64,000 bases of DNA from Dehalococcoidia bacterium (lineage in GTDB: Bacteria; Chloroflexota; Dehalococcoidia; Bin125), in assembly GCA_965263065.1 (NCBI GenBank), contig CBDHGH010000003.1:1796537-1860536 (forward strand), in the 5' to 3' direction. The notes beneath the pieces were generated by a model that was not told the origin of the DNA, ran no database searches, and saw nothing but the letters and a program-made list of their open reading frames with translations. Position 1 is the first letter of the stretch; each line of letters begins with the position of its first letter. The position numbers were made by a program, and so were the translations under genes. Positions 1 to 64,000 of the stretch are shown in pieces.

Positions 1-876
1 CTCCCCCTCCGACAGCCGCTCCAGGTCCGACGCCAGCCCGGGCACGTCCGCCTCCGACGGCAGCCGCACGCTCGTCCCGTCCTCCGAGCCCGGCAGCGAC
101 GCCAGCAGCCGCGCCGCGAGCGCCCGCATCTCCGGCTCGACGCGCGCCTCGCTCGCCGGCCCGAGCGACGCCGACTCGACCCGCCCGACCGAGCGCTGCG
201 TCGCCGGGTCGAAGCGGCGCAGGCTCTCGACCTCCGAGCCGAACAGCTCGATGCGCAGCGGCAGCTCGTCGGTGGGCGGGAACACGTCGATGATGCCGCC
301 GCGCCGCGTCAGCGTGCCCGGCCCATCGACCACCGCCTCGCGCCGGTAGCCCACCGCGTCGAGCGCCCGCAGCAGCGCCTCCGCGTCCACCGACGCCCCC
401 CGCCGCAGCGGCGCGACCGCCGCCCCCGGCCGCAGCGTGCCCTGGGCCAGCGCCTGCACGTCGGTCACGATCAGCGGGCGCGACCCCGCCGACAGCGCCG
501 CCAGCACCCGCAGCCGCTCCGCCCCCGCCTCGCTCGGCGCGCGACGGCGCTCGTAGGGCAGGCTCTCCCGCGCCGGGAACGACAGCACCGTGTCCGACGC
601 CCCGGCCGGCAGCCACTCGCGGATCTCCTCGAGCAGCGCCCGCGCCCGTGCCGGCCGCGGCGTCACGACGATCATCGGCGCGGCGGCCGCCCCGTTGTCG
701 TCCCCCATCCCGTACAGCGCCGCGACGACGGCCGCCTTCGCGCCGTCGGGCACGCCCAGCGTCCGCGGACGCGGATCCCCGGCCGCCACGTCGGTCCGCC
801 GCAGCTCGTCGCGCACGGCGGGCAGCAGGCCCGACAGCAGCCCCGGCGTCGTTTCGTCGATCAGCGGCATGCCCAT
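1..876 (-). CDS. mfd: transcription-repair coupling factor Mfd, N-terminal part (continues beyond window start)
   Basis: Absent from ORF track because truncated at the edge. Minus-strand translation from ATG at 876 reads MGMPLIDETTPGLLSGLLPAVRDELRR... and contains GGIIDVFPP and RIELFGSEVESLRRFDPATQRS, typical of the Mfd UvrB-like N-terminus. It lies immediately downstream of pth, the common pth-mfd arrangement. Confidence 0.6.
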   Translation of the reverse strand, partial: MGMPLIDETTPGLLSGLLPAVRDELRRTDVAAGDPRPRTLGVPDGAKAAVVAALYGMGDDNGAAAAPMIVVTPRPARARALLEEIREWLPAGASDTVLSFPARESLPYERRRAPSEAGAERLRVLAALSAGSRPLIVTDVQALAQGTLRPGAAVAPLRRGASVDAEALLRALDAVGYRREAVVDGPGTLTRRGGIIDVFPPTDELPLRIELFGSEVESLRRFDPATQRSVGRVESASLGPASEARVEPEMRALAARLLASLPGSEDGTSVRLPSEADVPGLASDLERLSEGE

Positions 877-988
877 GTCGCGCCTTTGCCGAACGCCCTA
901 AAGGGGCCGGCCCGAAGGCCCGCCCCTGCGATGTCGCATCGAACGGCCGCCCATGCGGCCGCGATCGCCAGTCTACGCCGCCGGCCCG

Positions 989-1678
989 CTAACGCTGCCG
1001 CGGCCGCCGCTCCTGGGGCGGCGCCGGGACGCCGTTGAAGGCGTTCATCGCCGCCTCGACGCCGTCGCGCAGGATCGCGATCACGGCCTCCGCCGCCTGC
1101 GCCTCGGCGGCCCGCAGCGCCGCCCGCTCCTCCGGGATCGGGCTCGCCAGCAGGTGGTCGGCCACGACATCGGGGTGGTGCGACGGCTCGTCGTTGACGT
1201 ACGGCCGCCCCACGCCGATGCGGACCCGCGGGAAGTCGAGCGCGCCGATCGTCTCCCGGATCGAGCGCATCCCCTTCTGGCCGCCGTCGCCGCCCTCGCC
1301 CCGCACGCGGATGCGCCCCACCTCGATGTCGAGCTCATCGACGATCAGGATCAACTGCCGCGGATGCGCCCGATGCTGCGTCAGTAGCGACTGCACGGCG
1401 CGCCCGCTCTCGTTCATGAAGACGCGCGGCTGCGCCAGCACCACCGGCCCGAACGGCGTCGCGCCCTGCCCGCTGACGCACAGCTTCGACTCCTGCGTCA
1501 GGGGCAGCGCCAGCCGCTCGCTGAGCAGCGCCACGACGCGCGCGCCCGCGTTGTGGCGGTGCGTCGCGTAGCGCCCGCCCGGGTTGCCCAGCCCCACGAC
1601 GATGCGCGCGTTGTACAGGGGTTTGCCCGGACCCGAGCGTCCGCCGCGCCGGCGGCCGGGGAGTCGCAAGCGTGGCAT
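989..1678 (-). CDS. pth: peptidyl-tRNA hydrolase
   Basis: Has the IVVGLGNPGGRYATHRHNAG, VQSLL, LILIVDELD and GGQKGMRSI motifs of Pth. The start is possibly a few codons inside the listed ORF. Confidence 0.85.
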   Translation of the reverse strand: MPRLRLPGRRRGGRSGPGKPLYNARIVVGLGNPGGRYATHRHNAGARVVALLSERLALPLTQESKLCVSGQGATPFGPVVLAQPRVFMNESGRAVQSLLTQHRAHPRQLILIVDELDIEVGRIRVRGEGGDGGQKGMRSIRETIGALDFPRVRIGVGRPYVNDEPSHHPDVVADHLLASPIPEERAALRAAEAQAAEAVIAILRDGVEAAMNAFNGVPAPPQERRPRQR

Positions 1679-1706
1679 CGATCCCTCCCCTCGACCCGGC
1701 TCCGGC

Positions 1707-2939
1707 CTAGGTTACGACCGTCTCCGCCGCCCGCAGGGCCGGCACGATCTCGCGCAGCAACTCGACGATGGCGTCTACGTCGGCGCGGTTGTTCTCGAGC
1801 CCGAAGCTGAGGCGCAGGCTGCTCGCCGCCGCGTCCTGATCGACGCCCATCGCCAGCAGCACGTGGCTCGGCTCCCACGACTGCGCCGTGCAGGCGCTGC
1901 CGCTCGACGCCGCCACGCCAGCGGCGTCCAGCGCCTCCAACAGCGACTGCCCGTCCACGCCTTCGAAGCGCACGTTGGCGTTGTTCGACAGCCGGTCGTG
2001 CGTCGGGCCGTTGCGCATGGCTCCGGGGATCTCGCGCAGAGCCCGCTCGAAGAAGCGGTCGCGCAGGCCGCGCACATGGCGCACGTGCAGCTCGCGCTGC
2101 TGCTCGGCCAGCTCCAGCGCGACGCCCATCCCCACGATACCGCCCGGATTCTCGGTGCCCGCGCGACGCGCCCGCTCCTGGCCGCCGCCCGTCTGCTGCG
2201 CGAGGAACGGCGTCCCGCGTCGCAGGAACAGCGCGCCCACCCCCTTCGGGCCGCGGAACTTGTGCGCCGAGATCGACAGCAGGTCGACGCCCAGCTCCCC
2301 GACATTGAGCGGCAGCTGGCCCGGCGCCTGCACGGCGTCGGTGTGCAGCGGCACGCCGCGCCCCAGCGCCGCCGCCCGATCGCGCAGCGCCGCCGCGACC
2401 GCGGCCACCGGCTGCACCGCGCCGACCTCGTTGTTGGCCAGCATCACGTTCACCAGCACCGTGCGCTCATCGACCGCCGCCGCGACCGCCGCCGGGTCGA
2501 CGCGCCCCTCCCCGTCCACCTCCACCCGCTCGATCTCGAAGCCGAAGCGCTCGAGGAACTCGAGCGTGTGCAGCACCGCGTGATGCTCGACCGTCGTCGA
2601 GACGATGCGATCGCCCACGCCCGCCAGCTGCTGCGCGAAGGCCACGCCCTTCAGCGCCAGGTTGATCGACTCCGTGCCGCCGCTGGTGAAGACCACCTCG
2701 CCCGGGCGACAGCCCAGCACCGCCGCCACGCGGTCGCGGGCGTCGTCGATGGCGGCCTGCGCCTCGCGGCCCAGCCGGTAGAGGCTACTGGGGTTGCCGA
2801 AGCGCGCCGACAGGTAGGGCGCCATCGCCCGCGCCACCACCGGGTGGACGGGCGTCGTCGCCGCGTGGTCCACGTAGACGCATGGATCCGCCACGACCGC
2901 CCCAATCGCTCGTCGCCGCTCTGGGGCCGATCTTGGCAC
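1707..2939 (-). CDS. cysteine desulfurase (IscS/NifS family, PLP-dependent)
   Basis: Shows VYVDHAATTP, TSGGTESINLA, SISAHKFRGPKGVGALF and the SSGSACT active-site cysteine loop. The true start is probably slightly internal. Confidence 0.85.
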   Translation of the reverse strand: MPRSAPERRRAIGAVVADPCVYVDHAATTPVHPVVARAMAPYLSARFGNPSSLYRLGREAQAAIDDARDRVAAVLGCRPGEVVFTSGGTESINLALKGVAFAQQLAGVGDRIVSTTVEHHAVLHTLEFLERFGFEIERVEVDGEGRVDPAAVAAAVDERTVLVNVMLANNEVGAVQPVAAVAAALRDRAAALGRGVPLHTDAVQAPGQLPLNVGELGVDLLSISAHKFRGPKGVGALFLRRGTPFLAQQTGGGQERARRAGTENPGGIVGMGVALELAEQQRELHVRHVRGLRDRFFERALREIPGAMRNGPTHDRLSNNANVRFEGVDGQSLLEALDAAGVAASSGSACTAQSWEPSHVLLAMGVDQDAAASSLRLSFGLENNRADVDAIVELLREIVPALRAAETVVT

Positions 2940-2979
2940 ATCACGCGCGGATCGCGCGCACAGCGCGTTACGCCGGCCG

Positions 2980-4413
2980 TCAGCCCGGGCCGCCGGGGCG
3001 CAGCGACGGCTTCAGCGAGACGCTCTTGGCCAGCGCGTTCGCCGCCCGCTCGAAGCTGGGGAACACGGCCAGCCCCGCGTCCTGTAGCGCATCCCGCGCC
3101 TTCAGCGCCGCCGCCTCGACGTACGACGGATGCAGCGCCGTCACGAACGGCTTGTCCGACCGCTCCTGGAAGCGCCGCAGCGATCGGATCAGCGCCGCCA
3201 GCTCCTCCGGCTCGCGCTCCCAGCGCTGCGCCGCGAACGTCGCCGAGACCTCCATCGCCACCGCGTCCACGTTCGGGTCGTCCGCCATCAGATCGAGCAG
3301 CCGGTCGAGCGCCGCGCGGTCGGACATGATCGTGCCCGCCATGTCGAGCGGGTTCTGGTACGACCCCCCGATCACGTTGAAGAACTCCCCCAGCTGCGCG
3401 TAGGTCGACTCCGCGAAGCGCGGCACCTCCCAGCCCTCCCGCGCGAAGGCGTCGGCCAGCGCCACCGACTGCCCGCCCGTCATCGCCATCAGCGCCACCC
3501 GCCGGCCGCGTCCCGGCTTGGTGCGCTGCAGCGCGTGCACGACGTCGACCATCTCGTCGAGGCTGCCCACGCTGAGCGCCCCCGCCTGCCGCACGATCGC
3601 CTCCCACACCGCCTGGTCCGTCGCCAGCGCCGCCGTGTGCGACCGCGCCGCCGTCGAGCCGGCGCGCGTCTGTCCGCCCTTCCAGACCACCACCGGCTTG
3701 CGCGCCGCCGCCGCCCGCAGCGACCGCACGAAGCGCCGCCCGTCGCGCGTGCCCTCCATGTACATGCCGATCACCCGCGTGCGCGGGTCGGCCGCCAGGT
3801 AGTCGAGGTAGTCGGCCGCCTCCAGCACGATCCCGTTGCCGAACGAGATCAGCGTGCTGCACACCACCCCCCGCGTCGCGCCCACGAGGCTGAAGTGCAT
3901 CCCGTGCGTCCCGCTCTGCGAGATGAAGCCCACCTCGCCCGCCCGCCCGTGCGGCTGGTCGCGGTGAAAGCGCACGCCCAGCCGCGGGTTGTGCAGCCCC
4001 ATGCAGTTCGGCCCGATCAGCAGCAGATCGCCCTCCCGCGCCAGCGCGCCGATCTGCTGCTGCAGCGCGACGCCCTCGGCCTCCCCCGTCTCCGCGAAGC
4101 CCGACGTGAACAGCGTCACCCCGCCCACCGCCGCCGCGATGCAGTCGCGCACGATGATCGGCGCGATCTTGCGCGGCACCGCGCAGACCACGTAGTCGAC
4201 CGGCTCCGGGATCTCCGTCAGGCTGGCGAAGTTGGGTACCCCCAGCGCCGCGATGCCCTCGACCTCGCGCGGGTCGACCTGCACCGAGTACAGGTTGCCC
4301 TGGAACGTCTGCAGCGCGTTGAGCCACATGTAGCCCGACGCCCGCTTGTCGCCCACCACGGCGATGGCCGACGGGTTGAGCACGCGCTCCAGGCGATCGG
4401 GGGAGATCGGCAT
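2980..4413 (-). CDS. acetyl-CoA synthetase (ADP-forming), alpha subunit / CoA-binding acyl-CoA synthetase (NDP-forming)
   Basis: Has the SIAVVGDK CoA-binding N-terminus and the GPNCMGL and ISQSGT motifs of the succinyl-CoA-synthetase-like fold. Confidence 0.8.
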   Translation of the reverse strand: MPISPDRLERVLNPSAIAVVGDKRASGYMWLNALQTFQGNLYSVQVDPREVEGIAALGVPNFASLTEIPEPVDYVVCAVPRKIAPIIVRDCIAAAVGGVTLFTSGFAETGEAEGVALQQQIGALAREGDLLLIGPNCMGLHNPRLGVRFHRDQPHGRAGEVGFISQSGTHGMHFSLVGATRGVVCSTLISFGNGIVLEAADYLDYLAADPRTRVIGMYMEGTRDGRRFVRSLRAAAARKPVVVWKGGQTRAGSTAARSHTAALATDQAVWEAIVRQAGALSVGSLDEMVDVVHALQRTKPGRGRRVALMAMTGGQSVALADAFAREGWEVPRFAESTYAQLGEFFNVIGGSYQNPLDMAGTIMSDRAALDRLLDLMADDPNVDAVAMEVSATFAAQRWEREPEELAALIRSLRRFQERSDKPFVTALHPSYVEAAALKARDALQDAGLAVFPSFERAANALAKSVSLKPSLRPGGPG

Positions 4414-4419
4414 CTCTGG

Positions 4420-5148
4420 TTAGGCCGGCGTCAGCACGATGCGCGCGTCGACCGCGGTCGCCCCGTCGGCGCGGGCCAGGATCGGGTTCAGGTCCAGCTC
4501 CTGCACCTCCGGGTGCGCCTCCGCGAACTCCGACAACGACAGCAGGATCGACTCCAGCGCCGAGAGGTCGGCCGGCGGCGTCCCGCGGTAGCCCTCGAGC
4601 ACCGGGAAGCCCTGGATCTCGCGGATCATCTCGGCGGCGTCGTGCGGCGCCAGCGGCACGACGCGGAACGCCACGTCCTTCAGCACCTCGACCAGCACGC
4701 CGCCCAGGCCGAACATCAGCACCGGCCCGAACTGCGGGTCCTGCGTCATGCCCATGATCACCTCCGTGCCCGGCGCCGCCATCGGCTGCACCGACACGCC
4801 GGCGAACGCCTCGGCCCCCGCCGCCGCGGCCACCGCCGCCTCGATGCGCGCGTACGCCGCCGACACCGCGCCGGCGTCGGCCAGGTTCAGCTCGACGCCG
4901 CCGATGTCGCTCTTGTGCGTGATCGTGTCCGAGACGACCTTCAGCACGACCGGGTAGCCCAGCTCCGCCGCGATCGCCGCGGCCTCGGACGCGCTCGACG
5001 CCGCCCGCGTCGGCGTGACGGGCACGCCCGCCGCGCCCAGCGCCGCTTTCGCCTCGACCTCCGACAGCAGGTGGCGGCCGGCGTCCCGCGCCGCCGCGAA
5101 GATCGTCGCCACGCTGTTGGTCGGGGCGTCGCTCACGCGCTCAGTCAC
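4420..5148 (-). CDS. acetyl-CoA synthetase (ADP-forming), beta subunit (ATP-grasp)
   Basis: ATP-grasp sequence (EAKAALGAAGVPV, YPVVLKV, LNPI), immediately downstream of and co-oriented with the alpha subunit. Confidence 0.75.
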   Translation of the reverse strand: MTERVSDAPTNSVATIFAAARDAGRHLLSEVEAKAALGAAGVPVTPTRAASSASEAAAIAAELGYPVVLKVVSDTITHKSDIGGVELNLADAGAVSAAYARIEAAVAAAAGAEAFAGVSVQPMAAPGTEVIMGMTQDPQFGPVLMFGLGGVLVEVLKDVAFRVVPLAPHDAAEMIREIQGFPVLEGYRGTPPADLSALESILLSLSEFAEAHPEVQELDLNPILARADGATAVDARIVLTPA

Positions 5149-5270
5149 GATGGGTCCTCGCTGCTACTCCGGGCCCCGGGTGGAGGCCCGCGAAATCCGC
5201 CCGAGCCTACGGCCGCGCCGATCGGGTGTCAAAGCGCGGGCCGTCCCTCCACCGCCCTCGTAGTGCGGCG

Positions 5271-5300
5271 TTGACCGTTCTTCCCGTCCGATCTTATATT
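5271..5300 (+). promoter_or_regulatory. sigma70-like promoter candidate (TTGACC - 18 nt - TATATT)
   Basis: TTGACC at 5271-5276 and TATATT at 5295-5300 with an 18-nt spacer, in the divergent intergenic region about 75 nt upstream of the HTH gene start at 5378. Confidence 0.35.
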
Positions 5301-5377
5301 TGCATAGGCGCTTGAACCGTAGCGATCCCGGCGACGCCCCCGCCCGATCGTCGCCATGGAGAGGCCGGCCGCCGACG

Positions 5378-5593
5378 ATGAGTGAGTCCCCGTTCGACAA
5401 CTACTTCGACCTCGTCGAGGCCGCGCGCGATCTGCAGATCCACCCGCAGAGCCTGCGCCGCCTGATCAAGCAGAAGAAGATCCCCGCGACGCTGTTCGCC
5501 GGCAAGTACCTCATCGAGCGCGACAAGCTCGAGATGTTCAAGGCCAACTACGACCCGCGGCCCGGTCGCAAGCCCGTCAGCCGCCTCCTCTAG
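5378..5593 (+). CDS. helix-turn-helix DNA-binding protein (excisionase/MerR-like HTH family)
   Basis: A 71-aa product, MSESPFDNYFDLVEAARDLQIHPQSLRRLIKQKKIPATLFAGKYLIERDKLEMF, with the typical excisionase-family HTH. The longer listed ORF start (5300) overlaps the -10 element, so the internal ATG is preferred. Confidence 0.6.
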   Translation: MSESPFDNYFDLVEAARDLQIHPQSLRRLIKQKKIPATLFAGKYLIERDKLEMFKANYDPRPGRKPVSRLL

Positions 5594-5617
5594 CGCCGGC
5601 CTGCCCGCTGGCCTGCC

Positions 5618-6280
5618 CTAGACGCCGCCGCCCGTCGCGCGCGAGATGTAGGTCAGCGCCCGCGCGTACTGCGCCTGCGTGATCAGATCCCGCGCGACCA
5701 GGTAGTTGAGCAGGCTCTCGATGGTCAGCAGCGGATGCAGCGTGACGCCCGCCTCGGCCAGCCGCGCCTGCCCCCCGGCCTGCCGGTCGATCAGCACGAT
5801 CGCGTCGTGCACCATCAGCCCCGCCGAGCGCAGCGTCTCGGCCGTCTCGACCACGCTGCTGCCGCCCGTGATCAGGTCGTCGACCAGCAACACCGTCTGG
5901 CCCGGAAAGTACGCCCCCTCGATCTCCTCGTAGCGATCGTCGGCCCGCGCCCGCGGGTGCACGTAGATCAGCGGCACGTCCGACGTCAGCGAGAACGCCG
6001 TCGCCAGGTGCAGCCCGCCCAGCGGCACCCCCGCCACCAGCTCGAATGGCGACAGGTGCGGGTGCAGCATCCCGGTCAGGGTGCGCGTCTCGTCGGTCAG
6101 CAGCTCGCCGATGCGCCGCAGCGTGCGCGGGTTGCCGATCAGCCGGCGCGGGTTGACGTATATCGGCGAGTCGAGCGTCGCGCCCAGGTTGAAGCTGCCG
6201 AACTGCACCGCGGCCGAGTCCCACAGGGACCGCGCCAGCCACAGATTGCCGGGGTCGGGGTCGTGCGCACGCAACGACAT
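5618..6280 (-). CDS. pyrE: orotate phosphoribosyltransferase
   Basis: PRPP-binding motif VLLVDDLITGGSS and overall OPRTase layout. Confidence 0.85.
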   Translation of the reverse strand: MSLRAHDPDPGNLWLARSLWDSAAVQFGSFNLGATLDSPIYVNPRRLIGNPRTLRRIGELLTDETRTLTGMLHPHLSPFELVAGVPLGGLHLATAFSLTSDVPLIYVHPRARADDRYEEIEGAYFPGQTVLLVDDLITGGSSVVETAETLRSAGLMVHDAIVLIDRQAGGQARLAEAGVTLHPLLTIESLLNYLVARDLITQAQYARALTYISRATGGGV

Positions 6281-6295
6281 TCGCTCCCCGTCCGA

Positions 6296-7003
6296 TCAGC
6301 CCGCGGCGGCGGCCTCCGCCGCCAAACCGCTCGTCCCGACCCGCTCCTGGACGCGCGCCGCGAGGTCGCAGACGGCCTGCGCCTCGACGCCGCCCGGCGG
6401 CTCGCTGTCGCCCGAGACGACGCAACTCAGCCGGCCGCTGGACCAGCGCACCTCGATCTTGCGCTGCACTTCACTCGCGCCCGCCATCCGCGACCACTGC
6501 CGCACCGACCCGGCGAAGCCCAGCCCGTGGCCGTCGACGTCGCTGACGCGGATCGATGCGCCGTCGTCCGACGGCGCCGGTGAGCCAGCGGAATCGGCCG
6601 CCCCCTCCGCGTCCTCGAACAGGCTCAGGTCCACCGTCAGCAGGCGCTGCTGCGTGCGCGCGCGCAGGCTGAAGTTGAGCGCGACGTCGATTACCTCCCC
6701 GTACGACCGCGGGTCGCGGAAGGCCTGCCGGTAGCCGATCACCCGGCCCAGCTCGTCGAGCTCGTCGAGCGTGGCGCGCTCGTCGGGGCTCTGATAGGCC
6801 AGCCGCTCGTTCGTCAGCGGACCGCGATAGTCCACGTGGTAGCCGCCGGGGAACTCCGCCGGGGCCAGCGCCAGCGCCGCCAGCTCCGCGACGTGCGGCA
6901 GCGCCCGCTCGTGGGCGGCCTGCCGGCGGCGCAGCGCCCATTGCAGCGCACTGACGCCCACCAGCAGCACGATCAGGATGATTCCAACGACCAGGTACGT
7001 CAT
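6296..7003 (-). CDS. hypothetical membrane-anchored protein
   Basis: N-terminal TM helix (MTYLVVGIILIVLLVGVSAL) followed by a soluble domain. No family recognised. Coding-like composition. Confidence 0.45.
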   Translation of the reverse strand: MTYLVVGIILIVLLVGVSALQWALRRRQAAHERALPHVAELAALALAPAEFPGGYHVDYRGPLTNERLAYQSPDERATLDELDELGRVIGYRQAFRDPRSYGEVIDVALNFSLRARTQQRLLTVDLSLFEDAEGAADSAGSPAPSDDGASIRVSDVDGHGLGFAGSVRQWSRMAGASEVQRKIEVRWSSGRLSCVVSGDSEPPGGVEAQAVCDLAARVQERVGTSGLAAEAAAAG

Positions 7004-7106
7004 CTCGGCACTCTCCCGGCGATTCTCGAACTCCGGTCCGCGCCTCCGCGGCGACGGCCCCGTCCGGCATCGTACGCGACGCGGCGCTCTGCGCGGGTGG
7101 CGGCGG

Positions 7107-9077
7107 TCAGTAGGCCTCGGACGCCCCCGCGATGATGTCCTCGACCACGGTGGGGTCGGCCAGCGTCGTCACGTCGCCGACGTTCTCCGGCTCGCCCTCC
7201 GCGACCTTGCGCAGGATGCGCCGCATGATCTTGCCCGACCGCGTCTTCGGCAGCCCCAGCCGCACGAACTGCAGCTTGTCCGGCGTCGCGATGGGCCCGA
7301 TCACCGTCCGCACCGCCTGACGCATGGCCCGCGCCAACTCCGCCGACGGCACGGCCCCCTCGGTCAGGTGCACGTAGGCGTAGATGCCCACGCCCTTGAC
7401 GTCGTGCGGGTAGCCCACGACGGCCGCCTCGGCGCAGGCCGGGTGCTGCACCAGCGCCCCCTCGACCTCGGCCGTGCCGATGCGATGGCCGGAGACGTTG
7501 AGCACGTCGTCGACGCGGCCGGTCAGCCAGTAGTAGCCGTCGCGGTCGCGGTAGGCGCCGTCGCCGGTGAAGTACTTGCCCGGGTACTGGCTGAGGTAGG
7601 TCTGGATGAAGCGCTCGTGGTCGCCGTAGATCGTGCGCATCATGCCCGGCCACGAGGCCGCCATGCACAGCAGCCCGCTGACGTTGTTGCCCTCGATCTC
7701 GCGCCCCTCCGGGTCGACCAGCACCGGCTGCACGCCGAAGAACGGGAACGACGCCGAGCCCGGCTTCATCGTGATCGCGCCGGGCAGGCCGGTGATCATG
7801 TGCCCGCCCGTCTCCGTCTGCCAGTACGTATCGACGATCGCCGCCCGCCCCTCGCCGACGACGTTGAAGTACCAGCGCCAGGCCTCCGGGTTGATCGGCT
7901 CCCCCACCGAGCCCAGCACCCGCAGGCTCGTGCGCTTGTAGCGCGTGACGTGTTCGTTGCCCTCGCGCGCGATCGCGCGGATGGCCGTCGGCGCCGTGTA
8001 GAAGATGGTGATCCCCAGCCGGTCGACCATGTCCCAGTAGCGCCCGGCGTCGGGGTAGGTGGGGATCGACTCGAACATCACGCTGGTCGCGCCGTTCGCC
8101 AGCGGGCCGTAGACGATGTAGCTGTGCCCCGTCACCCAGCCGATGTCGGCCGCGCAGCAGTAGATGTCGTCCTCGCGCAGGTCGAAGACGTACTTGTGCG
8201 TCATCGTCGCGAAGAGCAGGTAGCCCGCCTGCGTGTGCAGCACGCCCTTCGGCTTCCCCGTCGAGCCCGACGTGTAGAGGATGAACAGCGGGTCCTCGGC
8301 GTCCATCGAGACCGGCTCGCAGGCCGAGTTCTCCGACGCCAGCGCGTCGTGCCACCAGACGTCGCGGCCGGCCTGCATCGGCACGCTGCCGTCGGCCCGC
8401 TGATACACGATCACGAAGCGCACCGAGTCGGTCTGCTCGAGCGCCGCGTCGACGTTCGCCTTCAGCGGCACGACGCGGCCGCCGCGCCGCCCCTCGTCCT
8501 GCGTGATCACCGCCGCGCAGGCGGAGTCGGCGATCCGATCCGCGATCGACTGCGCGCTGAAGCCGCCGAAGATCACCGAGTGCACCGCGCCGATGCGCGC
8601 GCAGGCCAGCATCGCGACGGCCAGCTCGGGCACCATGCCCATGTAGATCGCGACCCGCTCGCCCTTGCCGATGCCGCGCCCGCGCAGCGCGTTCGCCATG
8701 CGGCAGACCTGCTCGTGCAACTCGGCGTAGCTCACGCGGCGGTTGTCGCCCGGCTCGTCGCCCTCCCAGAGCAGCGCCGTCTTGTCGCCCCGCTGCGCCA
8801 GGTGCCGATCGAGGCAGTTGGCGCTAACGTTCAGCCGCCCGCCCAGGAACCAGCCGATGCGCCCGCCGGCCAGGTCCTCGTCGACCACCGTCTCGAACGG
8901 CGCCATCCAGTCGAGCAGCGACTCCGCCTGCTCGCGCCAGAAGCCGTCGCGGTCTTGCAGGCTGCGGGCGTACATCGCGGCGTAGGCCTCGGTGCTCGTC
9001 AGCAGCGCGCCGTCGCGAGCGGCGGGCGGCGGGGCGTAGCGTTCCTCGGTCGGCAGCGCGGACTCGGCGGTGGTCAT
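7107..9077 (-). CDS. acs: acetyl-coenzyme A synthetase (AMP-forming)
   Basis: Has [12 protein letters not shown] and the conserved Acs core, and WREQAE near the N-terminus. Start chosen at MTTAESALP (ATG near 9077) rather than the upstream listed start at 9203. Confidence 0.9.
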
Positions 9078-9189
9078 GGCAGCGTTCCTCCCTGGCTCCG
9101 CGAACGGACATATGCTACTCACTGTGCCGCCCACTGGGCACGTGTCCGTGGGCGCGACCGGCGGCGGCGCCCGAGGGACGAGCGAGATC

Positions 9190-9600
9190 ATGCGGTACCC
9201 CATCGTGATCCATCAGGACCCAGAGAGCAGCTACGGGGTCACCGTGCCCGACCTGCCCGGCTGTTTCTCGGGCGGCGAGACCCTGGACGCAGCCCTCGCC
9301 ATGGCGCCGGAGGCGATTGTGGGCCACATCGAAACCCTGCTGATGGACGGCCAGCCCGTCCCCGAGCAGCGCTCGCTGCAGGCGCATCAGGCCGATCCCG
9401 GCTTCGCGGACGGCATCTGGGCGCTCGTCGATGTGGACATGACCAAGCTCTCGGGCAAGGCCATGCGCATCAACGTCACGATGCCCGCGCGGATCCTCGC
9501 CATCGCCGATGAAGCCGCCGCCCGCGAGGGCGAGTCGCGCTCTGGACTGCTCGCCAACGCCGTCCTCCACTACGCTAGCCACCAGACGGCTAGCCACTAA
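9190..9600 (+). CDS. HicB-family antitoxin-like protein (UPF0150 N-domain plus ribbon-helix-helix C-domain)
   Basis: [36 protein letters not shown] matches the HicB fold. The C-terminal [29 protein letters not shown] is a CopG/RHH motif. No hicA partner is present. Confidence 0.7.
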
Positions 9601-9642
9601 AGGCGGAGTGCGCCACCGGACGGCCACCGGCCCCATCGGGGA

Positions 9643-10032
9643 ATGTCAGCCGGGACGACCAGCCGGGACCGCCAGCCGGGAATGGAGCAGACCGTGACGA
9701 CCCAGGAGCCCTTCAAGCGCATCGACGTGCAGGAGGCCAGCCGCATGCAGTCCGAGGGCGCGGCCCTGATCGACTGCCGCGAGGCCGACGAGTACGCCGA
9801 CGGCCACGCCGCCGGCGCGCCCCTGATCCCGCACATGAGCGTCTTCCAGCGCGCCGGCGAGGTCGAGCAGATCGCCGGCGGCAAGGACCAGCCGCTGATG
9901 TTCATCTGCAAGAGCGGCGGGCGCAGCGCCGTCGCGTCCGAGTTCGCCGCCGCCGCCGGCTTCACCGACCTCTACAACGTCGAGGGCGGCACCGACGCCT
10001 GGATCGAGGCCGGCCTGCCCACCGAGCGGTAG
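9643..10032 (+). CDS. rhodanese-like sulfurtransferase domain protein
   Basis: Active-site loop CKSGGRS and rhodanese fold. The start may be the internal ATG near 9682. Confidence 0.75.
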   Translation: MSAGTTSRDRQPGMEQTVTTQEPFKRIDVQEASRMQSEGAALIDCREADEYADGHAAGAPLIPHMSVFQRAGEVEQIAGGKDQPLMFICKSGGRSAVASEFAAAAGFTDLYNVEGGTDAWIEAGLPTER

Positions 10033-10066
10033 GCCCGACGCCCCCACACCCCCGCCGGAGGACCGC

Positions 10067-10669
10067 GTGGCAAAGTTCAGCGCGACGCAGAAGTACGCCC
10101 TCGTTGTGGGAGTGGTGGTGATCGTCGCCATCGTCTTCCTGATCATCAGCGGCACCTTCAATCTCGGCTCCGGCGACGACACCCCCGACGACCCCCTCGC
10201 CGTGGGCGCGGAGCAGGCCGAGCCCGACGAGGACGAGGCGGATGACCGCCCGCCCCCGGCCGCTGGCCGCCAGGCCATGGACCGCGCCTTCCAGTTCGGC
10301 GACCTGCGCGTCATCGTCACCGACTTGGAGATCAGCGACAGCGTCGGCCATGAGGGCGATGAGACCCTCGCGACGGAGCGCTTCGCGCGCGTCCAGTTCT
10401 CCGCCCGCAACACCGGCTCGGCGCCTCTGCTGCTCGACGGCGCCCTCGGCCTGATCGACGCGAACGGGCGCAGCTTCAGCCCGAACGTCGCCGCGACCGA
10501 GAACGCCGCCCGCATCGACGCCGAGTACGGCGACGCCCTCATGCTGCACCTCCAGCCCGGCATCCTCACCGACCTGGTCGTCGTCTTCGACGTCCCGCAC
10601 GACGGCTTCGGCTTCCGGCTGCGCATCAAGGGCGGCTTCGTCGATGTCGAACTGCACCTCGATCAGTGA
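10067..10669 (+). CDS. DUF4352-like membrane-anchored protein
   Basis: N-terminal TM anchor, acidic linker and a beta-rich C-domain resembling DUF4352 lipoprotein-like domains. Confidence 0.55.
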   Translation: MAKFSATQKYALVVGVVVIVAIVFLIISGTFNLGSGDDTPDDPLAVGAEQAEPDEDEADDRPPPAAGRQAMDRAFQFGDLRVIVTDLEISDSVGHEGDETLATERFARVQFSARNTGSAPLLLDGALGLIDANGRSFSPNVAATENAARIDAEYGDALMLHLQPGILTDLVVVFDVPHDGFGFRLRIKGGFVDVELHLDQ

Positions 10670-11376
10670 GCCCCGGCCCGCCGCTCCCCCGCCGCATCCT
10701 GCTCTTCGACATCGACGGCACGTTGCTGATCAGCAGCGGCGCCGGGCGCAGGGCCTTGGACCACGTCTTCCGGCAGTGCTTCGGCCTGCCCGCCGAGGCC
10801 CGCCCGACGGCCGGCATCGACTTCGCCGGCGCGAGCGACCTGCGGGTGGTGCGCGAGGTCTATCGCGAGCACGGCCGCGCCTGCGGCCGGGCCGAGCAGG
10901 AGCGCTTCGTCTCGCTCTTCGCCGCGGCGCTGCGGACCACGCTGGCGTCGCGAGAGGGGCGCCCGCTGCCCGGCGTCGTGCCGCTCCTCGACCGGCTGCG
11001 CGCGGCGCCCGTGCTGCTGGCGCTGGGCACCGGCAACTTCCGGCGCACGGCGTTCGTGAAGCTGGCCCACTTCGGCCTCGACGGCTACTTCGACCCCGGT
11101 GCCGGCGGCGGCGCCTTCGGCGACGACGGCGCCACCCGCCCCGAGTTCCTCGCCGCCGGCCTCGCGCGCGTGCGCCCGCGGGCTGCCCCGGACGCGGAGG
11201 TCGTCGTCATCGGCGACACCCCGCTCGACGTCCAGGGCGGGCGATCGATCGGGGCGCGCGTCGTCGCCGTCGCGACCGGCTTCTCCCCCCGCGACGCCCT
11301 CGCCGCCGCCGCCCCCGACGTCCTGCTCGACGATCTCAGCGACCTCGACGCCGCCCTGCAGGCGATCCTCGGCTGA
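10666..11376 (+). CDS. HAD-superfamily hydrolase (phosphoglycolate phosphatase-like)
   Basis: Has the LFDIDGTL motif I and the GDTPLDVQGG motif IV. It overlaps the upstream gene by 4 nt. Confidence 0.8.
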   Translation: MSPGPPLPRRILLFDIDGTLLISSGAGRRALDHVFRQCFGLPAEARPTAGIDFAGASDLRVVREVYREHGRACGRAEQERFVSLFAAALRTTLASREGRPLPGVVPLLDRLRAAPVLLALGTGNFRRTAFVKLAHFGLDGYFDPGAGGGAFGDDGATRPEFLAAGLARVRPRAAPDAEVVVIGDTPLDVQGGRSIGARVVAVATGFSPRDALAAAAPDVLLDDLSDLDAALQAILG

Positions 11377-11415
11377 GCGCGTCCGGCCCCGCTGCGCCGG
11401 GTTAGTGGAACCGGG

Positions 11416-11724
11416 CTAGTGGAAGAAGGCGCAGGCCTGCATCTCCGACGGCGGGTAGCTGATCCCGCTGCCCGGGTGCAGGCACGTCCCGCCCGACGGC
11501 CCGTCGAGCAGCCCGGCCCGCGGAACCCACTCGGCGCAGCGGCCACAGGTCGGCGTCGGCGCGGGCGCCTCGCTCACCGGGGCCACGGCCGGCTCCGGCC
11601 ACGCCGCGATCGCGTCGTCCCCCGCCGCCGCCCCGCGACCGCTGCCCGGGCGCCCGCCCTTGGGCCGATAGAAGCGACGCGGATGCTGGCCGCTGCTGCG
11701 TCCTTTGCGATTCTTTCGCCCCAT
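11416..11724 (-). CDS. small cysteine-rich hypothetical protein (102 aa)
   Basis: ATG at 11724 is preceded by a strong GAGGAGG Shine-Dalgarno 5 nt upstream. Product MGRKNRKGRSS...CGRCAEW...GGTCLHPGSGISYPPSEMQACAFFH. It is the C-terminal frame of listed ORF 11416..12291, whose N-terminal 190 aa look non-coding. Confidence 0.4.
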   Translation of the reverse strand: MGRKNRKGRSSGQHPRRFYRPKGGRPGSGRGAAAGDDAIAAWPEPAVAPVSEAPAPTPTCGRCAEWVPRAGLLDGPSGGTCLHPGSGISYPPSEMQACAFFH

Positions 11725-11741
11725 CGCGCCTCCTCTGCCCG

Positions 11742-12260
11742 TCAGCCCCGGCGCAGCGCGTAGCGGTCGGCCGAGATCAGCCGCTCCAGCGCCGACGCCC
11801 AGCGGTCCCGCACCAACGACTTCGCCCGCGCGCTGCGCTGTCCCCGGTTGTTGCGCGACCCCCGCCCTCCCCACAACCAGGTGCGCATCCGCGACGAATG
11901 ATCGGGCAACGGCGTCCGGTCCGTGATCCGCGCCCAGCGCACGCGCAGGCGGACCCGGCGCTCCTGCCCGTCGGCGTCGTAGTGCACGTCGAGGTCGGCG
12001 TTGCCGTACGGCTCGAGCTTGCGGATCGCCGTCGGCGGCACGTGCAGCAACTCCGCCCCGTCCCCGTCGACGAACCGGATGCCCGACAGCGACAGCCGCA
12101 GCGCCCCGTGCCGCGAGCGCAACGGCCCCCGCGCGACCAGCGTCGCCACGTCCTCCGTCGGGAGTTCCATCGGGATCAACTGGGAGACGTCGGCGCCGCA
12201 GCGATGGCACGTGCGCCGCCCGTCGAACGTCTCCTGGTGGCAGGCCGGGCAGATCTTCAC
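11742..12260 (-). CDS. zinc-ribbon domain hypothetical protein
   Basis: N-terminal CPACHQETFDGRRTCHRCG zinc ribbon plus a PH/DUF-like domain. It competes with the overlapping 291-aa ORF, which has a Gly/Arg-rich non-coding character. Confidence 0.55.
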   Translation of the reverse strand: MKICPACHQETFDGRRTCHRCGADVSQLIPMELPTEDVATLVARGPLRSRHGALRLSLSGIRFVDGDGAELLHVPPTAIRKLEPYGNADLDVHYDADGQERRVRLRVRWARITDRTPLPDHSSRMRTWLWGGRGSRNNRGQRSARAKSLVRDRWASALERLISADRYALRRG

Positions 12261-12323
12261 GCCGCCAGTGTAGGTCGGCGTCGGACCCCACCGCTGCCGC
12301 CGGCGCAGGCCGCCCCGCGACGC

Positions 12324-12983
12324 CTAGTTGCGCGCCCCCAGACCGTCGAGCTTGAACCGCCGCCGGACCGCCAACTGCTCCCGCAGCGACTGATTCGCCA
12401 CTTCCAGCAGCCGCAGCCCGATCTCCAAGCGGGTCGACACCCGTGGCGCTTCCAGGACGGCCTGCTTCTGCTCGGCCGGCGCCGGGATGCCGGCCGCCAC
12501 GGCGTCGGCCAGGCGCACCGGGTCGGCCGGCGTGCGCAGCCGCCGCTGCCAGCCGCCCTCCATCGCCAGCGCGAGCCCCAGGTGGTCCTGGAACAGCGCC
12601 CCCACGTCCGCCGCCAACTCCGCCGCCTCCTCGTCGCCGGCGTCGGTGGGCGGCGGCAGAAACTCGACTTCCGCCCGCAGGTACGGCGCCTCCTCCAGCG
12701 CTTGCACGATCCGATAGCGCCGCGTCCCCGAGCAGATCACGTTGTAGCGACCGCCCGGCGCCTCCTGCAGCTCCGTGATGCGCACCGCGCAGCCGACCTC
12801 GCGCGGGACCGCGCCGCCCCCGACCTCGCGCCCGCTCTCGATCAGCGCGATGCCGAACTCGCCCTCATCGCGCATCACGTCGGCGACCAGTCGCAGGTAG
12901 CGCGGCTCGAAGATGTGCAGCGGCAACTGCTGGCCCGGGAAGACCACCGTGTTGAGCGGGAAGATCGGCATCACCGTCGGCAT
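12324..12983 (-). CDS. LON N-terminal substrate-binding domain protein
   Basis: PIFPLNTVVFPGQQLPLHIFEPRY is the hallmark of the Lon protease N-domain (stand-alone LON domain protein). Confidence 0.8.
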   Translation of the reverse strand: MPTVMPIFPLNTVVFPGQQLPLHIFEPRYLRLVADVMRDEGEFGIALIESGREVGGGAVPREVGCAVRITELQEAPGGRYNVICSGTRRYRIVQALEEAPYLRAEVEFLPPPTDAGDEEAAELAADVGALFQDHLGLALAMEGGWQRRLRTPADPVRLADAVAAGIPAPAEQKQAVLEAPRVSTRLEIGLRLLEVANQSLREQLAVRRRFKLDGLGARN

Positions 12984-13080
12984 CGGCGTCCTCCTGCGAC
13001 CGCTGGCGCGGGCATGGTAGGGCGGCCCCCGTCGCGATGCGAGGCCCGGCCCAGAGCGCCGTCGCCGCCGGCCTGCGCCC

Positions 13081-13962
13081 CTACGAGATCACCTTGTTGA
13101 GCGGATACGAGACGAAGCCGCTGGCCCCCGCCTTCTGCAGCGCCGGGATGATCTCCCGCTCGATGCGCTCGTCGAGGATCAGCTCCAGCGCGACCCACAA
13201 CTCGTCGCTGAGCGGGCTGACCGTCGGCGAGTGCTCGCCGTACTGCCCGATCAAGGCCAGCACCGCGTCTAATTCGCTGCGCGGCACGTTCAGCTTCAGC
13301 CCCACCTTGCTGCGCGCCGCGATCGCGCCCTGCAGCAGCATGTCCAGCGCCTCGATCTTGTGGCGCCGCGCCGGGTCGGCCCAGGCCTCGTGGCTGGCGA
13401 TGAAGCGCGTCGTGCTGACCAGCACCTCGTCGATCACGCGCAGGTTGTTCGCCCGCAGGCTCGAGCCCGTCTCCGTGCAGTCGACGATGCCGTCCAGCAG
13501 GCGCGCCTTGATCTCCGTCGCGCCCCAGCTGAACTCCACCCGCACGTCGATCCCGCGCTCCTCGAAGTAGCGCCGCGTCACGCCGACGAGTTCCGTCGCC
13601 ACGATGCCGCCCTGCAGGTCTTCCGGACGCTGCAGGGGGCTCTCGTTGGGCACCGCCAGCACCCAGCGCACCGGACGGCTCGTCGAGCGGCTGTAGCGCA
13701 GCTCGCTCACCTCGTGCACGTCCACGCCGTTCTCGCGCACCCAGTCGTGCCCCGTGATCCCGCAGTCGATCACGCCGTCGGCCGTGTAGCGCGCCATCTC
13801 CTGGGCGCGGAACATCAGACACGCGATCTCCGGGTCGTCGATCGTCGGCACGTACGACCGCGACGGCACGTCGATCTCGAATCCGGCGTGGCGGAACAGA
13901 TCGATCGTCGCGTCCTGCAGCGACCCCTTGGGCAATCCCAGCTTGAGAATCGGATCCGCCAT
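13081..13962 (-). CDS. hisG: ATP phosphoribosyltransferase (long form)
   Basis: MADPILKLGLPKGSL start with a GGAGGA RBS 8 nt upstream. HisG catalytic and C-terminal regulatory domains. The listed ORF start at 14073 is an upstream extension. Confidence 0.9.
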   Translation of the reverse strand: MADPILKLGLPKGSLQDATIDLFRHAGFEIDVPSRSYVPTIDDPEIACLMFRAQEMARYTADGVIDCGITGHDWVRENGVDVHEVSELRYSRSTSRPVRWVLAVPNESPLQRPEDLQGGIVATELVGVTRRYFEERGIDVRVEFSWGATEIKARLLDGIVDCTETGSSLRANNLRVIDEVLVSTTRFIASHEAWADPARRHKIEALDMLLQGAIAARSKVGLKLNVPRSELDAVLALIGQYGEHSPTVSPLSDELWVALELILDERIEREIIPALQKAGASGFVSYPLNKVIS

Positions 13963-14095
13963 CGTCGTGTCCTCCGTCGTTCGCGGGCCTCCGTCACCGG
14001 GCCCCTGCCGGCCGGGCCCCTGCAGGCCGGGCCACTGGCGCCGGATCACATTCGCCACAGCGCAGAGTGCCATACAGCCCGTGCGCGAGCGAGAC

Positions 14096-14155
14096 GCCGC
14101 TTGACGCCCTGCCGCTTGACGCCCCGCCGCTTGACGCCCCGCCGCTTAACGATGG
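14096..14155. repeat. four tandem 15-bp iterons GCCGCTTGACGCCCC (last copy degenerate)
   Basis: Direct tandem copies at 14096, 14111, 14126 and 14141 in the divergent hisG/VIT intergenic region. Each carries a TTGACG -35-like hexamer. A TACGAT -10-like box lies at 14182-14187, just before the VIT start. Confidence 0.6.
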
Positions 14156-14193
14156 TCCCGGCCCCGTCGCCGCCCGTCCGGTACGATCACGCC

Positions 14194-15303
14194 ATGACCG
14201 CGACGAGCACGGACCAGGATCGCGAGGCGCGCCTGCGCGAGATGCTCGCCGACGAGCTCGACACCGCCTGGCTCTACGACACCCTCGCCGATCACGCCCG
14301 CAACCCCAACGAGGCCGACACCCTCCACGAACTCGCCGAGGCCGAGCGCCGCCACGCCCAGCATTGGGCCGAGCGCCTCGACGATCCCTCCCTGATTGGC
14401 GGCCCCGTCCGGCCCGCCTGGCGCACGCGCGGGCTCGTGCTCATGGCCCGCGTCGCCGGCGTGGGCGCCGTGCTCCCGCGTCTGCGCGCCGCCGAGCTCG
14501 ACGACATCCGCCGCTACCAGGCCGAGCCGGAGGCCGGCGGCCTCGCCGCCGAGGAGATCGAGCACCGCGAGACCCTGACCGCGCTCGCCGCCGGCGACCG
14601 CCTCGGCGAGGGCGACCACGGCTTCGCCTCGGCCGACACCGCCACCACCTTCCGCGCCGCCCTGTTCGGCCTCAACGACGGCATCGTCTCCAACCTCAGC
14701 CTCATCGCCGGCGTCGCCGGCGCCGCCATCCAGAGCGACGCCGTGCTCATCGCCGGCATCGCCGGCTGGCTCGCGGGCGCGTTCTCGATGGGCGCCGGCG
14801 AGTACATCTCCGTGCGCAGCCAGCGCGAACTCTTCGAGCACCAGATCGCCCGCGAGCGGCTGGAACTCGAACTCGCCCCCGAGGAGGAGCGCGCCGAACT
14901 GCTCGCCATCTACCGCCGCAAGGGCGTCTCTGCCGACGTCGCCCGGCGCCTCGTCGATGAGATGATGGCCAACCCCGAGGTCGCCCTCGACACCCTGGCG
15001 CGCGAGGAGCTCGGCCTCGACCCGGCCGCCCTGGGATCGCCCTGGCGCGCCGCCGCCGGCTCCTTCGTGGCCTTCTCCCTGGGCGCGATCGTGCCGGTGA
15101 TCCCGTTCCTGGCCGGCTCCGGCTACTGGGCGCTGGCCGCCGCCATCATCGCCGGCGTCGCCACCCTGGGCGTCGCTGGCGTGTTCACCTCGCTGCTCAC
15201 CGGGCGGCACCCGCTCTACGCGGCCGGACGCATGATCCTCATCGGCCTGGCCGCCACCGCCGTCACCTTCGCCATCGGCTCCGTCATCCCGATCGATCTC
15301 TGA
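14194..15303 (+). CDS. VIT1/CCC1-family iron/manganese transporter with N-terminal erythrin (ferritin-like) domain
   Basis: N-terminal rubrerythrin-like region (EAERRHAQHW, EIEHRE) and a C-terminal VIT membrane domain (LNDGIVSNLSLIAGVAGA, GAGEYISV). The listed ORF 13360..15303 has a spurious 5' extension. Confidence 0.85.
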   Translation: MTATSTDQDREARLREMLADELDTAWLYDTLADHARNPNEADTLHELAEAERRHAQHWAERLDDPSLIGGPVRPAWRTRGLVLMARVAGVGAVLPRLRAAELDDIRRYQAEPEAGGLAAEEIEHRETLTALAAGDRLGEGDHGFASADTATTFRAALFGLNDGIVSNLSLIAGVAGAAIQSDAVLIAGIAGWLAGAFSMGAGEYISVRSQRELFEHQIARERLELELAPEEERAELLAIYRRKGVSADVARRLVDEMMANPEVALDTLAREELGLDPAALGSPWRAAAGSFVAFSLGAIVPVIPFLAGSGYWALAAAIIAGVATLGVAGVFTSLLTGRHPLYAAGRMILIGLAATAVTFAIGSVIPIDL

Positions 15304-15667
15304 CGCCCGCGCCGTCGCGCCGGCGCGTGAGCGCCCCCTGTGGCCGAAACAAGCCGTGTGGTCGAAGGAGGCCGTGTGCTGGAAAGACGAAGCCCCGCCA
15401 GGGAGGGCGGGGCTTCAGTCCGGGAATAGGTCGCAACGCGGATTGCGGTCCATCCCCAATTGCTCAGGCATGAAGATCATATAGCATTCGACCCCCTATC
15501 GTCATCCCCGCCGGGCCGTCGCGATCGTATGGCAGATGACAGAAGCCCCGCCGATCGGGGCGGGGCGTCAGTCGTCGGGACGGCCCGAATAGCTGACTGC
15601 GATCCATCGAACCCTCTAAGGCCTCCCGGATTCTACGATCACGCGGGAGCAAGTGCGCGTCGCGCAG

Positions 15668-15884
15668 AGAACAGGCCCCATTGCTGGGGCCGTATGCGGA
15701 CGAAAACGATATGTCTGTTGCGGCCGACAGCCAAGGCTACGGGCCATGTACGTGCGGCCCGACGAGCCGGCCGCTGGCATCCTACCAGCGACCCCGCCGC
15801 CCCGTCAAACCGGCTACCCCCGCTCGACCTCCACGCGCCCGAGCGACCCGTCCGCCGGCAGCAACGACTGCAGCGTCCCGCCGT
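15668..15884. repeat. direct repeat copy 1 (217 bp, about 90% identical to 16458..16674), with a decayed copy of the nuoG-like 3' end
   Basis: Aligns base-for-base with the 3' end plus downstream flank of the nuoG-like gene. The minus strand here reads MHGGTLQSLLPADGSLGRVEVERG*, a pseudo C-terminus of that gene. An internal GGCCCCATTGCTGGGGCC hairpin is also present. Confidence 0.7.
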
Positions 15885-15892
15885 GCATGACT

Positions 15893-16384
15893 CTAGCTCG
15901 GGTCCATCACCCGGACGGCGATCGCGTTCGACCGGAGGACGGAGCGATGGTCGCGAGCGATCGCGTTGAGGACCAACGTCTCTCCAACGCGCACATGGGC
16001 GTCCGGCTCGTGCGCTCCGAAGAAGAATGAATCTCTCTCGAAGCCCTCCACGCGCCAGACCTCCGGTACATGATCGCCTCGAACTTCCGCGATCGTGTGG
16101 TGCCACAGCAACTTGCACCGGCGCCGGCGCACCTCGAAGCGCAGATCCTCAAGATGAGTCACCGGTGCTTTGCTCGTGACTGTGACTTTGATGGTGCCGA
16201 TGATCGTCAAGTAACGGTCCTTCGGCGTCGGCGCGGCATAGATCGGCACGTTCGGGTGACGGTTGTGGCGCTTCTCTACCGCTTCGATGTGGATGCGTGG
16301 CTTCTCATGCTGCCCACTGTTCCAGCGCTCGACCGCCCAACGGAAGAGTGAAAGCGGTGCTAGGAGCAGGCCCAACCATTCCAT
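15893..16384 (-). CDS. hypothetical protein, 163 aa, N-terminal TM anchor, lower-GC insert
   Basis: MEWLGLLLAPLSLFRWAV... followed by a soluble domain with no family I can recognise. The body is visibly less GC-rich (about 58% by eye) than its surroundings. It sits exactly between the two 217-bp direct repeats. Confidence 0.5.
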   Translation of the reverse strand: MEWLGLLLAPLSLFRWAVERWNSGQHEKPRIHIEAVEKRHNRHPNVPIYAAPTPKDRYLTIIGTIKVTVTSKAPVTHLEDLRFEVRRRRCKLLWHHTIAEVRGDHVPEVWRVEGFERDSFFFGAHEPDAHVRVGETLVLNAIARDHRSVLRSNAIAVRVMDPS

Positions 16385-16457
16385 GTCCGAACTCCGTGAA
16401 GCCCCAGCAGCATGTCAGAGCCGAGACTGCGGGAACACCAAGTGCTCTCCGCGCAAA

Positions 16458-16674
16458 AGAACAGGCCCCATTGCTGGGGCCATATGCGGACGAAAACAAT
16501 ATCTGCGTTGTGGCGGGCCGCCGAAGCTGCGGGCCATGTACATGTGGCCCGACGAGCCGGCCGCTGGCATCGTATCAGCGCGTGAGATGACCCGTCAAAC
16601 CGACTACCCCCGCTCGACCTCCACGCGCCCGAGCGACCCGTCCGCCGGCAGCAGCGACTGCACCGCCCCGCCGT
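16458..16674. repeat. direct repeat copy 2 (contiguous with the authentic 3' end of the nuoG-like gene)
   Basis: Same 217-bp unit as 15668..15884. It covers the last roughly 23 codons of the 860-aa gene plus about 145 bp of its downstream flank. Confidence 0.7.
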
Positions 16675-19186
16675 CCCAGAGCAGCGACGCGAAGACCGAC
16701 CCCGGCGCCACGTCCTGCGAGACCCGCGCCGTGATCGGCAGCGCCGTACCGTTGCCCCGCAGGACCACCGCCGCCCCGTCCTCGATGCCGCGCGCCGCCG
16801 CGTCGGCCGGGTGCAGGTCGACGAACGCGCTGCGGCCCAGCCGGTCGGCGTCGTCCATCCGCAGCGCCGCCGACGTGCGGTCGGTGTAGAGGTCGCGGCC
16901 CGTCAGCAGGACCAGCTCGCCGTCGCCGCTGCTCTCCAGCGTCGCCACCGCGCCGAACGCTTGGCTCATCGCCCCGTTCGAGGGCTGCCGCGCCGCGCTC
17001 AGCAGCCGCGATACCGTCGCGTCCGCGTAACGGGCGTCGCTCGCGGCCAAGGCCTCCATCGCCGCGGCCGGACCCTCCGGCAGCGCCGGGTCGTCCCGGT
17101 CCATCGCCGACGCCAGCGACGCCCCCAGCGCGCGCAGGTGCGACAGCGCTGGCTGCGCGCCCCGCTGCGGCCGGTAGGCCGCCCGCAGGCGCAGCATCTG
17201 GCGGTCGGCGTTGGTCACCGTGCCGTCCTTCGCGAAGACCGACACGTCGGCCAGCACGTGCGTCGCCAGCGCCACCGTGTCGGTCGCCGCTTCGTCGATC
17301 ACCAGCAGCAGGTCCAGCGTCTCCAGCGCCGTCCGCACCGCCGCCCGATCGGGCAGCGTCAGCAGCGGGTTGTCCTTCAGCACGATCAGCGCCTTCAGCG
17401 ACCCCGCCCGCGCCGCCGCCAGCATCCCGTCGACGTCCAGGCCGGCGTCGCCGGGACGCACGCCCGCGTCGCGCAGGCCGATGGTGTTGTTCTCGGGCGG
17501 CAGCACGTGCAGCGACGCGGGCGCCGCCTCGGGGCCCGCCAGCACGATCGCCAGGTTCGCCGCCGCCCGCACCTGCTCCCCCGCCGCGACTGCGTTGTGC
17601 CGCGACGGCGCGACCACGACCGCCACCGTCCCGCCGGTGCTCGCGGCCAAGGCCTCGGCGGCCGCGTCGGTCTCCGGCGACTGCGTCGCCGCTACTGCGT
17701 CCGCGCCGGGGAGGCCGGCCGCCTCGCCGTCGCGCGTCAGCAGCGCCGCCGCGATGGCCTGCGCCGTCGCGCCGATGTCGCCGCCGCGCGGCCGCAACTC
17801 GACGGCGGCGTAGTCGTCGATCGGGTTGCGGCGCGCGCTCAGGCTGACCAGCGTCGCCCCCCGGTTGACCACCGCATCCTTGATTCGCACGCCCAGCACG
17901 TTGTTGCTGCCGCTGAGGTCGTCGCCGATCACGACGAGCGTCCCCGCCTCCTCCACCGACGTCAGCCGCCCCGGCAGATGCACGCTGCCGAAGCTGTCGC
18001 GCAGCGCCGCCTCGACCGCCCCCCAGACCGACCCCACGCTCGCGTCGAGGTGCGGCGTGCCCAGCCACGACGCCAGCCGCGCCAGCGCGTAGTTCTCCTC
18101 GGTCGTCGCCTGGCCCGACCCCAGCAGCCCGACCGACGCCGCGCCGTGCGCCGCGACGATCGCCGCCAGCTTGGCGCTCGCGTCCCGCAGCACCACCGGC
18201 GTCTCGGCGTCGAATGCGTCCTGGCCGCGGCCCAGCCGCCCCGCGAGCAGCCGCTGCCGGTCGCGCACCTGGTCGTAGCCGAAGCGCCCGCGCACGCAGA
18301 TCTGGTCGCGCGACACGTCGTTGCCCGCCGACGGCCGCACGATCACGCCGCGGCCGTCGCGCACGCCGATCTGGATCGTGCAGCCCATGCTGCACTCGGT
18401 GCAGACGGTGCTGGCCCAGCGCTCGGGCCGCGCCAGCCACTTGTTGGGCGCCTCCATCAGCGTCGCCGTGGGGCAGACGTCGACGCAGGCGCCGCAGAAG
18501 TCGCAGTTCGACTCATCGATCGCGCCGCCCGCCCCGAACGCCATCCGCGTCGAGAAGCCGCGTCCGGCCAGCGTGATCGCCGTCGTGTGGCGCAGGTCGT
18601 CGCAGGCCCGCTCGCAGCGCGTGCAAAGGATGCACATCTGCGGGTCGAACTCGAAGTAGGGGTTGCCGCGGTCGGGCGGCGGCTGCTCGTACTGGTAGTA
18701 CGTACGCGCCTCGTCGAGGTACGGCTCGACGTTCGCGCGACCCATGTCCGCCACGTCCGACGCCGTCTGCAGCTCGCAGCGGTAGTTCTTCGAGCAGGTC
18801 ACGCAGCGATGCGTGACCACGTTGTCGCGCAGGCAGATGTCGCCGGTGCGGCAGTGCTCCACGCGGTGACAGGTCAGGCAGCGGTCGCTGTGGTTGGCCA
18901 GGATGAACGCCATGACCTCCTGGCGCATCTCCATCGAGGCCGGGCTGTCGGTCCGCACGACCATGCCCTCGCGCACGGCGGTGCTGCAGGCCAGCACCTG
19001 CCCGCGCATCCCCTCGACCTCGACGACGCACGTGCGGCAGCCCGCGTAGGCCGGCAGCCCGTCGATGTAGCAGAGGTTCGAGATGTAGATCCCGGCCTCC
19101 TTGATGACCTCCACCAAGGGACGGCCGGCCTCGACCACGTGGGCCGCGCCGTTAATCGTGATGTCCACCGTCGTGCTGGCGACCAT
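16604..19186 (-). CDS. NuoG-like molybdopterin oxidoreductase (2Fe-2S plus 4Fe-4S N-terminus, Mo-bisPGD-type domain)
   Basis: The N-terminal ferredoxin-like module, CxxC 4Fe-4S motifs and large molybdopterin-oxidoreductase body resemble NADH dehydrogenase subunit G or formate-dehydrogenase-type subunits. Confidence 0.8.
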   Translation of the reverse strand: MVASTTVDITINGAAHVVEAGRPLVEVIKEAGIYISNLCYIDGLPAYAGCRTCVVEVEGMRGQVLACSTAVREGMVVRTDSPASMEMRQEVMAFILANHSDRCLTCHRVEHCRTGDICLRDNVVTHRCVTCSKNYRCELQTASDVADMGRANVEPYLDEARTYYQYEQPPPDRGNPYFEFDPQMCILCTRCERACDDLRHTTAITLAGRGFSTRMAFGAGGAIDESNCDFCGACVDVCPTATLMEAPNKWLARPERWASTVCTECSMGCTIQIGVRDGRGVIVRPSAGNDVSRDQICVRGRFGYDQVRDRQRLLAGRLGRGQDAFDAETPVVLRDASAKLAAIVAAHGAASVGLLGSGQATTEENYALARLASWLGTPHLDASVGSVWGAVEAALRDSFGSVHLPGRLTSVEEAGTLVVIGDDLSGSNNVLGVRIKDAVVNRGATLVSLSARRNPIDDYAAVELRPRGGDIGATAQAIAAALLTRDGEAAGLPGADAVAATQSPETDAAAEALAASTGGTVAVVVAPSRHNAVAAGEQVRAAANLAIVLAGPEAAPASLHVLPPENNTIGLRDAGVRPGDAGLDVDGMLAAARAGSLKALIVLKDNPLLTLPDRAAVRTALETLDLLLVIDEAATDTVALATHVLADVSVFAKDGTVTNADRQMLRLRAAYRPQRGAQPALSHLRALGASLASAMDRDDPALPEGPAAAMEALAASDARYADATVSRLLSAARQPSNGAMSQAFGAVATLESSGDGELVLLTGRDLYTDRTSAALRMDDADRLGRSAFVDLHPADAAARGIEDGAAVVLRGNGTALPITARVSQDVAPGSVFASLLWDGGAVQSLLPADGSLGRVEVERG

Positions 19187-19225
19187 GCGTCGTCCGCGCT
19201 CCTCGTGCTGCTATTCCCGGCGCCG

Positions 19226-19711
19226 TCAGTGGTGCTGGCGCTCGCCGCTGGGGTGGATCTCCTGACGCACGGCCGGCTGCCCGTTGGGGTACACCCAGTC
19301 GTGCGAGTCCAGGTACTCGTTCGCCAGCGACGTCAGCGTCGGCTTGTCGTGGTACAGCTCGTTGGGGTCCCGCACGACGTTGGTGTACGAGCCGCCGACC
19401 TGGATCGCCTCGTACGGGCAGGCCTCCGCGCAGAGCCCGCAGTACATGCACAGGCGGAAGTCGATCTCGTAGCGCTCCACCAGATAGGAGCCGTCCTCGC
19501 GGGGCTGCGTCTGCACCAGGATGCAGCCGTCGGGGCAGGCCTGCGCGCAGGTGCTGCAGCCCGTGCAGCGCTCGACGAACCAGACCAGGTTCGTGCGGGC
19601 GCGCGGCGGGATCGGCCGCTCCGTCTCGGGGAACTCGAAGGTCGTGGGCTCCCGCACGAGATGCTTGATCGTCGTCAGCAAGCCCTTGGCGATGCCGATC
19701 CCGTACGTCAT
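19226..19711 (-). CDS. nuoI: NADH-quinone oxidoreductase subunit I-like (2x[4Fe-4S] ferredoxin)
   Basis: Two CxxCxxCxxxCP motifs ([24 protein letters not shown]), length 161 aa. Confidence 0.85.
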
Positions 19712-20478
19712 GAGCCCGGCTCCCCGTGCTTCGGCAGGCCATGCATCGACTGATAGTTGGTGTCGTGCGGCAGCGCGCCGGTCTTGGCGTCGCGCGGCAG
19801 CCCGCTGACGCTCAGGTAGGGCGGGAAGAGCGATTCCAGCTCGCGACGGATCGGGTCGCCCTCGGGCAGCATCGTCGAGAAGTCACCGTCCGGCTCCGGC
19901 CGCCGGCGCTTGCCCAGCAGCCCCTCCTCCTTCATGACGTCCTGCAGCAGCATCAGCCCCGACAGCAGCGACTCCGGTCGCGGCGGGCAGCCCGGCACGT
20001 AGACATCGACCGGCACGACGTTGTTGACACCCGGCAGCGTGCTGTAGCCGTGCGCGAACGGCCCCCCGATGTTGCTGCACGAGCCCATCGAGATGACCCA
20101 CTTGGGCTCCGCCATCTGCAGGTAGATGCGGCGCACCGCCGGCGCCATCTTCCAGGTCACCGTGCCCGCCACGATCATCAGGTCGGCCTGGCGCGGCGAG
20201 GCCCGGAACACCTCGGCCCCGAAGCGTGCGATGTCGTAGCGCGCGTTCGCCGTCGCGATCATCTCGATCGCGCAGCACGCCAGCCCGAACATCGCCGGCC
20301 ACAGCGACGAGCGCCGCGCCCACGTCAGCACGCTGTCCACCTTTGTGATCAGCAACTGCTGGCGCAGGTCCGACTCAATGTCCGTCACGCCGCCGGCCGC
20401 GCCTGGGGGCGGCTCGACGTTCAGCACCGGGATCGTCTCGCGATCGGCCACGCGTCCTCCCCTTGTGAAGTCGGGCAC
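19708..20478 (-). CDS. nuoB: NADH-quinone oxidoreductase subunit B-like (NuoB/hydrogenase small-subunit fold) with about 80-aa C-terminal extension
   Basis: [26 protein letters not shown] and VPGCPPRPE motifs. Overlaps nuoI by 4 nt. Confidence 0.85.
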
Positions 20479-20529
20479 GATGATATCAGCGCCCCCAGGT
20501 GGGCGATACCGTCGCGCCCGCGATCCCCC

Positions 20530-21693
20530 TCAGCCGATGGGCGACAGCGCCCGCAGCCGCTCGATCGCCTCGGGCAGCACCAGGCCGACGCGGTCGACCT
20601 GCGCCTGCGTGGTGCCCTGCCCCAGTGTCAGCCGCAGCGCCGAGTGCGCCAGGTCGGAATCGACGCCCATCGCCGTCAGCACGTGGCTGGGCTCGCTCGA
20701 CCCCGTCGTGCAGGCCGAGCCGGAGCTCGCCGCGACGCCCTCCATGTCGAGGTGCAGCAGGATGCTCTCGCCCTCGACCCCGGCGAAGCAAACGCTCAGG
20801 TTGTTGGGCAGCCGGCGCGCCATGTCGCGCGGGCCGTTCAGCGACACGTGCTCGACCCCCTCGCGCAGATGCCGCCACAGCCGATCGCGCAGGCCGCCCA
20901 CGTGCGCGTTGCGCGACGCCATCTCCGCGTGCGCCAGATCGAGCGCCGTCGCCAGCGCGACCGCCCCCGCGACGTTCTCCGTCCCCGCCCGGCGCTCGCC
21001 CTCCTGCCCGCCGCCGATGATCAGCGGCGCAAACGGCGTCCGATGCCGCACGTAAAGGGCGCCCGTGCCCTTCGGCCCGTAGATCTTGTGCGCTGTCAGC
21101 GACAGCAGGTCGACGCCCAGCGCGTCGGGCCGGATGTCGATCGCGCCCGCCGCCTGCACGGCGTCGGTGTGCACCAGCGTGCGCGGGTTGCGCGCCTTCA
21201 CCGCCGCCGCGATCGCCGCGATCGGCTGCACCGTGCCCACCTCATTATTGGCCGCCATGACCGTGAGCAGCGCCGTGTCGTCGCGGACGGCGTCGGCCGC
21301 GACCGCCGGGTCGACGAAGCCCTCGCCATCGACGGGCAGGATCGTGACCTCCCAGCCCTCCCGCTCAAGCGCCTCCAGCGGCTCCAGCACCGCGTGGTGC
21401 TCGATCGCCGACGTGATCATGTGCCGCCCCGTCGATGCCGCCGCGACGCCGCGGATGGCCGCGTTGTCGGCCTCGGTCCCGCCCGACGTGAAGACGACCT
21501 CCCCCGGGCGTGCAGCCCAGCCGTCCCGCCACGACGTCGCGCGCCTCGTCGAGCGCCTGCCGGGCGCGCTGCGCCTCGCGGTAGATGCCCGACGGGTTGC
21601 CCCAGCCCTCGCGCAGGATCGGCAGCATCGCCGCGATCACGCGCGGGTCCACGGGCGTCGTCGCCGCATGATCGAGGTACACCCGTTCGGACA
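20530..21693 (-). pseudogene. second cysteine desulfurase (IscS/NifS family) interrupted by a +1 frameshift in a G5/C5 homopolymer
   Basis: The N-terminal frame MSERVYLDHAATTPVDPRVIAA...LGCTPG (ORF 21365..21940) and the C-terminal frame MITSAIEHHAVL...SSGSACT (ORF 20530..21420) are both NifS-like. They join if one G is removed from the CCCGGGGGAGG run at about 21501-21505, where PGEVVFTSGGTE is expected. Confidence 0.6.
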
Positions 21694-21860
21694 TTGGCGC
21701 CTCATCTCCCTCGACGGCCGGGGCCGTCCCATGCAGGATATCCGCTTCGCCCCCACCCGGTCGCCCCGCGCCCCGCGACGCTCCATATCCTCGCCGATAG
21801 ACCCCTCGCGCCCCCGCTCGATATACTGCCCGCAACCGCCACATTCGAGAAGGATCCGCC

Positions 21861-22247
21861 ATGACGACGATGAACATCCCCGCCCTGCTGAACGTTAGCG
21901 ACCTCGCCGCCGAGAAGGCCGTCGGCCTGCTCAAGGACAAGGGCTTCGCCGACGGCGCCCTGCGCGTCTTCGTCGTCGGCGGCGGCTGCAGCGGCTACCA
22001 GTACGGCATGGCCCTCGCCACCGAGGCCGAGCCCGGCGACCAGGTGATCGAGACCGGCGGCGTCCGCTTCCTCGTCGACCCCGACAGCGCGCCGCTGCTG
22101 ATCGGCGCCCACGTCGACTACGTGGACGACATCATGAAGCAGGGCTTCAGCATCACCAACCCCAACGCCGCCAAGAGCTGCGCCTGCGGCACCTCGTTCG
22201 ACACCGCCGACAGCGCCGGCGCGTCGCAGGCCCGCTCCTGCGTCTGA
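21861..22247 (+). CDS. A-type iron-sulfur cluster carrier (IscA/ErpA/HesB family)
   Basis: Conserved cysteines (VVGGGCSGYQYG, CACGTSF). RBS GAGAAGGA upstream. Divergent from the frameshifted cysteine desulfurase. Confidence 0.85.
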   Translation: MTTMNIPALLNVSDLAAEKAVGLLKDKGFADGALRVFVVGGGCSGYQYGMALATEAEPGDQVIETGGVRFLVDPDSAPLLIGAHVDYVDDIMKQGFSITNPNAAKSCACGTSFDTADSAGASQARSCV

Positions 22248-22268
22248 GGCGCGCTGCCGCCAACTCGG

Positions 22269-22670
22269 TCAGTCCTCCGCGACAACCGTGAAGGGGACGG
22301 TGGCGACGAGTTCGTAGCCCACGTGGAGACAGAACTCGTAGTCACCGAATTCATCAATCGCGAGGTCCGGGATCCGGCAGATGAAGCCTGCGATATCGCG
22401 GTCGCCCGGGGACGGTCGCGTGAACTGAGCCGTCGTGCGCGTTATGGCGAATGTGTCATCGGGGCCGAGGAGCCGGAACTCGACATCCTTCCGCCCCGCC
22501 TCGTCGACCGAGTACGTGACCCCGATCACGAGGGTCATTGTTGGGATCACCGGGCTCCGTCGGGTGACCGGAATGGTCCTGATCGGGAAGCCCTCGATCG
22601 TCAGTCGGTCGCTGGCGGCTGCGTCCTCCGGCGTGACGGCTGCGCAGAGGAAGGCGAATTGCGATTCCAT
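22269..22670 (-). CDS. hypothetical protein (133 aa), lower-GC islet
   Basis: Coding-like composition, no recognisable family. Its first 20 codons overlap out of frame with the upstream 59-aa repeat-module ORF, so the true start may be the internal ATG near 22538. Confidence 0.4.
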   Translation of the reverse strand: MESQFAFLCAAVTPEDAAASDRLTIEGFPIRTIPVTRRSPVIPTMTLVIGVTYSVDEAGRKDVEFRLLGPDDTFAITRTTAQFTRPSPGDRDIAGFICRIPDLAIDEFGDYEFCLHVGYELVATVPFTVVAED

Positions 22671-22790
22671 TCCTCACGCTCCTCGGGGCTCAGAATCCGG
22701 AGAGTGACGGTCTTGAACTCCATCCCGCCATATGTCGCGGTCGATTCGGCCGGCTCGGACGGCTGAGAGTCAGTGGTCATGGCTGCCGGG
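22610..22790 (-). CDS. small repeat-module protein (59 aa; MTTDSQPSEPAES...EEREEWNRN...PPATD)
   Basis: Below the ORF-track size cutoff. Same N-terminus (MTTDSQPSE), central EEREEW motif and C-terminus (PPATD*) as the modules of the adjacent 107-aa protein. Confidence 0.35.
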
Positions 22791-22844
22791 CTCCTATTCG
22801 TGGTCCCATCCTACACGGAAGCAGCAGGGCAAATGCGGCACGCG

Positions 22845-23168
22845 TCAGTCGGTCGCCGGCGGCGGCTCATTCCGATCTGACTCGTCCCCAGGGGAAGGCG
22901 GATTGCGATCCCATTCCTCGCGCTCCGCGGGGGTGAATAGCCGGACCGGGCCGATCCTCACGAACTTGCCGAAGCCGAACTTCGCGGTCGATTTGGACTG
23001 CTCGGGTGGCGGAGAGTCGGTGGTCGGCGGCAAGGAAGACGGATTGCGGTCCAGTTCCTCGCGCTCCGCGGGGGTGAATAGCCGGACCGGGCCGACCCTC
23101 ACGAACCGGCCGTAGCCGAACTTCGCGGTCGAGTCGGGCTGCTCGGACGGCTGAGAGTCGGTGGTCAT
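22845..23168 (-). CDS. tandem-repeat small protein (107 aa; two copies of a 47-aa module)
   Basis: MTTDSQPSEQPDSTAKFGYGRFVRVGPVRLFTPAEREELDRNP, then STAKFGFGKFVRIGPVRLFTPAEREEWDRNP, then ...PPATD*. The underlying DNA has about 145-bp tandem repeats spanning 22870-23170. Confidence 0.45.
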   Translation of the reverse strand: MTTDSQPSEQPDSTAKFGYGRFVRVGPVRLFTPAEREELDRNPSSLPPTTDSPPPEQSKSTAKFGFGKFVRIGPVRLFTPAEREEWDRNPPSPGDESDRNEPPPATD

Positions 23169-23198
23169 GACAGCCGGACTCCTGTTCCTGGCGCCAGC

Positions 23199-23714
23199 CT
23201 ACACCGAAGAAGCAGCGTTCGGCGCGGCGACGCGCTGCAGCGCCAGCATCGTCTCGATGTCGCGCTCGTGCAGCGAGACGAGCACGTCCTCGACGCTGAT
23301 CGTGCCCCGGAAGGGGTGCGTCCCCCGCCGCGCCAGCGACCGGTCCGACAGCCCCCACAGCAGCCCGCACGTCTCGTCGCGCGACTGCCCGTAGATGCGC
23401 GCCAGCTGCCGGACCTCGACCGCCTCCGCGCCCGTCGCCAGCCACTCCGCCGGGTGCAGCCTCAGCTCCTCGCGACCGCGCAGCAGCTGCTCCAGATGCC
23501 AGCCGCCGGCCCGCTCCTGCACGGCCAGCTCCCACGCGATCTCGAGCACCTCCGCCGCCGCCCCCGCCGGCCGATCGCCCCGCGCCGCGACGAACAGCGC
23601 CTCCTGCACCTCGCCGCCGCCCTCGCGCAGCGCCTTCAGCAGCCAACTCGCTCGATCCACCGTCGCGCCTCCCCTGCCGCGCAGGCTCCCGGCGGAGCGC
23701 GACCATTCTGACAC
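23199..23714 (-). CDS. hypothetical protein (171 aa)
   Basis: Preferred over the antisense Arg/Pro-rich ORF 23268..23711. Weak resemblance in PAEWLATGAEAVEVRQLARIYG to Xre/ParS-type antitoxin C-domains. Not assignable. Confidence 0.4.
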   Translation of the reverse strand: MSEWSRSAGSLRGRGGATVDRASWLLKALREGGGEVQEALFVAARGDRPAGAAAEVLEIAWELAVQERAGGWHLEQLLRGREELRLHPAEWLATGAEAVEVRQLARIYGQSRDETCGLLWGLSDRSLARRGTHPFRGTISVEDVLVSLHERDIETMLALQRVAAPNAASSV

Positions 23715-23782
23715 ACCCGCCGCTCGCCCGTTGCCGCCGCCCGCTACGATGCCGCTCGCAAGCAGACGACAGGAGGCCGCGC

Positions 23783-23992
23783 GTGCGCACCGAACTCTGG
23801 GAGTCCGACCCCTTCACCGAGAAGCGCCAATCCCTCATCGACACCCTCGACAGCGACTACCGCTGGCAGAAGGGCGACGTCATCGTCGACAACCGCAAGG
23901 GCGCGCACGACCGCTTCCGTGTGATCGACGTGCAGGTGCAGCTGCACGACGACGGCCTGCGGCGCACCATCCTCGCGCTGCGGCTCGACTAG
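23783..23992 (+). CDS. hypothetical small protein (69 aa)
   Basis: Balanced amino-acid composition (K/D/E/W present), unlike the GC-artefact ORFs. Its stop overlaps the GTG start of the following UDG gene (taGTG). Confidence 0.45.
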   Translation: MRTELWESDPFTEKRQSLIDTLDSDYRWQKGDVIVDNRKGAHDRFRVIDVQVQLHDDGLRRTILALRLD

Positions 23993-24612
23993 TGCCCGGC
24001 CCGCCCGCCCGGCTGGCCGCGCTCGAGCGCCGCGCCAAGGCCTGTCGGCGCTGCCCCAAGGTCGCCGCGGGCAGCGCCGTGATCGGGCCGCGCAACGGCC
24101 CCGTCCCCGCCGATCTGCTGTTCGTCGCCGAGGCGCCCGGCTACCTGGGGGCGCTGCGCACCGGCGTCCCGCTGACCAGCGACCGCTCGGGGAAGAACTT
24201 CCGCGCCTACTGCGCCGACGCCGGCATCGACGCCGGGGCCGCCTTCATCTGCAACGCCGTGCTCTGCCACCCGCGCGCGACCGACGGGCGCAACCGCACG
24301 CCGCGCGTCTCCGAGGTCGCCGCCTGCAACGACTTCCTGGCCGAGATCGTCGCACTCGCCGACCCGCTGGTCGTCGTGGCGCTGGGGCGCGTCGCCCTCG
24401 ACGCGCTGGCCCGCATCGCGCCCCACGGCCTGCGCCTCGGCCCCGGCGACGTCGGCCGCCCCGTGGCCTGGCGGGGGCGGCGGCTCGTCGCGCTCTACCA
24501 TCCCTCGGGCCAGACCCTGGGCCGCCGCTCCCGCGCCCAGCAGGTCGACGACTACCGCGCCGTCGGCCGCGCCCTCAGCGCCGCCCGCGCCGCCCGCGCC
24601 GCCCGCGACTGA
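23992..24612 (+). CDS. uracil-DNA glycosylase family 4-like protein
   Basis: CRRCPKV...GPVPADLLFVAEAPG (family-4 GEAPG-type motif) and FICNAVLCHP. Start taken as GTG at 23992, in frame with ORF 23395..24612, whose upstream part is spurious. Confidence 0.75.
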   Translation: MPGPPARLAALERRAKACRRCPKVAAGSAVIGPRNGPVPADLLFVAEAPGYLGALRTGVPLTSDRSGKNFRAYCADAGIDAGAAFICNAVLCHPRATDGRNRTPRVSEVAACNDFLAEIVALADPLVVVALGRVALDALARIAPHGLRLGPGDVGRPVAWRGRRLVALYHPSGQTLGRRSRAQQVDDYRAVGRALSAARAARAARD

Positions 24613-24620
24613 CCCGCACG

Positions 24621-25541
24621 TTGGGCCGCCGCGGGATATGCTGCGCCCGCGGAACGAACCCCCATGCAGACTGCCCCCATGCAGATAGGCCCCATGAGAC
24701 CAGTCGAGGCGGGCGCATCGAGACCGACACCCTCCCCTACACGCTCTACCTGATCCTCGCCGAGCTCTCCCTCGGCGGCCTGCTCGCCATGCAGTTCGTC
24801 GACCTGCGCGGCGGCGCCACGCGCGGCTTCCTCAAAGCCACGATGATCATGCTGCCCCTGCTGCTGGGCCTCACCTTCTGGGTCGCCTTCACGCTGCACG
24901 GCGATGTCGCCGAGGGCTACCGCCTCGACGCCGCCCCCCGCGACGCCATCGTCGTGCTGCTCGGCCTGATGACCGCCGGCAGCGTCGTGCACAACCTCCT
25001 GCTCTACCGCGACCACGACCGCGCCGGCCAGGTCCTGGGCGGCGCGCTGTGCGTGCTCGCCGTCGCGGTGCTGCTGCTCACCGCGATCATGCTGCGCATC
25101 CCCGTCTGGGGCATGGGCCTCGTCTTCCTCAGCCTGCTGACCGGCAGCCTCGTGGTGGGCTTCGCCGCCGTCGGCCTGACGCTGGGGCACTGGTACCTCG
25201 TCACCCCGCGACTGCCCCCGCAGCCCCTCAACGAGGTGACCGCGCTGCTGCTGGCGCTGATCCTGCTGCAAGCGCTGCTGTTCGGCCTCGCCGTCGTCCT
25301 CCCGGTCGACGAGCAGCCGCTGGGCGGCCGCGACCTCCCCCTGCGAGACGACGTCACCTTCTGGCTGCGCATCCTCGTCGGCCTCGTCATGCCGCTGGTC
25401 TTCGGCTGGATGGCCTGGTCGTCGTCGCGCATCCGCTCGATGATGGCCGCGACCGGCCTGCTCTACCTCGTTACCGCCCTCGTCCTCGCCGGCGAGATCG
25501 CCGCCCGCGCCCTGCTGTTCGACTCGGGCCGGCCGATTTAG
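24621..25541 (+). CDS. polytopic integral membrane protein (about 7-8 TM), unknown function
   Basis: Hydrophobic helices throughout. The N-terminus carries a PHADCPHADRPHE His-rich repeat encoded by three 15-bp tandem units (CCCCATGCAGA...). Start codon uncertain (TTG at 24621 or internal). Confidence 0.55.
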   Translation: MGRRGICCARGTNPHADCPHADRPHETSRGGRIETDTLPYTLYLILAELSLGGLLAMQFVDLRGGATRGFLKATMIMLPLLLGLTFWVAFTLHGDVAEGYRLDAAPRDAIVVLLGLMTAGSVVHNLLLYRDHDRAGQVLGGALCVLAVAVLLLTAIMLRIPVWGMGLVFLSLLTGSLVVGFAAVGLTLGHWYLVTPRLPPQPLNEVTALLLALILLQALLFGLAVVLPVDEQPLGGRDLPLRDDVTFWLRILVGLVMPLVFGWMAWSSSRIRSMMAATGLLYLVTALVLAGEIAARALLFDSGRPI

Positions 25542-25646
25542 GGGCGTCCAGTCCCCCCGCTCACATCTCGCGAGCTCCCTCGGGGAGCGTGGCCTGATTG
25601 TGCCGGCTGGGGCCGCCGGTCGCAGCGAACTGGGGCGCCGGGGGGC

Positions 25647-28600
25647 TCAGGGCGCGTTGGGGGGCTCGAAGAGGCTCCGGGCGATGGCGATGACGGCGTC
25701 GACGTTGCTTCCACGAAGGCTTTTTGTTTTCCCAAGAATCGCGTACTCGGCCTCGGTGGACGCGTCGTAGATCCAGACCGTCACCGGGAATAAGTCACTA
25801 TGGTTCGGACCTGACGGGCTGTACGCCACTCGCGCCGGCCGCCCGGCGATGACCCTCGTCTCGTACACGCCCCGGCCGTTCCGCCAGGATGCCTCTCGCG
25901 GGTGGCCTCGGTAGTCCGCGTAGTAGCCAAAAACTGTGAAGGCGCTCCCGCCTCTTTCTGTTGCGAAGTCCGCCCAGTACCCGTAGGCGGGACCACTGAC
26001 GTCGCCGCTGACCGCCCATGCGAACGTCCAGCCTGCGGGGAGCGCCGGGTCACGCCAGTAGGGAAGCTGTCGCGCCTCCGCGAGATTCGTGGTGTAGGCA
26101 GGGTTCGCGTAGGAGTCGCCCGGGAGCGGGTACGTGTCGGGCTCTTCCACCGCGCCGGTCCAACCTGCGGGGACGAGTTGGTATGGACCGTGGCGCACGG
26201 GCGAGGTCAGGCTCGGGCCGCCCAGGTCGGGCAGCGGGCCGAACTGCAGGCTGGCCGTCGCGGTCGGGGAGATGGCGCCGCTGCAGCCTGTGAAGGCGTA
26301 GGTCATCCAGGCCACGGCCAGCAGCTTGCGCGGGGGGTCGCCGGCCGGGTCGTCCTTGACGTCGGTCACCGTGTAGCGCACGAAGCAATCGCTGGCTTGG
26401 CGCCACTCGAAAAGGTCGCCCGCCTCCACGAGGTCCAAGAGGTCCGCCTGCGAGGCACCGGCACTGTCGTGCTTGTGGATCACGAGGCCGGTCGTGCTGC
26501 CGTCGCGCAGGCCCTCGTAGGTCGTGATCATCGTGGTGAGGTCGTCGGGGTCGGTGAGGAAGGCGTAGTCGCCGTCGTCTGTGACGCTCCCGGTCGTCGT
26601 GGGGGCGCCGTAGGTCAGGGTCGTCGAGGGCAGATCGCAGTCCGCCAGGCCGAGCGCGGCGAAGTCGTTGGAGCGCATGCCCGCCAACTCACGCGGCAGG
26701 CAGCCGGTGAAGCGGTTGTCCGCCAAATACACGATCAGGTGGGGCGGATTCCTCAGTTCCACCGGGATCGGCCCGCTCAACTGATTCCCGCGCAGGTCCA
26801 GCACCACCAGCCCCGCAAGGTTCCCCAGCGCCGCCGGGATCGGCCCGCTCAACTGATTCCCGCCCAGGTCCAGCACCTCCAGCGCCGCGAGGTTCCCCAG
26901 CGCCGCCGGGATCGGCCCGCTCAACTGATTCCCGCCCAGGTCCAGCACCTCCAGCGCCGCGAGGTTCCCCAGTTCGGGTGGAATCGCGCCCGTCAGGCGG
27001 TTCTCGTGGAGCGCCAGCCGCTGCAACTGCGCGAGGTTCCCCAACTCCGGCGGGATCGGCCCCGTCAGCCGGTTGCCGTCAAGCTGCAAGTACGTCAGGC
27101 GCGCCAGGTCGCCCAACTCGGGCGGGATCGCACCCGTCAGCCGGTTCTCGCCGAGCGTTAGGGACCCCAACTGCGCGAGGTTGCCCAACTCGGGCGGGAT
27201 CGGCCCCGTCAGCCGGTTGGCGGAGAGCGTCAGGTACTTCAACTGCGCGAGGTTCCCCAACTCCGGCGGGATCGCGCCCCACAGCAGGTTGCCGTGGAGG
27301 TACAGGACCTCCAGGCGCGCGAGGGCGCCCAGCTCCGGCGGGATTGGCCCCGTCAGCCGGTTGTCGTAGAGCCTCAGGGTTTTCAGGCGCGTGAGGGCGC
27401 CCAACTCCGGCGGGATCGGCCCCATCAGCCGGTTCTCGTGGAGCGCCAGCCGCTGCAACTGCGCTAGGTTCCCCAACTCCGATGGGATCGCACCCGTCAG
27501 CCGGTTCTCGCGGAGCACAAGGGACTCCAACTGCGCGAGGTTGCCCAACTCGGGCGGGATCGCGCCCGTCAGTTGGTTGTTGGGGAGGTGCAGGCTCCCC
27601 AGGCGCGCGAGGGCGCCCAATTCCGGCGGGATCGAGCCCGTCAGGCGGTTCCCGTTGAGGTTCAGGACCCCCAGGCGCGCGAGGGCGCCCAACTCCCGCG
27701 GGATCGCGCCCGTCAGCCGGTTGCCGTGCAGCCACAGCCGCTGCAACTGCGCGAGGTTGCCCAACTCCGGCGGGATCGGCCCCGTCAGCCGGTTGTTGTT
27801 GAGCAACAGGCTCTCCAGGCGCGCGAGGGCGCCCAACTCCCGCGGGATCGCGCCCGTCAGCCGGTTGTTGTACAGCCGCAGGATCCTCAACTGCGCGAGG
27901 TTGCCCAACTCCGGCGGGATCGGCCCCGTCAGCCCGTTCCCGTTGAGCCACAACCACTGCAACCGCGCGAGGGCGCCCAACGCCGGCGGGATTGTGCCCG
28001 TCAGCGCGTGCCCCTCCAGGTCCAACGCCGTCACGTGCGGCGGCGTCCCGCCCACGGTGACCCCGTCCCAGGCCGTGATCCCCCGGTCCGCGCTCCAGTC
28101 GAGCGCCGCCGTGCCGCGCAGCCTGCCCCTCGCCGCCAGCAGGATCGCGCAGTCGGCGACCAAGCCGGGGTTATTCGCCGCGTCGGGCACGGCCGCCCCG
28201 GCCGCGCAGGGCCCGGGCGGCGGCGGCGCCGGCGCACCGCCGGCCGCGTCGCGGCCCGGCTGGATGTTCTCCGGCGTCCAGGTGAAGGTGCGAGTCCCCC
28301 GCGTGGTGATCGGCCCGCTGGTGCAGCCGGTATAGGCGTAGGAGTAGACCTGAATCGTCAGCAGCGTGCGCGGCGGATCGCCCGCCGGGTCGGCGTGGAC
28401 TTCATCGACGTGGTAACGCACCCAGCAGTCGGCAGCCTCGCGCCACTCCACCAGGTCGCCCGCCTCCACCTGGGCGTAGAAGACCGCCTGCGAGGCGCCG
28501 GAGATGTCGTTCTGGTGCAGCACCAAGCCGATGCGGGTACCGGCGCGCAGCCCCTCGTAGGTGGTGATGGCGCTGGTGAGGTCGTCGGGGTCGGTGAGGA

Positions 28601-29513
28601 AGGCGTAGTCGCCATCGGTCGGGACACTGTCCGTCGTGATGGGGGGACCGTAGGTCAGGCTCTCGGACCCCAGCGGACAGGAAGCCAGGCCGAGCTGCGC
28701 CACGTCGTTGCGCTCCACCTGGGCGAGGGCGCGCAGCAGGCAGCCCGTGAGGTCGTTCTGGGAGAGAGAGAGTTCGCTTAGGGGGAGATCGGCCAGCCCG
28801 GGCGGGATCGCGCCCGTCAACTGGTTCTGCTGGAGTTGCAGGATCCTCAACTGCGCGAGGTTTCCCAGCTCCGGTGGGATCGCGCCCGTCAGCCGGTTCC
28901 AAGCGAAGTCCAGGGTCCCCAGGCGTGCGAGGTTGCCCAACTCGGCCGGGATCGCGCCCGTCAGCCGGTTCACGAACAGCGATAGCACCTCCAACCGCGC
29001 GAGGTTGCCCAACGCTGGCGGGATCCGCCCGCTGAGCTGGTTGTACCCCAGGTGCAACCGCCGCAATTGACTGAGGTCGCCCAGCGCGGCCGGGATCGTG
29101 CCCGTCAGCGCGTGCCCCTCCAGGCGCAACTCCGTCACGCGCGGCGGCGTCCCGCGCAGCGTGTCCTTCGCCGCCAGCAGGATCGCGCAGTCGGCGACCA
29201 GGCCGGGGTTGTTCGCCGCGTCGGGCACGGCCGCCCCGGTCGCGCAGGGGCCGGGCGGCGGCTCCAGAGGGACGCCGGGGGCCGCGCAGATCCGCCAGCC
29301 GACGCCGATCTCGAAGCAGGTGACCGCCGGCTCCGTGCCCTGCGCCGCCGCCGGCGCGGCGCCGGACGGCAGCAGGATCGCCGCGGCCACGCCGATCAGC
29401 AGCAGGGCCGCGAGCAGCGGCGTCACAACGACGGCGAAGCGCCTGCGGTCGGGCATCTCATCTCCGGGAACGACCGCCGCGGCGCGAAGGTTCCCGCCCG
29501 CGGCCAACCTCAC
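25647..29513 (-). CDS. large secreted/membrane-anchored leucine-rich-repeat protein (1288 aa, plant-specific-type LRRs)
   Basis: N-terminal signal/TM. Two LRR blocks (about 7 and about 20 units of LxxLxLxxNxLTGxIPPELGNLAxL), each preceded by a Cys-containing cap (CATGAAVPDAANNPGLVADCAILLAA) and followed by a duplicated roughly 170-aa domain. A unique roughly 280-aa C-terminal domain follows. Confidence 0.85.
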   Translation of the reverse strand: MRLAAGGNLRAAAVVPGDEMPDRRRFAVVVTPLLAALLLIGVAAAILLPSGAAPAAAQGTEPAVTCFEIGVGWRICAAPGVPLEPPPGPCATGAAVPDAANNPGLVADCAILLAAKDTLRGTPPRVTELRLEGHALTGTIPAALGDLSQLRRLHLGYNQLSGRIPPALGNLARLEVLSLFVNRLTGAIPAELGNLARLGTLDFAWNRLTGAIPPELGNLAQLRILQLQQNQLTGAIPPGLADLPLSELSLSQNDLTGCLLRALAQVERNDVAQLGLASCPLGSESLTYGPPITTDSVPTDGDYAFLTDPDDLTSAITTYEGLRAGTRIGLVLHQNDISGASQAVFYAQVEAGDLVEWREAADCWVRYHVDEVHADPAGDPPRTLLTIQVYSYAYTGCTSGPITTRGTRTFTWTPENIQPGRDAAGGAPAPPPPGPCAAGAAVPDAANNPGLVADCAILLAARGRLRGTAALDWSADRGITAWDGVTVGGTPPHVTALDLEGHALTGTIPPALGALARLQWLWLNGNGLTGPIPPELGNLAQLRILRLYNNRLTGAIPRELGALARLESLLLNNNRLTGPIPPELGNLAQLQRLWLHGNRLTGAIPRELGALARLGVLNLNGNRLTGSIPPELGALARLGSLHLPNNQLTGAIPPELGNLAQLESLVLRENRLTGAIPSELGNLAQLQRLALHENRLMGPIPPELGALTRLKTLRLYDNRLTGPIPPELGALARLEVLYLHGNLLWGAIPPELGNLAQLKYLTLSANRLTGPIPPELGNLAQLGSLTLGENRLTGAIPPELGDLARLTYLQLDGNRLTGPIPPELGNLAQLQRLALHENRLTGAIPPELGNLAALEVLDLGGNQLSGPIPAALGNLAALEVLDLGGNQLSGPIPAALGNLAGLVVLDLRGNQLSGPIPVELRNPPHLIVYLADNRFTGCLPRELAGMRSNDFAALGLADCDLPSTTLTYGAPTTTGSVTDDGDYAFLTDPDDLTTMITTYEGLRDGSTTGLVIHKHDSAGASQADLLDLVEAGDLFEWRQASDCFVRYTVTDVKDDPAGDPPRKLLAVAWMTYAFTGCSGAISPTATASLQFGPLPDLGGPSLTSPVRHGPYQLVPAGWTGAVEEPDTYPLPGDSYANPAYTTNLAEARQLPYWRDPALPAGWTFAWAVSGDVSGPAYGYWADFATERGGSAFTVFGYYADYRGHPREASWRNGRGVYETRVIAGRPARVAYSPSGPNHSDLFPVTVWIYDASTEAEYAILGKTKSLRGSNVDAVIAIARSLFEPPNAP

Positions 29514-29602
29514 GCGACCACCCCCGACGCAACCGCCGGCGCCTGCTATCGCGCACTACTCGCCGCCTCCCGCCTGCGAGAGCGCGTGGCCTGACCCCCA
29601 CG

Positions 29603-29704
29603 CTACTCCTCGACGACCTCCTGCTGATCGACGCGCAGCCGCAGCCCCGGCGGCATCGCGACGCCGGTCTTGGGGCTGCGCTCCGGCGGCTTGCTCGCCG
29701 CCTT
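29603..29704. repeat. degenerate direct copy of the 3' end of the downstream BtuF-like gene (about 102 bp)
   Basis: The minus strand reads ...AASKPPERSPKTGVAMPPGLRLRVDQQEVVEE*, close to the authentic C-terminus ...AASKPPERSPKTDVAMPPGLRITVQQQEVVEEE* at 30650-30754. Together the two copies bracket the esterase gene. Confidence 0.55.
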
Positions 29705-29764
29705 CGACCCCCGCCTGCGCGGCAGCGGCTACGCTGTCCCCCAAGTCAAAGGGGACCAGCAACC

Positions 29765-30628
29765 GTGACCAACCCGCCGCAGCAGCTCTCCGGCACCGAA
29801 GTCCACACGCTGCACTCGGACGCCGTCGGAGACGCGTTCGAAATCACCGTCGCCGCGCCGCCGCCCGGGACGGAGGGCCCGGTCGGGGTGGTGTACTTCA
29901 CCGACGCGACCACACGGATCGGGACCGCCGTCGAGACGGTCCGCTCGCTATCCACGATCGGGGAGATTCCGCCGCTGCTCCTGGTCGGCGTGGGCTACGC
30001 GATCGGCGGCGATTATGCCCGCTGGGTGCGCTTCCGCGCGCGGGACTTCACGCCCGGTCCCTCGTCCAACCCGGCGGAGCATGCGGCGATCGCGCCGATC
30101 GTCGGACCCGATCCGGTGGAGACGGGCGGGGCGCCGCGGTTTCTCGACTTCCTCGCGGACGAACTCCAACCCTGGGTGCGCGACCGCTATGCCGTGAGCG
30201 ACGATACGGCCTATATCGGCAACTCTCTGGGCGGGCTGTTCGGCGTCTACACCCTCTTGCACCGCCCCGCCGCGTTCCGCCGCTACATCATCGGCAGCCC
30301 CTGGCTGTGCTGGGACCCGGAGACGACCACGGCGTACGAGCCCGCCTACGCCGCCGATCACAGCGACCTCGACGCCACCGTGTTCCTCGCCGCGGGCGCG
30401 CACGAGGACGTGCTGCCCCCCGGGCTGTCCGCGCCGATGCAGGCCAACTTCGGGGCCGCCGACACCGCCGCCCATACGCGGCGCTTGGCGGAGGCGCTCG
30501 AGCAACGCCGATACCCCAGCCTCGACTTGACCTGGCGCATCTTCCCCGAGGTCACGCACTTCACCATGTTGCCGGTCCTGACCGCGCTCGGCTTGCGCGC
30601 GGTCTACGCCGACTGGCGCCGGCGCTAG
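29765..30628 (+). CDS. alpha/beta-hydrolase esterase (putative-esterase / IroE-like siderophore esterase family)
   Basis: GxSxG nucleophile elbow IGNSLGGLFGV. Fold and length match PF00756-type esterases. Confidence 0.75.
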   Translation: MTNPPQQLSGTEVHTLHSDAVGDAFEITVAAPPPGTEGPVGVVYFTDATTRIGTAVETVRSLSTIGEIPPLLLVGVGYAIGGDYARWVRFRARDFTPGPSSNPAEHAAIAPIVGPDPVETGGAPRFLDFLADELQPWVRDRYAVSDDTAYIGNSLGGLFGVYTLLHRPAAFRRYIIGSPWLCWDPETTTAYEPAYAADHSDLDATVFLAAGAHEDVLPPGLSAPMQANFGAADTAAHTRRLAEALEQRRYPSLDLTWRIFPEVTHFTMLPVLTALGLRAVYADWRRR

Positions 30629-30649
30629 GCGCGGCCCCGCCCGATCCCG

Positions 30650-31789
30650 CTACTCCTCCTCGACGACCTCCTGCTGCTGCACGGTGATCCGCAGCCCCGG
30701 CGGCATCGCGACGTCGGTCTTGGGGCTGCGCTCCGGCGGCTTGCTCGCCGCCTTGCGGGCCTTGCCCGACCGCGTCGCCGCCTTCTTCTTGGCCGCCGCC
30801 CGCTGCGCGTCGGTCAACCGCGGCCTGGCGCCCGCCGCCGCCTTTTTCCCGGCGCCCGTGCGCCCCGTGGCCGTGCCCGCCTTCTTCGACGCCGCCTTGC
30901 CGGCCGCCCCTGTCTTGCCGGCCGCTGCCGTCTTCGACGCCTTCACGGGCCGCGCCGGCGCCTTCCAGCCGGGCCGCGCCCGGTCGAACAGCTCCTCCAA
31001 CTTCGCCAGGCCCTCCTGGGCGCGGGCGCCGTACCAGGTCAGCAGGCGCCCATCGAGCAGGAAGACATGCTGCTTGCGGGCGGCCGTGATCGATTGCAGC
31101 GCCTGTAGCTCGCGCCGATGCCGCCGCCCGAATCGGTACGGCTCCGACGGCAGCAGGATCACCTCCGGATCCGCCCGCGCGATCTCCGACAGCTCGACCT
31201 GCGGATAGCGGTTGCCGCGCACGTGCGACTCGAAGACGTTCTCGCCGCCCGCCAGCCGGATCAGGTCGCCCGCGTAGGTGTCGCCCGCCGCCGCCATGAA
31301 CGGCCGGTACCAGATCGGGCAGAACACGCGCACGCGCGGGCGGTCCGCGTTCAGCGTCTCCTGCCGCTCGATCTCCTCGCTGACCAGGGCGACGATGGGA
31401 CGCACCATCGCGAAATGGAGCAGCTGCGCGATGGTCTTCAGGTCCTCCAACGCGTCGCGGGCGGTGCGCGGGTAGCCCACGTACACCTGCAGTCCGGCCG
31501 CCTCCAGCGCCGCGATGTCCTCCTCCCGGTTCTCCTCGCGATTCGCCAGCACCAGGTCCGGCGCGAGCGCCACGATCGCCGCGATGTCGGGATCCTTCGT
31601 CCCGCCGATCTTGCGGATCGCGGCCGCCTCGGCCTCGGGCTCGGTGCAGAACTTGGTGATCCCCACCAGGCGCTTCACGCCCGCCAGCTGCGCCACGCTC
31701 TCCGTCACGCTCGGCACGAGCGAGACGATGCGGTCCGGCCGCAGCGCGGTCGTGATGGTCTGGCCGCGGGAGTCCTCGGCGCTGGCCAT
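30650..31789 (-). CDS. BtuF/FhuD-like periplasmic-binding-fold protein (class III SBP) lacking a signal peptide, with Lys/Ala-rich C-terminal tail
   Basis: RIVSLVPSVTESVAQLAG...LVGIT and DPDIAAIVALAPDLVLA are typical of cobalamin/siderophore binding proteins. The C-terminal 100 aa are KA-rich (AAKKKAATRSGKARKAASK). Start taken at MASAEDSRGQ; the listed ORF extends to 31957. Confidence 0.7.
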   Translation of the reverse strand: MASAEDSRGQTITTALRPDRIVSLVPSVTESVAQLAGVKRLVGITKFCTEPEAEAAAIRKIGGTKDPDIAAIVALAPDLVLANREENREEDIAALEAAGLQVYVGYPRTARDALEDLKTIAQLLHFAMVRPIVALVSEEIERQETLNADRPRVRVFCPIWYRPFMAAAGDTYAGDLIRLAGGENVFESHVRGNRYPQVELSEIARADPEVILLPSEPYRFGRRHRRELQALQSITAARKQHVFLLDGRLLTWYGARAQEGLAKLEELFDRARPGWKAPARPVKASKTAAAGKTGAAGKAASKKAGTATGRTGAGKKAAAGARPRLTDAQRAAAKKKAATRSGKARKAASKPPERSPKTDVAMPPGLRITVQQQEVVEEE

Positions 31790-32004
31790 TGGGGTCCTCT
31801 CGGGTGGCGCCGTGGGGCGCGTGGGCCCCGGCGCATCCCGCCGTCCGGCCCGGTCGAGTATACCGGCCCCCATGCGACTGGGCCCTGGTCGCCGGCCCCG
31901 CGCGCGGGCCCGGGCCCCCGATGCAACCGCGACGCGACCCCGCGCGTATCGATACACAGGACCGGCGCGCTCGCGGCGACCGCGCGGTCGGGTATCCTCC
32001 GGCG

Positions 32005-32637
32005 GTGAAGTGGCAAGACTGCTCCGACGCGGAGCTCATGCAAGCCGTTGGCCGCCGCGAGGTGAAGGCCGTCGAGGCCCTCTACGACCGCTACGCGCGC
32101 CTCGTCTTCTCCACGGCGTATCGCGTCCTGGGGGACGCGCACGCCGCCGAGGATGTCGTCCAGGACGTCTTCGTGCGGCTCTGGCGCACCCCCGAGCGCT
32201 ATGTCGAGGAGCGGGGCCGGTTCCTGGGCTGGATGCTCAGCGTCACGCGCAATCGCGCCATCGATGAAGTGCGATCACGGCGCCGGCGTCCGCTCACCGA
32301 GAGCCAGGTGTGGGATCCGGACGAAGCCGGCTCCCTCGCCGAGGGCACGGCCAGCGTGGCCGCCAGCCGCGAGATGGCCAGCGCCGAGCTGGTCGACCAG
32401 CGCGAGATGGTCCGCGCCGCGCTCGCGGACCTGCCGGAGGAGCAACGCGTGGCGATCGAACTCGCCTACTACAGTGGACTCACCCAGGCCCAGATCGCCG
32501 AGCGGCTCGCCACGCCGCTGGGCACCGTGAAGACGCGCATGCGATTGGGAATGCGCAAGATGCGCGTGGCCCTGGAGGGGCGCGTCGGCGTGCTGGACCC
32601 GCCGGACCGTCCCCCGGACGTCGGAGCGGACGCATGA
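32005..32637 (+). CDS. RNA polymerase sigma-70 factor, ECF subfamily
   Basis: Region 2 (VQDVFVRLWR...) and region 4 (GLTQAQIAERLATPLGTVKTR) motifs. GTG start at 32005; the upstream part of listed ORF 31789..32637 is Pro/Arg-rich non-coding. Confidence 0.85.
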   Translation: MKWQDCSDAELMQAVGRREVKAVEALYDRYARLVFSTAYRVLGDAHAAEDVVQDVFVRLWRTPERYVEERGRFLGWMLSVTRNRAIDEVRSRRRRPLTESQVWDPDEAGSLAEGTASVAASREMASAELVDQREMVRAALADLPEEQRVAIELAYYSGLTQAQIAERLATPLGTVKTRMRLGMRKMRVALEGRVGVLDPPDRPPDVGADA

Positions 32638-33578
32638 CCGCCCCCCTCCCCCCCGGCGACCTGCACGACCTCGCCGCCGAGCTGCTCGAGGCCCACGCCC
32701 TCGACGCCCTCGACCCCGACGAAGCCGCGCTCGTCGCCGCCCACCTCGACGCGGGCTGCGCCGACTGCGAGCCGGAGATCGCGGCGCTGCGCGCGGTCGC
32801 CGAGCGCATCGGCCTCGGCGCGGCCCCGCGCGACCCCGGCGACGTGCTCAAGCGCCGCGTCCTGCGCGAGGTCGAAGCCAGCCTCGCCGCTCCCGGGTCG
32901 CCGCTGCCCCTGCCCCGCGCCGCCAGCGTCGGCCCGCGCACGCCCCCGATGGGGCGTCTGGCCGCGCTGGCCGCGCCCTGGCGTCCGGCCCGCTTCGCGT
33001 CGATGGCGGCCTCGCTGGCGGTCGTCGCCGTCGTGCTGCTGATGGGCTGGAACGTCGTGCTGCAGGGCGACGTCTCCGGCCTCGACGACGAGAACGAAGC
33101 CCTGCTCGCCACGGTCAAGACCGTCGAGGAACAGCAGGCCCTGGCGCAGCAGGCGCTGGTCGATGCGAGCGAAGCCGCCGCCGCGGCGGAGGCCCGCTCG
33201 GACGACCTCGACTCCCGCACGATGGCCATCGTCAGCGTGATGGGCAGCGACGATCACGAGCGGCGCCCCCTCACCGGCACCGATCACGCCCCGAGCGGCG
33301 CCTGGGGCAGCATGCACGTCAACCCCAAGAACGGCCACTTCGTCGTGCTCGCCAGCGGGCTGCGCGCCGGCATTGAGGGCGGCTACGTGCTCTGGCTGCA
33401 CGCCGGCGACCACCACGTCCCGCTCTGCTTCTTCTACGTCGATGGCTTCGGCAACGGCGTCGGGCACGGCTACCTCAACGCCGGCATCAGCGACGCCCTC
33501 GTCTGGATCAGCCACGAATACGACGGCGACGTCCGCGAGCCTTCGGGCCCCAGCCATCTGGAGAGCGGCGCTCCCTAG
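32634..33578 (+). CDS. anti-sigma factor (ZAS-type, single TM)
   Basis: Start overlaps the sigma stop (ATGA). HLDAGCADCEP is a zinc anti-sigma HxxxCxxC motif. TM at FASMAASLAVVAVVLLMGW. Periplasmic C-domain. Confidence 0.75.
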   Translation: MTAPLPPGDLHDLAAELLEAHALDALDPDEAALVAAHLDAGCADCEPEIAALRAVAERIGLGAAPRDPGDVLKRRVLREVEASLAAPGSPLPLPRAASVGPRTPPMGRLAALAAPWRPARFASMAASLAVVAVVLLMGWNVVLQGDVSGLDDENEALLATVKTVEEQQALAQQALVDASEAAAAAEARSDDLDSRTMAIVSVMGSDDHERRPLTGTDHAPSGAWGSMHVNPKNGHFVVLASGLRAGIEGGYVLWLHAGDHHVPLCFFYVDGFGNGVGHGYLNAGISDALVWISHEYDGDVREPSGPSHLESGAP

Positions 33579-33619
33579 CCCGCCTCCGCGCCGTCGCCGC
33601 CGCTTGCTATGATCGCTGC

Positions 33620-33880
33620 ATGGCGGTCTTCGACACCCTTGACGCGTCCCGGCGCCTGCGTGACGAAGCGGGCCAGTCACAGGAAGCGGCCGAGACGATC
33701 GCGGATGTGATCGGGCAGGCCGTCGCGCCCATGGTGCGGCTGGACGACTTGATGGTGCGGCTGGACGACTTCGTGACGCGGGCCGAGTTCCACCAGGCGA
33801 TACGCCGCCAGACGATCCGGCTTAGCGGCATCATCATCGCGGTGACCGCCATCGGAGTGGCAATCGTGAAGCTGACCTAG
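33620..33880 (+). CDS. DUF1640-like small coiled-coil protein with C-terminal TM anchor
   Basis: MAVFDTLDASRRLRDEAG...FHQAIRRQTIRLSGIIIAVTAIGVAIVKLT*. Paralogous to 41345..41617 and 44164..44340 (shared ...A(I/L)(V/L)(K/R)LT* end). Confidence 0.6.
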   Translation: MAVFDTLDASRRLRDEAGQSQEAAETIADVIGQAVAPMVRLDDLMVRLDDFVTRAEFHQAIRRQTIRLSGIIIAVTAIGVAIVKLT

Positions 33881-34653
33881 CGCGCCTCCGCGACGACCAC
33901 CCGCCGCTCAATCGAGAATCCGAAGGCCCCCCGCGCGGCCCGATCCGCCAGTTCGTCGCGCCAGTCGTCGAAGCGGCGCGCCCGGACCCCCGCCCCCTGC
34001 ACGACCAGGAACTCGCGTAGCAGGCGCAGCAACTCCGTCGCGTAGGCGCCGGGCGCGAGCCGCTCCCCGCGGATCGTGTCGATGCCGTCCTCCAGCACGC
34101 GCAGGCCCGCGTCGCGCAGCAGCGCCGCCGGCGCGTCGAGGCGCGGATCGACCGGCCCCGCGAACAGCCGGGTGAACTCCTGCGCCGTGTCCGGGTCGCC
34201 GCTGTCGATCCACAGCGTGCGCCAGTCGCTCTGCACGATCACCACCCGCCCCCGCGACACCCGCGCCAGCTCCCCGACCGCCGCCTCGGGCTGCGACAGC
34301 CACTCCCACGTCTCCTGCATCAGCGTCGCCGCGAAGGCCCCCGCCGCGAACGGCAGCCGCGACGCCTCGCCCGCCACGCGGGCGAAGCCCGCCGGCCCCC
34401 GCCAGTCCCAGACGAGGGACCGATCGAGCGCGACGCCACGGATGCCCGTGCCCTCGACCGTCGCCGCCAGCGCCGAGCCGTCGCCGCTGCCGACATCGAG
34501 CAGCGGCCCGGCCGCGCGGGCCGGCCGCCCCGCCGTCAGGCGGTCGTAGACGGCGTCGTGGTGCGCCTGCAGCTCCGGATAGCGCGACGGCCCCGCCCCG
34601 CCCTGCGCCGTCCCGCCCGTCGGTGGCGTGGGCGTCGGTGGCATGGGCGGCAC
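33877..34653 (-). CDS. class I SAM-dependent methyltransferase
   Basis: Motif I LLDVGSGDGS and Rossmann-fold spacing. Confidence 0.8.
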   Translation of the reverse strand: MPPMPPTPTPPTGGTAQGGAGPSRYPELQAHHDAVYDRLTAGRPARAAGPLLDVGSGDGSALAATVEGTGIRGVALDRSLVWDWRGPAGFARVAGEASRLPFAAGAFAATLMQETWEWLSQPEAAVGELARVSRGRVVIVQSDWRTLWIDSGDPDTAQEFTRLFAGPVDPRLDAPAALLRDAGLRVLEDGIDTIRGERLAPGAYATELLRLLREFLVVQGAGVRARRFDDWRDELADRAARGAFGFSIERRVVVAEAR

Positions 34654-35082
34654 CTAGTCCCACTCCGCCTCGATGATGGGCTGCCGCCCTGCGAAGCCCG
34701 ATCGCAGGTCGTGCCACCAGCCGATCTCGGGCTCGCCGCGCAGCCAGCAGATCAGCACCGTCGCCCCGTCGCGCTCGGCCGGCCAGTCGACGAGGCCGCG
34801 CTCCAGATCCTTCAGCTGCACCCCCATCGACTGCAGCTCCGCGCCCAGCTCCTGCAGCCGCGCCGCCTGCCGCTGGAAGCGCGATTGCAGTTCGCCCGTG
34901 TCGACGTGCGTGGTGGAGCCGTTGCCCCGCGCCGAGCGTCGCACCGAATCGATCAGCGCGCGCGCTTCCGCCGCCCGCGCGCGGGCCGCCAGGATCTCCC
35001 CCAGCAGCCGGTCGACCGCGGGCAGCATGGCGCGCGCCTCGCTGAGCCGGAAGCGGCGTTCCCCGGATGCGTCGTCAACCAT
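34654..35082 (-). CDS. DUF2203-family protein
   Basis: N-terminal [13 protein letters not shown]... and C-terminal [27 protein letters not shown] match the conserved ends of DUF2203 proteins. Confidence 0.6.
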
Positions 35083-37171
35083 CGGGTTCCTTTCCCCCGC
35101 GCGGGTTCGGCTCGCCCGCCTGCGACCGCGCCAGCGGGTCGGGCTCCAGCATCGGCTCGTGCACGACCTCGGCCAGCAGGCGCTGCACGGCTCCCTCGAA
35201 GCCCGCCTCGACGAGGATCGTCAGTTCGTCGCCCGGCTCCAGCCGCACGCTGCCGCGCGGGATCACGACCACGCCCTCCCGCCGGATGGTCGAGACCACG
35301 GCCTGCTGCGGCAAGGGCACGTCCTGCAGCGACACCCCCGCCAGCGCCGACCCGGCCTCGATCCGCGTGTCGACCTGCACCGCGCCCACCAGCCGGCGGA
35401 TGGGGGCGCGGTCGCGCCGCGGCTCGGACGGCCGCGTGCTGCGCGCGAACGCCGTCAGCACGTCGCGCTGCGTGACCATCCCCAGCAGCCGCGTCTCGTC
35501 GAAGCGCGCCACGACTGGCACCTGCCGCACGTCGGCGTCGGCCAGCATCGCCACGACGTCGCGCAGCGAGTCGTCCGGATACACGTGCAGCGCGTAGCGT
35601 CGCACGATGTCGGCCGCGCGGACGTCGGTGTGCGTGCGCTCCAGCGCCGCCGTCACGTCGGTCTCCGAGATCAGGCCCTGGAAGCGGTTGTCCTCGTCGG
35701 TCACGGCCACCGCGTTGCCCCCCGCCCGGCTCAGCACCATCGCCAGTTCGTCCAGTGTGGCGTCCGAGTCCACCAGGGGCACGTTCGTGCGCATCGCCTC
35801 GACCACGGTGATCTGGTCCATGGCCGCGCGGGCCGGCTCCTCGCGGAGGCGCACCCCGATCCGCGCCAGCTTGATCGAGTACACCGTGTCGCGCGTGACG
35901 ATCTGCGCGACCCCCGTCGCGATCGCCACCGCCGTCATCAGCGGCAGGATCAGGTCGTAGTCGCGGGTCAGCTCGAAGACGATGAACAGCGACGTGATCG
36001 GCGCGCGCGCCGCCGCCGCGAACACCGCCGCCGTCCCCACCACCGCGTACGCGCCCGACGGCGCCGTGCTCTCGGGCGCGATCGCCTCGAAGCCGGCGCC
36101 CATCAGCCCGCCCAGCATCGCGCCCACGAACAGCGCCGGCGCGAACAGCCCGCCCGACGACCCGCCGCCGATCGTCAGTGAGGTCGCCACCACCTTCAGG
36201 ACCAGCAGCAGCGCCAGCGTCCCGACGGTGATGTTGCCCTCCGCCGCCTCCTCGATGACGCCGAAGCCGATGCCGAAGATCTCGTCGTGCCAGAAGCCGA
36301 TCGCGCCCACGGCCAGCATCGCCAGCGCCGGCCGTCCCAGCGCCGGCATGCGGATCAGGGCGATCAGATCCTCCGCCAGGTAGACCAGCCGGAAGAAGAA
36401 GATGCCCACCAGCGCCGCGGCCAGCCCCAGCAGCGCGTAGAAGCCGATCTCGATGCTGGAGACCAGCTCGTAGCGGGGGATCGCGATGCCCGGCTCATCC
36501 CCCTGGATCGCGATCGCCACCATCGTCGCGATCACGGAACTGACCACCACCAGCGTGAAGTTGCGCACGTTGAAGCGCCGCAGGATGACCTCCAGCGCGA
36601 AGAACACCCCCGCGATGGGCGCGTTGAACGACGCCGACACCCCGCCCGCCGCCCCGCCCGCCACCAGCAGCGTCATCATCTCCGGCGGCTGCCGCATCAG
36701 CCGGCCCAGGCCCGACGCCAGCGCCGCCGAGACCTGCGCCACCGGCCCAATCTGCCCCACCGAGCCGCCCGACCCCACCGTCACCGCCGACGCCAGCGCC
36801 TTGGCCGGCGCCACGCGCGGGCGGATGCGCCCGCCCTGCGTCTCGACCGCGCTCATCACCTCGGGCACGCCGTTGCCGCGCGACTCCGGCGAGAAGCGGA
36901 TCACGATCCAGGCCACCGGGATCGCGGCCAGGACCGGCACCCAGATGATCATCCAGTCGCCGCCGAAGTCGGTCAGTAGGCCGCCCAGGTCGCCGAGCAG
37001 GATCTGGTCGAATAGCTCCACCATCTCCCGCAGCGCGACCGCGCCCAGCCCCGCGATCAGGCCCACCAGCAGCGCCAGCAGGAACGGCACGAGGCTGTCC
37101 GGCACCGGCAGCCGGGAGAGTGGGGCCGGCAGCGCCGGCAGGGAGCCCCGGGGTTGAGAGAGAAGACTCAT
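35075..37171 (-). CDS. ClC-family chloride channel with C-terminal CBS pair and TrkA-C domain
   Basis: RGNGVPEV and [15 protein letters not shown] selectivity-filter motifs, two CBS domains and a C-terminal TrkA_C-like domain. Start taken at MSLLSQPRG; the listed ORF extends to 37222. Confidence 0.85.
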
Positions 37172-37305
37172 GGGTCGTCGAGCGAAGCCGCGATCCGACG
37201 CTACTTCCGGCGGCGGCCCCATTCAAGCCGTGTAGTCAGGCCGTGCAGTCAAGCGGCGCCGTCAGGCCGTGCGACGGAGGTCCGTCGCCCGGCCCCGCCG
37301 GTCGC

Positions 37306-39156
37306 TTAGAAGGGACATAGCTGCTGCGACAGGAACGGCGGCAGCCCGAAGCCGAACTGCTGCCAGAACGCGTCCCACTCCGCGACGCGCGGCGTCAGCG
37401 CGTCGTTCAGCGCCGCGCAGCCGATGGCCGGTTCTGGCTGCGCGATGATCGCGCTCAGGTAGGCCGTCCCCAGCGCCCCGATCAGCCCGCCGCCCGCAGA
37501 CGACATCTGCGCCAGCGACGTGGCGGCCGTCGCGTCGCCCAGCCGGAGCTGCGTGATCGACGCGCGCAGCTGCGCCAGCGCCATCAACTCCGGGCCGGCC
37601 CCCGGCACGAATTCGTCCAGGCTGCCGTCGCTGGCGGCCAGCCCGTACAGCGCCAGCGCGCCCACGTAATCGCCCGCGTCGAAGGCGGTGTTGCCGTCGG
37701 CGATGATCCACACCAGGTACGACGTCGGCAGGCCCACCCGCGCGATCTCCGCGAAGTTGCCGCCCACCGCGCTGTAGACGAACTGGAACGGCCGCGCCGG
37801 GCCCGCCCCGATGCTCCCGAACGTGCCCCCCTCGATCGTCAGGTCGGCCACCCCGTCGCCGGTCACGTCGTCGAAGCCGAACGACGTCGCCGTCGGCACC
37901 GCGATGTCCACCGCCGCGTTGCGGTAGCCGTCGCCGTCGCGCACCAGCACCCGCACGATCGTTGTGCAGGTGTTGGCCCCGCACGCCGTCTCGCCGTACG
38001 TGATGTCCCGCCGCCCATCGCCCGTGACGTCGACGACGGTCATCACGAAGAAGTCCTGCCCACCGCCGTAGGCCAGGTTGTGGTCGAAGGCCTGCCGCCA
38101 GCGCGTCGGCTGGTCCGGCGCCGGGTCGTAGATCACGAGGTTGGCGTCGGTCAGAGAGCCGTGCTGCGCCGGGCCGGGGTCGGTGAAGATCGTGACCAGG
38201 CTGAACAGCCCGTCGCCGTCCGTGTCGACGAGGTGGAATCGGTCGCCGCGCGGCACCGGCGGCATGCTCCAGGCGAGGAACAGGTCCACGACCTCGTCGA
38301 CCTCGGTGCGGTCCTGCAACCAGGGCAGCGCCGTCGTCGCGAACGCCGCCAGCGCGGCCGGCCGCGTCGGGACGTCCTCCAGCGTGACGTCGCTGGCCGG
38401 CTGCGGGATGCCGCCCGGCGACAGGCCCGTCGGCGTCAGCGGGGCCGGGGTGGGCGGGGTGTCGTCCTCGGCCGGTTCGTCCTCCGCCGCATCGTCCTCG
38501 GCCGGGTCGTCGCCTTCTTCGCCGGCCTCGTCCTCGGCGGTGGCGTCGTCGGCGGTGGCGTCCTCGCCGTCCTCGCCGTCCTCGCCGTCGGCGGCCTCGT
38601 CGGTCTCGTCCGTGGCGGCCTCGTCGCCGTCACCCTCCTCCGCGACCGTGTCCTCCTCCTCCTCTTCCTCCGGCTCCCCGCCCGGCAGGATCAGCACGTC
38701 GCCGACCTGCAGCAGGTCCGGGTTATCCAACTGGTTGATGTCCTGGAGCACGGCCGCCGTCGTGCCGAAGCGGAACGCGATATCGCCTAGCGTGTCGCCG
38801 GCCTGCACCGTGTAGGTGCCGTCGCTCGTCGTCGCGGCGGTGGCCGAGGGGCGCTGGACCTGCACGGTCGCGCCGCCGCCCGCCGACGGGCGGTCCTCGT
38901 CGGCCGATTGGTCCGCGGCGGCCGCGGCCGCGGCCGCTGCGGCGGTGGCTGCGGGTGTTGGGGCGGCGCGTACGGGGGCCGCGGCCGCAGGCGCGGCGGT
39001 GTCAGCGGCGGCGGCTGGCGTCTGAGTGTCGGTCGCCGCGGCGGCGTCGGTGACCACCGGCTCCTCGTCGCCGCCACAGGCAGCGATCACCAGCGCGACC
39101 CCCGGCAGGACCAGCGCCGCGAGCACGAATAATCGGATTGATCGTCTGGGCATGCG
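37306..39156 (-). CDS. LysM-domain lipoprotein with acidic linker and FG-GAP/VCBS-like repeats
   Basis: Signal peptide with lipobox (LVIAACGGD). LysM (YTVQAGDTLGDIAFRFGTTAAVLQDINQL). An about 80-aa D/E-rich stretch. Repeated DxDGDG motifs (VDTDGDGLFSL, VTGDGRRDI, VTGDGVADL). Confidence 0.75.
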   Translation of the reverse strand, partial: RMPRRSIRLFVLAALVLPGVALVIAACGGDEEPVVTDAAAATDTQTPAAAADTAAPAAAAPVRAAPTPAATAAAAAAAAAADQSADEDRPSAGGGATVQVQRPSATAATTSDGTYTVQAGDTLGDIAFRFGTTAAVLQDINQLDNPDLLQVGDVLILPGGEPEEEEEEDTVAEEGDGDEAATDETDEAADGEDGEDGEDATADDATAEDEAGEEGDDPAEDDAAEDEPAEDDTPPTPAPLTPTGLSPGGIPQPASDVTLEDVPTRPAALAAFATTALPWLQDRTEVDEVVDLFLAWSMPPVPRGDRFHLVDTDGDGLFSLVTIFTDPGPAQHGSLTDANLVIYDPAPDQPTRWRQAFDHNLAYGGGQDFFVMTVVDVTGDGRRDITYGETACGANTCTTIVRVLVRDGDGYRNAAVDIAVPTATSFGFDDVTGDGVADLTIEGGTFGSIGAGPARPFQFVYSAVGGNFAEIARVGLPTSYLVWIIADGNTAFDAGDYVGALALYGLAASDGSLDEFVPGAGPELMALAQLRASITQLRLGDATAATSLAQMSSAGGGLIGALGTAYLSAIIAQPEPAIGCAALNDALTPRVAEWDAFWQQFGFGLPPFLSQQLCPF

Positions 39157-39306
39157 GGCTCCGGCGCCAACCCCATCCACCAGGGTCACTGTAGCGGGCA
39201 CAGGGCCCAAGCGGGTATCCGCACGGCGCTATTTGGCCAGACGCCCCGTCCCGCCCCCCAGTTCCCGGCCTCGGCGCTGGCTGGCGGCTGATGCGCCCCT
39301 GCATCT

Positions 39307-39358
39307 GAGTGCGAGGGTGTCACAGGTGATCCTGCGATCTGGCCCAGAGCCCGGCGGC
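39307..39358. repeat. 52-bp direct repeat copy 1 (pairs with 39755..39806)
   Basis: GAGTGCGAGGGTGTCACAGGTGATCCTGCGATCTGGCCCAGAGCCCGGC versus GAGTGCAAGCGTGTCACGGGCCATCCTGCGATCTTGCGCAGAGCCTGGC. Together the copies bracket the MNT/HepT' module. Confidence 0.5.
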
Positions 39359-39400
39359 GCGCTGCATGTCGTACAGGTACTTGCGAGCCTCAAGCCTCAT
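39320..39400 (-). pseudogene. truncated HepT-like (DUF86) toxin remnant, 26 codons
   Basis: MRLEARKYLYDMQRAAGLWARSQDHL*. Its ATG is embedded in the last codons of the MNT gene (typical MNT-HepT overlap), but it terminates after 26 aa, inside direct repeat copy 1. Confidence 0.3.
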
Positions 39401-39713
39401 AGACGGCTGTCCTCGTTCGCTCCACCGATTCGCGGAAGTAGGGATTCCGGATGGCGGAATCCACCACCAAGTCCACGGACCGCCCAAAGAGCCCCTGGAG
39501 CGCGTCGAGCAGCCCGAAGTAGGCGTCCGCGTAGCCGACGAGCGCCGCCGGCTGGAACTCGACCAGGAAGTCCAGGTCGCTCGCGTCCGGATCGTCCCTG
39601 CCGGTTGCGACCGACCCGAACAGGTCGAGCCTCTGGACGCCGTACCTGAGACAGAGGCGTCGCAACTCGTCGGTCTGGTCGTCAACCGTAGGGATCATGC
39701 CAGTTTCGCCCAT
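39390..39713 (-). CDS. nucleotidyltransferase-domain protein (MNT/MntA-type antitoxin of HepT-MNT modules)
   Basis: GSVATGRDDPDASDLDFLVEF is the minimal nucleotidyltransferase (GS...D.D) signature. Confidence 0.75.
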   Translation of the reverse strand: MGETGMIPTVDDQTDELRRLCLRYGVQRLDLFGSVATGRDDPDASDLDFLVEFQPAALVGYADAYFGLLDALQGLFGRSVDLVVDSAIRNPYFRESVERTRTAVYEA

Positions 39714-39841
39714 TCGTTCCGTACCCTAGCAGGGCGGCGATGGACCCCTGAACCGGAGTGCAAGCGTGTCACGGGCCATCCTGCGATCTTGCGCAGAGCC
39801 TGGCGACACTGGCGCGTGCGAATGCTTCGTGCGCAGCCTCT

Positions 39842-40285
39842 CTACCGCCCCGTCGACCCGAAGCCGCCCCCACCGCGCTCGGTCTCGCCCAGCGCCTCGA
39901 CCTCCTCCACCGCCAGCAGCGCCACCGGCGCGACCACCAGCTGCGCGATCCGATCCCCTTGCCGCACGCGGAAGCGCCCCTCGCCGGACCAGCGCATGTT
40001 CACCAGCACCTCGCCGCGGTAGTCCGCGTCCACCGTCCCGAAGGCCACCACGACCCCCCGCCGCGACAGCCCCGAGCGCGGCCGCACCTGCACCTCATAC
40101 CCCGGCGGCGTCTCGATCGCCAGGCCCGTCGGGATCAGCCGCGGCGTCGCGTCGAGCATCGCCTGGCCGTCGGGGGCGCCGAAGTCGGCGAACACGTCCA
40201 GCCCCGAGCTGTGCGGCGTCGCCCGACGGGGCAGCCGTGCGGTCTCGCGCAGTCGCAGCACGCGCAGCGCCGGCGGCGTCAGCAC
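39842..40285 (-). CDS. dut: dUTP diphosphatase
   Basis: dUTPase motifs (AGLDV, RSGL, GTVDADYRGE) and a C-terminal GGFGSTG motif V. Confidence 0.85.
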   Translation of the reverse strand: MLTPPALRVLRLRETARLPRRATPHSSGLDVFADFGAPDGQAMLDATPRLIPTGLAIETPPGYEVQVRPRSGLSRRGVVVAFGTVDADYRGEVLVNMRWSGEGRFRVRQGDRIAQLVVAPVALLAVEEVEALGETERGGGGFGSTGR

Positions 40286-40728
40286 GACGGCTCGCCCGGC
40301 AGCCAGCGGAAGCGCGGCAGCGACTCGCGCGGGTAGGCGTCGAGCCAGGCGACGTCGCGGCCCTCCGCCAGCGCCCGCCGCCGCGACGCCTCATCGATCG
40401 TCGCCGCCACGTCCACCCCCAGGTAGTGCGGCGCGTACCACTCGAGCTTCTCCACCCCCGCGCCCAGCAGGATCTGCACGCCGCGCGGCCGCCGCGTCAC
40501 CGTCCAGTGATGGAACCCCGCCGCGATCTGGATCAGGCCCTGGTAGAACGACCGGATCGGCCGCGCCTCCTCCTGCCAGACCTCCTCCCAGGCCTCGTGG
40601 GCGTCCCAGAAGCGCCGCGCGTCGAACAGGGCCGCGCCCTCGCGCAGGCCCGCCCGCGCCGCCTCGCCGACGCCCGGCTCCAGCGCGAGCTGCTCCGCCC
40701 GCGTCGGAAACGACACCACGATCGCCAT
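40279..40728 (-). CDS. DUF309 domain protein
   Basis: LFDARRFWDAHEAWEEVWQEE matches the DUF309 core. Confidence 0.65.
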   Translation of the reverse strand: MAIVVSFPTRAEQLALEPGVGEAARAGLREGAALFDARRFWDAHEAWEEVWQEEARPIRSFYQGLIQIAAGFHHWTVTRRPRGVQILLGAGVEKLEWYAPHYLGVDVAATIDEASRRRALAEGRDVAWLDAYPRESLPRFRWLPGEPSC

Positions 40729-40790
40729 CTGGCCCCCCTCGCCCGCGCTCGCCCTTTGACGATGAGCGCAGGCTAGCGCAGACTCCGGGT

Positions 40791-41291
40791 ATGCCCGGCT
40801 CCCCCTCCGCCAACGACCCCGACGCCCTGCGCGCCGTCCTCGCCGAGAACCTGGCCGAGCTCAGCGCTCTGCTCGACGGCGTCTCCACCGCCGACCTCGA
40901 CATCCGCCTGGGCGACGCGGAGTGGTCGGTGCGCGAGATCGTGCTGCATCTGCTGCATGCCGAGCGCTGGCTGCTGCCCCAGCTCACCGAGCTGCGACGC
41001 GCCGTCGCGCCGGGGCTGCCGCTGCCCCCCGCCGACGTCGTCGCGCTGCCGACGCTCGAGCAGCGCCCGGAGGAGAACGAGTTGCGCTGGGCCGTCGGCG
41101 CCGTCCGCGCCGAGACCGAGGCCCTGCTCGACGGCATGACCGCCCGGCAGTTGCGCGAGCCCGCCAACCTCGACCTCGACGGCGAGACGGTCGATATGTC
41201 CTTCCGCACGATGCTGCTCACCGCCGCCGACCACCAACTCTTCCACGTGCGCCAGATCGAGCGCACGCTCGGTCGCTCCGCGCGGCGCTGA
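40791..41291 (+). CDS. DinB/YfiT-like (DinB_2) family protein
   Basis: Four-helix-bundle DinB-type sequence with conserved His residues (HLLHAERW, HQLFHVRQIER). Confidence 0.65.
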   Translation: MPGSPSANDPDALRAVLAENLAELSALLDGVSTADLDIRLGDAEWSVREIVLHLLHAERWLLPQLTELRRAVAPGLPLPPADVVALPTLEQRPEENELRWAVGAVRAETEALLDGMTARQLREPANLDLDGETVDMSFRTMLLTAADHQLFHVRQIERTLGRSARR

Positions 41292-41344
41292 TCGTCGGCG
41301 GGGTCGCCTGCGGACATTCGGCGTGATCCGGGCGCGTGCTGACG

Positions 41345-41617
41345 CTAGGTGAGCCGGAGAATGGCGGCCAGGATGGCGGCGATGGCGACACCCAAGCTGA
41401 GTATCCGCCAAGTCTGCTGGTGGATCGCCCGCTCAATGTCGCCGCGCAACTCTAAGCGCAGACGGTCGATGTCGCCGCGCAAGTCTGCGCCGAGGCGGTC
41501 GATGTCGCCGCGCAAGTCTGCGCCGAGGCGGTCGTTGTCGCCGCGCAACTCTAAGCGCACGCGTTCGAGGTCACCCTGCGTCGCCGGGTCGGAGTCTGAG
41601 GCCGAGTGGGCTACCAT
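41345..41617 (-). CDS. DUF1640-like small coiled-coil protein with C-terminal TM anchor; contains 4 x 33-bp in-frame tandem repeats
   Basis: ...LRGDIDRLGADLRGDIDRLGADLRGDIDRL...QQTWRILSLGVAIAAILAAILRLT*. 33-bp repeats at 41437..41568. Confidence 0.55.
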   Translation of the reverse strand: MVAHSASDSDPATQGDLERVRLELRGDNDRLGADLRGDIDRLGADLRGDIDRLRLELRGDIERAIHQQTWRILSLGVAIAAILAAILRLT

Positions 41618-41738
41618 GCCGCAATCCTACACGAGACGAGTCCCGCGCCGCCACCGCGGCCCCCGATAGTTTGCGCCCATGCCCCCCAGCGCGCCGCGCG
41701 CCGCTGATCGTCGGCCGGCGCCGGGCTAGGCTGCCCCC

Positions 41739-43187
41739 ATGCCGACCACCGCACTCTCCGGCCGCGACGCGCTGGCCGCCGCCTTCCGGCCCCGCTCGGT
41801 GGCCGTCGCCGGCGTCTCCACCCGCGCCAAGGCCAACTTCAACGGCATGCGCTGGTTCAAGCTCGTGCGCCGCTACGGCGTCGTCGAGCGCTGGTACGGG
41901 CTCAACCCCCGCGGCGGCGCCCTGCGCTCCGGCGTCCCCCTCTATCCCAGCCTGCGCGACGTCCCCGACGACCAGATCGACCTCGTGATCTCCGTCATCC
42001 CCGCCCACGCCGTCCTCGACCTGCTCGACCAGGCCGCCGAGAAGGGCGTCAAGGTCCTCCACCTCGTCACCGCCGGCTTCGGCGAGACCGGCCTGACCGA
42101 GCGCGCCGACCTCGAAGCGGAGCTGCTGCGGCGCGCCCGTGCGTACGGCATCCGGCTACTGGGGCCCAACTGCATGGGCATCCACACGCCCATCGGCGGC
42201 GTCAGCTGGCTGGAGGACGCCGACCCCACGCCCGGCCGCATCGCCATGCTCTCGCAGAGCGGCGCCAACGCCAGCGAGGTCGTCATGCGCGCGGAGTCCC
42301 GCGCCCTCCATTTCAGCGACGTCGCCTCCTACGGCAACGCCATCGACCTCAACGAGTCCGACCTGCTCGAATACCTCTCTGACGACCCCGGCACCGACAT
42401 CGTGCTCGCCTACCTGGAGGGCATCAAGGACGGGCGCCGCTTCCTGCCCCTGGCCAGGCGGCTCGCCGCCCGCAAGCCCTTCGCCGTGCTCAAGGGCGGC
42501 GCGACCGAGGCCGGCACGCGCGCCGTCGCCAGCCACACCGGCAGCCTGGCCGGCTCCGCCGCCGTCTGGAGCGGCGTCGTCCGTCAGACCCGGCTGATCG
42601 ACGCCGCCAGCCCCGACGAGCTGCTCGACCTCGCCGTCACCGCCCAGCGCCTGCCCGGATTGCGCGGGCCGCGCGTCGCCCTGGTCGGGCGCGGCGGGGG
42701 CTACTCGGTGCTCGCCGCCGACGCCATCGCGCGCGCCGGCCTCAAACTCCCGCCCCTGCGCGACGCCACCAGCGAGCGCCTCGCCGCCTACCTGCCCCCG
42801 GCCGGCAACAGCATCCGCAACCCCGTCGACTCCGACGTGCCCTGGGACAGCGACGACTTCCTCCCCGCCCTGCGCGTCGTCGGGCACGACCCCGGTATCG
42901 ACGTCGTGCTGCTTCAGGCCAACGTCGATAACCTCCCCACCGGCGGCGTCGCCGCCGACGCCGGCTTCGCCGAGGGCCTGCGCGACCGCCTCCTCCAGGC
43001 CCGCGACGCCAGCCCGGTCCCCCTGGCCGTCGTGCTGCGCGCCCCCCGTACCGCCGCCGGCGTCGATCTGGCCCGGCGCATCCACGGCGAGCTGGGCCGC
43101 GCCGGCCTCGCCACCTACGACTCCGTCTCGGCCGCCGCCCTCGCCCTGCGCCGCTACCTCGACTGGCGCGCCGCCACGGGCAACTAG
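41739..43187 (+). CDS. CoA-binding acyl-CoA synthetase (NDP-forming) alpha-subunit paralog
   Basis: SVAVAGVS, GPNCMGI and LSQSGA motifs. Paralog of 2980..4413, without an adjacent ATP-grasp partner. Confidence 0.8.
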   Translation: MPTTALSGRDALAAAFRPRSVAVAGVSTRAKANFNGMRWFKLVRRYGVVERWYGLNPRGGALRSGVPLYPSLRDVPDDQIDLVISVIPAHAVLDLLDQAAEKGVKVLHLVTAGFGETGLTERADLEAELLRRARAYGIRLLGPNCMGIHTPIGGVSWLEDADPTPGRIAMLSQSGANASEVVMRAESRALHFSDVASYGNAIDLNESDLLEYLSDDPGTDIVLAYLEGIKDGRRFLPLARRLAARKPFAVLKGGATEAGTRAVASHTGSLAGSAAVWSGVVRQTRLIDAASPDELLDLAVTAQRLPGLRGPRVALVGRGGGYSVLAADAIARAGLKLPPLRDATSERLAAYLPPAGNSIRNPVDSDVPWDSDDFLPALRVVGHDPGIDVVLLQANVDNLPTGGVAADAGFAEGLRDRLLQARDASPVPLAVVLRAPRTAAGVDLARRIHGELGRAGLATYDSVSAAALALRRYLDWRAATGN

Positions 43188-43216
43188 CCCGCCCGTCCGG
43201 CCGCTAGGCTGTCGCC

Positions 43217-44167
43217 ATGCCCTCCAGTAGCCCCGCCCCCCGCCCCGTCCTCGGCGCGCACGTCTCGAGCGCCGGCCACATCGACCTCGCCGCCGACCAC
43301 GCCAAGGCCCTGCGCGCCGAGGCCGTCCAGGTCTTCGGCGCGGCCCCCCAGCAGTGGCGACGCAAGCAGCACCCGGAGTCGGATGTCGAGGCGTTCCGCA
43401 GCCGCATGCGCGACGCCGGCGTGGGGCCCAACTTCATCCACGGCATCTACCTGGTGAACCTGGCCACCGCCGACCCCGAGCACCTGCGCCGGGGCATCGA
43501 GTCGCTCACGGCCGACATGCGGCTGGCAGGCGGGCTGGGCGTGGCCGGCGTCATCTTCCACGTCGGTAGCCACAAGGGCCTCGGCTTCGGCGTCGTGCTG
43601 CCGCAGGTCGCCGAGGCCATCCGCGAGGTGCTGGCCGAGTCGCCGCCCGATGTCTGGCTCTGCCTCGAGAACAACGCGGGCGCCGGCGACAGCATCGGCT
43701 CGCGCTTCGCCGAGCTGGGCGCGATCCGCAACGCCGCCGGCGACGACCGCGTCCGCGTCTGCTTCGACACCTGCCACGCCTTCGCCGCCGGCTACGACCT
43801 GACGGACCCGGCCGCCCTCGACGACGCCCTGGCCGAGTTCGACCGCGAGGTCGGCGCCGACGCGCTCGTCGCCGTGCACGCCAACGACTCGAAGACGCCG
43901 CTCGGCTCGGGCCGCGACCGTCACGAGAACCTGGGCTGGGGCAGCATCGGCCTGGACGGCTTCCGCAACCTGCTCGCCCGCGACGCCTTCCGCGACGCCA
44001 CGTGGCTGCTCGAGGTGCCCGGCTACAAGGGCGGCGGCCCCGACCGGCTCAGCCTGCGCGTCCTCAAGGCCCTCCGCGACGGGGGCCCGCTGCCCCGCAT
44101 CCCACGCCAGCCCAAGGTCGTCAAGAAGACGGCCAAGAAGGTCGCGGCCAAGAAGCGGTCTAGGTGA
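43217..44167 (+). CDS. nfo: deoxyribonuclease IV (endonuclease IV family AP endonuclease) with basic C-terminal tail
   Basis: LGAHVSSAG...GAAPQQW and HANDSK...G.G.DRHENLG motifs of the TIM-barrel Nfo family. C-terminal KKTAKKVAAKKRSR tail. Confidence 0.85.
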   Translation: MPSSSPAPRPVLGAHVSSAGHIDLAADHAKALRAEAVQVFGAAPQQWRRKQHPESDVEAFRSRMRDAGVGPNFIHGIYLVNLATADPEHLRRGIESLTADMRLAGGLGVAGVIFHVGSHKGLGFGVVLPQVAEAIREVLAESPPDVWLCLENNAGAGDSIGSRFAELGAIRNAAGDDRVRVCFDTCHAFAAGYDLTDPAALDDALAEFDREVGADALVAVHANDSKTPLGSGRDRHENLGWGSIGLDGFRNLLARDAFRDATWLLEVPGYKGGGPDRLSLRVLKALRDGGPLPRIPRQPKVVKKTAKKVAAKKRSR

Positions 44168-44340
44168 GCTTGACGATCGCGACGGCGACCGCCCCGACGG
44201 CGACGGTGAACCCGAAGAGCTGGAGCAGGAGCCTGCGTATATCGGACTGAAAGTCGGCCCGCATGGCCTGCATGCTTTCCCGGAACTCGGCCTGCCGGGC
44301 CAGCATGTCCTCGTGCAGGGCCGCTGCCTCGTCGTGCACT
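44164..44340 (-). CDS. DUF1640-like small TM-anchored protein, third paralog (short; possible fragment)
   Basis: Minus-strand reading (V)HDEAAALHEDMLARQAEFRESMQAMRADFQSDIRRLLLQLFGFTVAVGAVAVAIVKLT*, the same C-terminal AIVKLT* end as 33620..33880. Below the ORF-track cutoff. Confidence 0.4.
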
Positions 44341-44354
44341 CTCGCTCCGCCCGC

Positions 44355-45303
44355 CTAGACGCGCCGCGCCCCGTCCGGCTCCGCCGCTTCGACCGGCGCC
44401 TCGGGGTTCGCGTACTCGAAGCCGTAGATCTCGTCGAGCAGCGCCAGCAGCGCCATCATCGCGCGGCTCTGCAACCGCCGCTTGCGATAGATCAGCGCGA
44501 TGCGGCGCCGCAGCGGCTCCGTCTCCGCGATCTCGATCGCGACCAGCGTGCGCGCCTCCAGCTCGTGCGCCACGGCGACGCGCGGCAGGAAGGCCAGCCC
44601 CAGCCCCCGCATCACCAGGTGCTTCGCCATCTCCAGGCTGTCGACGTCGAGGCTCTGCCGCGGCGCGATGCCCCGCTCGCGGAAGATGGCCTGACTGATC
44701 GCGTGGTACGACGAGTCCACGTCGAAGAAGATCACCGGCTCCAGCGCCAGATCGGCGACGGTCGTGGGGCCGCGCTGCGCCAGCGGGTGCCGCGACCCCG
44801 CCATCAGCGCGATGTCGTCCTCGTACAGCGGCACCGTCTCGATGTCGGGGTGCGTCAGGTAGCGCTCGAAGCCCACCTGCACCTCGTCGGCCAGCACCAG
44901 CGCCTGCACTTCCTCCGACCGCCCCGTGCGGATCGACACCTCCACGGCCGGGTAGCGCTCGCTGAACTGCTGCAGGATGCCCGGCAGCACGTACGTGCCC
45001 ACCGTCGGCGCCGTGCCGATGGTCAGGTGGCCGCTGTTCACGTTGCGCAGGCCGGCCAGGGCGTCGCGCCCCTCCTCGACCGCCCGCAGCGCGCGCTGCG
45101 CGTAGGGCAGGAACGCCTCGCCCGCGTCGGTCATGCGGATCGTGCGGCCCAGCCGCTCGAACAGCGGCTCGCCGAGTTCCCGCTCCAGCGCCTGGATGCG
45201 CGCCGTGACGGTGGGCTGCGTCAGGTATAGCGACTCCGCCGCTCGCGAGAACGAGAGCTTCGTCGCCACCCGCACGAACGCCTCGAGCCGGCCGATCTCC
45301 ACT
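44355..45303 (-). CDS. LysR-family transcriptional regulator
   Basis: N-terminal wHTH (LEAFVRVATKLSFSRAAESLYLTQPTVTARIQALE) and LysR substrate-binding domain. Start probably GTG near 45303; the listed ORF to 45524 carries an Arg/Pro-rich extension. Confidence 0.8.
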
Positions 45304-45450
45304 GCGCGCTCCCGCCCCGCGTCGCCGCCCGCGGGTCCCCCGTCGAGTGATGCAAGTATAGGCCGACGGGTGCGCCGTATCGACAGGCCCGATGGGATGC
45401 GCCGGCATCGGACGCAGGCCCGACGGCGGCGCGGAACCTCACCCCCTAAC

Positions 45451-45480
45451 CCCCTCTCCAGCTGAAGCGCTGGAGAGGGG
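45451..45480. repeat. GC-rich palindromic element CCCTCTCC...GGAGAGGG (same family as 48201..48222 and 48266..48287)
   Basis: 12-bp perfect stem CCCCTCTCCAGC / GCTGGAGAGGGG with a 6-nt loop. Related CTCTCC/GGAGAG hairpins flank the substrate-binding gene on both sides. Confidence 0.4.
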
Positions 45481-45664
45481 GGACCGGAAGGGCAATGGGG
45501 GCGAGAGTCCGGGGTCGGCGCCACCGCCTAGCCCCCTCTCCCCTCCGACCCCCCCGCTCCGTTGCTCGGCAATGGAGCGGGGGTTCGGGGGCGAGGTTCC
45601 CCCGCGCGATCGCACGCCGGAACCCCACGAGTGACACAGGGGGGGGTTCCAACAGCGCCCGAAT

Positions 45665-45740
45665 CCGAAAAATTCGGTGGATAACCCCATAATTTCCTTC
45701 CTATTTGACATAACGGGGGGGGGGGGTGCACTCTTATAAT
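45665..45740 (+). promoter_or_regulatory. AT-richer regulatory region: CCGAAAAATTCGG palindrome, TTGACA ... G12 tract ... TATAAT
   Basis: Perfect inverted repeat at 45665-45677. TTGACA at 45705-45710 and TATAAT at 45735-45740, separated by 24 nt that include an uninterrupted run of 12 G (45715-45726). This is the only strongly AT-enriched segment near the ABC operon start. Confidence 0.35.
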
Positions 45741-45813
45741 GTGCGATACTGTGCGTGCTCACGCACCGAGCGATCCCACAAAGGGACAGCCGGGGACCGG
45801 AAGGGAACATGTG

Positions 45814-48192
45814 ATGAGCCGCCGGAACTATTGGACGACCCTGCGACAGCGGAAGATCTCACGCCGCACCATGTTGGGAGCCAGCGCGAAGGCTGGCGTT
45901 GGAGCAGCCGGCCTCGCCCTGGTCGGCTGCGGCGACGACGACGATGACGCCGCACCGGCCGCCGTCGATACGTCGGCGATCGACGCCGCGGCGGGCGACG
46001 CGAGCGCCGCGGCCAGCGCCGCGGGTGAGGCATCGGCCGCCGCGTCCGAGGCGTCGGCCGCTGCGTCCGAAGCCGCCGCCGCGGCTTCGCAGGCGGCCGA
46101 TGCCGCGGCCGACGCCGCCGCCTTGGCCGCCGAGGCGGCCGAGTCGGAGGACGCCGCCAACGCGGCCGCCGCCGCGGAAGCCGCGGCAGCCGCGGCGGCC
46201 CAGGCCGCCGACGCCGCTGGCGCTGCCGGTGACGCCGCCGCCGCGGCCGTGGCGGACGCCGCCGCGCAGGCCGCCGAGGCTGCCGCCCAGGCCGCCCGCG
46301 ACGCGGCCGCCGCGGTCGAGGCCGGCACGGCCACGGCCGAGGCCGCCCAGGCCGCCATCGACGCGGCCGCCGAAGCGGCCGCTGCGGCTGCGGCTGCCGC
46401 CGGGGAGGCCTCCGCCGCCGCCGGCGCGGCCGCCGCCACCGCCCAGGAGACCGCCGAAGCGGCGGCCGAGACCGCCGCCGCGGCCGTCGCCGCGGCCGAA
46501 GAGGCCGCCGACGCGGCCCAGGAGGCCGCCGAGAGCGCGGCCATGGCGGCGGAGGACGACATGCCCGCGGCCGGCGGGCCGGTGTACGGCGGCAAGATCG
46601 TCCGCACTGCCAAAATCGGCATCGAAGAGGGCTGGAACCCGGCCCGCGCCCTCTCGGGCATTGCTGAACACAATTTCCTCCAGTACATCTACGATTATGT
46701 GCTGGGGTTCACCGCCGATAACGGCTCGGGGAAAGCGGAGCTGGCCGAGAGCTGGGAGACCCCGGACGACGTCACCTACCTCTTCAACTTCGCGCCCGGG
46801 CGCGCCCTGTTCCAGGACGGCGCGCCGGTGGACGCCAACGCGATGCAGGCGAACATGGAGTTCCGGCAGACCGACGCCGAAGCCTCCCTCAACGCCCGCA
46901 CCAATTCGGGTATCGCCAACGCGGCATCCTTCGGCGCGGTGGACGACGTCACCTGGCGGATGGTCAACAACGAACCGGTCGGGCCCACCCTCGCGGCGTT
47001 CTGGACCCCCGGACTCTCGGGCTCGTTGATCTCGCCGAACGCCTTCGAAACCGCCCATGAACATCCCGTCGGCGCCGGACCGGCGCGCCACCTGGAGTAT
47101 CGCGTCGGGGAGTACTGGCTGGGGGAGAAGTGGGACGGCTACTGGGATAACGAGCACGTCTACGCCGACCAGCTGGAGACCCGGATCGTTCCCGACGACA
47201 ACAACGCCTGGGCCCAATTCCTCGACGGGGAGGTCTCCTATCAACGTGTCGCCGGTGCCATGACCGACGAACTGGCGGCGGAGTTGGAGGCCGACGGGTT
47301 CCAGGCGGCCCGGGGGATCGACTTTGCTTGGAGCGCCCAGTGGTTCAATATCAATCCGGCGTCCGAGGGCTTCAACATGTTCCGCGACCCCCGCCTGCGC
47401 TGGGCGATCGGCCTCAGCGTGGACCGGGACGTCGTCAACGATCTGGCCGAGCACGGCCAGGGCAAGCCCTCCGTGTGCAACACCAGTACGGAGAGCTGGG
47501 CCATCCGGGAGGGCGCGAACTACTACGACCCGCCCGACCTGGCGAAAGCCGCCCAGCTGCGGGACGCCGCGGGCTTCGGGGACGACAACCCCGTCACCGG
47601 CACCATGCTGTGCTTCACGGAGAGTCGCGCGCTCCGCGGGGCGACGGCGGTCTTCTCCCAACTGCAGCTAAACGGCTGGTCGGGGTTGAACCTCCTGGAA
47701 GGCGCTCAGGGGCCGATCCTGGACGTCTACCGCTCGGGAATCGACTGGATCACCGCCAGCTTCCCCTGGGATTCGCCGTTCGACCCGGACGCGACGATGA
47801 GCCCGTCCATGGAGCTTATCTTCAAGAACTGGCTGTACGGCAGTCCCGAGGGCGGCTCGGGGACCGGGCGCGCCAGCCTGGCGGACTACCCGAACGACCA
47901 AGTGCTGCAGGGCCTCGCGGAGACCGAAGCGTACACCACGGCGGCCACGAAATTCGCCAGCCAGGAGGATCGCATCGAACCCTACGACAAGGCCTTCGCC
48001 AGTTCCGGCGACGGCCACTCCTGGTCCGACCCCGACATCCAAGGACACCGCTGGACGTACCACTGGATTCAGCATTCGGTGGCCTATGGCGCCCAGGGGA
48101 ACCTCGGAGGGTTCCAGCTGAGACCCGTCGATGGCCAGACGGCCTCGTCCAGCGGCGGGCACGGCTACAAGGGGTTGTGGTTCAACGCCTAG
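45814..48192 (+). CDS. ABC transporter substrate-binding lipoprotein, family 5 (peptide/nickel type), with about 215-aa Ala/Glu-rich low-complexity linker
   Basis: Tat-like signal (SRRTMLGASAKAGVGAAGLALVGCG, lipobox). A long poly-Ala linker (AAEAAAAA...), then the family-5 SBP body. RBS GGAAGGGA before ATG 45814. Confidence 0.85.
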   Translation: MSRRNYWTTLRQRKISRRTMLGASAKAGVGAAGLALVGCGDDDDDAAPAAVDTSAIDAAAGDASAAASAAGEASAAASEASAAASEAAAAASQAADAAADAAALAAEAAESEDAANAAAAAEAAAAAAAQAADAAGAAGDAAAAAVADAAAQAAEAAAQAARDAAAAVEAGTATAEAAQAAIDAAAEAAAAAAAAAGEASAAAGAAAATAQETAEAAAETAAAAVAAAEEAADAAQEAAESAAMAAEDDMPAAGGPVYGGKIVRTAKIGIEEGWNPARALSGIAEHNFLQYIYDYVLGFTADNGSGKAELAESWETPDDVTYLFNFAPGRALFQDGAPVDANAMQANMEFRQTDAEASLNARTNSGIANAASFGAVDDVTWRMVNNEPVGPTLAAFWTPGLSGSLISPNAFETAHEHPVGAGPARHLEYRVGEYWLGEKWDGYWDNEHVYADQLETRIVPDDNNAWAQFLDGEVSYQRVAGAMTDELAAELEADGFQAARGIDFAWSAQWFNINPASEGFNMFRDPRLRWAIGLSVDRDVVNDLAEHGQGKPSVCNTSTESWAIREGANYYDPPDLAKAAQLRDAAGFGDDNPVTGTMLCFTESRALRGATAVFSQLQLNGWSGLNLLEGAQGPILDVYRSGIDWITASFPWDSPFDPDATMSPSMELIFKNWLYGSPEGGSGTGRASLADYPNDQVLQGLAETEAYTTAATKFASQEDRIEPYDKAFASSGDGHSWSDPDIQGHRWTYHWIQHSVAYGAQGNLGGFQLRPVDGQTASSSGGHGYKGLWFNA

Positions 48193-48355
48193 CTCCGGTC
48201 CCCTCTCCCTCCTGGGAGAGGGCTAGGGTGAGGGTCCGGCGCAGGCTGAGACCCCCTCACCCTAACCCTCTCCCCAGGGGGAGAGGGGATCAGATTCGGC
48301 GGCCATCATCGTGCCGGCCCGTGAGGACGGGCCAAGACCGAGAGGGGAACCGGCA

Positions 48356-49555
48356 ATGACGACCGCCACCGCGACTCGCACTTGGGAGCCACTGAGCGAG
48401 GTGCGCAAGCGCCTGCGCATCAAGTGGTACCGCTCGCCGATCGACAAGCCGACGCTCTGGGAGTTGATGCAGCGCAGCGACCGCAAGGGGTTCACCCACG
48501 CGCTGGGGCACTTGGGGCTGATCGTGGCGCTGGGGGCGCTGACGGCGGTGGCGTTCGAGCAGGGCTGGTGGGCCGTGTTCGGCGTCGCGCTGTGGTGCTA
48601 CGGGGCCGTGATCGCCTTCCTCCCCGGCCTCGCGACGCACGAATTGGGGCACGGCACCGTGTGCCGGACGCCGGCGCTCAACCAGGGCTTCCTGCGACTG
48701 TTCAGCGTCGTCGCCTGGTTCAACTACAACGAATGGCGTATGAGCCACACGTATCACCATCGCTACACGCTCTTCCCCGCCGGCGACCGCGAAATCCTGC
48801 TGCCGGCGAATCCGACGTTGCATCCGCTGACCCTGCTGCAGATGTTCACCTTCAACGTGCAGGGCATGTTCCGGCTCCTGCACGCGAACGTGCTGATGGC
48901 GCTGGGACGCTTCGACATGAACACGGTCGGCAACGGCGGCGGGGTCGGCACGAACCAGTGGAGCGCGGCGCTCGCCGAGGTGCATCCCGAGACGTACCGC
49001 GCCGCCGTGCGCTGGGCGCGCTTCCTGCTGCTCTTCCACGGCGCCGTGATCGTGGGGTCGATCGTCTCCGGGCTCTGGTGGCCCATGTTCCTGCTCAGCG
49101 GGGGCATCGCCGTCGCCAACGCCTGGAAGTACTTCGTGGCGATGCCCCAGCACAACGGCATGCGTGACAACGTGCCCGACTTCCGGCTCTGCGTCCGCAC
49201 GGTCAAGCTCGACCCGGTGTCCTCGTTCCTGTTGTGGCACATGGAATGGCACCTCGAGCATCACATGTTCGCGGGCGTGCCGTGCTACAACCTGAAGCGG
49301 CTCAGCCACGAAATCGCGGACGATCTGCCGGAGCGGCGCTCGGTGCTCGGCGCATGGCGCGAGATGCGCTACGCCTGGAAGCGCCAACAGACCGAGCCCG
49401 GCTACCAGTGGGACACGCCCCTGCCGCCCACGGCCCGCCCGGCGATGACCAGCGAGGCGGCAGTGGCGGGATTGCCCGCCCCGCCCGAGGGCACGGCCGA
49501 GATGGCGGCGTCGATCGGGGCGCTGGACCCGGACGAGGACCGGGGCCGCGTCTGA
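48356..49555 (+). CDS. membrane fatty-acid desaturase family protein
   Basis: Three His boxes (HELGH, HTYHHRY, HLEHHMF) with interspersed hydrophobic helices. Start at MTTATATRTW with RBS GAGAGGGGA. Confidence 0.8.
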   Translation: MTTATATRTWEPLSEVRKRLRIKWYRSPIDKPTLWELMQRSDRKGFTHALGHLGLIVALGALTAVAFEQGWWAVFGVALWCYGAVIAFLPGLATHELGHGTVCRTPALNQGFLRLFSVVAWFNYNEWRMSHTYHHRYTLFPAGDREILLPANPTLHPLTLLQMFTFNVQGMFRLLHANVLMALGRFDMNTVGNGGGVGTNQWSAALAEVHPETYRAAVRWARFLLLFHGAVIVGSIVSGLWWPMFLLSGGIAVANAWKYFVAMPQHNGMRDNVPDFRLCVRTVKLDPVSSFLLWHMEWHLEHHMFAGVPCYNLKRLSHEIADDLPERRSVLGAWREMRYAWKRQQTEPGYQWDTPLPPTARPAMTSEAAVAGLPAPPEGTAEMAASIGALDPDEDRGRV

Positions 49556-49570
49556 CGGGGCCCTACTCGA

Positions 49571-50533
49571 ATGGCGCGCTACATCACCACGCGGATCGTC
49601 TCCTCGCTGATCATCCTGTGGATCATCAGCATCCTCGTCTTCCTGCTCATGACCGTGTTGCCCGGCGATCCCACGTTGAGCGGGCTGGAGGCGACCCCCG
49701 AGCACCGTGAGCTCCTCCGCGAACGCATGGGCCTGAACGATCCGCTGCCGCAGCGCTACGGCGACTGGCTGTTCCACGCGTTGCAGGGCGATCTCGGGTT
49801 CAGCTTGGCCAAGTTCAACGAGAACATCACGATCAGCAGCGTCTTTTCCCGGCGCATCCCCGCCACGGTGGAGTTGGGCATCTTGAGCCTGCTCGTGGTC
49901 GTGACCGTGGCGGTGCCGATCGGCGTGCTGGCGGCGCTGAAGCCCGGGTCCAAGCGGGAAGTGGCGGCCAGCACGGCCATGATCGTGGGCAACTCGATCC
50001 CGGAGTTCGTCACCGGCATCGCGCTGATCCTCGTGATCGCGCTGCGCTTCGACCTCCTGCCGGTCGGGGGCTACGTCGCCTTCACGGACGATCCGATCGA
50101 GAACCTGAAGCGCATGGCGATGCCGGTGCTGGCCATCTCGCTGACCGCGACGACGCTGCTGATGCGGCAGACGCGCTCGGCCATGATCAACGTGCTCAGC
50201 GACGACTACATCCGCACCGCCCGCGCCAAGGGGCTGCGCGAGCGCGCCGTCGTCGTCCGCCACGGCCTGCGCAACGCCCTGATCCCGGTGATCACGATCT
50301 TCGGCTTCCAGGCCGGGCTGATCTTCAGCGGCGCGGTGATCACCGAGAGCGTCTTCAACATCCCGGGCATGGGCCGCCTGTTCGTCGAGAGCGTCGTCAT
50401 CGAGCAGGACTACCCCGTGATCCAGAACCTCGTCATGTTCTTCGCGATCGCCACCCTGCTCGTGAATCTCCTGGTCGACCTCTCCTACACGCTGATCGAT
50501 CCGCGCATCCGGACGGGCGGGAGGGGCGCATGA
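49571..50533 (+). CDS. ABC transporter permease (DppB/OppB-like)
   Basis: The N-terminal RIVSSLIILWIISILVFLLMTVLPGDP and the EAA-loop region are typical of BPD-transporter permeases. Confidence 0.85.
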   Translation: MARYITTRIVSSLIILWIISILVFLLMTVLPGDPTLSGLEATPEHRELLRERMGLNDPLPQRYGDWLFHALQGDLGFSLAKFNENITISSVFSRRIPATVELGILSLLVVVTVAVPIGVLAALKPGSKREVAASTAMIVGNSIPEFVTGIALILVIALRFDLLPVGGYVAFTDDPIENLKRMAMPVLAISLTATTLLMRQTRSAMINVLSDDYIRTARAKGLRERAVVVRHGLRNALIPVITIFGFQAGLIFSGAVITESVFNIPGMGRLFVESVVIEQDYPVIQNLVMFFAIATLLVNLLVDLSYTLIDPRIRTGGRGA

Positions 50534-51462
50534 GCGGCGACCCGACGCCCGCCGGATCGGCCGTCCCGCCGCTGGCGCGGGCGGGACTGCGCGAGCGCCC
50601 CTGGTACCGCGAAGCGCGCGCGATCGGGCGCGTCTACGGGCGCAACCGCCCGGCCGTCGTCGGCGCCGTGCTGCTGCTCGGCTTCGGGCTGGTCGCGGCC
50701 TTGGCCCCGCTGATCGCGCCCGCCGACCCGTACCTGCCCGCGACCTCGCGCGAGGGCGTCTTCAACCCGCCCAGTTGGGATCACCTCGCCGGCACGGACC
50801 ACCTGGGCCGGGACGTGCTCAGCCGCGTGTTCTTCGGCGCCCGCATCGCCTGGCAGATCGTGCTGGTGGCGACCGGCGTCGCGGTGGGCATCGGCGTGCC
50901 GCTGGGGCTGCTGGCGGGCTACGTGGGCGGCAAGCTGGACGAACTGGTGATCATGCGCTTCATCGACGCCGTCATGGCGCTGCCGGGCCTCGTCCTCATT
51001 CTCGCCCTCACGGGCGCCGTCGGGCCCAGCATCACCAACACGATGCTGATCATCGGGATTGTCTGGTCGCCCGGCTACGCGCGCCTGACGCGGGGCGTGG
51101 TGCTGCAGATCAAGCAGGAGGTCTATGTCGACGCCGCCCGCGCGATCGGCGCGACCCCGGCCCGGATCATGTGGCGGCACCTGCTGCCCAACGTGATCGC
51201 GCCGATCATGGTGCTGGCCTCGCTCTCGGCCGCGGGCATCATCCTCGTCGAAGCGGGGCTCAGTTTCATCGGCGCGGGCGTGCAAGAGCCCACGCCCGCC
51301 TGGGGACGGATGGCCGCCGAGGCGAACAAGACCATCCTCACGCGCAGCGCCTGGCCGATCGCCGGGCCGGCGATCGCGATCATCCTGCTCGTGATGTCGT
51401 TCAACTTCGTCGGCGACGGCATGCGCGACGCGATGGATCCGCGCCTGCGGAATATCCGCTGA
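50530..51462 (+). CDS. ABC transporter permease (DppC/OppC-like)
   Basis: 4-nt overlap with the preceding permease. The N-terminal periplasmic loop and TM pattern of DppC-like permeases. Confidence 0.85.
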   Translation: MSGDPTPAGSAVPPLARAGLRERPWYREARAIGRVYGRNRPAVVGAVLLLGFGLVAALAPLIAPADPYLPATSREGVFNPPSWDHLAGTDHLGRDVLSRVFFGARIAWQIVLVATGVAVGIGVPLGLLAGYVGGKLDELVIMRFIDAVMALPGLVLILALTGAVGPSITNTMLIIGIVWSPGYARLTRGVVLQIKQEVYVDAARAIGATPARIMWRHLLPNVIAPIMVLASLSAAGIILVEAGLSFIGAGVQEPTPAWGRMAAEANKTILTRSAWPIAGPAIAIILLVMSFNFVGDGMRDAMDPRLRNIR

Positions 51463-51469
51463 GGGCGGC

Positions 51470-51793
51470 CTAGGCAAACGGATCGACGTACACGCCGATC
51501 TTGCGGATCACCACGTCGCCCGTGACCGACGTCTGGCAGCCCAGCCGCACCGGCTGCTCAAGCGCCCGGCGGCCGCGCTGCTCCCGCAGCGTGAACTTCT
51601 CCGCCTCCCCCATCGGCGACAGCGCCGCCGCCCCGTCGACCACGCGGAAGAAGCAGTTCGAGCAGCGGCACTGCATGTCGCACTGATTGGGCCAGTAGTA
51701 GCCGGCGTCGCGCGCGGCCTGCATGATCGTCACCCCGGCGGGCACGTCCAGCTCGATCCCCGACGGCTCCACCCGCACGCGCGCCACGCTCAA
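51470..51793 (-). CDS. 2Fe-2S ferredoxin-like protein
   Basis: Cys cluster NQCDMQCRCSNC plus distal LGCQTS, and a beta-grasp-like N-terminus. Confidence 0.7.
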   Translation of the reverse strand: MSVARVRVEPSGIELDVPAGVTIMQAARDAGYYWPNQCDMQCRCSNCFFRVVDGAAALSPMGEAEKFTLREQRGRRALEQPVRLGCQTSVTGDVVIRKIGVYVDPFA

Positions 51794-51809
51794 TCCCCCC
51801 GCCGGCGGC

Positions 51810-51962
51810 TCACTCGTAGTTCGCCTGATCGCCCACGATCTGCGGCCGGTGCAGATCGGTGTACGTCTCCTCGCTGTCGACGCCCAGGGAGCTGTTGATC
51901 AGGATCAGGAACAGCAGCCCCAGCAGCAGCGCCCCAATCCACAGGCCGAGCTTGCGTCGCAT
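51810..51962 (-). CDS. possible 50-aa small membrane peptide
   Basis: Alternative frame to listed ORF 51790..51987. Reads MRRKLGLWIGALLLGLLFLILINSSLGVDSEETYTDLHRPQIVGDQANYE*, one clear TM helix. Below the track cutoff; coordinates approximate. Confidence 0.25.
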   Translation of the reverse strand: MRRKLGLWIGALLLGLLFLILINSSLGVDSEETYTDLHRPQIVGDQANYE

Positions 51963-52025
51963 TGGCACATTCGCACCCTCTGGGCACAGCCTAGCAATCG
52001 CGCCGCCGCGCCCCCGCCCGCGCGG

Positions 52026-55000
52026 CTACTCGTAGCGCAGCGACTCGGCCACCGTCTTGGTCGATGCCTGGTGCGCGGGCAGGTAGGTCAGCACGATCGT
52101 CGCCACGATGGCGATCCCGAAGAACAGCAGCAGCCGCGCGACGGGCACGTAGAAGCTGGCCCCGGCGGTGCTGCCGAAGACCCCCTCGTCGAACAGCCGC
52201 CAGGAGAGCACCAGCGCCATGCTGCCGCCCAGCAGCAGGCCGATCAGCGAGATGAAGCCCATCTCCAGCATCAGCCCCAGCCGCACGTAGCTGGCGCGGA
52301 AGCCGATCGCGCGCAGCACGCCGATCTGCTGCCGCCGCTCCACGACGGCGCGCACCGCCAGCACGCCCAGCGCCGCCAGCCCGGCCACCAGCCCCATCGC
52401 CGTGAAGCCCTGGAAGAGCCCCAGGATGGCGTTGAACGTGTCCTGCTGCTGCTCGAGTTCGTTCTTGATCGACAGCGTCTCCAGTTGCAGCGCCGCCTCG
52501 ATCGCCTGCGCCGTCTCGAGCGCATCGAAGCCGGGCGCCGAGCGCGCGAAGTGGCGCACCTCGTCGGCCGATTCGTAGAGCGCGAAGACGACGTCCTCGT
52601 GCGTGATCAGCGTGGGGCGCACGTCGCCCGGCACGATCGCCGCGATCCCGACCACCTGGTCGATGATGCCGATGATCGTCACCTCCTCGGCCGCCTCCCG
52701 CGCCGAGTTGCTCAGCCGCACCGTCACCTGCGGGATCTGCGCCGCCTGCGGGGTGATCGCCGCGGGCAGCTTGAAGTCCTCGTCGGTGATCGGCCCGAAG
52801 CCGCCATCGGCGGCCGCCAGGGCCGTGGCGGTGATCACGGCGTAGTGCCGGCCGTCGGGCGCGGGCGTGCGCAGCGCCTGCCAGACCGCCCCGTCCGACC
52901 CGAAGCCGAAGGCCCGCGCCTGCAGGATGACGCCGTTCTCGGTCAGGAAGCCGTCGTCGGCGCCGGCCACGAAGAGCTGCCGGAACTCGGTGTCCTCGGC
53001 CGCCTCGACGAACGGCTGTCCGGCGCTGTCGAGCACCAGCTCCTGCGTGAAGCGGTCGAAGGCCTGCGACTCGACGGTCTGGATGTCGGTGCCGTTGCTG
53101 CTGCCCACGAACAGCCGGCTCACGCCCTCGAGCCGGGACGTCAGGTCGCCGGCCCCGGCGTCGTGCAGCGCGGCCGGCAGGTCGTCGATGCCGGAATCGC
53201 GGTCGGCGTCGGCCTGCAGGTGGTAGCCGCCGGCCGCGGTGTCGCTGGTGAACAGCCGCGCGAAGTTGTCGTTGATCGTCGTGAACATGACCAGCGCGAA
53301 CATGATGATCGCGATCATCGCCATCGTCATGCCCGTGCGGAACGGCGCCGTGGCCGGATACGCGACCGCCGTCTGCACGACCGGCCGCAGCCGCCCGAAG
53401 AGCACGCCGACGCCGCGCAGCAGCAGCACGAACACGTCGAGGTTGACGATCACCATGATCACGCCCACGGTGACCATCGCCGCGCCCGAGAGGAAGAACA
53501 GCTCGGGCCCGCCCTCGACGTCGAAGCCCAGCACGCCGTCGTGGAACCAGCCGCCCGCCAGCCAGAAGAACAGCACCACGCCGCTCGCGATGGTGTGCGC
53601 GAAGCGCCCCGGCGTGGGGTAGCGACGCCCCAGCCGTCGCAGCAGCCAGGCCCCGCCGGTCAGCGCCGCCCAGAGCGGGAGGGCCGGCGTCAGCAGGGCC
53701 CGCTTGACGCGCGAACCCGGCAGCCCCGGCCCGCCGATCTGCGCCCCGCCGAAGCGGCGCATCGTCAGCAGCAGGCCCAGCGGCGCCAGCGTCAGCCCGC
53801 CCAGGTAGACGAACGCCGATCCGCCGTCGCCGGTGCTGAGCACCAGGTACAGGCCCAGCAGCGTGCAGAGCGTCCACCACTCCTGCCGCCGCCGCATCAG
53901 CTGCCAGGCCGGCGTGAACAGCCAGCCGCCCAGCCGCTCCCGCCTCCGCGCCGGCAGCGCGCCGGCCAGCAGTCCCCCGCCGACCAGCGTCAGCGGCGTC
54001 GTCCAGAGCAGCGCCAAGCCCAGCGGCGTCGTGAGGATGCCCGAGAACGACACCCGCCGCCGCTCGCGGATCGAGCTCTCCGGGATGTCCCGGATCGCCG
54101 CCACGATGTTCAGCACGCTGACCCGGAAGGACGAGATCGCCACCGTGATGAAGGTCAGCACGATCCCCAGCCCCGCCGCCACGATCACGCTGCGCGGCTC
54201 GACGTGCCGGCTGAAGGTGAAGCCCAGGGCGGCGTCGAAGGCGCTGTTGAGCACCCCCACCATCAGGAATGCGACGCCGATGCCCAGCACCGTCCCCACC
54301 AGCGCCGAGCCGACGTTGTAGGCCATCCCCTCGGCCAGGTAGGTCTCGACCAGGTGGCCGCGCCGCATCCCCACCGCCCGCGCGATGCCCATCTCCGACT
54401 TCCGCTCCTCGGCCAGCAGCACGAAGATCAGGAAGATCAGCAGCACCCCCGCCGCGATCGAGAACAGCCCCATCAGCAGGAACAACGACGTGAACAGCGA
54501 GCCGAACAACTCGGCCGCCGCGACGTTGTTCTTCTTCAGCGGCGTCGATTCGAAGATGTGGCGGTCGAGGGCGTCGGCGTAGACGCGCTGATCGACCGGG
54601 ACGCCGCCGTCGCGCTCCGCGATCGCCTGGTCGCGCAGGAAGATGTTGAGCGCGGCGTCGATCTCGTCCGAGAGCTCCAGCGCGCCCGTCTCGCCACCCA
54701 CCACCGCGACGCCCACGCCGTCCATCGCGCCCGGCTGGCCGAAGATCTCCTGCGCCGCCCCCAGCCGGATGACGCCGCCCTGCGGGTTGAGCAGGTCGAT
54801 CTGCCCGCTGACCAGCGTGTCCTTCGCGATGCCCACCACGCGGAAGGGGTGCTCGACGCCCCGCGCCCGCACCAGCACCTGGTGCCCGGGCTGCGCCGCC
54901 AGCTCCTGCGCCGCCGAGGCGTTGAGGATGATCGACGTCGGCCCGAGGCCACCCAGGTTCAGCGGCGCGCCGTCGATGCCGGGGATGCCGCCGATGGCGT

Positions 55001-55496
55001 CGACCTCCGCCGGGTCCAGCCCCAGCAGGAACGACAGCGCCAGCTGCTGCCCGCTGTCGAGGTTGCGGATCGACGCCGTGTCGTCCAGCGCCCGGATGAA
55101 CCCGACGATGCGCTCGTCGTCGCCGAACGCCGCTTCCAGGTCGTCGGCGACCTGCTGCGGCACGACGGCCTCGGCCTCGGAGACGTTGCGCCCGGGCGTC
55201 GTCTCGTACTGCACCAGGTGGTCGACGCGCCCCGAGATCTCGATCGCCTGGCTGCGCAGGCTGTTGCTCAGCGTGTCGCCGGTCGTGAAGGCCGACGAGA
55301 TGATCAGCGTGCTCAGCATCAGCCCGAAGACGATCAGCAGCGTCTGCGCCCGGCGGCGCGGGATGTTGCGCAGGCCCAGCCGGAAAAACAGCGGATGCCG
55401 CAGCGCCAGGTAGCCCACGATCAGCGCGATTATGCCCAGCAGGACGATGATGATCACCATCAGCGTGTCCATGCTGAGGCCGAAGATCTCGTTCAC
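52026..55496 (-). CDS. large FtsX-family ABC transporter permease (MacB/YbbP-like, duplicated FtsX domains)
   Basis: 1156 aa with two FtsX/DUF214 four-helix permease modules separated by large extracytoplasmic domains. Confidence 0.85.
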   Translation of the reverse strand: MNEIFGLSMDTLMVIIIVLLGIIALIVGYLALRHPLFFRLGLRNIPRRRAQTLLIVFGLMLSTLIISSAFTTGDTLSNSLRSQAIEISGRVDHLVQYETTPGRNVSEAEAVVPQQVADDLEAAFGDDERIVGFIRALDDTASIRNLDSGQQLALSFLLGLDPAEVDAIGGIPGIDGAPLNLGGLGPTSIILNASAAQELAAQPGHQVLVRARGVEHPFRVVGIAKDTLVSGQIDLLNPQGGVIRLGAAQEIFGQPGAMDGVGVAVVGGETGALELSDEIDAALNIFLRDQAIAERDGGVPVDQRVYADALDRHIFESTPLKKNNVAAAELFGSLFTSLFLLMGLFSIAAGVLLIFLIFVLLAEERKSEMGIARAVGMRRGHLVETYLAEGMAYNVGSALVGTVLGIGVAFLMVGVLNSAFDAALGFTFSRHVEPRSVIVAAGLGIVLTFITVAISSFRVSVLNIVAAIRDIPESSIRERRRVSFSGILTTPLGLALLWTTPLTLVGGGLLAGALPARRRERLGGWLFTPAWQLMRRRQEWWTLCTLLGLYLVLSTGDGGSAFVYLGGLTLAPLGLLLTMRRFGGAQIGGPGLPGSRVKRALLTPALPLWAALTGGAWLLRRLGRRYPTPGRFAHTIASGVVLFFWLAGGWFHDGVLGFDVEGGPELFFLSGAAMVTVGVIMVIVNLDVFVLLLRGVGVLFGRLRPVVQTAVAYPATAPFRTGMTMAMIAIIMFALVMFTTINDNFARLFTSDTAAGGYHLQADADRDSGIDDLPAALHDAGAGDLTSRLEGVSRLFVGSSNGTDIQTVESQAFDRFTQELVLDSAGQPFVEAAEDTEFRQLFVAGADDGFLTENGVILQARAFGFGSDGAVWQALRTPAPDGRHYAVITATALAAADGGFGPITDEDFKLPAAITPQAAQIPQVTVRLSNSAREAAEEVTIIGIIDQVVGIAAIVPGDVRPTLITHEDVVFALYESADEVRHFARSAPGFDALETAQAIEAALQLETLSIKNELEQQQDTFNAILGLFQGFTAMGLVAGLAALGVLAVRAVVERRQQIGVLRAIGFRASYVRLGLMLEMGFISLIGLLLGGSMALVLSWRLFDEGVFGSTAGASFYVPVARLLLFFGIAIVATIVLTYLPAHQASTKTVAESLRYE

Positions 55497-55532
55497 CGCT
55501 GATCCTCCCGCTCGCGCCGCCGCGGCCCGAGG

Positions 55533-56276
55533 CTACGTCCGCGCGAGCGCCTCCGGCTGGAAGGCGCGGTTCTGGTCCTCGCCGACGATCTGCCCGTCCA
55601 CCATGCGAATCACGCGATGGCAGCGCCCCCCCACGCCCGCGTCGTGCGTGACGATCACGAACGTCTGCAGGTTCGTCTCGTTCAACTCCTGAATCAGGTC
55701 CATGACCTCGCCGGCGTTGACGCTGTCCAGGTCGCCGGTCGGTTCGTCGCCCCAGACGATGGCGGGCTCGTTCACCAGCGCCCGCGCGATCGTCACCCGC
55801 TGCCGCTGCCCGCCCGACAGTTGCGCCGGCCGATGCCGGGCCCAGTCGGCCAGCCCCACGCGCGCCAGCGCCGCCTCGCCGCGCTCGCGCGCCGCGCCGG
55901 GCGGGACGCCGCTGACCAGCAGCGGCAGCTCGACGTTCTCGATCGCCGAGAGCACCGGCAGCAGGTTGTAGAACTGAAACACGAAGCCCATCCGCCGCGC
56001 CCGGTAGTCGGTCTTGGCGTTGTCCGACATCCTCGCGATCTCTTGCCCTTCGATGCGGATCACGCCCGCGTCGATCGAGTCCAGGCCCGACAGCGTATTC
56101 AGCAGCGTCGTCTTGCCGCAGCCCGAGGGGCCCATCACGGCCACCATCTCGCCCTTGCGGATGGTCATGCTCACGCCGCGCAGCGCCTGCACGATGTTGC
56201 CGTCGCTGCTGTAGGTCTTGTGGATGCCGGCCGCTTCGATGATCGGTGCGCCGGCCTCGGTCGTGGGGGCTGCCAT
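55533..56276 (-). CDS. ABC transporter ATP-binding protein (MacB/LolD type)
   Basis: Walker [10 protein letters not shown], signature [15 protein letters not shown] and Walker B. Confidence 0.9.
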
Positions 56277-56380
56277 GCCCTGCTCCTGTCCGCCCGCCGC
56301 GCGACGCGGGCCGTGCCAGTTTCGCGGCCCGGCCCGCCTGACGCTATCGCGGCCTTACCAGCCGCGACGGCGCATCGGGG

Positions 56381-56920
56381 CTAGCAACCCAGCTCCTCCG
56401 GCGCGTCCCCCTCGAAGGCCTCGATGAAGCCCCGCAGGGTGTCCTCCTCGAAGTCGTCCATCAGCAGCAGCCGGCCCCACGAGGCGATCGCCACCGGCGT
56501 CCCGATCCGGGTCGACGGCGTCAGAATCAGGCGCGCCCCCTCGCGCAGCAGCTGCGACGCCGCCAGCCGCATCGCGCCCACCGTCTCCGCGTCCACGACC
56601 AGCGGCTGGTAGTACAGCACGATCGCGCCGTGCTCCATCGTGTGCACCATCGGCTCGAAGCGCTGCTCCTCCTCGTAGATGCCGCAGCGCAGCGGGAACG
56701 TCCAGTGCGGCCCGCCGTAGGGCGGCGTCGTGGCGTAGTCGACCGCGACCCCGGAGCCGTTCGGGTAGTGCGCCTGCCCCGCCGTCGTGAACTCGTCGTC
56801 GAACTGCTGCAGCCGCGGGTCGTCGCCGATCGATGCCCCGCCGCAGGCCGCCAGGACCAGCGCTCCCACGAGCAGCCCCGCGGCCATCGCCGCCAGCCTC
56901 CGCGCCCCGAATCGCGTCAT
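56381..56920 (-). CDS. DUF3105-like lipoprotein
   Basis: Lipobox LVLAACGG. TTPPYGGPHW and MEHGAIVLYY motifs. Confidence 0.6.
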   Translation of the reverse strand: MTRFGARRLAAMAAGLLVGALVLAACGGASIGDDPRLQQFDDEFTTAGQAHYPNGSGVAVDYATTPPYGGPHWTFPLRCGIYEEEQRFEPMVHTMEHGAIVLYYQPLVVDAETVGAMRLAASQLLREGARLILTPSTRIGTPVAIASWGRLLLMDDFEEDTLRGFIEAFEGDAPEELGC

Positions 56921-57074
56921 CGCCGCTCCTCTCGTGGCCGTCTACGAATCAGCGACGGCCTTGGGCGCCCACAAGGGGCGCCCCGACAGCATCCTCGGCG
57001 TCGTCGGGGCGCCCCTTGTGGGCGCCCTCTCTTCTTGGACGCCCCGACGGCGTCCCCAGTCCTCCCGCCGTCCC

Positions 57075-57878
57075 CTACGACTCGTCGACCGCCGGCGGCG
57101 CCGGCTCGAGCACGAAGCGCTGGTAGAGCCCATCTGGATCCGGGTCGACGAACACGGTCAGGAGCTCCAGCGCGTCCTCGTCCAGCGTCTCGATCGACAG
57201 CGCGTGCCGCCAGGCCGTCGCCACGATCGGGCTCGGCAGCGAGGCGTCCAGCGCGACCAGCGTCAGCAGATCCCAGCCGCTGTTGCTGCGCACCTGCACG
57301 AAGCCCCGCAGCGTCTCGGCGTCCGCCGCCGGCAGCCGTGCCGGGTCGTAGTACACCACGACGCCGCCCTGCTCGAGGATCGGCAGCAGCTGCTCGAACG
57401 ATGGGGCGGCCCCCGGCCCGTAGACGCCCGGCGCGACCCCCGCCGCCGCCTGCGGCCCCGACGTCGGCGGGAAGCTGTTGTAGGCCGCGAACGACTCCCC
57501 GTCGGCCAGATGCCGGCGCCCCTGGTCGGGGTACTCCACCACCCCCGAGATCTGGTCGGACGGCTCCACGAACTGCCCCACGATCGTCGTCCCGCCGACC
57601 GCCACCAGCAGCGCCGCCATCATGAAGAACATGAAGCGCGGCATGCCCAGGATCGTGTTGGGCCGCGCCCCCTCCTGCTTCACCCGCGCGCCCCGGCGGC
57701 GATCGGTGCGTCCCCCGCTCCCGGCCGCGCGTGCCGGCGCCGCGGCGTCCGCGTCCTCCGCGGCGGCATCGCCCTCGCCGGGATCGACAGTCGTCGGCCC
57801 GTCCGGCCCGCCCTCTTCGATTACCACCGGCCGGTTGCGCCGTCGCCGTCGCCGCGACGTGGGTCGTCGTTCACTCAT
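57075..57878 (-). CDS. DUF3105-like membrane-anchored protein (paralog of 56381..56920)
   Basis: Basic N-terminus and a TM helix. NSFPPTSGPQ and LEQGGVVVYY motifs. Confidence 0.6.
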   Translation of the reverse strand: MSERRPTSRRRRRRNRPVVIEEGGPDGPTTVDPGEGDAAAEDADAAAPARAAGSGGRTDRRRGARVKQEGARPNTILGMPRFMFFMMAALLVAVGGTTIVGQFVEPSDQISGVVEYPDQGRRHLADGESFAAYNSFPPTSGPQAAAGVAPGVYGPGAAPSFEQLLPILEQGGVVVYYDPARLPAADAETLRGFVQVRSNSGWDLLTLVALDASLPSPIVATAWRHALSIETLDEDALELLTVFVDPDPDGLYQRFVLEPAPPAVDES

Positions 57879-57916
57879 GCGCCGATCCTACGGACTCCGC
57901 CGCTTGCGCACGACCG

Positions 57917-58726
57917 CTACAGGACGACGATGTCCTCGCCGCCGTCGACGTTGATCGTGTTGCCCGTCAGCCAGTGCGACTCGTCGATGCTCAGCCGCAC
58001 CAGCGCGGCGGCCACGTCCTCGGGGCTCGTCACCCGGCCGCTGGGATTGTGCTCCTGGGCGAAGTGCAACAGCGCCCCCGCCGACGGGATCTTGTCGAGC
58101 GCCGGCGTGGGTGTGACGCCCGCCTTGATCGCGTTCACCGCGACCCCGTGCGGCGCGAGTTCGGCCGCCAGCTGCCGGATGTGCGACCCCAGTACGGCCT
58201 TCGCCCCGCTCACCGCCCCGTAGTAGGGGATGACCCGCGCGTCGCCCGCCGACGTCATGCCGTAGATCTTCGCGCCCCGCGGCAGCATCCCGCGCACGGC
58301 CAGGTCCTGCGTCCAATACACCAGCGAGTTCGCCATCACGTCGAGCGTCATCTCCATCTGCCGCTGGCTGATCGCCTTCTTCGGCGCCTCCAGGTCGATG
58401 AAGTGCCCCAGCGTGCCGAAGGCCAGCGAGTGCATCAGGACGCGCACGCCGCCCGCCCCGGCGCGAGCCTGCAGGTCGTCCAGCGTCTCGCGGCGGCGGT
58501 CCGCGTCGGCGGCGTTGACGTTGTAGTACGCCGCCTCGCGGCCGCAGCCCTCGATGTCGGCCTTGATGGCGTCGATCGACGCCTGCGCCGAGCGGCGGTC
58601 GAGGTGCACGCCGGCGATGTTCATGCCCGCCGCCGCCAGCCCGCGCGCCGCTGCCGCCCCGAATCCGCTCGACGCCCCCAGGATCAGCGCCCAGCGCCCT
58701 TCCAGTGCAGGTTCCGTGACTGACAT
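57917..58726 (-). CDS. SDR-family oxidoreductase
   Basis: GASSGFG Rossmann motif and the catalytic Y-x3-K region (YGAVSGAK). It is the C-terminal frame of composite ORF 57917..60136. Confidence 0.8.
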   Translation of the reverse strand: MSVTEPALEGRWALILGASSGFGAAAARGLAAAGMNIAGVHLDRRSAQASIDAIKADIEGCGREAAYYNVNAADADRRRETLDDLQARAGAGGVRVLMHSLAFGTLGHFIDLEAPKKAISQRQMEMTLDVMANSLVYWTQDLAVRGMLPRGAKIYGMTSAGDARVIPYYGAVSGAKAVLGSHIRQLAAELAPHGVAVNAIKAGVTPTPALDKIPSAGALLHFAQEHNPSGRVTSPEDVAAALVRLSIDESHWLTGNTINVDGGEDIVVL

Positions 58727-58836
58727 CGTCTCTCTCCTCGGCTTCCCGCCCCCCGATCGCGGGCAGCCGCGCGAGCGTACCGCAGCTTGGCCCTGTTCCG
58801 CCCACCCCCAGCAGACGGGCCAGCGGGTGGGCCCAC

Positions 58837-60168
58837 TTAGGCGACGAAGCGCCGCACGACCTCGAACAGGATCTGCACGCCCGTGCGCAGGCCGTCCACC
58901 GGGACGCGCTCGTTGTGACCGTGAATCCCCGCCGCCAGCGACGCATCCATCAGCGTGGGCACGAAGCCGTACGCCTTCACGCCGTGCCGCCGCAGGACGC
59001 GCGAATCGGTGAAGCCCAGCGTCGGCAGCGGCGCGACGATCGCGCCCTCCACCTGCTCGCCGACGACCTCGCGGATCACGTCCACCAGCGCGGTGTCGAA
59101 GTCGCTCGCGCCCGACTCCGAGCGCAGTTCGGTGCTGATCTCGATGCCGTCGTCGTCGATCCGCTCGCGCATCGCCGCCAGGAAGGCGTCGTGCGACTGC
59201 CCCGGCATCAGCCGGCAATCCAGCGTCGCCCGCGCGTCGGCCGGGATCACGTTGTGCTTGAAGCCGCCGCCCAGCCCCGTCGACGAGATCGTGTCGTGCA
59301 GCATCGCGTCGAACGACGTGTACCGCGTGCGCAACTCGTCGAGGCCCGGCGGTTGCTCGCCCCAGGCGTGCGCGCCGCGCAGGTCGTCCATCGCCCGCTG
59401 CACCATCGGGTCGATCACGGTCGCGCGGTCCCACTGCTGGATCGCCGCCAGCGCGCGCACCAGCCGGTCGACCGCGTTGTCGGCGTGCGGCACCGAGCCA
59501 TGCCCCGGCCGGCCGCGCGCGTGCAGCGTGACCCACAGCGGCCCCTTCTCCGACGCCGCGCAGGAGAACACGGGTCGCTGCGCGCCCAGCATGTTGAGGC
59601 CCGCCATGCCGCCCTCGTTGAGCGCGTACTCGGGCTCCCGCAGCCACTCCGGCCGGTGCCGGTTGAGCCACTCCATACCCTGCGAGCTGCCCGTCTCCTC
59701 GTCCGCCACGCAGAGGAAGACCAGGTCGCGCCGCGGCACGATGCCCAGCCGCTTGAAGAGCAGCATGACGGCCAACTCCAAGACCCCCATGCCCTTCATG
59801 TCCAGCGCCCCGCGACCCCAGATGCAGCCGTCCTGCTCGACCCCGGCGAACGGGTCGACATCCCAGAACTCGCGCTGCGCCGGCACGACGTCGCTGTGGC
59901 TGAGCAGCATCAGCGGCGCCGCGTCGCCGCTGCCCTGTAGCACGGTGCGCAGCGACACCCGCCCCGGCGCCGCCTCGATGTACTCCACCGCGAAGCCCTC
60001 GCGCTCCAGGATCGCCCCCAGGAAGCGCGCCGCCGCCTCCTCGCCGCCCGGCGGGTTGCTCGTGTCGATGCGCAAGTATTCGCGCAGCGTCGCGACGACC
60101 TCCGCCTGCACGTTTTCCCAATCGGGCATGGGCCAATCGGGCGTGCCGACCATCGAACGGTCAGGCAT
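58837..60168 (-). CDS. M20-family metallopeptidase (ArgE/DapE/CPG2-like)
   Basis: SHSDVVP, GRGALDMKG and ADEETG motifs, plus a dimerisation domain. Confidence 0.85.
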   Translation of the reverse strand: MPDRSMVGTPDWPMPDWENVQAEVVATLREYLRIDTSNPPGGEEAAARFLGAILEREGFAVEYIEAAPGRVSLRTVLQGSGDAAPLMLLSHSDVVPAQREFWDVDPFAGVEQDGCIWGRGALDMKGMGVLELAVMLLFKRLGIVPRRDLVFLCVADEETGSSQGMEWLNRHRPEWLREPEYALNEGGMAGLNMLGAQRPVFSCAASEKGPLWVTLHARGRPGHGSVPHADNAVDRLVRALAAIQQWDRATVIDPMVQRAMDDLRGAHAWGEQPPGLDELRTRYTSFDAMLHDTISSTGLGGGFKHNVIPADARATLDCRLMPGQSHDAFLAAMRERIDDDGIEISTELRSESGASDFDTALVDVIREVVGEQVEGAIVAPLPTLGFTDSRVLRRHGVKAYGFVPTLMDASLAAGIHGHNERVPVDGLRTGVQILFEVVRRFVA

Positions 60169-61375
60169 CGCGCGCCGCCTCGACCGCGGCCGCCGCGGCT
60201 GCCTCCTCGGCCTGCTTGCGATCCCGCGCCGCCCGCATCTCCTCCTTCGTGATCTGCCCCGTCGCGACGGCGAAGTACGGCGACTGCCGATCCAGGCCCC
60301 GATCGATGCCCGCCGCCGCCAGCCGTCGCAGATAGGCGCGCGCCTGCGCCCGCCGCAGATCGGCCAGCCGTTCGGCGCCCGTCGCCATCGCCTCCACGTC
60401 CCCGCCCAGCACGATCGCCAGCGCCTCGTTGTTCACGCGGTCCTTCAGGTCGTGCGTCAGCGCGACCTCCGCGCCCTGCAGGTAGGCGTGCATCTCGTCG
60501 ATCCGCGACGGGTCCGCCGTCAGGGCGTCGCGCACCCGCGCCTGCCCGAAGGCCAGCGCCCGCGCCCGGTCCTGCCGCGCCAGGGTGTAGAGCCGCGCCT
60601 CGGCGGGGCTCGGCGCGTCGGCCGCCAGCCGCCCCAGCAGCACCTCCATGAAGCTGTCCGCCATCAACTGATTGATCAGGATCATCTCCGTGAAGTTGCG
60701 CGCGTCGATGATCTCCCGGTTCAGCCCGGCCGTGCCCTGCATCCCCACGCCGCCCCCGTGCAGCATCGCCCGCTTGCGGAACGCCTCCGTGTGCCGTCCC
60801 AGCGCGAAGACGACCGTCGCCAGGAACAGCTTCACCTCGTAGTAGCCGTACGACAGCCGCTTCAGCCACGCGCCGTAGGTCACCGACTGCACCCACGACT
60901 GCTCCGCCATGATCGTCAGCACTTGCGCCCGCGCGCGGTCGAGCTCCGCCGGCCCCGCCGGGATCGACGCCCAGTCGATGTCCGTCGCCGCCTTCCAGCG
61001 CCGCTGGATCGCCTCCTCGTAGAGGGCGGCCGCGTTGTCCGTCCACATCTCGCTCTTCTGCGACACCTCGTAGCCCATGCGCGGCGCGTCCGGCCGCGAC
61101 GCCGCCCCCCGCGGGCGCATCGTGTCGTCGGGCCAGACCGCCGGCAGCTCCCCGTACGACCCCAGCAGCAGGTCGCCCACCCGGTAGCCGGCCGGGCCGG
61201 GCTGCGCCCGCATGCCCCACTCGGTGCCGACCCCCATCCAGTCCAGCGTCATCGGGGGGCGCGGCTTCTCGTCCGGCGTCTGCGTCGCCGGTGTTGCAGC
61301 AGGCTGGTCAGTCCGATCGGCCATTGCGCTCTCCCTCGAATCCGTTCGCCGCGCCGTGTCCGCGCAGCCTAGCAA
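60161..61375 (-). CDS. hypothetical protein, possibly ferritin-like/diiron-fold
   Basis: An all-helical protein with scattered E/H residues (MAEQSW, LGRHTEAF, FTEMILINQLMADSFMEVLL). The family assignment is not secure. Start likely at the internal ATG near 61327. Confidence 0.4.
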   Translation of the reverse strand: MLGCADTARRTDSRESAMADRTDQPAATPATQTPDEKPRPPMTLDWMGVGTEWGMRAQPGPAGYRVGDLLLGSYGELPAVWPDDTMRPRGAASRPDAPRMGYEVSQKSEMWTDNAAALYEEAIQRRWKAATDIDWASIPAGPAELDRARAQVLTIMAEQSWVQSVTYGAWLKRLSYGYYEVKLFLATVVFALGRHTEAFRKRAMLHGGGVGMQGTAGLNREIIDARNFTEMILINQLMADSFMEVLLGRLAADAPSPAEARLYTLARQDRARALAFGQARVRDALTADPSRIDEMHAYLQGAEVALTHDLKDRVNNEALAIVLGGDVEAMATGAERLADLRRAQARAYLRRLAAAGIDRGLDRQSPYFAVATGQITKEEMRAARDRKQAEEAAAAAAVEAARDA

Positions 61376-61387
61376 GCCCGGCCCGCG

Positions 61388-62212
61388 TCAGGCGCCGCCC
61401 GGCCGGTCGTCCTCCGCGCGCAGCCGCTCGACCTGATCCCGCAGGCGCGACATCACCTCGCCGGCCGGCGCGTGGATCGCCACCGCGCAGTGCGCTGAGA
61501 TCACCGTCGGGTCCAGGTTCACCTCGATCAGTGGGAACCCGCGCGAGCGAATCTGCCACGCGAAGTCCGCCGCCGGCGAGACCACCGCCGTCGTCCCGAC
61601 CAGCAGCATGCAGTCGGCCCGCTGCGACTGCTCCTGGCAGGAGCGCAGCGCGTCGAGCGGGATCGCCTCGCCGAACATCACCGTGTCGGTCTTCACCAGC
61701 CCGCCGCAGGCGTCGCAGCGCGGCGGCAGCGTCTCCGGCAGCTCGTCGAACGGATGCCGGCGGTTGCAGTCGAGGCAGCGCAGGAAGCCGCGGTTGCCGT
61801 GGATCTCCGTGATCGCCTGCGTCCCCGCCGCCCGATGCAGCCCATCGACGTTCTGCGTGATCACGTGCCGCAGCAGCCCCATCCGCTCCAGCTCCGCGAC
61901 GGCGAAGTGGGCGTCGTTGGGCGCCGCCCCCGCGATCGCGCGGCTCAGCTCGTCGGGGTTCTCGCGGCGCCGGCCCAGCGCCCGCCACCAGCCCGCCGGG
62001 TCCGACGCGAACTGGTCGAACTGGTTCATGGGCGGTTCGCCGTGCTTCGTCCACAGCCCATCCTTGCCGCGGAACGTCGGGATGCCGCTCTCGGCGCTGA
62101 TCCCGGCCCCCGTCAGCGCGATCGCGTAGCGCGCCTCGACCAGGATCGCGGCCGCCTCGCGGATCAGCACCGCGGCGGTGGGCGGAAGATCGGGGGCGGC
62201 GGCGTCGCGCAT
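61388..62212 (-). CDS. cobB: NAD-dependent protein deacylase (Sir2 family)
   Basis: GAGISAESGIPTFRG, QNVDGLH and Zn-ribbon CLDC...CDAC motifs. Start at MRDAAAPDL. The upstream part of the listed ORF is Pro/Arg-rich. Confidence 0.8.
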   Translation of the reverse strand: MRDAAAPDLPPTAAVLIREAAAILVEARYAIALTGAGISAESGIPTFRGKDGLWTKHGEPPMNQFDQFASDPAGWWRALGRRRENPDELSRAIAGAAPNDAHFAVAELERMGLLRHVITQNVDGLHRAAGTQAITEIHGNRGFLRCLDCNRRHPFDELPETLPPRCDACGGLVKTDTVMFGEAIPLDALRSCQEQSQRADCMLLVGTTAVVSPAADFAWQIRSRGFPLIEVNLDPTVISAHCAVAIHAPAGEVMSRLRDQVERLRAEDDRPGGA

Positions 62213-62415
62213 CGTCACGCCCCGACGGTACGCCGTCCGCCCGCCGCTCGCCAGATCGGCAGCGGCGTCAGGGCGCGAACGGGCGGGAACGAACGTGGGA
62301 GGCGGGAGCGGCGCGTGGTATAGTGCGAGCAGGAGCCGGGGACGTGACTCCCCGCGGTCTCTAGAGGCCATTGGCTAGGCGACCGCAACCCCCGTAAGGG
62401 TCGGCCCCAAACTCG

Positions 62416-62455
62416 CACCCCCGACGCCAGCATGCGGTCGGGGGTGCTTTGTGTC
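62416..62455 (+). terminator. intrinsic terminator-like hairpin (10-bp GC stem plus T-rich tail)
   Basis: CACCCCCGAC-gccagcatgcg-GTCGGGGGTG followed by CTTTGTGTC. It lies between the ABC-2 permease 3' end and the Sir2 start and could act on either strand. Confidence 0.45.
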
Positions 62456-62462
62456 AGGGCGC

Positions 62463-63275
62463 CTAGCCGTCCGACCGATCCCAGCGGAACGTGCGCGCCG
62501 CGAACAGCAGCCCCGCCACGATCCAGAGGCCCAGCACGATCGCGACCCACTCGAGCTCCCACGACTGATTGATCTCCTGGTAGCGGAACTCGTCGGGCAG
62601 GAAGACCGAGCGCAGCCCCTGCGCCATCCAGCGGATGGGGAACGGCGTGGCGATCCACTGCATCCAGCCGGGCAGCGTGTGGAACGGGAAGAACACGCCC
62701 GAGATGAACTGCAGGAAGATGTAGGGCGCATTCGTGATCACGGGGGCGGCACGGGCCGACGGGATGATCGCCGTGATGGCGATGCCCATCGTGCAGCCCG
62801 CCGCCACCCCCAGCGGCACGATCCAGGCCATCTTCAGCCAGCCGCCCGCGTCGGGGAACGCCACGCCGAAGGCCAGGATGCCGACGATCAGCATGACGAT
62901 GATCTGCGCGGCCGTGATGATCGTCGACGCCCCGATCTGGCCGATGAAGAAGGCCGGCTTGGGCAGCGGCCCCGCCGCCAGCTGCCGCAGCGAGCCGTCG
63001 TGCTGCTGCGACGCGATGCCGATCGACAGGTTCAGGAACGCCGTCCCGAAGACCGACGCGGCGATGATTCCCGCCACGAAGTACTGCCGCAGCTCGACAT
63101 CCGTGCCGTCCATTTCGCGGTCGAAGGCCGACCCGAAGACGACCAGCAGCAGCAGCGGGAAGAGGATCAGGAAGAACAGCGCCTGCGGCTCGCGCACGGT
63201 CGACTTGAGGGCGAGCACGGTCATCAGCCCGCCGATGCGCAGCGTGTGGCGCGGCCCGCCGAACCCGGCCGTCAC
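62463..63275 (-). CDS. ABC-2 type transporter permease
   Basis: Six predicted TM helices typical of ABC-2 exporters. GTG start overlaps the upstream ATPase stop (GTGA). Confidence 0.75.
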   Translation of the reverse strand: MTAGFGGPRHTLRIGGLMTVLALKSTVREPQALFFLILFPLLLLVVFGSAFDREMDGTDVELRQYFVAGIIAASVFGTAFLNLSIGIASQQHDGSLRQLAAGPLPKPAFFIGQIGASTIITAAQIIVMLIVGILAFGVAFPDAGGWLKMAWIVPLGVAAGCTMGIAITAIIPSARAAPVITNAPYIFLQFISGVFFPFHTLPGWMQWIATPFPIRWMAQGLRSVFLPDEFRYQEINQSWELEWVAIVLGLWIVAGLLFAARTFRWDRSDG

Positions 63276-64000
63276 GACGGCGCCTCGCCGGCCGCTCCGG
63301 CCTCGCCCACCAGATCGAGGTACAAGTCCTCCAGCGTGGGCCGCGCGACGGTCAGCTCGGGCAGGTCGTCGAGCCCGGCCGCCGCCGCCCAGTCGAGCAG
63401 CGCCCGCAGGTCGCGGTAGGGCGACGGCGTCGCCAGCGTCACGAGGCCCGAGGCCTGATCCCGCGCCGCCGCCGCCCACGCCCCCGGCAGCGCCGCGACC
63501 GGCGGCATCCGCGTGGCGTCGTGCCGCCACTGTATCCGCGTGCGCCCGCCGAACCGCCGGCGCAGATCCGCCATCGTCCCCTCGGCGATGATCTTGCCCC
63601 GTGCGATGATCCCGATGCGGTCGGCCAGCGCCTCCGCCTCGTCGAGGTAGTGCGTGGTGAGCAGCACCGTCCGCCCCAGCGACGCCAGCCCCCGCACCAC
63701 GTCCCACGCCTGCCGTCGCGCCGCCGGGTCGAAGCCCGTCGTCGGCTCGTCCAGGAAGATCAGCTCCGGCCGACCGATCACCGCCACCGCCAGATCCAGC
63801 CGTCGCCGCTGCCCCCCGCTCAGCTTCCCGGCCCGCCGATCCGCCGCCTCCGACAGCCCCACCAGCTCCAGCGCCTCCGCCGGCGACATCGGCGCCGGAT
63901 AGAGCGCCGCCTGGAAGGCCAGGATCTCGCGCGGCGAGAGCAGCTCCTGCGTCGCCGAGTTCTGGAACGCGATCCCGATCCGCGTGCGGTACGCGAGGCT
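63272..64000 (-). CDS. ABC transporter ATP-binding protein (partial; N-terminus beyond window end)
   Basis: Signature LSGGQRRRLDLAVAV, Walker B LIFLDEPTTGFD and H-loop. The reading frame stays open to position 64000. Confidence 0.75.
   Translation of the reverse strand, partial: SLAYRTRIGIAFQNSATQELLSPREILAFQAALYPAPMSPAEALELVGLSEAADRRAGKLSGGQRRRLDLAVAVIGRPELIFLDEPTTGFDPAARRQAWDVVRGLASLGRTVLLTTHYLDEAEALADRIGIIARGKIIAEGTMADLRRRFGGRTRIQWRHDATRMPPVAALPGAWAAAARDQASGLVTLATPSPYRDLRALLDWAAAAGLDDLPELTVARPTLEDLYLDLVGEAGAAGEAPS

Follow-up and report, generated by a model that had tools for sequence, protein, structure and literature searches.

A duplicated gene end around a siderophore esterase gene in an uncultured Dehalococcoidia lineage: the probable scar of a fusion between two alleles of a variable slot

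Results and discussion

In the 64,000 nucleotide stretch of Dehalococcoidia DNA analysed here (below, "the window"), an intact esterase gene lies between two nearly identical copies of the 3' end of its neighbour, a BtuF-like gene. We conclude that this repeat is probably the scar of a single old recombination event, not site-specific, in which two alleles of a hypervariable slot were fused. Events of this kind are known, and this one is found in an uncultured Dehalococcoidia lineage; the resulting structure seems to serve no purpose as a unit today.

The repeat around the esterase gene

A repeat scan of the window gives an ungapped match of 116 nt between 29589-29704 and 30639-30754 (87% identity, offset 1050 nt). 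It contains the two gene ends, here called copy A (29603..29704, minus strand, 33 codons and a stop) and copy B (30650..30754, minus strand, the last 34 codons and stop of the BtuF-like gene), which when aligned match at 94 of 102 positions, with 8 mismatches plus one 3-nt (codon) gap. This pairwise alignment bears out the first-pass annotation, which had described a near-identical duplicated gene end on both sides of the esterase. Identity is uninterrupted in runs of 40, 25 and 24 nt, and the exact 40-mer CGGTCTTGGGGCTGCGCTCCGGCGGCTTGCTCGCCGCCTT is common to 29665-29704 and 30715-30754 (expectation 0 in 100 shuffles). The mismatches, which on one strand are of the types A/C, C/G, G/C and G/T, are strongly clustered, with seven of the eight falling in a 12-nt stretch (P ~2e-5). 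The same arrangement is present in L001 and L089, two independent assemblies from different samples, so it is not an artefact of assembly.

The gene whose end is duplicated (30650..31789, minus strand; its mechanical ORF extends to 31957) is a TroA/BtuF-like "helical backbone metal receptor" gene by its matches to Pfam Peripla_BP_2 and NCBIfam TroA_like NF038402. Its 379 amino acid product, identical to database protein P0001, lacks a signal peptide and ends in a K/A-rich tail (about 100 amino acids) with a conserved acidic C-terminus. The protein ends ...KTDVAMPPGLRITVQQQEVVEEE*, and copy B is thus its true coding end, as had been annotated. Copy A, a displaced and non-coding relic, contains no ORF; its minus strand reads ...KAASKPPERSPKTGVAMPPGLRLRVDQQEVVEE* with a stop upstream in the same frame, in agreement with its earlier description as a pseudo C-terminus that includes the stop codon. 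It should be annotated as a pseudogene fragment, and as neither a gene nor an att site.

The 12-nt patch in which the copies differ gives them a polarity. Copy A carries the ancestral-type patch CTG CGC GTC GAT, and the form CTG CGC GTC GAK (LRLRV[E/D]) is common to L003, L004, P0006, P0007, P0008 and P0010 and, more loosely, P0012. Copy B carries the derived patch ATC ACC GTG CAG (ITVQ), which occurs only in the esterase-bearing P0001-P0004 and which L002 shares; we found no template for this patch in the window. Since copy A is of the ancestral type and is collinear with its native downstream DNA, and the copy B patch is derived and linked to the esterase, the repeats are a product of the event and not its substrate. 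A lineage-specific set of codons, KPPERSPK, is present in both copies and not in L002 or L003; this sharing and the clustering of the mismatches speak for an event that is recent within the lineage and fit two alleles of one recombining population. The A/B identity over the first 66 nt could equally reflect later gene conversion between the copies, in which case the event would be older.

The two copies also have different recent histories. Copy B is identical in the window and L089 and has one synonymous change in L001. Copy A has 1-2 private substitutions across the three strains (those private to L001 among them) and has suffered a clean 36-nt deletion in L089. The displaced copy thus has the appearance of non-functional, neutrally evolving sequence next to a copy B that stays constant.

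The esterase gene and its native operon

The bracketed gene (29765..30628, plus strand) is intact and encodes a protein of 287 amino acids with a GNSLG serine motif and a match to PF00756 (E = 2e-15). Its best solved relative is a bacillibactin esterase, PDB 2qm0 (BES; E = 2.4e-19), and IroE-like and Fes entries are also matched. On the strength of its fold family, its GxSxG motif and its similarity to characterised members, we predict that it is a siderophore esterase of the BesA/IroE type. Its dN/dS values of 0.08-0.29 against L089 and L001 point to purifying selection among strains. Exact look-ups of this protein and of P0001 returned no record, and a promoter scan of 29400-30800 found no sigma-70-like site. 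A foreign base composition was considered for the gene and rejected, as its G+C content of 70-74% is like that of its surroundings.

The esterase homologues of L085, L086, L087 and L002 each lie 3' of an SBP_bac_5 gene on the same strand, with or without intervening permease genes, and comparison with them suggests that the window's esterase is the orphaned last gene of an SBP_bac_5 transporter operon. It has kept its native upstream spacer (29734..29764, plus strand), which includes the ribosome-binding site AAAGGGGA and aligns with the regions upstream of the esterase in L002, L085, L086 and L087. On its other side 21 nt (30629..30649) separate the convergent stop codons of the esterase and BtuF-like genes. 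Homology with L003 reaches 30629, the spacer is identical in L002, and homology with L085, L086 and L088 stops at the esterase stop codon. These 21 nt are what is left of the DNA that natively follows the BtuF-like gene, and they mark the older junction of the esterase unit; L002 shares both this junction and the ITVQ patch, so the esterase side of the structure predates the split from L002. Ectopic recombination is active in this group, as the esterase of L088 shows by its mosaic make-up from two types of paralogue.

A permease remnant at the junction

Between copy A and the native esterase spacer lies the 3'-end remnant of an ABC permease (BPD_transp_1) gene (29702..29733, plus strand), FDPRLRGSG, which has lost its stop codon. 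Window positions 29702-29731 match the 3' end of the intact L086 permease gene at 28 of 30 nt (0 expected by chance), and in blastn the homology with L086 begins exactly at 29702. The trinucleotide CTT at 29702-29704 is common to copy A and the permease stump and constitutes a 3-nt junction microhomology; the novel joint connects BtuF codon -34 (antisense) with permease codon ~-10. The presence of this stump, and the position of the esterase elsewhere as the last gene of an operon, indicate that the joint severed an operon and does not mark the edge of a cassette. Apart from the permease stump the insert contains the esterase gene alone, and no integrase or transposase families were found among the neighbours within ~6 kb. 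An RNA or tRNA target was likewise sought: 0 Rfam matches reached the gathering score, and 0 tRNAs were found anywhere in the window.

The slot downstream of the BtuF-like gene in related genomes

On the far side of copy A is a large gene for a secreted protein with matches to Pfam LRR families (25647..29513, minus strand; probable start ATG at 29456). Its N- and C-termini are common to L001, L003 and L089, and its body differs even between strains that are ~97% identical; this gene is what hypervariably fills the slot that follows BtuF. The spacer that originally separated the BtuF-like gene from the LRR gene (29514..29602), still joined to copy A, is collinear with L003 7147-7290. In L003, which has no esterase, the BtuF-like gene is followed directly by the large gene, and its BtuF end, spacer and large-gene start are collinear with copy A and window 29278-29602; L004 likewise has no esterase. 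In L003 coordinates two blocks of the window overlap at 7045-7167, and this overlap is the repeat. L002 has the BtuF-like gene, the esterase and SBP_bac_5 with no relic, and relative to it the SBP genes have been replaced in the window by 25543-29746. The alignment is unbroken from window 37850 to 29747 with L002 and from 37876 to 30629 with L003.

Both flanks of the window are nearer to L002 than to L003, so there is no discordance between them from which donor and recipient might be called, and sliding identity along the left flank has no step at the BtuF 3' end. Among the relatives compared we saw neither an allele with an intact permease adjoining BtuF nor a strain with KPPERSPK and LRLRVE but no esterase. 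Since neither exact parental allele was seen, the two parents are deduced from more distant relatives. The GTDB species representatives include only L003's genome plus more distant relatives, and in scans of JGI metagenomes the junction 26-mer was unmatched and the BtuF profile found nothing closer than 61%. (The lineage is one of uncultured, high-G+C Dehalococcoidia that are represented by metagenome assemblies only.)

The first-pass annotation had proposed a search of related strains for an empty site. Sites that lack the esterase do exist, in L003 and L004, but only in relatives whose BtuF genes are 81-83% identical to the window's at the nucleotide level (17-19% diverged), and the arrangement is present in all three independent strain-level assemblies (the window, L001 and L089). 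Among these close strains neither a presence/absence polymorphism nor conserved att cores were found. The annotation had also held that an identical arrangement in all relatives, with repeats diverged like neutral sequence, would speak for an ancient fixed duplication, and the situation comes near to this, with the structure shared by all three strain-level assemblies and copy A decaying.

Origin of the arrangement

The following events would account for these observations. One allele of the slot, like that of L003, would have had the BtuF-like gene, a spacer of ~90-140 nt and a large LRR-type gene; the other, like that of L002, would have had the BtuF-like gene, 21 nt and, in convergent orientation, an operon made up of SBP_bac_5, (permease, permease) and esterase. 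In an ancestor of the species-level lineage to which the window belongs, one allele's DNA would have been joined to the other, through ordinary homology on one side and on the other through an illegitimate join at CTT, between codon -10 of the last permease gene and codon -34 of the BtuF-like gene. The product would have had the order BtuF with the allele-2 end (copy B), esterase, 30-nt permease stump, intact allele-1 end (copy A, now dead), native spacer and LRR gene, and only products in which BtuF, the esterase and the LRR promoter region remained intact would have survived. We infer that closely related genomes recombined by homology-facilitated illegitimate recombination (HFIR), or by a comparable one-sided homologous event; the roles of donor and recipient are likewise a matter of inference. 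The locus has the features of such a scar, namely one homologous flank, a novel microhomology joint, a decaying displaced segment and parental configurations in relatives. The mosaic L088 esterase and the second bracketed locus (below) also speak for it. Against this explanation stand the shortness of the microhomology (3 nt), the unseen parental alleles, the possible gene conversion between the copies and the concordant flanks.

Two other histories would also leave a scar, and we regard both as unlikely. A circle of ~1050 bp, containing the BtuF 3' end and the esterase and closed at the joint between the permease stump and BtuF codon -34, might have integrated in the Campbell manner by a single crossover in the ~120-nt BtuF 3' end. 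Such a crossover gives the same topology, direct repeats of the homologous segment 1050 nt apart, and if it fell just upstream of the 12-nt patch it would explain both the near-identical 5' parts of the copies and their allele-specific patches. It requires two rare steps, however, an illegitimate circularisation and then recombination on only ~66-120 nt of homology, and no circle or replicon function is evident; with present data its end product is indistinguishable from that of the one-step event. Slightly less probable still is an older insertion that was later trimmed, in which the whole SBP-permease-esterase operon entered the BtuF 3' region before the L002 split and duplicated the gene end, after which the SBP and permease genes were deleted in the window's lineage and the relic and LRR gene in that of L002, while gene conversion preserved the identity of the two copies in their 5' parts. 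The identical 21-nt BtuF-esterase junction and ITVQ patch of L002 would be expected from such a history, and the mosaic L088 gene is an instance of gene conversion between paralogous esterases. Even so, at least four events plus conversion would be needed, and the end-point of a deletion would have to coincide with the end of the A/B homology. Moreover, copy A had acquired only one change by the time of the strain split, far too few for a sequence that had evolved neutrally since the split from L002 (dS ~0.17) unless conversion had reset it.

The first-pass annotation had proposed the insertion or excision of a cassette by recombination between the duplicated ends. Its premise that recombination added DNA at the BtuF-like 3' end stands; the cassette itself is not supported, given the permease stump, the lack of a recombinase and the decay of copy A. 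This proposal would make the unit an active integrative element of the e14/icd type that enters and leaves the BtuF-like 3' end, with the repeats as attL and attR. The architecture does mirror that of e14 in E. coli K-12, and accessory genes are bracketed in this manner at two loci of the window and possibly at a weaker third. Yet there is no integrase or excisionase gene in or near the unit, one of its boundaries cuts a permease gene, its relic has a 36-nt deletion in L089, the arrangement is unchanged in the three strain-level assemblies, the esterase is elsewhere an ordinary operon gene without these repeats, and the repeats of the two loci are unrelated in sequence. We consider this reading very improbable and largely refuted. 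Excision by homologous recombination between the copies is physically possible, although we found no evidence of it; the two copies could support a rare RecA-dependent loss of the esterase as a by-product. Least probable of all, and rejected, are a diversity-generating retroelement and an artefact of assembly. A 3'-terminal coding repeat with a ~100-nt non-coding copy nearby does resemble a TR/VR pair superficially, but no reverse transcriptase is encoded among the neighbours, the mismatches are not adenine-specific and the candidate VR (copy B) is invariant among strains; an artefact would not recur in independent assemblies from different samples. We also rejected an integron gene cassette: the repeat consists of coding sequence from the 3' end of an adjacent gene, an inverted-repeat scan found no attC-like symmetric element at the boundaries, and there is no integrase.

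The allele fusion that we favour would make this locus a natural example, resolved to the nucleotide, of how illegitimate recombination anchored on one side builds a new gene neighbourhood without the machinery of mobile elements. The traces that survive are the displaced gene end, the permease stump, the 3-nt microhomology and both parental slot configurations in relatives. It also illustrates that direct repeats bracketing a gene are not by themselves sufficient to call a cassette.

A second bracketed gene in the window

The first-pass annotation reported the same architecture at a nuoG-like locus, and we find it there as well: 15668-15884 and 16458-16674 are 87% identical over 217 nt and lie around a 163 amino acid ORF (ORF163; 15893..16384, minus strand). 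In the repeat scan, the copy at 16458..16674 (minus strand) is the last 70 nt of a NuoG/formate-dehydrogenase-like gene plus ~145 nt downstream of it, and the copy at 15668..15884 (minus strand) is a displaced duplicate of the nuoG-like 3' end and downstream unit. ORF163 has no Pfam match, and its G+C content is ~60% versus ~74% in its flanks. Of the 11 matches to the nuoG-like region that a word-limited search gave, one, in the related genome L090, was usable, and it lacks ORF163 and so represents an unoccupied site. (A dUTPase gene and a nucleotidyltransferase-like ORF form a weaker third bracketed case.)

The lineage might repeatedly capture accessory genes without an integrase, duplicating the end of the adjacent conserved gene or a downstream unit each time, a notion that we think unlikely. 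Within 64 kb it can point to two clear cases, BtuF/esterase and nuoG-like/ORF163, the dUTPase case being weaker. If true, it would mean a lineage-specific and mechanistically distinct route of gene gain, for example a preferential one-ended recombination of small fragments or circles, and not isolated accidents. As a single locus the BtuF/esterase scar is ordinary; if the density of such scars in the genome should prove unusual, it could inform how these organisms acquire DNA.

Comparison with known systems

HFIR has been described for Acinetobacter, S. pneumoniae and P. stutzeri (de Vries & Wackernagel 2002, PMC122324; Prudhomme et al. 2002, PMC122325; as related in PMC5361080 and PMC3240628). 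As it is presented in those accounts, HFIR resembles the present case in having one seamless homologous side and, on the other, a new junction that runs through unrelated genes at a microhomology of a few bases, and in its short insert (~1 kb here) with neither recombinase nor defined ends. It differs in that HFIR was defined experimentally, whereas the mechanism here is read from a fossil, and in that the anchor gene itself contains the present joint, at a point upstream of the end of the homology; for this last reason recipient DNA was duplicated rather than deleted.

A parallel in outcome is the C-terminal displacement at rhs and T6SS effector-immunity loci, for which HFIR was suggested (Jackson et al. 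2009, PMC2935791; Kirchberger et al. 2017, PMC5361080). There too an incoming segment gives the resident gene a new 3' end and the old end is pushed downstream as an orphan. Those are toxin systems, however, in which selection acts on the displaced tips and immunity genes and arrays of them build up, whereas here the protein is metal-receptor-like, no more than 4 codons distinguish the two tips and the orphan is simply decaying.

In E. coli K-12 the icd gene uses a 165-nt 3' end carried by element e14, and the displaced end persists as the pseudogene icdC, identical at 152 of 165 nt. As at our locus, direct repeats of the target 3' end lie on both sides of the insert, and the copy at the insert's near edge supplies the end of the functional gene. 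The e14 element is a prophage that carries intE and xisE and integrates site-specifically, whereas the unit described here has no recombinase and is bounded on one edge by a permease gene that has been cut short.

Replacement-type flexible genomic islands are swapped between genomes when the core genes that flank them recombine homologously. The slot downstream of the BtuF-like gene is similar in being a fixed site between conserved genes that is occupied in relatives by alternative sets (the LRR gene, the SBP-esterase operon, or both), but here the two alleles would have been fused by an illegitimate joint and not cleanly swapped.

Structure of the duplicated gene end

A repeat search of the window found a 116-nt direct repeat (29589-29704 versus 30639-30754; ungapped identity 87%, spacing 1050 nt) at the positions where the first-pass annotation had placed it. 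When one codon gap is allowed, copy A (29603-29704, minus strand) and copy B (30650-30754, minus strand) align with 8 mismatches in 102 nt, and the two copies have an exact 40-nt word in common (0 expected from shuffles). Copy B is the end of a TroA/BtuF-like gene, which matches Peripla_BP_2 and NCBIfam TroA_like in family profile searches and whose 379-amino-acid product is identical to database protein P0001. Copy A translates as KAASKPPERSPKTGVAMPPGLRLRVDQQEVVEE followed by a stop codon, and with an in-frame stop immediately upstream it cannot be a gene; the bracketing of the esterase by a true gene end and a stop-bearing relic is thus as originally described. The esterase gene between the repeats (29765-30628, plus strand) belongs to PF00756. 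Among solved structures the best match to its product is bacillibactin esterase 2qm0, and IroE-like and Fes enzymes come next; the gene is still under purifying selection among strains (dN/dS 0.08-0.29).

The BtuF/TroA-like proteins (P0001-P0012; gene end at 30650-31000, minus strand, in the window) have no signal peptide and carry a lysine/alanine-rich tail of ~100 amino acids with the terminal motif PKTDV.MPPGL....QQEVVEE. Because the motif is kept in relatives down to ~61% identity, the unusual C-terminus seems to have a function. Three "variants" (P0005, P0009 and P0011) change to an alternative reading frame partway; they derive from low-coverage long-read contigs and look like frameshift errors, not real isoforms.

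The slot downstream of the BtuF-like gene in relatives

Homologues bear database names that assign the organism to the Dehalococcoidia/Chloroflexota MAG group. Loci with BtuF-like homologues were fetched from relatives and their BtuF nucleotide identity to the window was measured. In L001 (97.4%) and L089 (98.8%) the arrangement is that of the window, with esterase, relic copy A and a large gene. In L002 (90.0%) the esterase lies 21 nt past the BtuF stop, SBP_bac_5 genes follow, and there is no copy A. The large gene directly follows BtuF, 143 nt on, in L003 (82.5%), which has no esterase, and L004 (80.9%) also has none. The esterase-less configuration envisaged in the first-pass annotation therefore exists, but only in these two clearly diverged relatives. 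The large LRR gene is hypervariable, with lengths of 1288 amino acids in the window (25647-29513, minus strand), 750 in L001 (8334-10586) and 956 in L003 (7290-10160); in L089 no gene is called across this stretch (8008-11109), even though its flanks are ~97% identical. The window gene contains 72-nt LRR units and internal duplications (28100-28248 versus 29138-29286, spacing 1038 nt; 26319-26618 versus 28359-28658, spacing 2040 nt).

Copy A is the old end of the BtuF-like gene, as comparison with these loci bears out. In L003 the end of BtuF, the spacer behind it and the start of the large gene line up in order with copy A plus window 29278-29602, the BtuF body is collinear with the window up to 30629, and the two blocks overlap at L003 7045-7167, which is the repeat. 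Seven of the eight A/B mismatches fall inside a 12-nt patch (P about 2e-5 for random placement). Here copy A has CTG CGC GTC GAK (LRVE/D), the state in L003, L004, P0006, P0007, P0008 and P0010 (P0012 agrees more loosely), and copy B has ATC ACC GTG CAG (ITVQ), a state confined to the esterase-bearing P0001-P0004 and L002. The first 66 nt of the two copies are identical save for one A-private change, and among them are KPPERSPK codons absent from L002 and L003.

Copy B is the same in the window and L089, and L001 departs from it by a single synonymous change. Private substitutions in copy A number one in the window and two in L001, and the L089 copy A has lost 36 nt cleanly between short direct repeats. 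The neighbourhood holds no integrase, transposase, tRNA or known RNA.

Origin of the esterase unit

Between copy A and the esterase, positions 29702-29731 read CTTCGACCCCCGCCTGCGCGGCAGCGGCTA. In relative locus L086 an ABC permease gene, intact there, lies immediately upstream of an esterase homologue, and its 3' end (...DIFDPRLRGSR and stop) agrees with the window stretch at 28 of 30 nt; no such match is expected by chance. Translated, the window stretch gives FDPRLRGSG and no longer has the stop codon. By blastn, homology to L086 begins exactly at 29702 and stops at the esterase stop, and the CTT at 29702-29704 is common to both junction partners. In L085, L086, L087 and L002 the esterase is downstream of a same-strand SBP_bac_5 binding-protein gene, with two permease genes intervening in L086, so it is the last gene of a transporter operon. 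In the window lineage this operon was severed at about permease codon -10; relative to L002, the SBP genes are replaced by window 25543-29746, a stretch made up of the LRR gene, the spacer, copy A and the permease stump.

Locus L088 is 97% identical to L085 across 7 kb. The first ~200 nt of its esterase gene (248-1170) are 100% identical to the L085-paralogue type (L085 5956-6864); beyond them the gene is closer to the type at the window's BtuF locus (29717-30628). Ectopic recombination is demonstrably active in this group, the mosaic suggesting gene conversion between esterase paralogues; judging from cluster membership, one genome of the group probably has both of these.

Several genomes have, beside their SBP_bac_5 genes, a recurrent REP-like hairpin rich in G+C (CCCCCTCTCC-N12-GGAGAGGGGG). 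In the window the element lies at 45450-45481 and 45530-45600, upstream of an SBP_bac_5 paralogue (45739-48192), and there is a near-consensus TTGACA...TATAAT promoter at about 45706-45740. In L002 the element occurs at about 8077-8223 and 10631-10697, and in L085 and L087 it precedes the esterase.

Other bracketed loci and repeats

The nuoG-like locus has the same architecture, as the first-pass annotation recognized, and follows the same logic. Its 217-nt repeat (15668-15884 versus 16458-16674, 87% identity) takes in the final 70 nt of the NuoG-like gene and a 145-nt downstream unit, and brackets a 163-amino-acid ORF (15893-16384) with no Pfam match in an insert of low G+C content (about 60%). 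In relative locus L090 (6822-7077) the nuoG-like stop is followed within 254 nt by a convergent VIT1 gene, and ORF and duplicate are both absent. By eye, the 145-nt unit (16458-16603 and 15668-15813, minus strand) shows TTGACG-N18-TACGAT, which resembles a promoter (the other copy has TAGGAT); it terminates in a hairpin, GGCCCCAGCAATGGGGCC, with T-rich sequence behind it. The unit may be a small RNA gene or a leader, and it matched no Rfam family at the gathering score.

A third, weaker case of the pattern may be an 80-nt direct repeat (39277-39356 versus 39726-39805, 76% identity) that brackets a 107-amino-acid ORF (39390-39713, minus strand). The ORF looks, by eye, like a minimal nucleotidyltransferase and lies just downstream of a dUTPase-looking ORF (39842-40285, minus strand). 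The direct-repeat cluster at 22599-23215 (93-133 nt, 75-89% identity) consists of tandem paralogous small ORFs adjoining a DUF6941 gene (22269-22670), in a copy number unlike that in L003 and L090; at 41430-41594 there is a short tandem array of about five 33-nt units (overlapping 66-nt windows are 71-88% identical). Scars like the one proposed beside the esterase might be unusually frequent in this lineage.

Interpretation and comparison with known systems

The most likely reading of the structure is a scar, now fixed, left by an illegitimate recombination of the HFIR (homology-facilitated illegitimate recombination) type that was homologous on one side. Such an event would have fused two alleles of the hypervariable slot downstream of BtuF, one with the LRR gene and one with the esterase operon, which probably co-existed within one recombining population. 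Both window flanks resemble L002 more closely than L003 and so single out neither allele as the donor. Esterase dS is 0.17 versus L002 and 0.04-0.06 among strains. Because copies A and B share lineage-specific codons and copy A had only one change at the time of the three-strain split, the event, or the last conversion between the copies, is much more recent than the divergence from L002. The same end product as allele fusion could come from a Campbell-type single crossover of a 1050-bp circle, or from an older insertion trimmed by deletions and later subjected to gene conversion; we give both lower weight. From the first-pass account, recombinational gain beside a duplicated gene end stands, with the empty sites in L003 and L004; its essentials do not, because the unit is no cassette, the event was not mediated by the repeats, and there is no present activity. 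A DGR (diversity-generating retroelement) reading and an integron reading were also tested and failed.

The locus adds a new case to a known class of events. In E. coli icd with e14, a 165-nt copy on the edge of the prophage supplies the end of the functional gene, and the displaced end persists as icdC, with 152 of 165 nt identical. The window locus resembles this in its bracketing gene-end copies and surviving displaced end, but lacks the defining integrase, and one of its edges is a truncated gene. PMC5361080 (citing PMC2935791, PMC122324 and PMC122325) proposes "C-terminal displacement" by HFIR for rhs and T6SS effector loci, and the window locus agrees with this in probable mechanism and in outcome.
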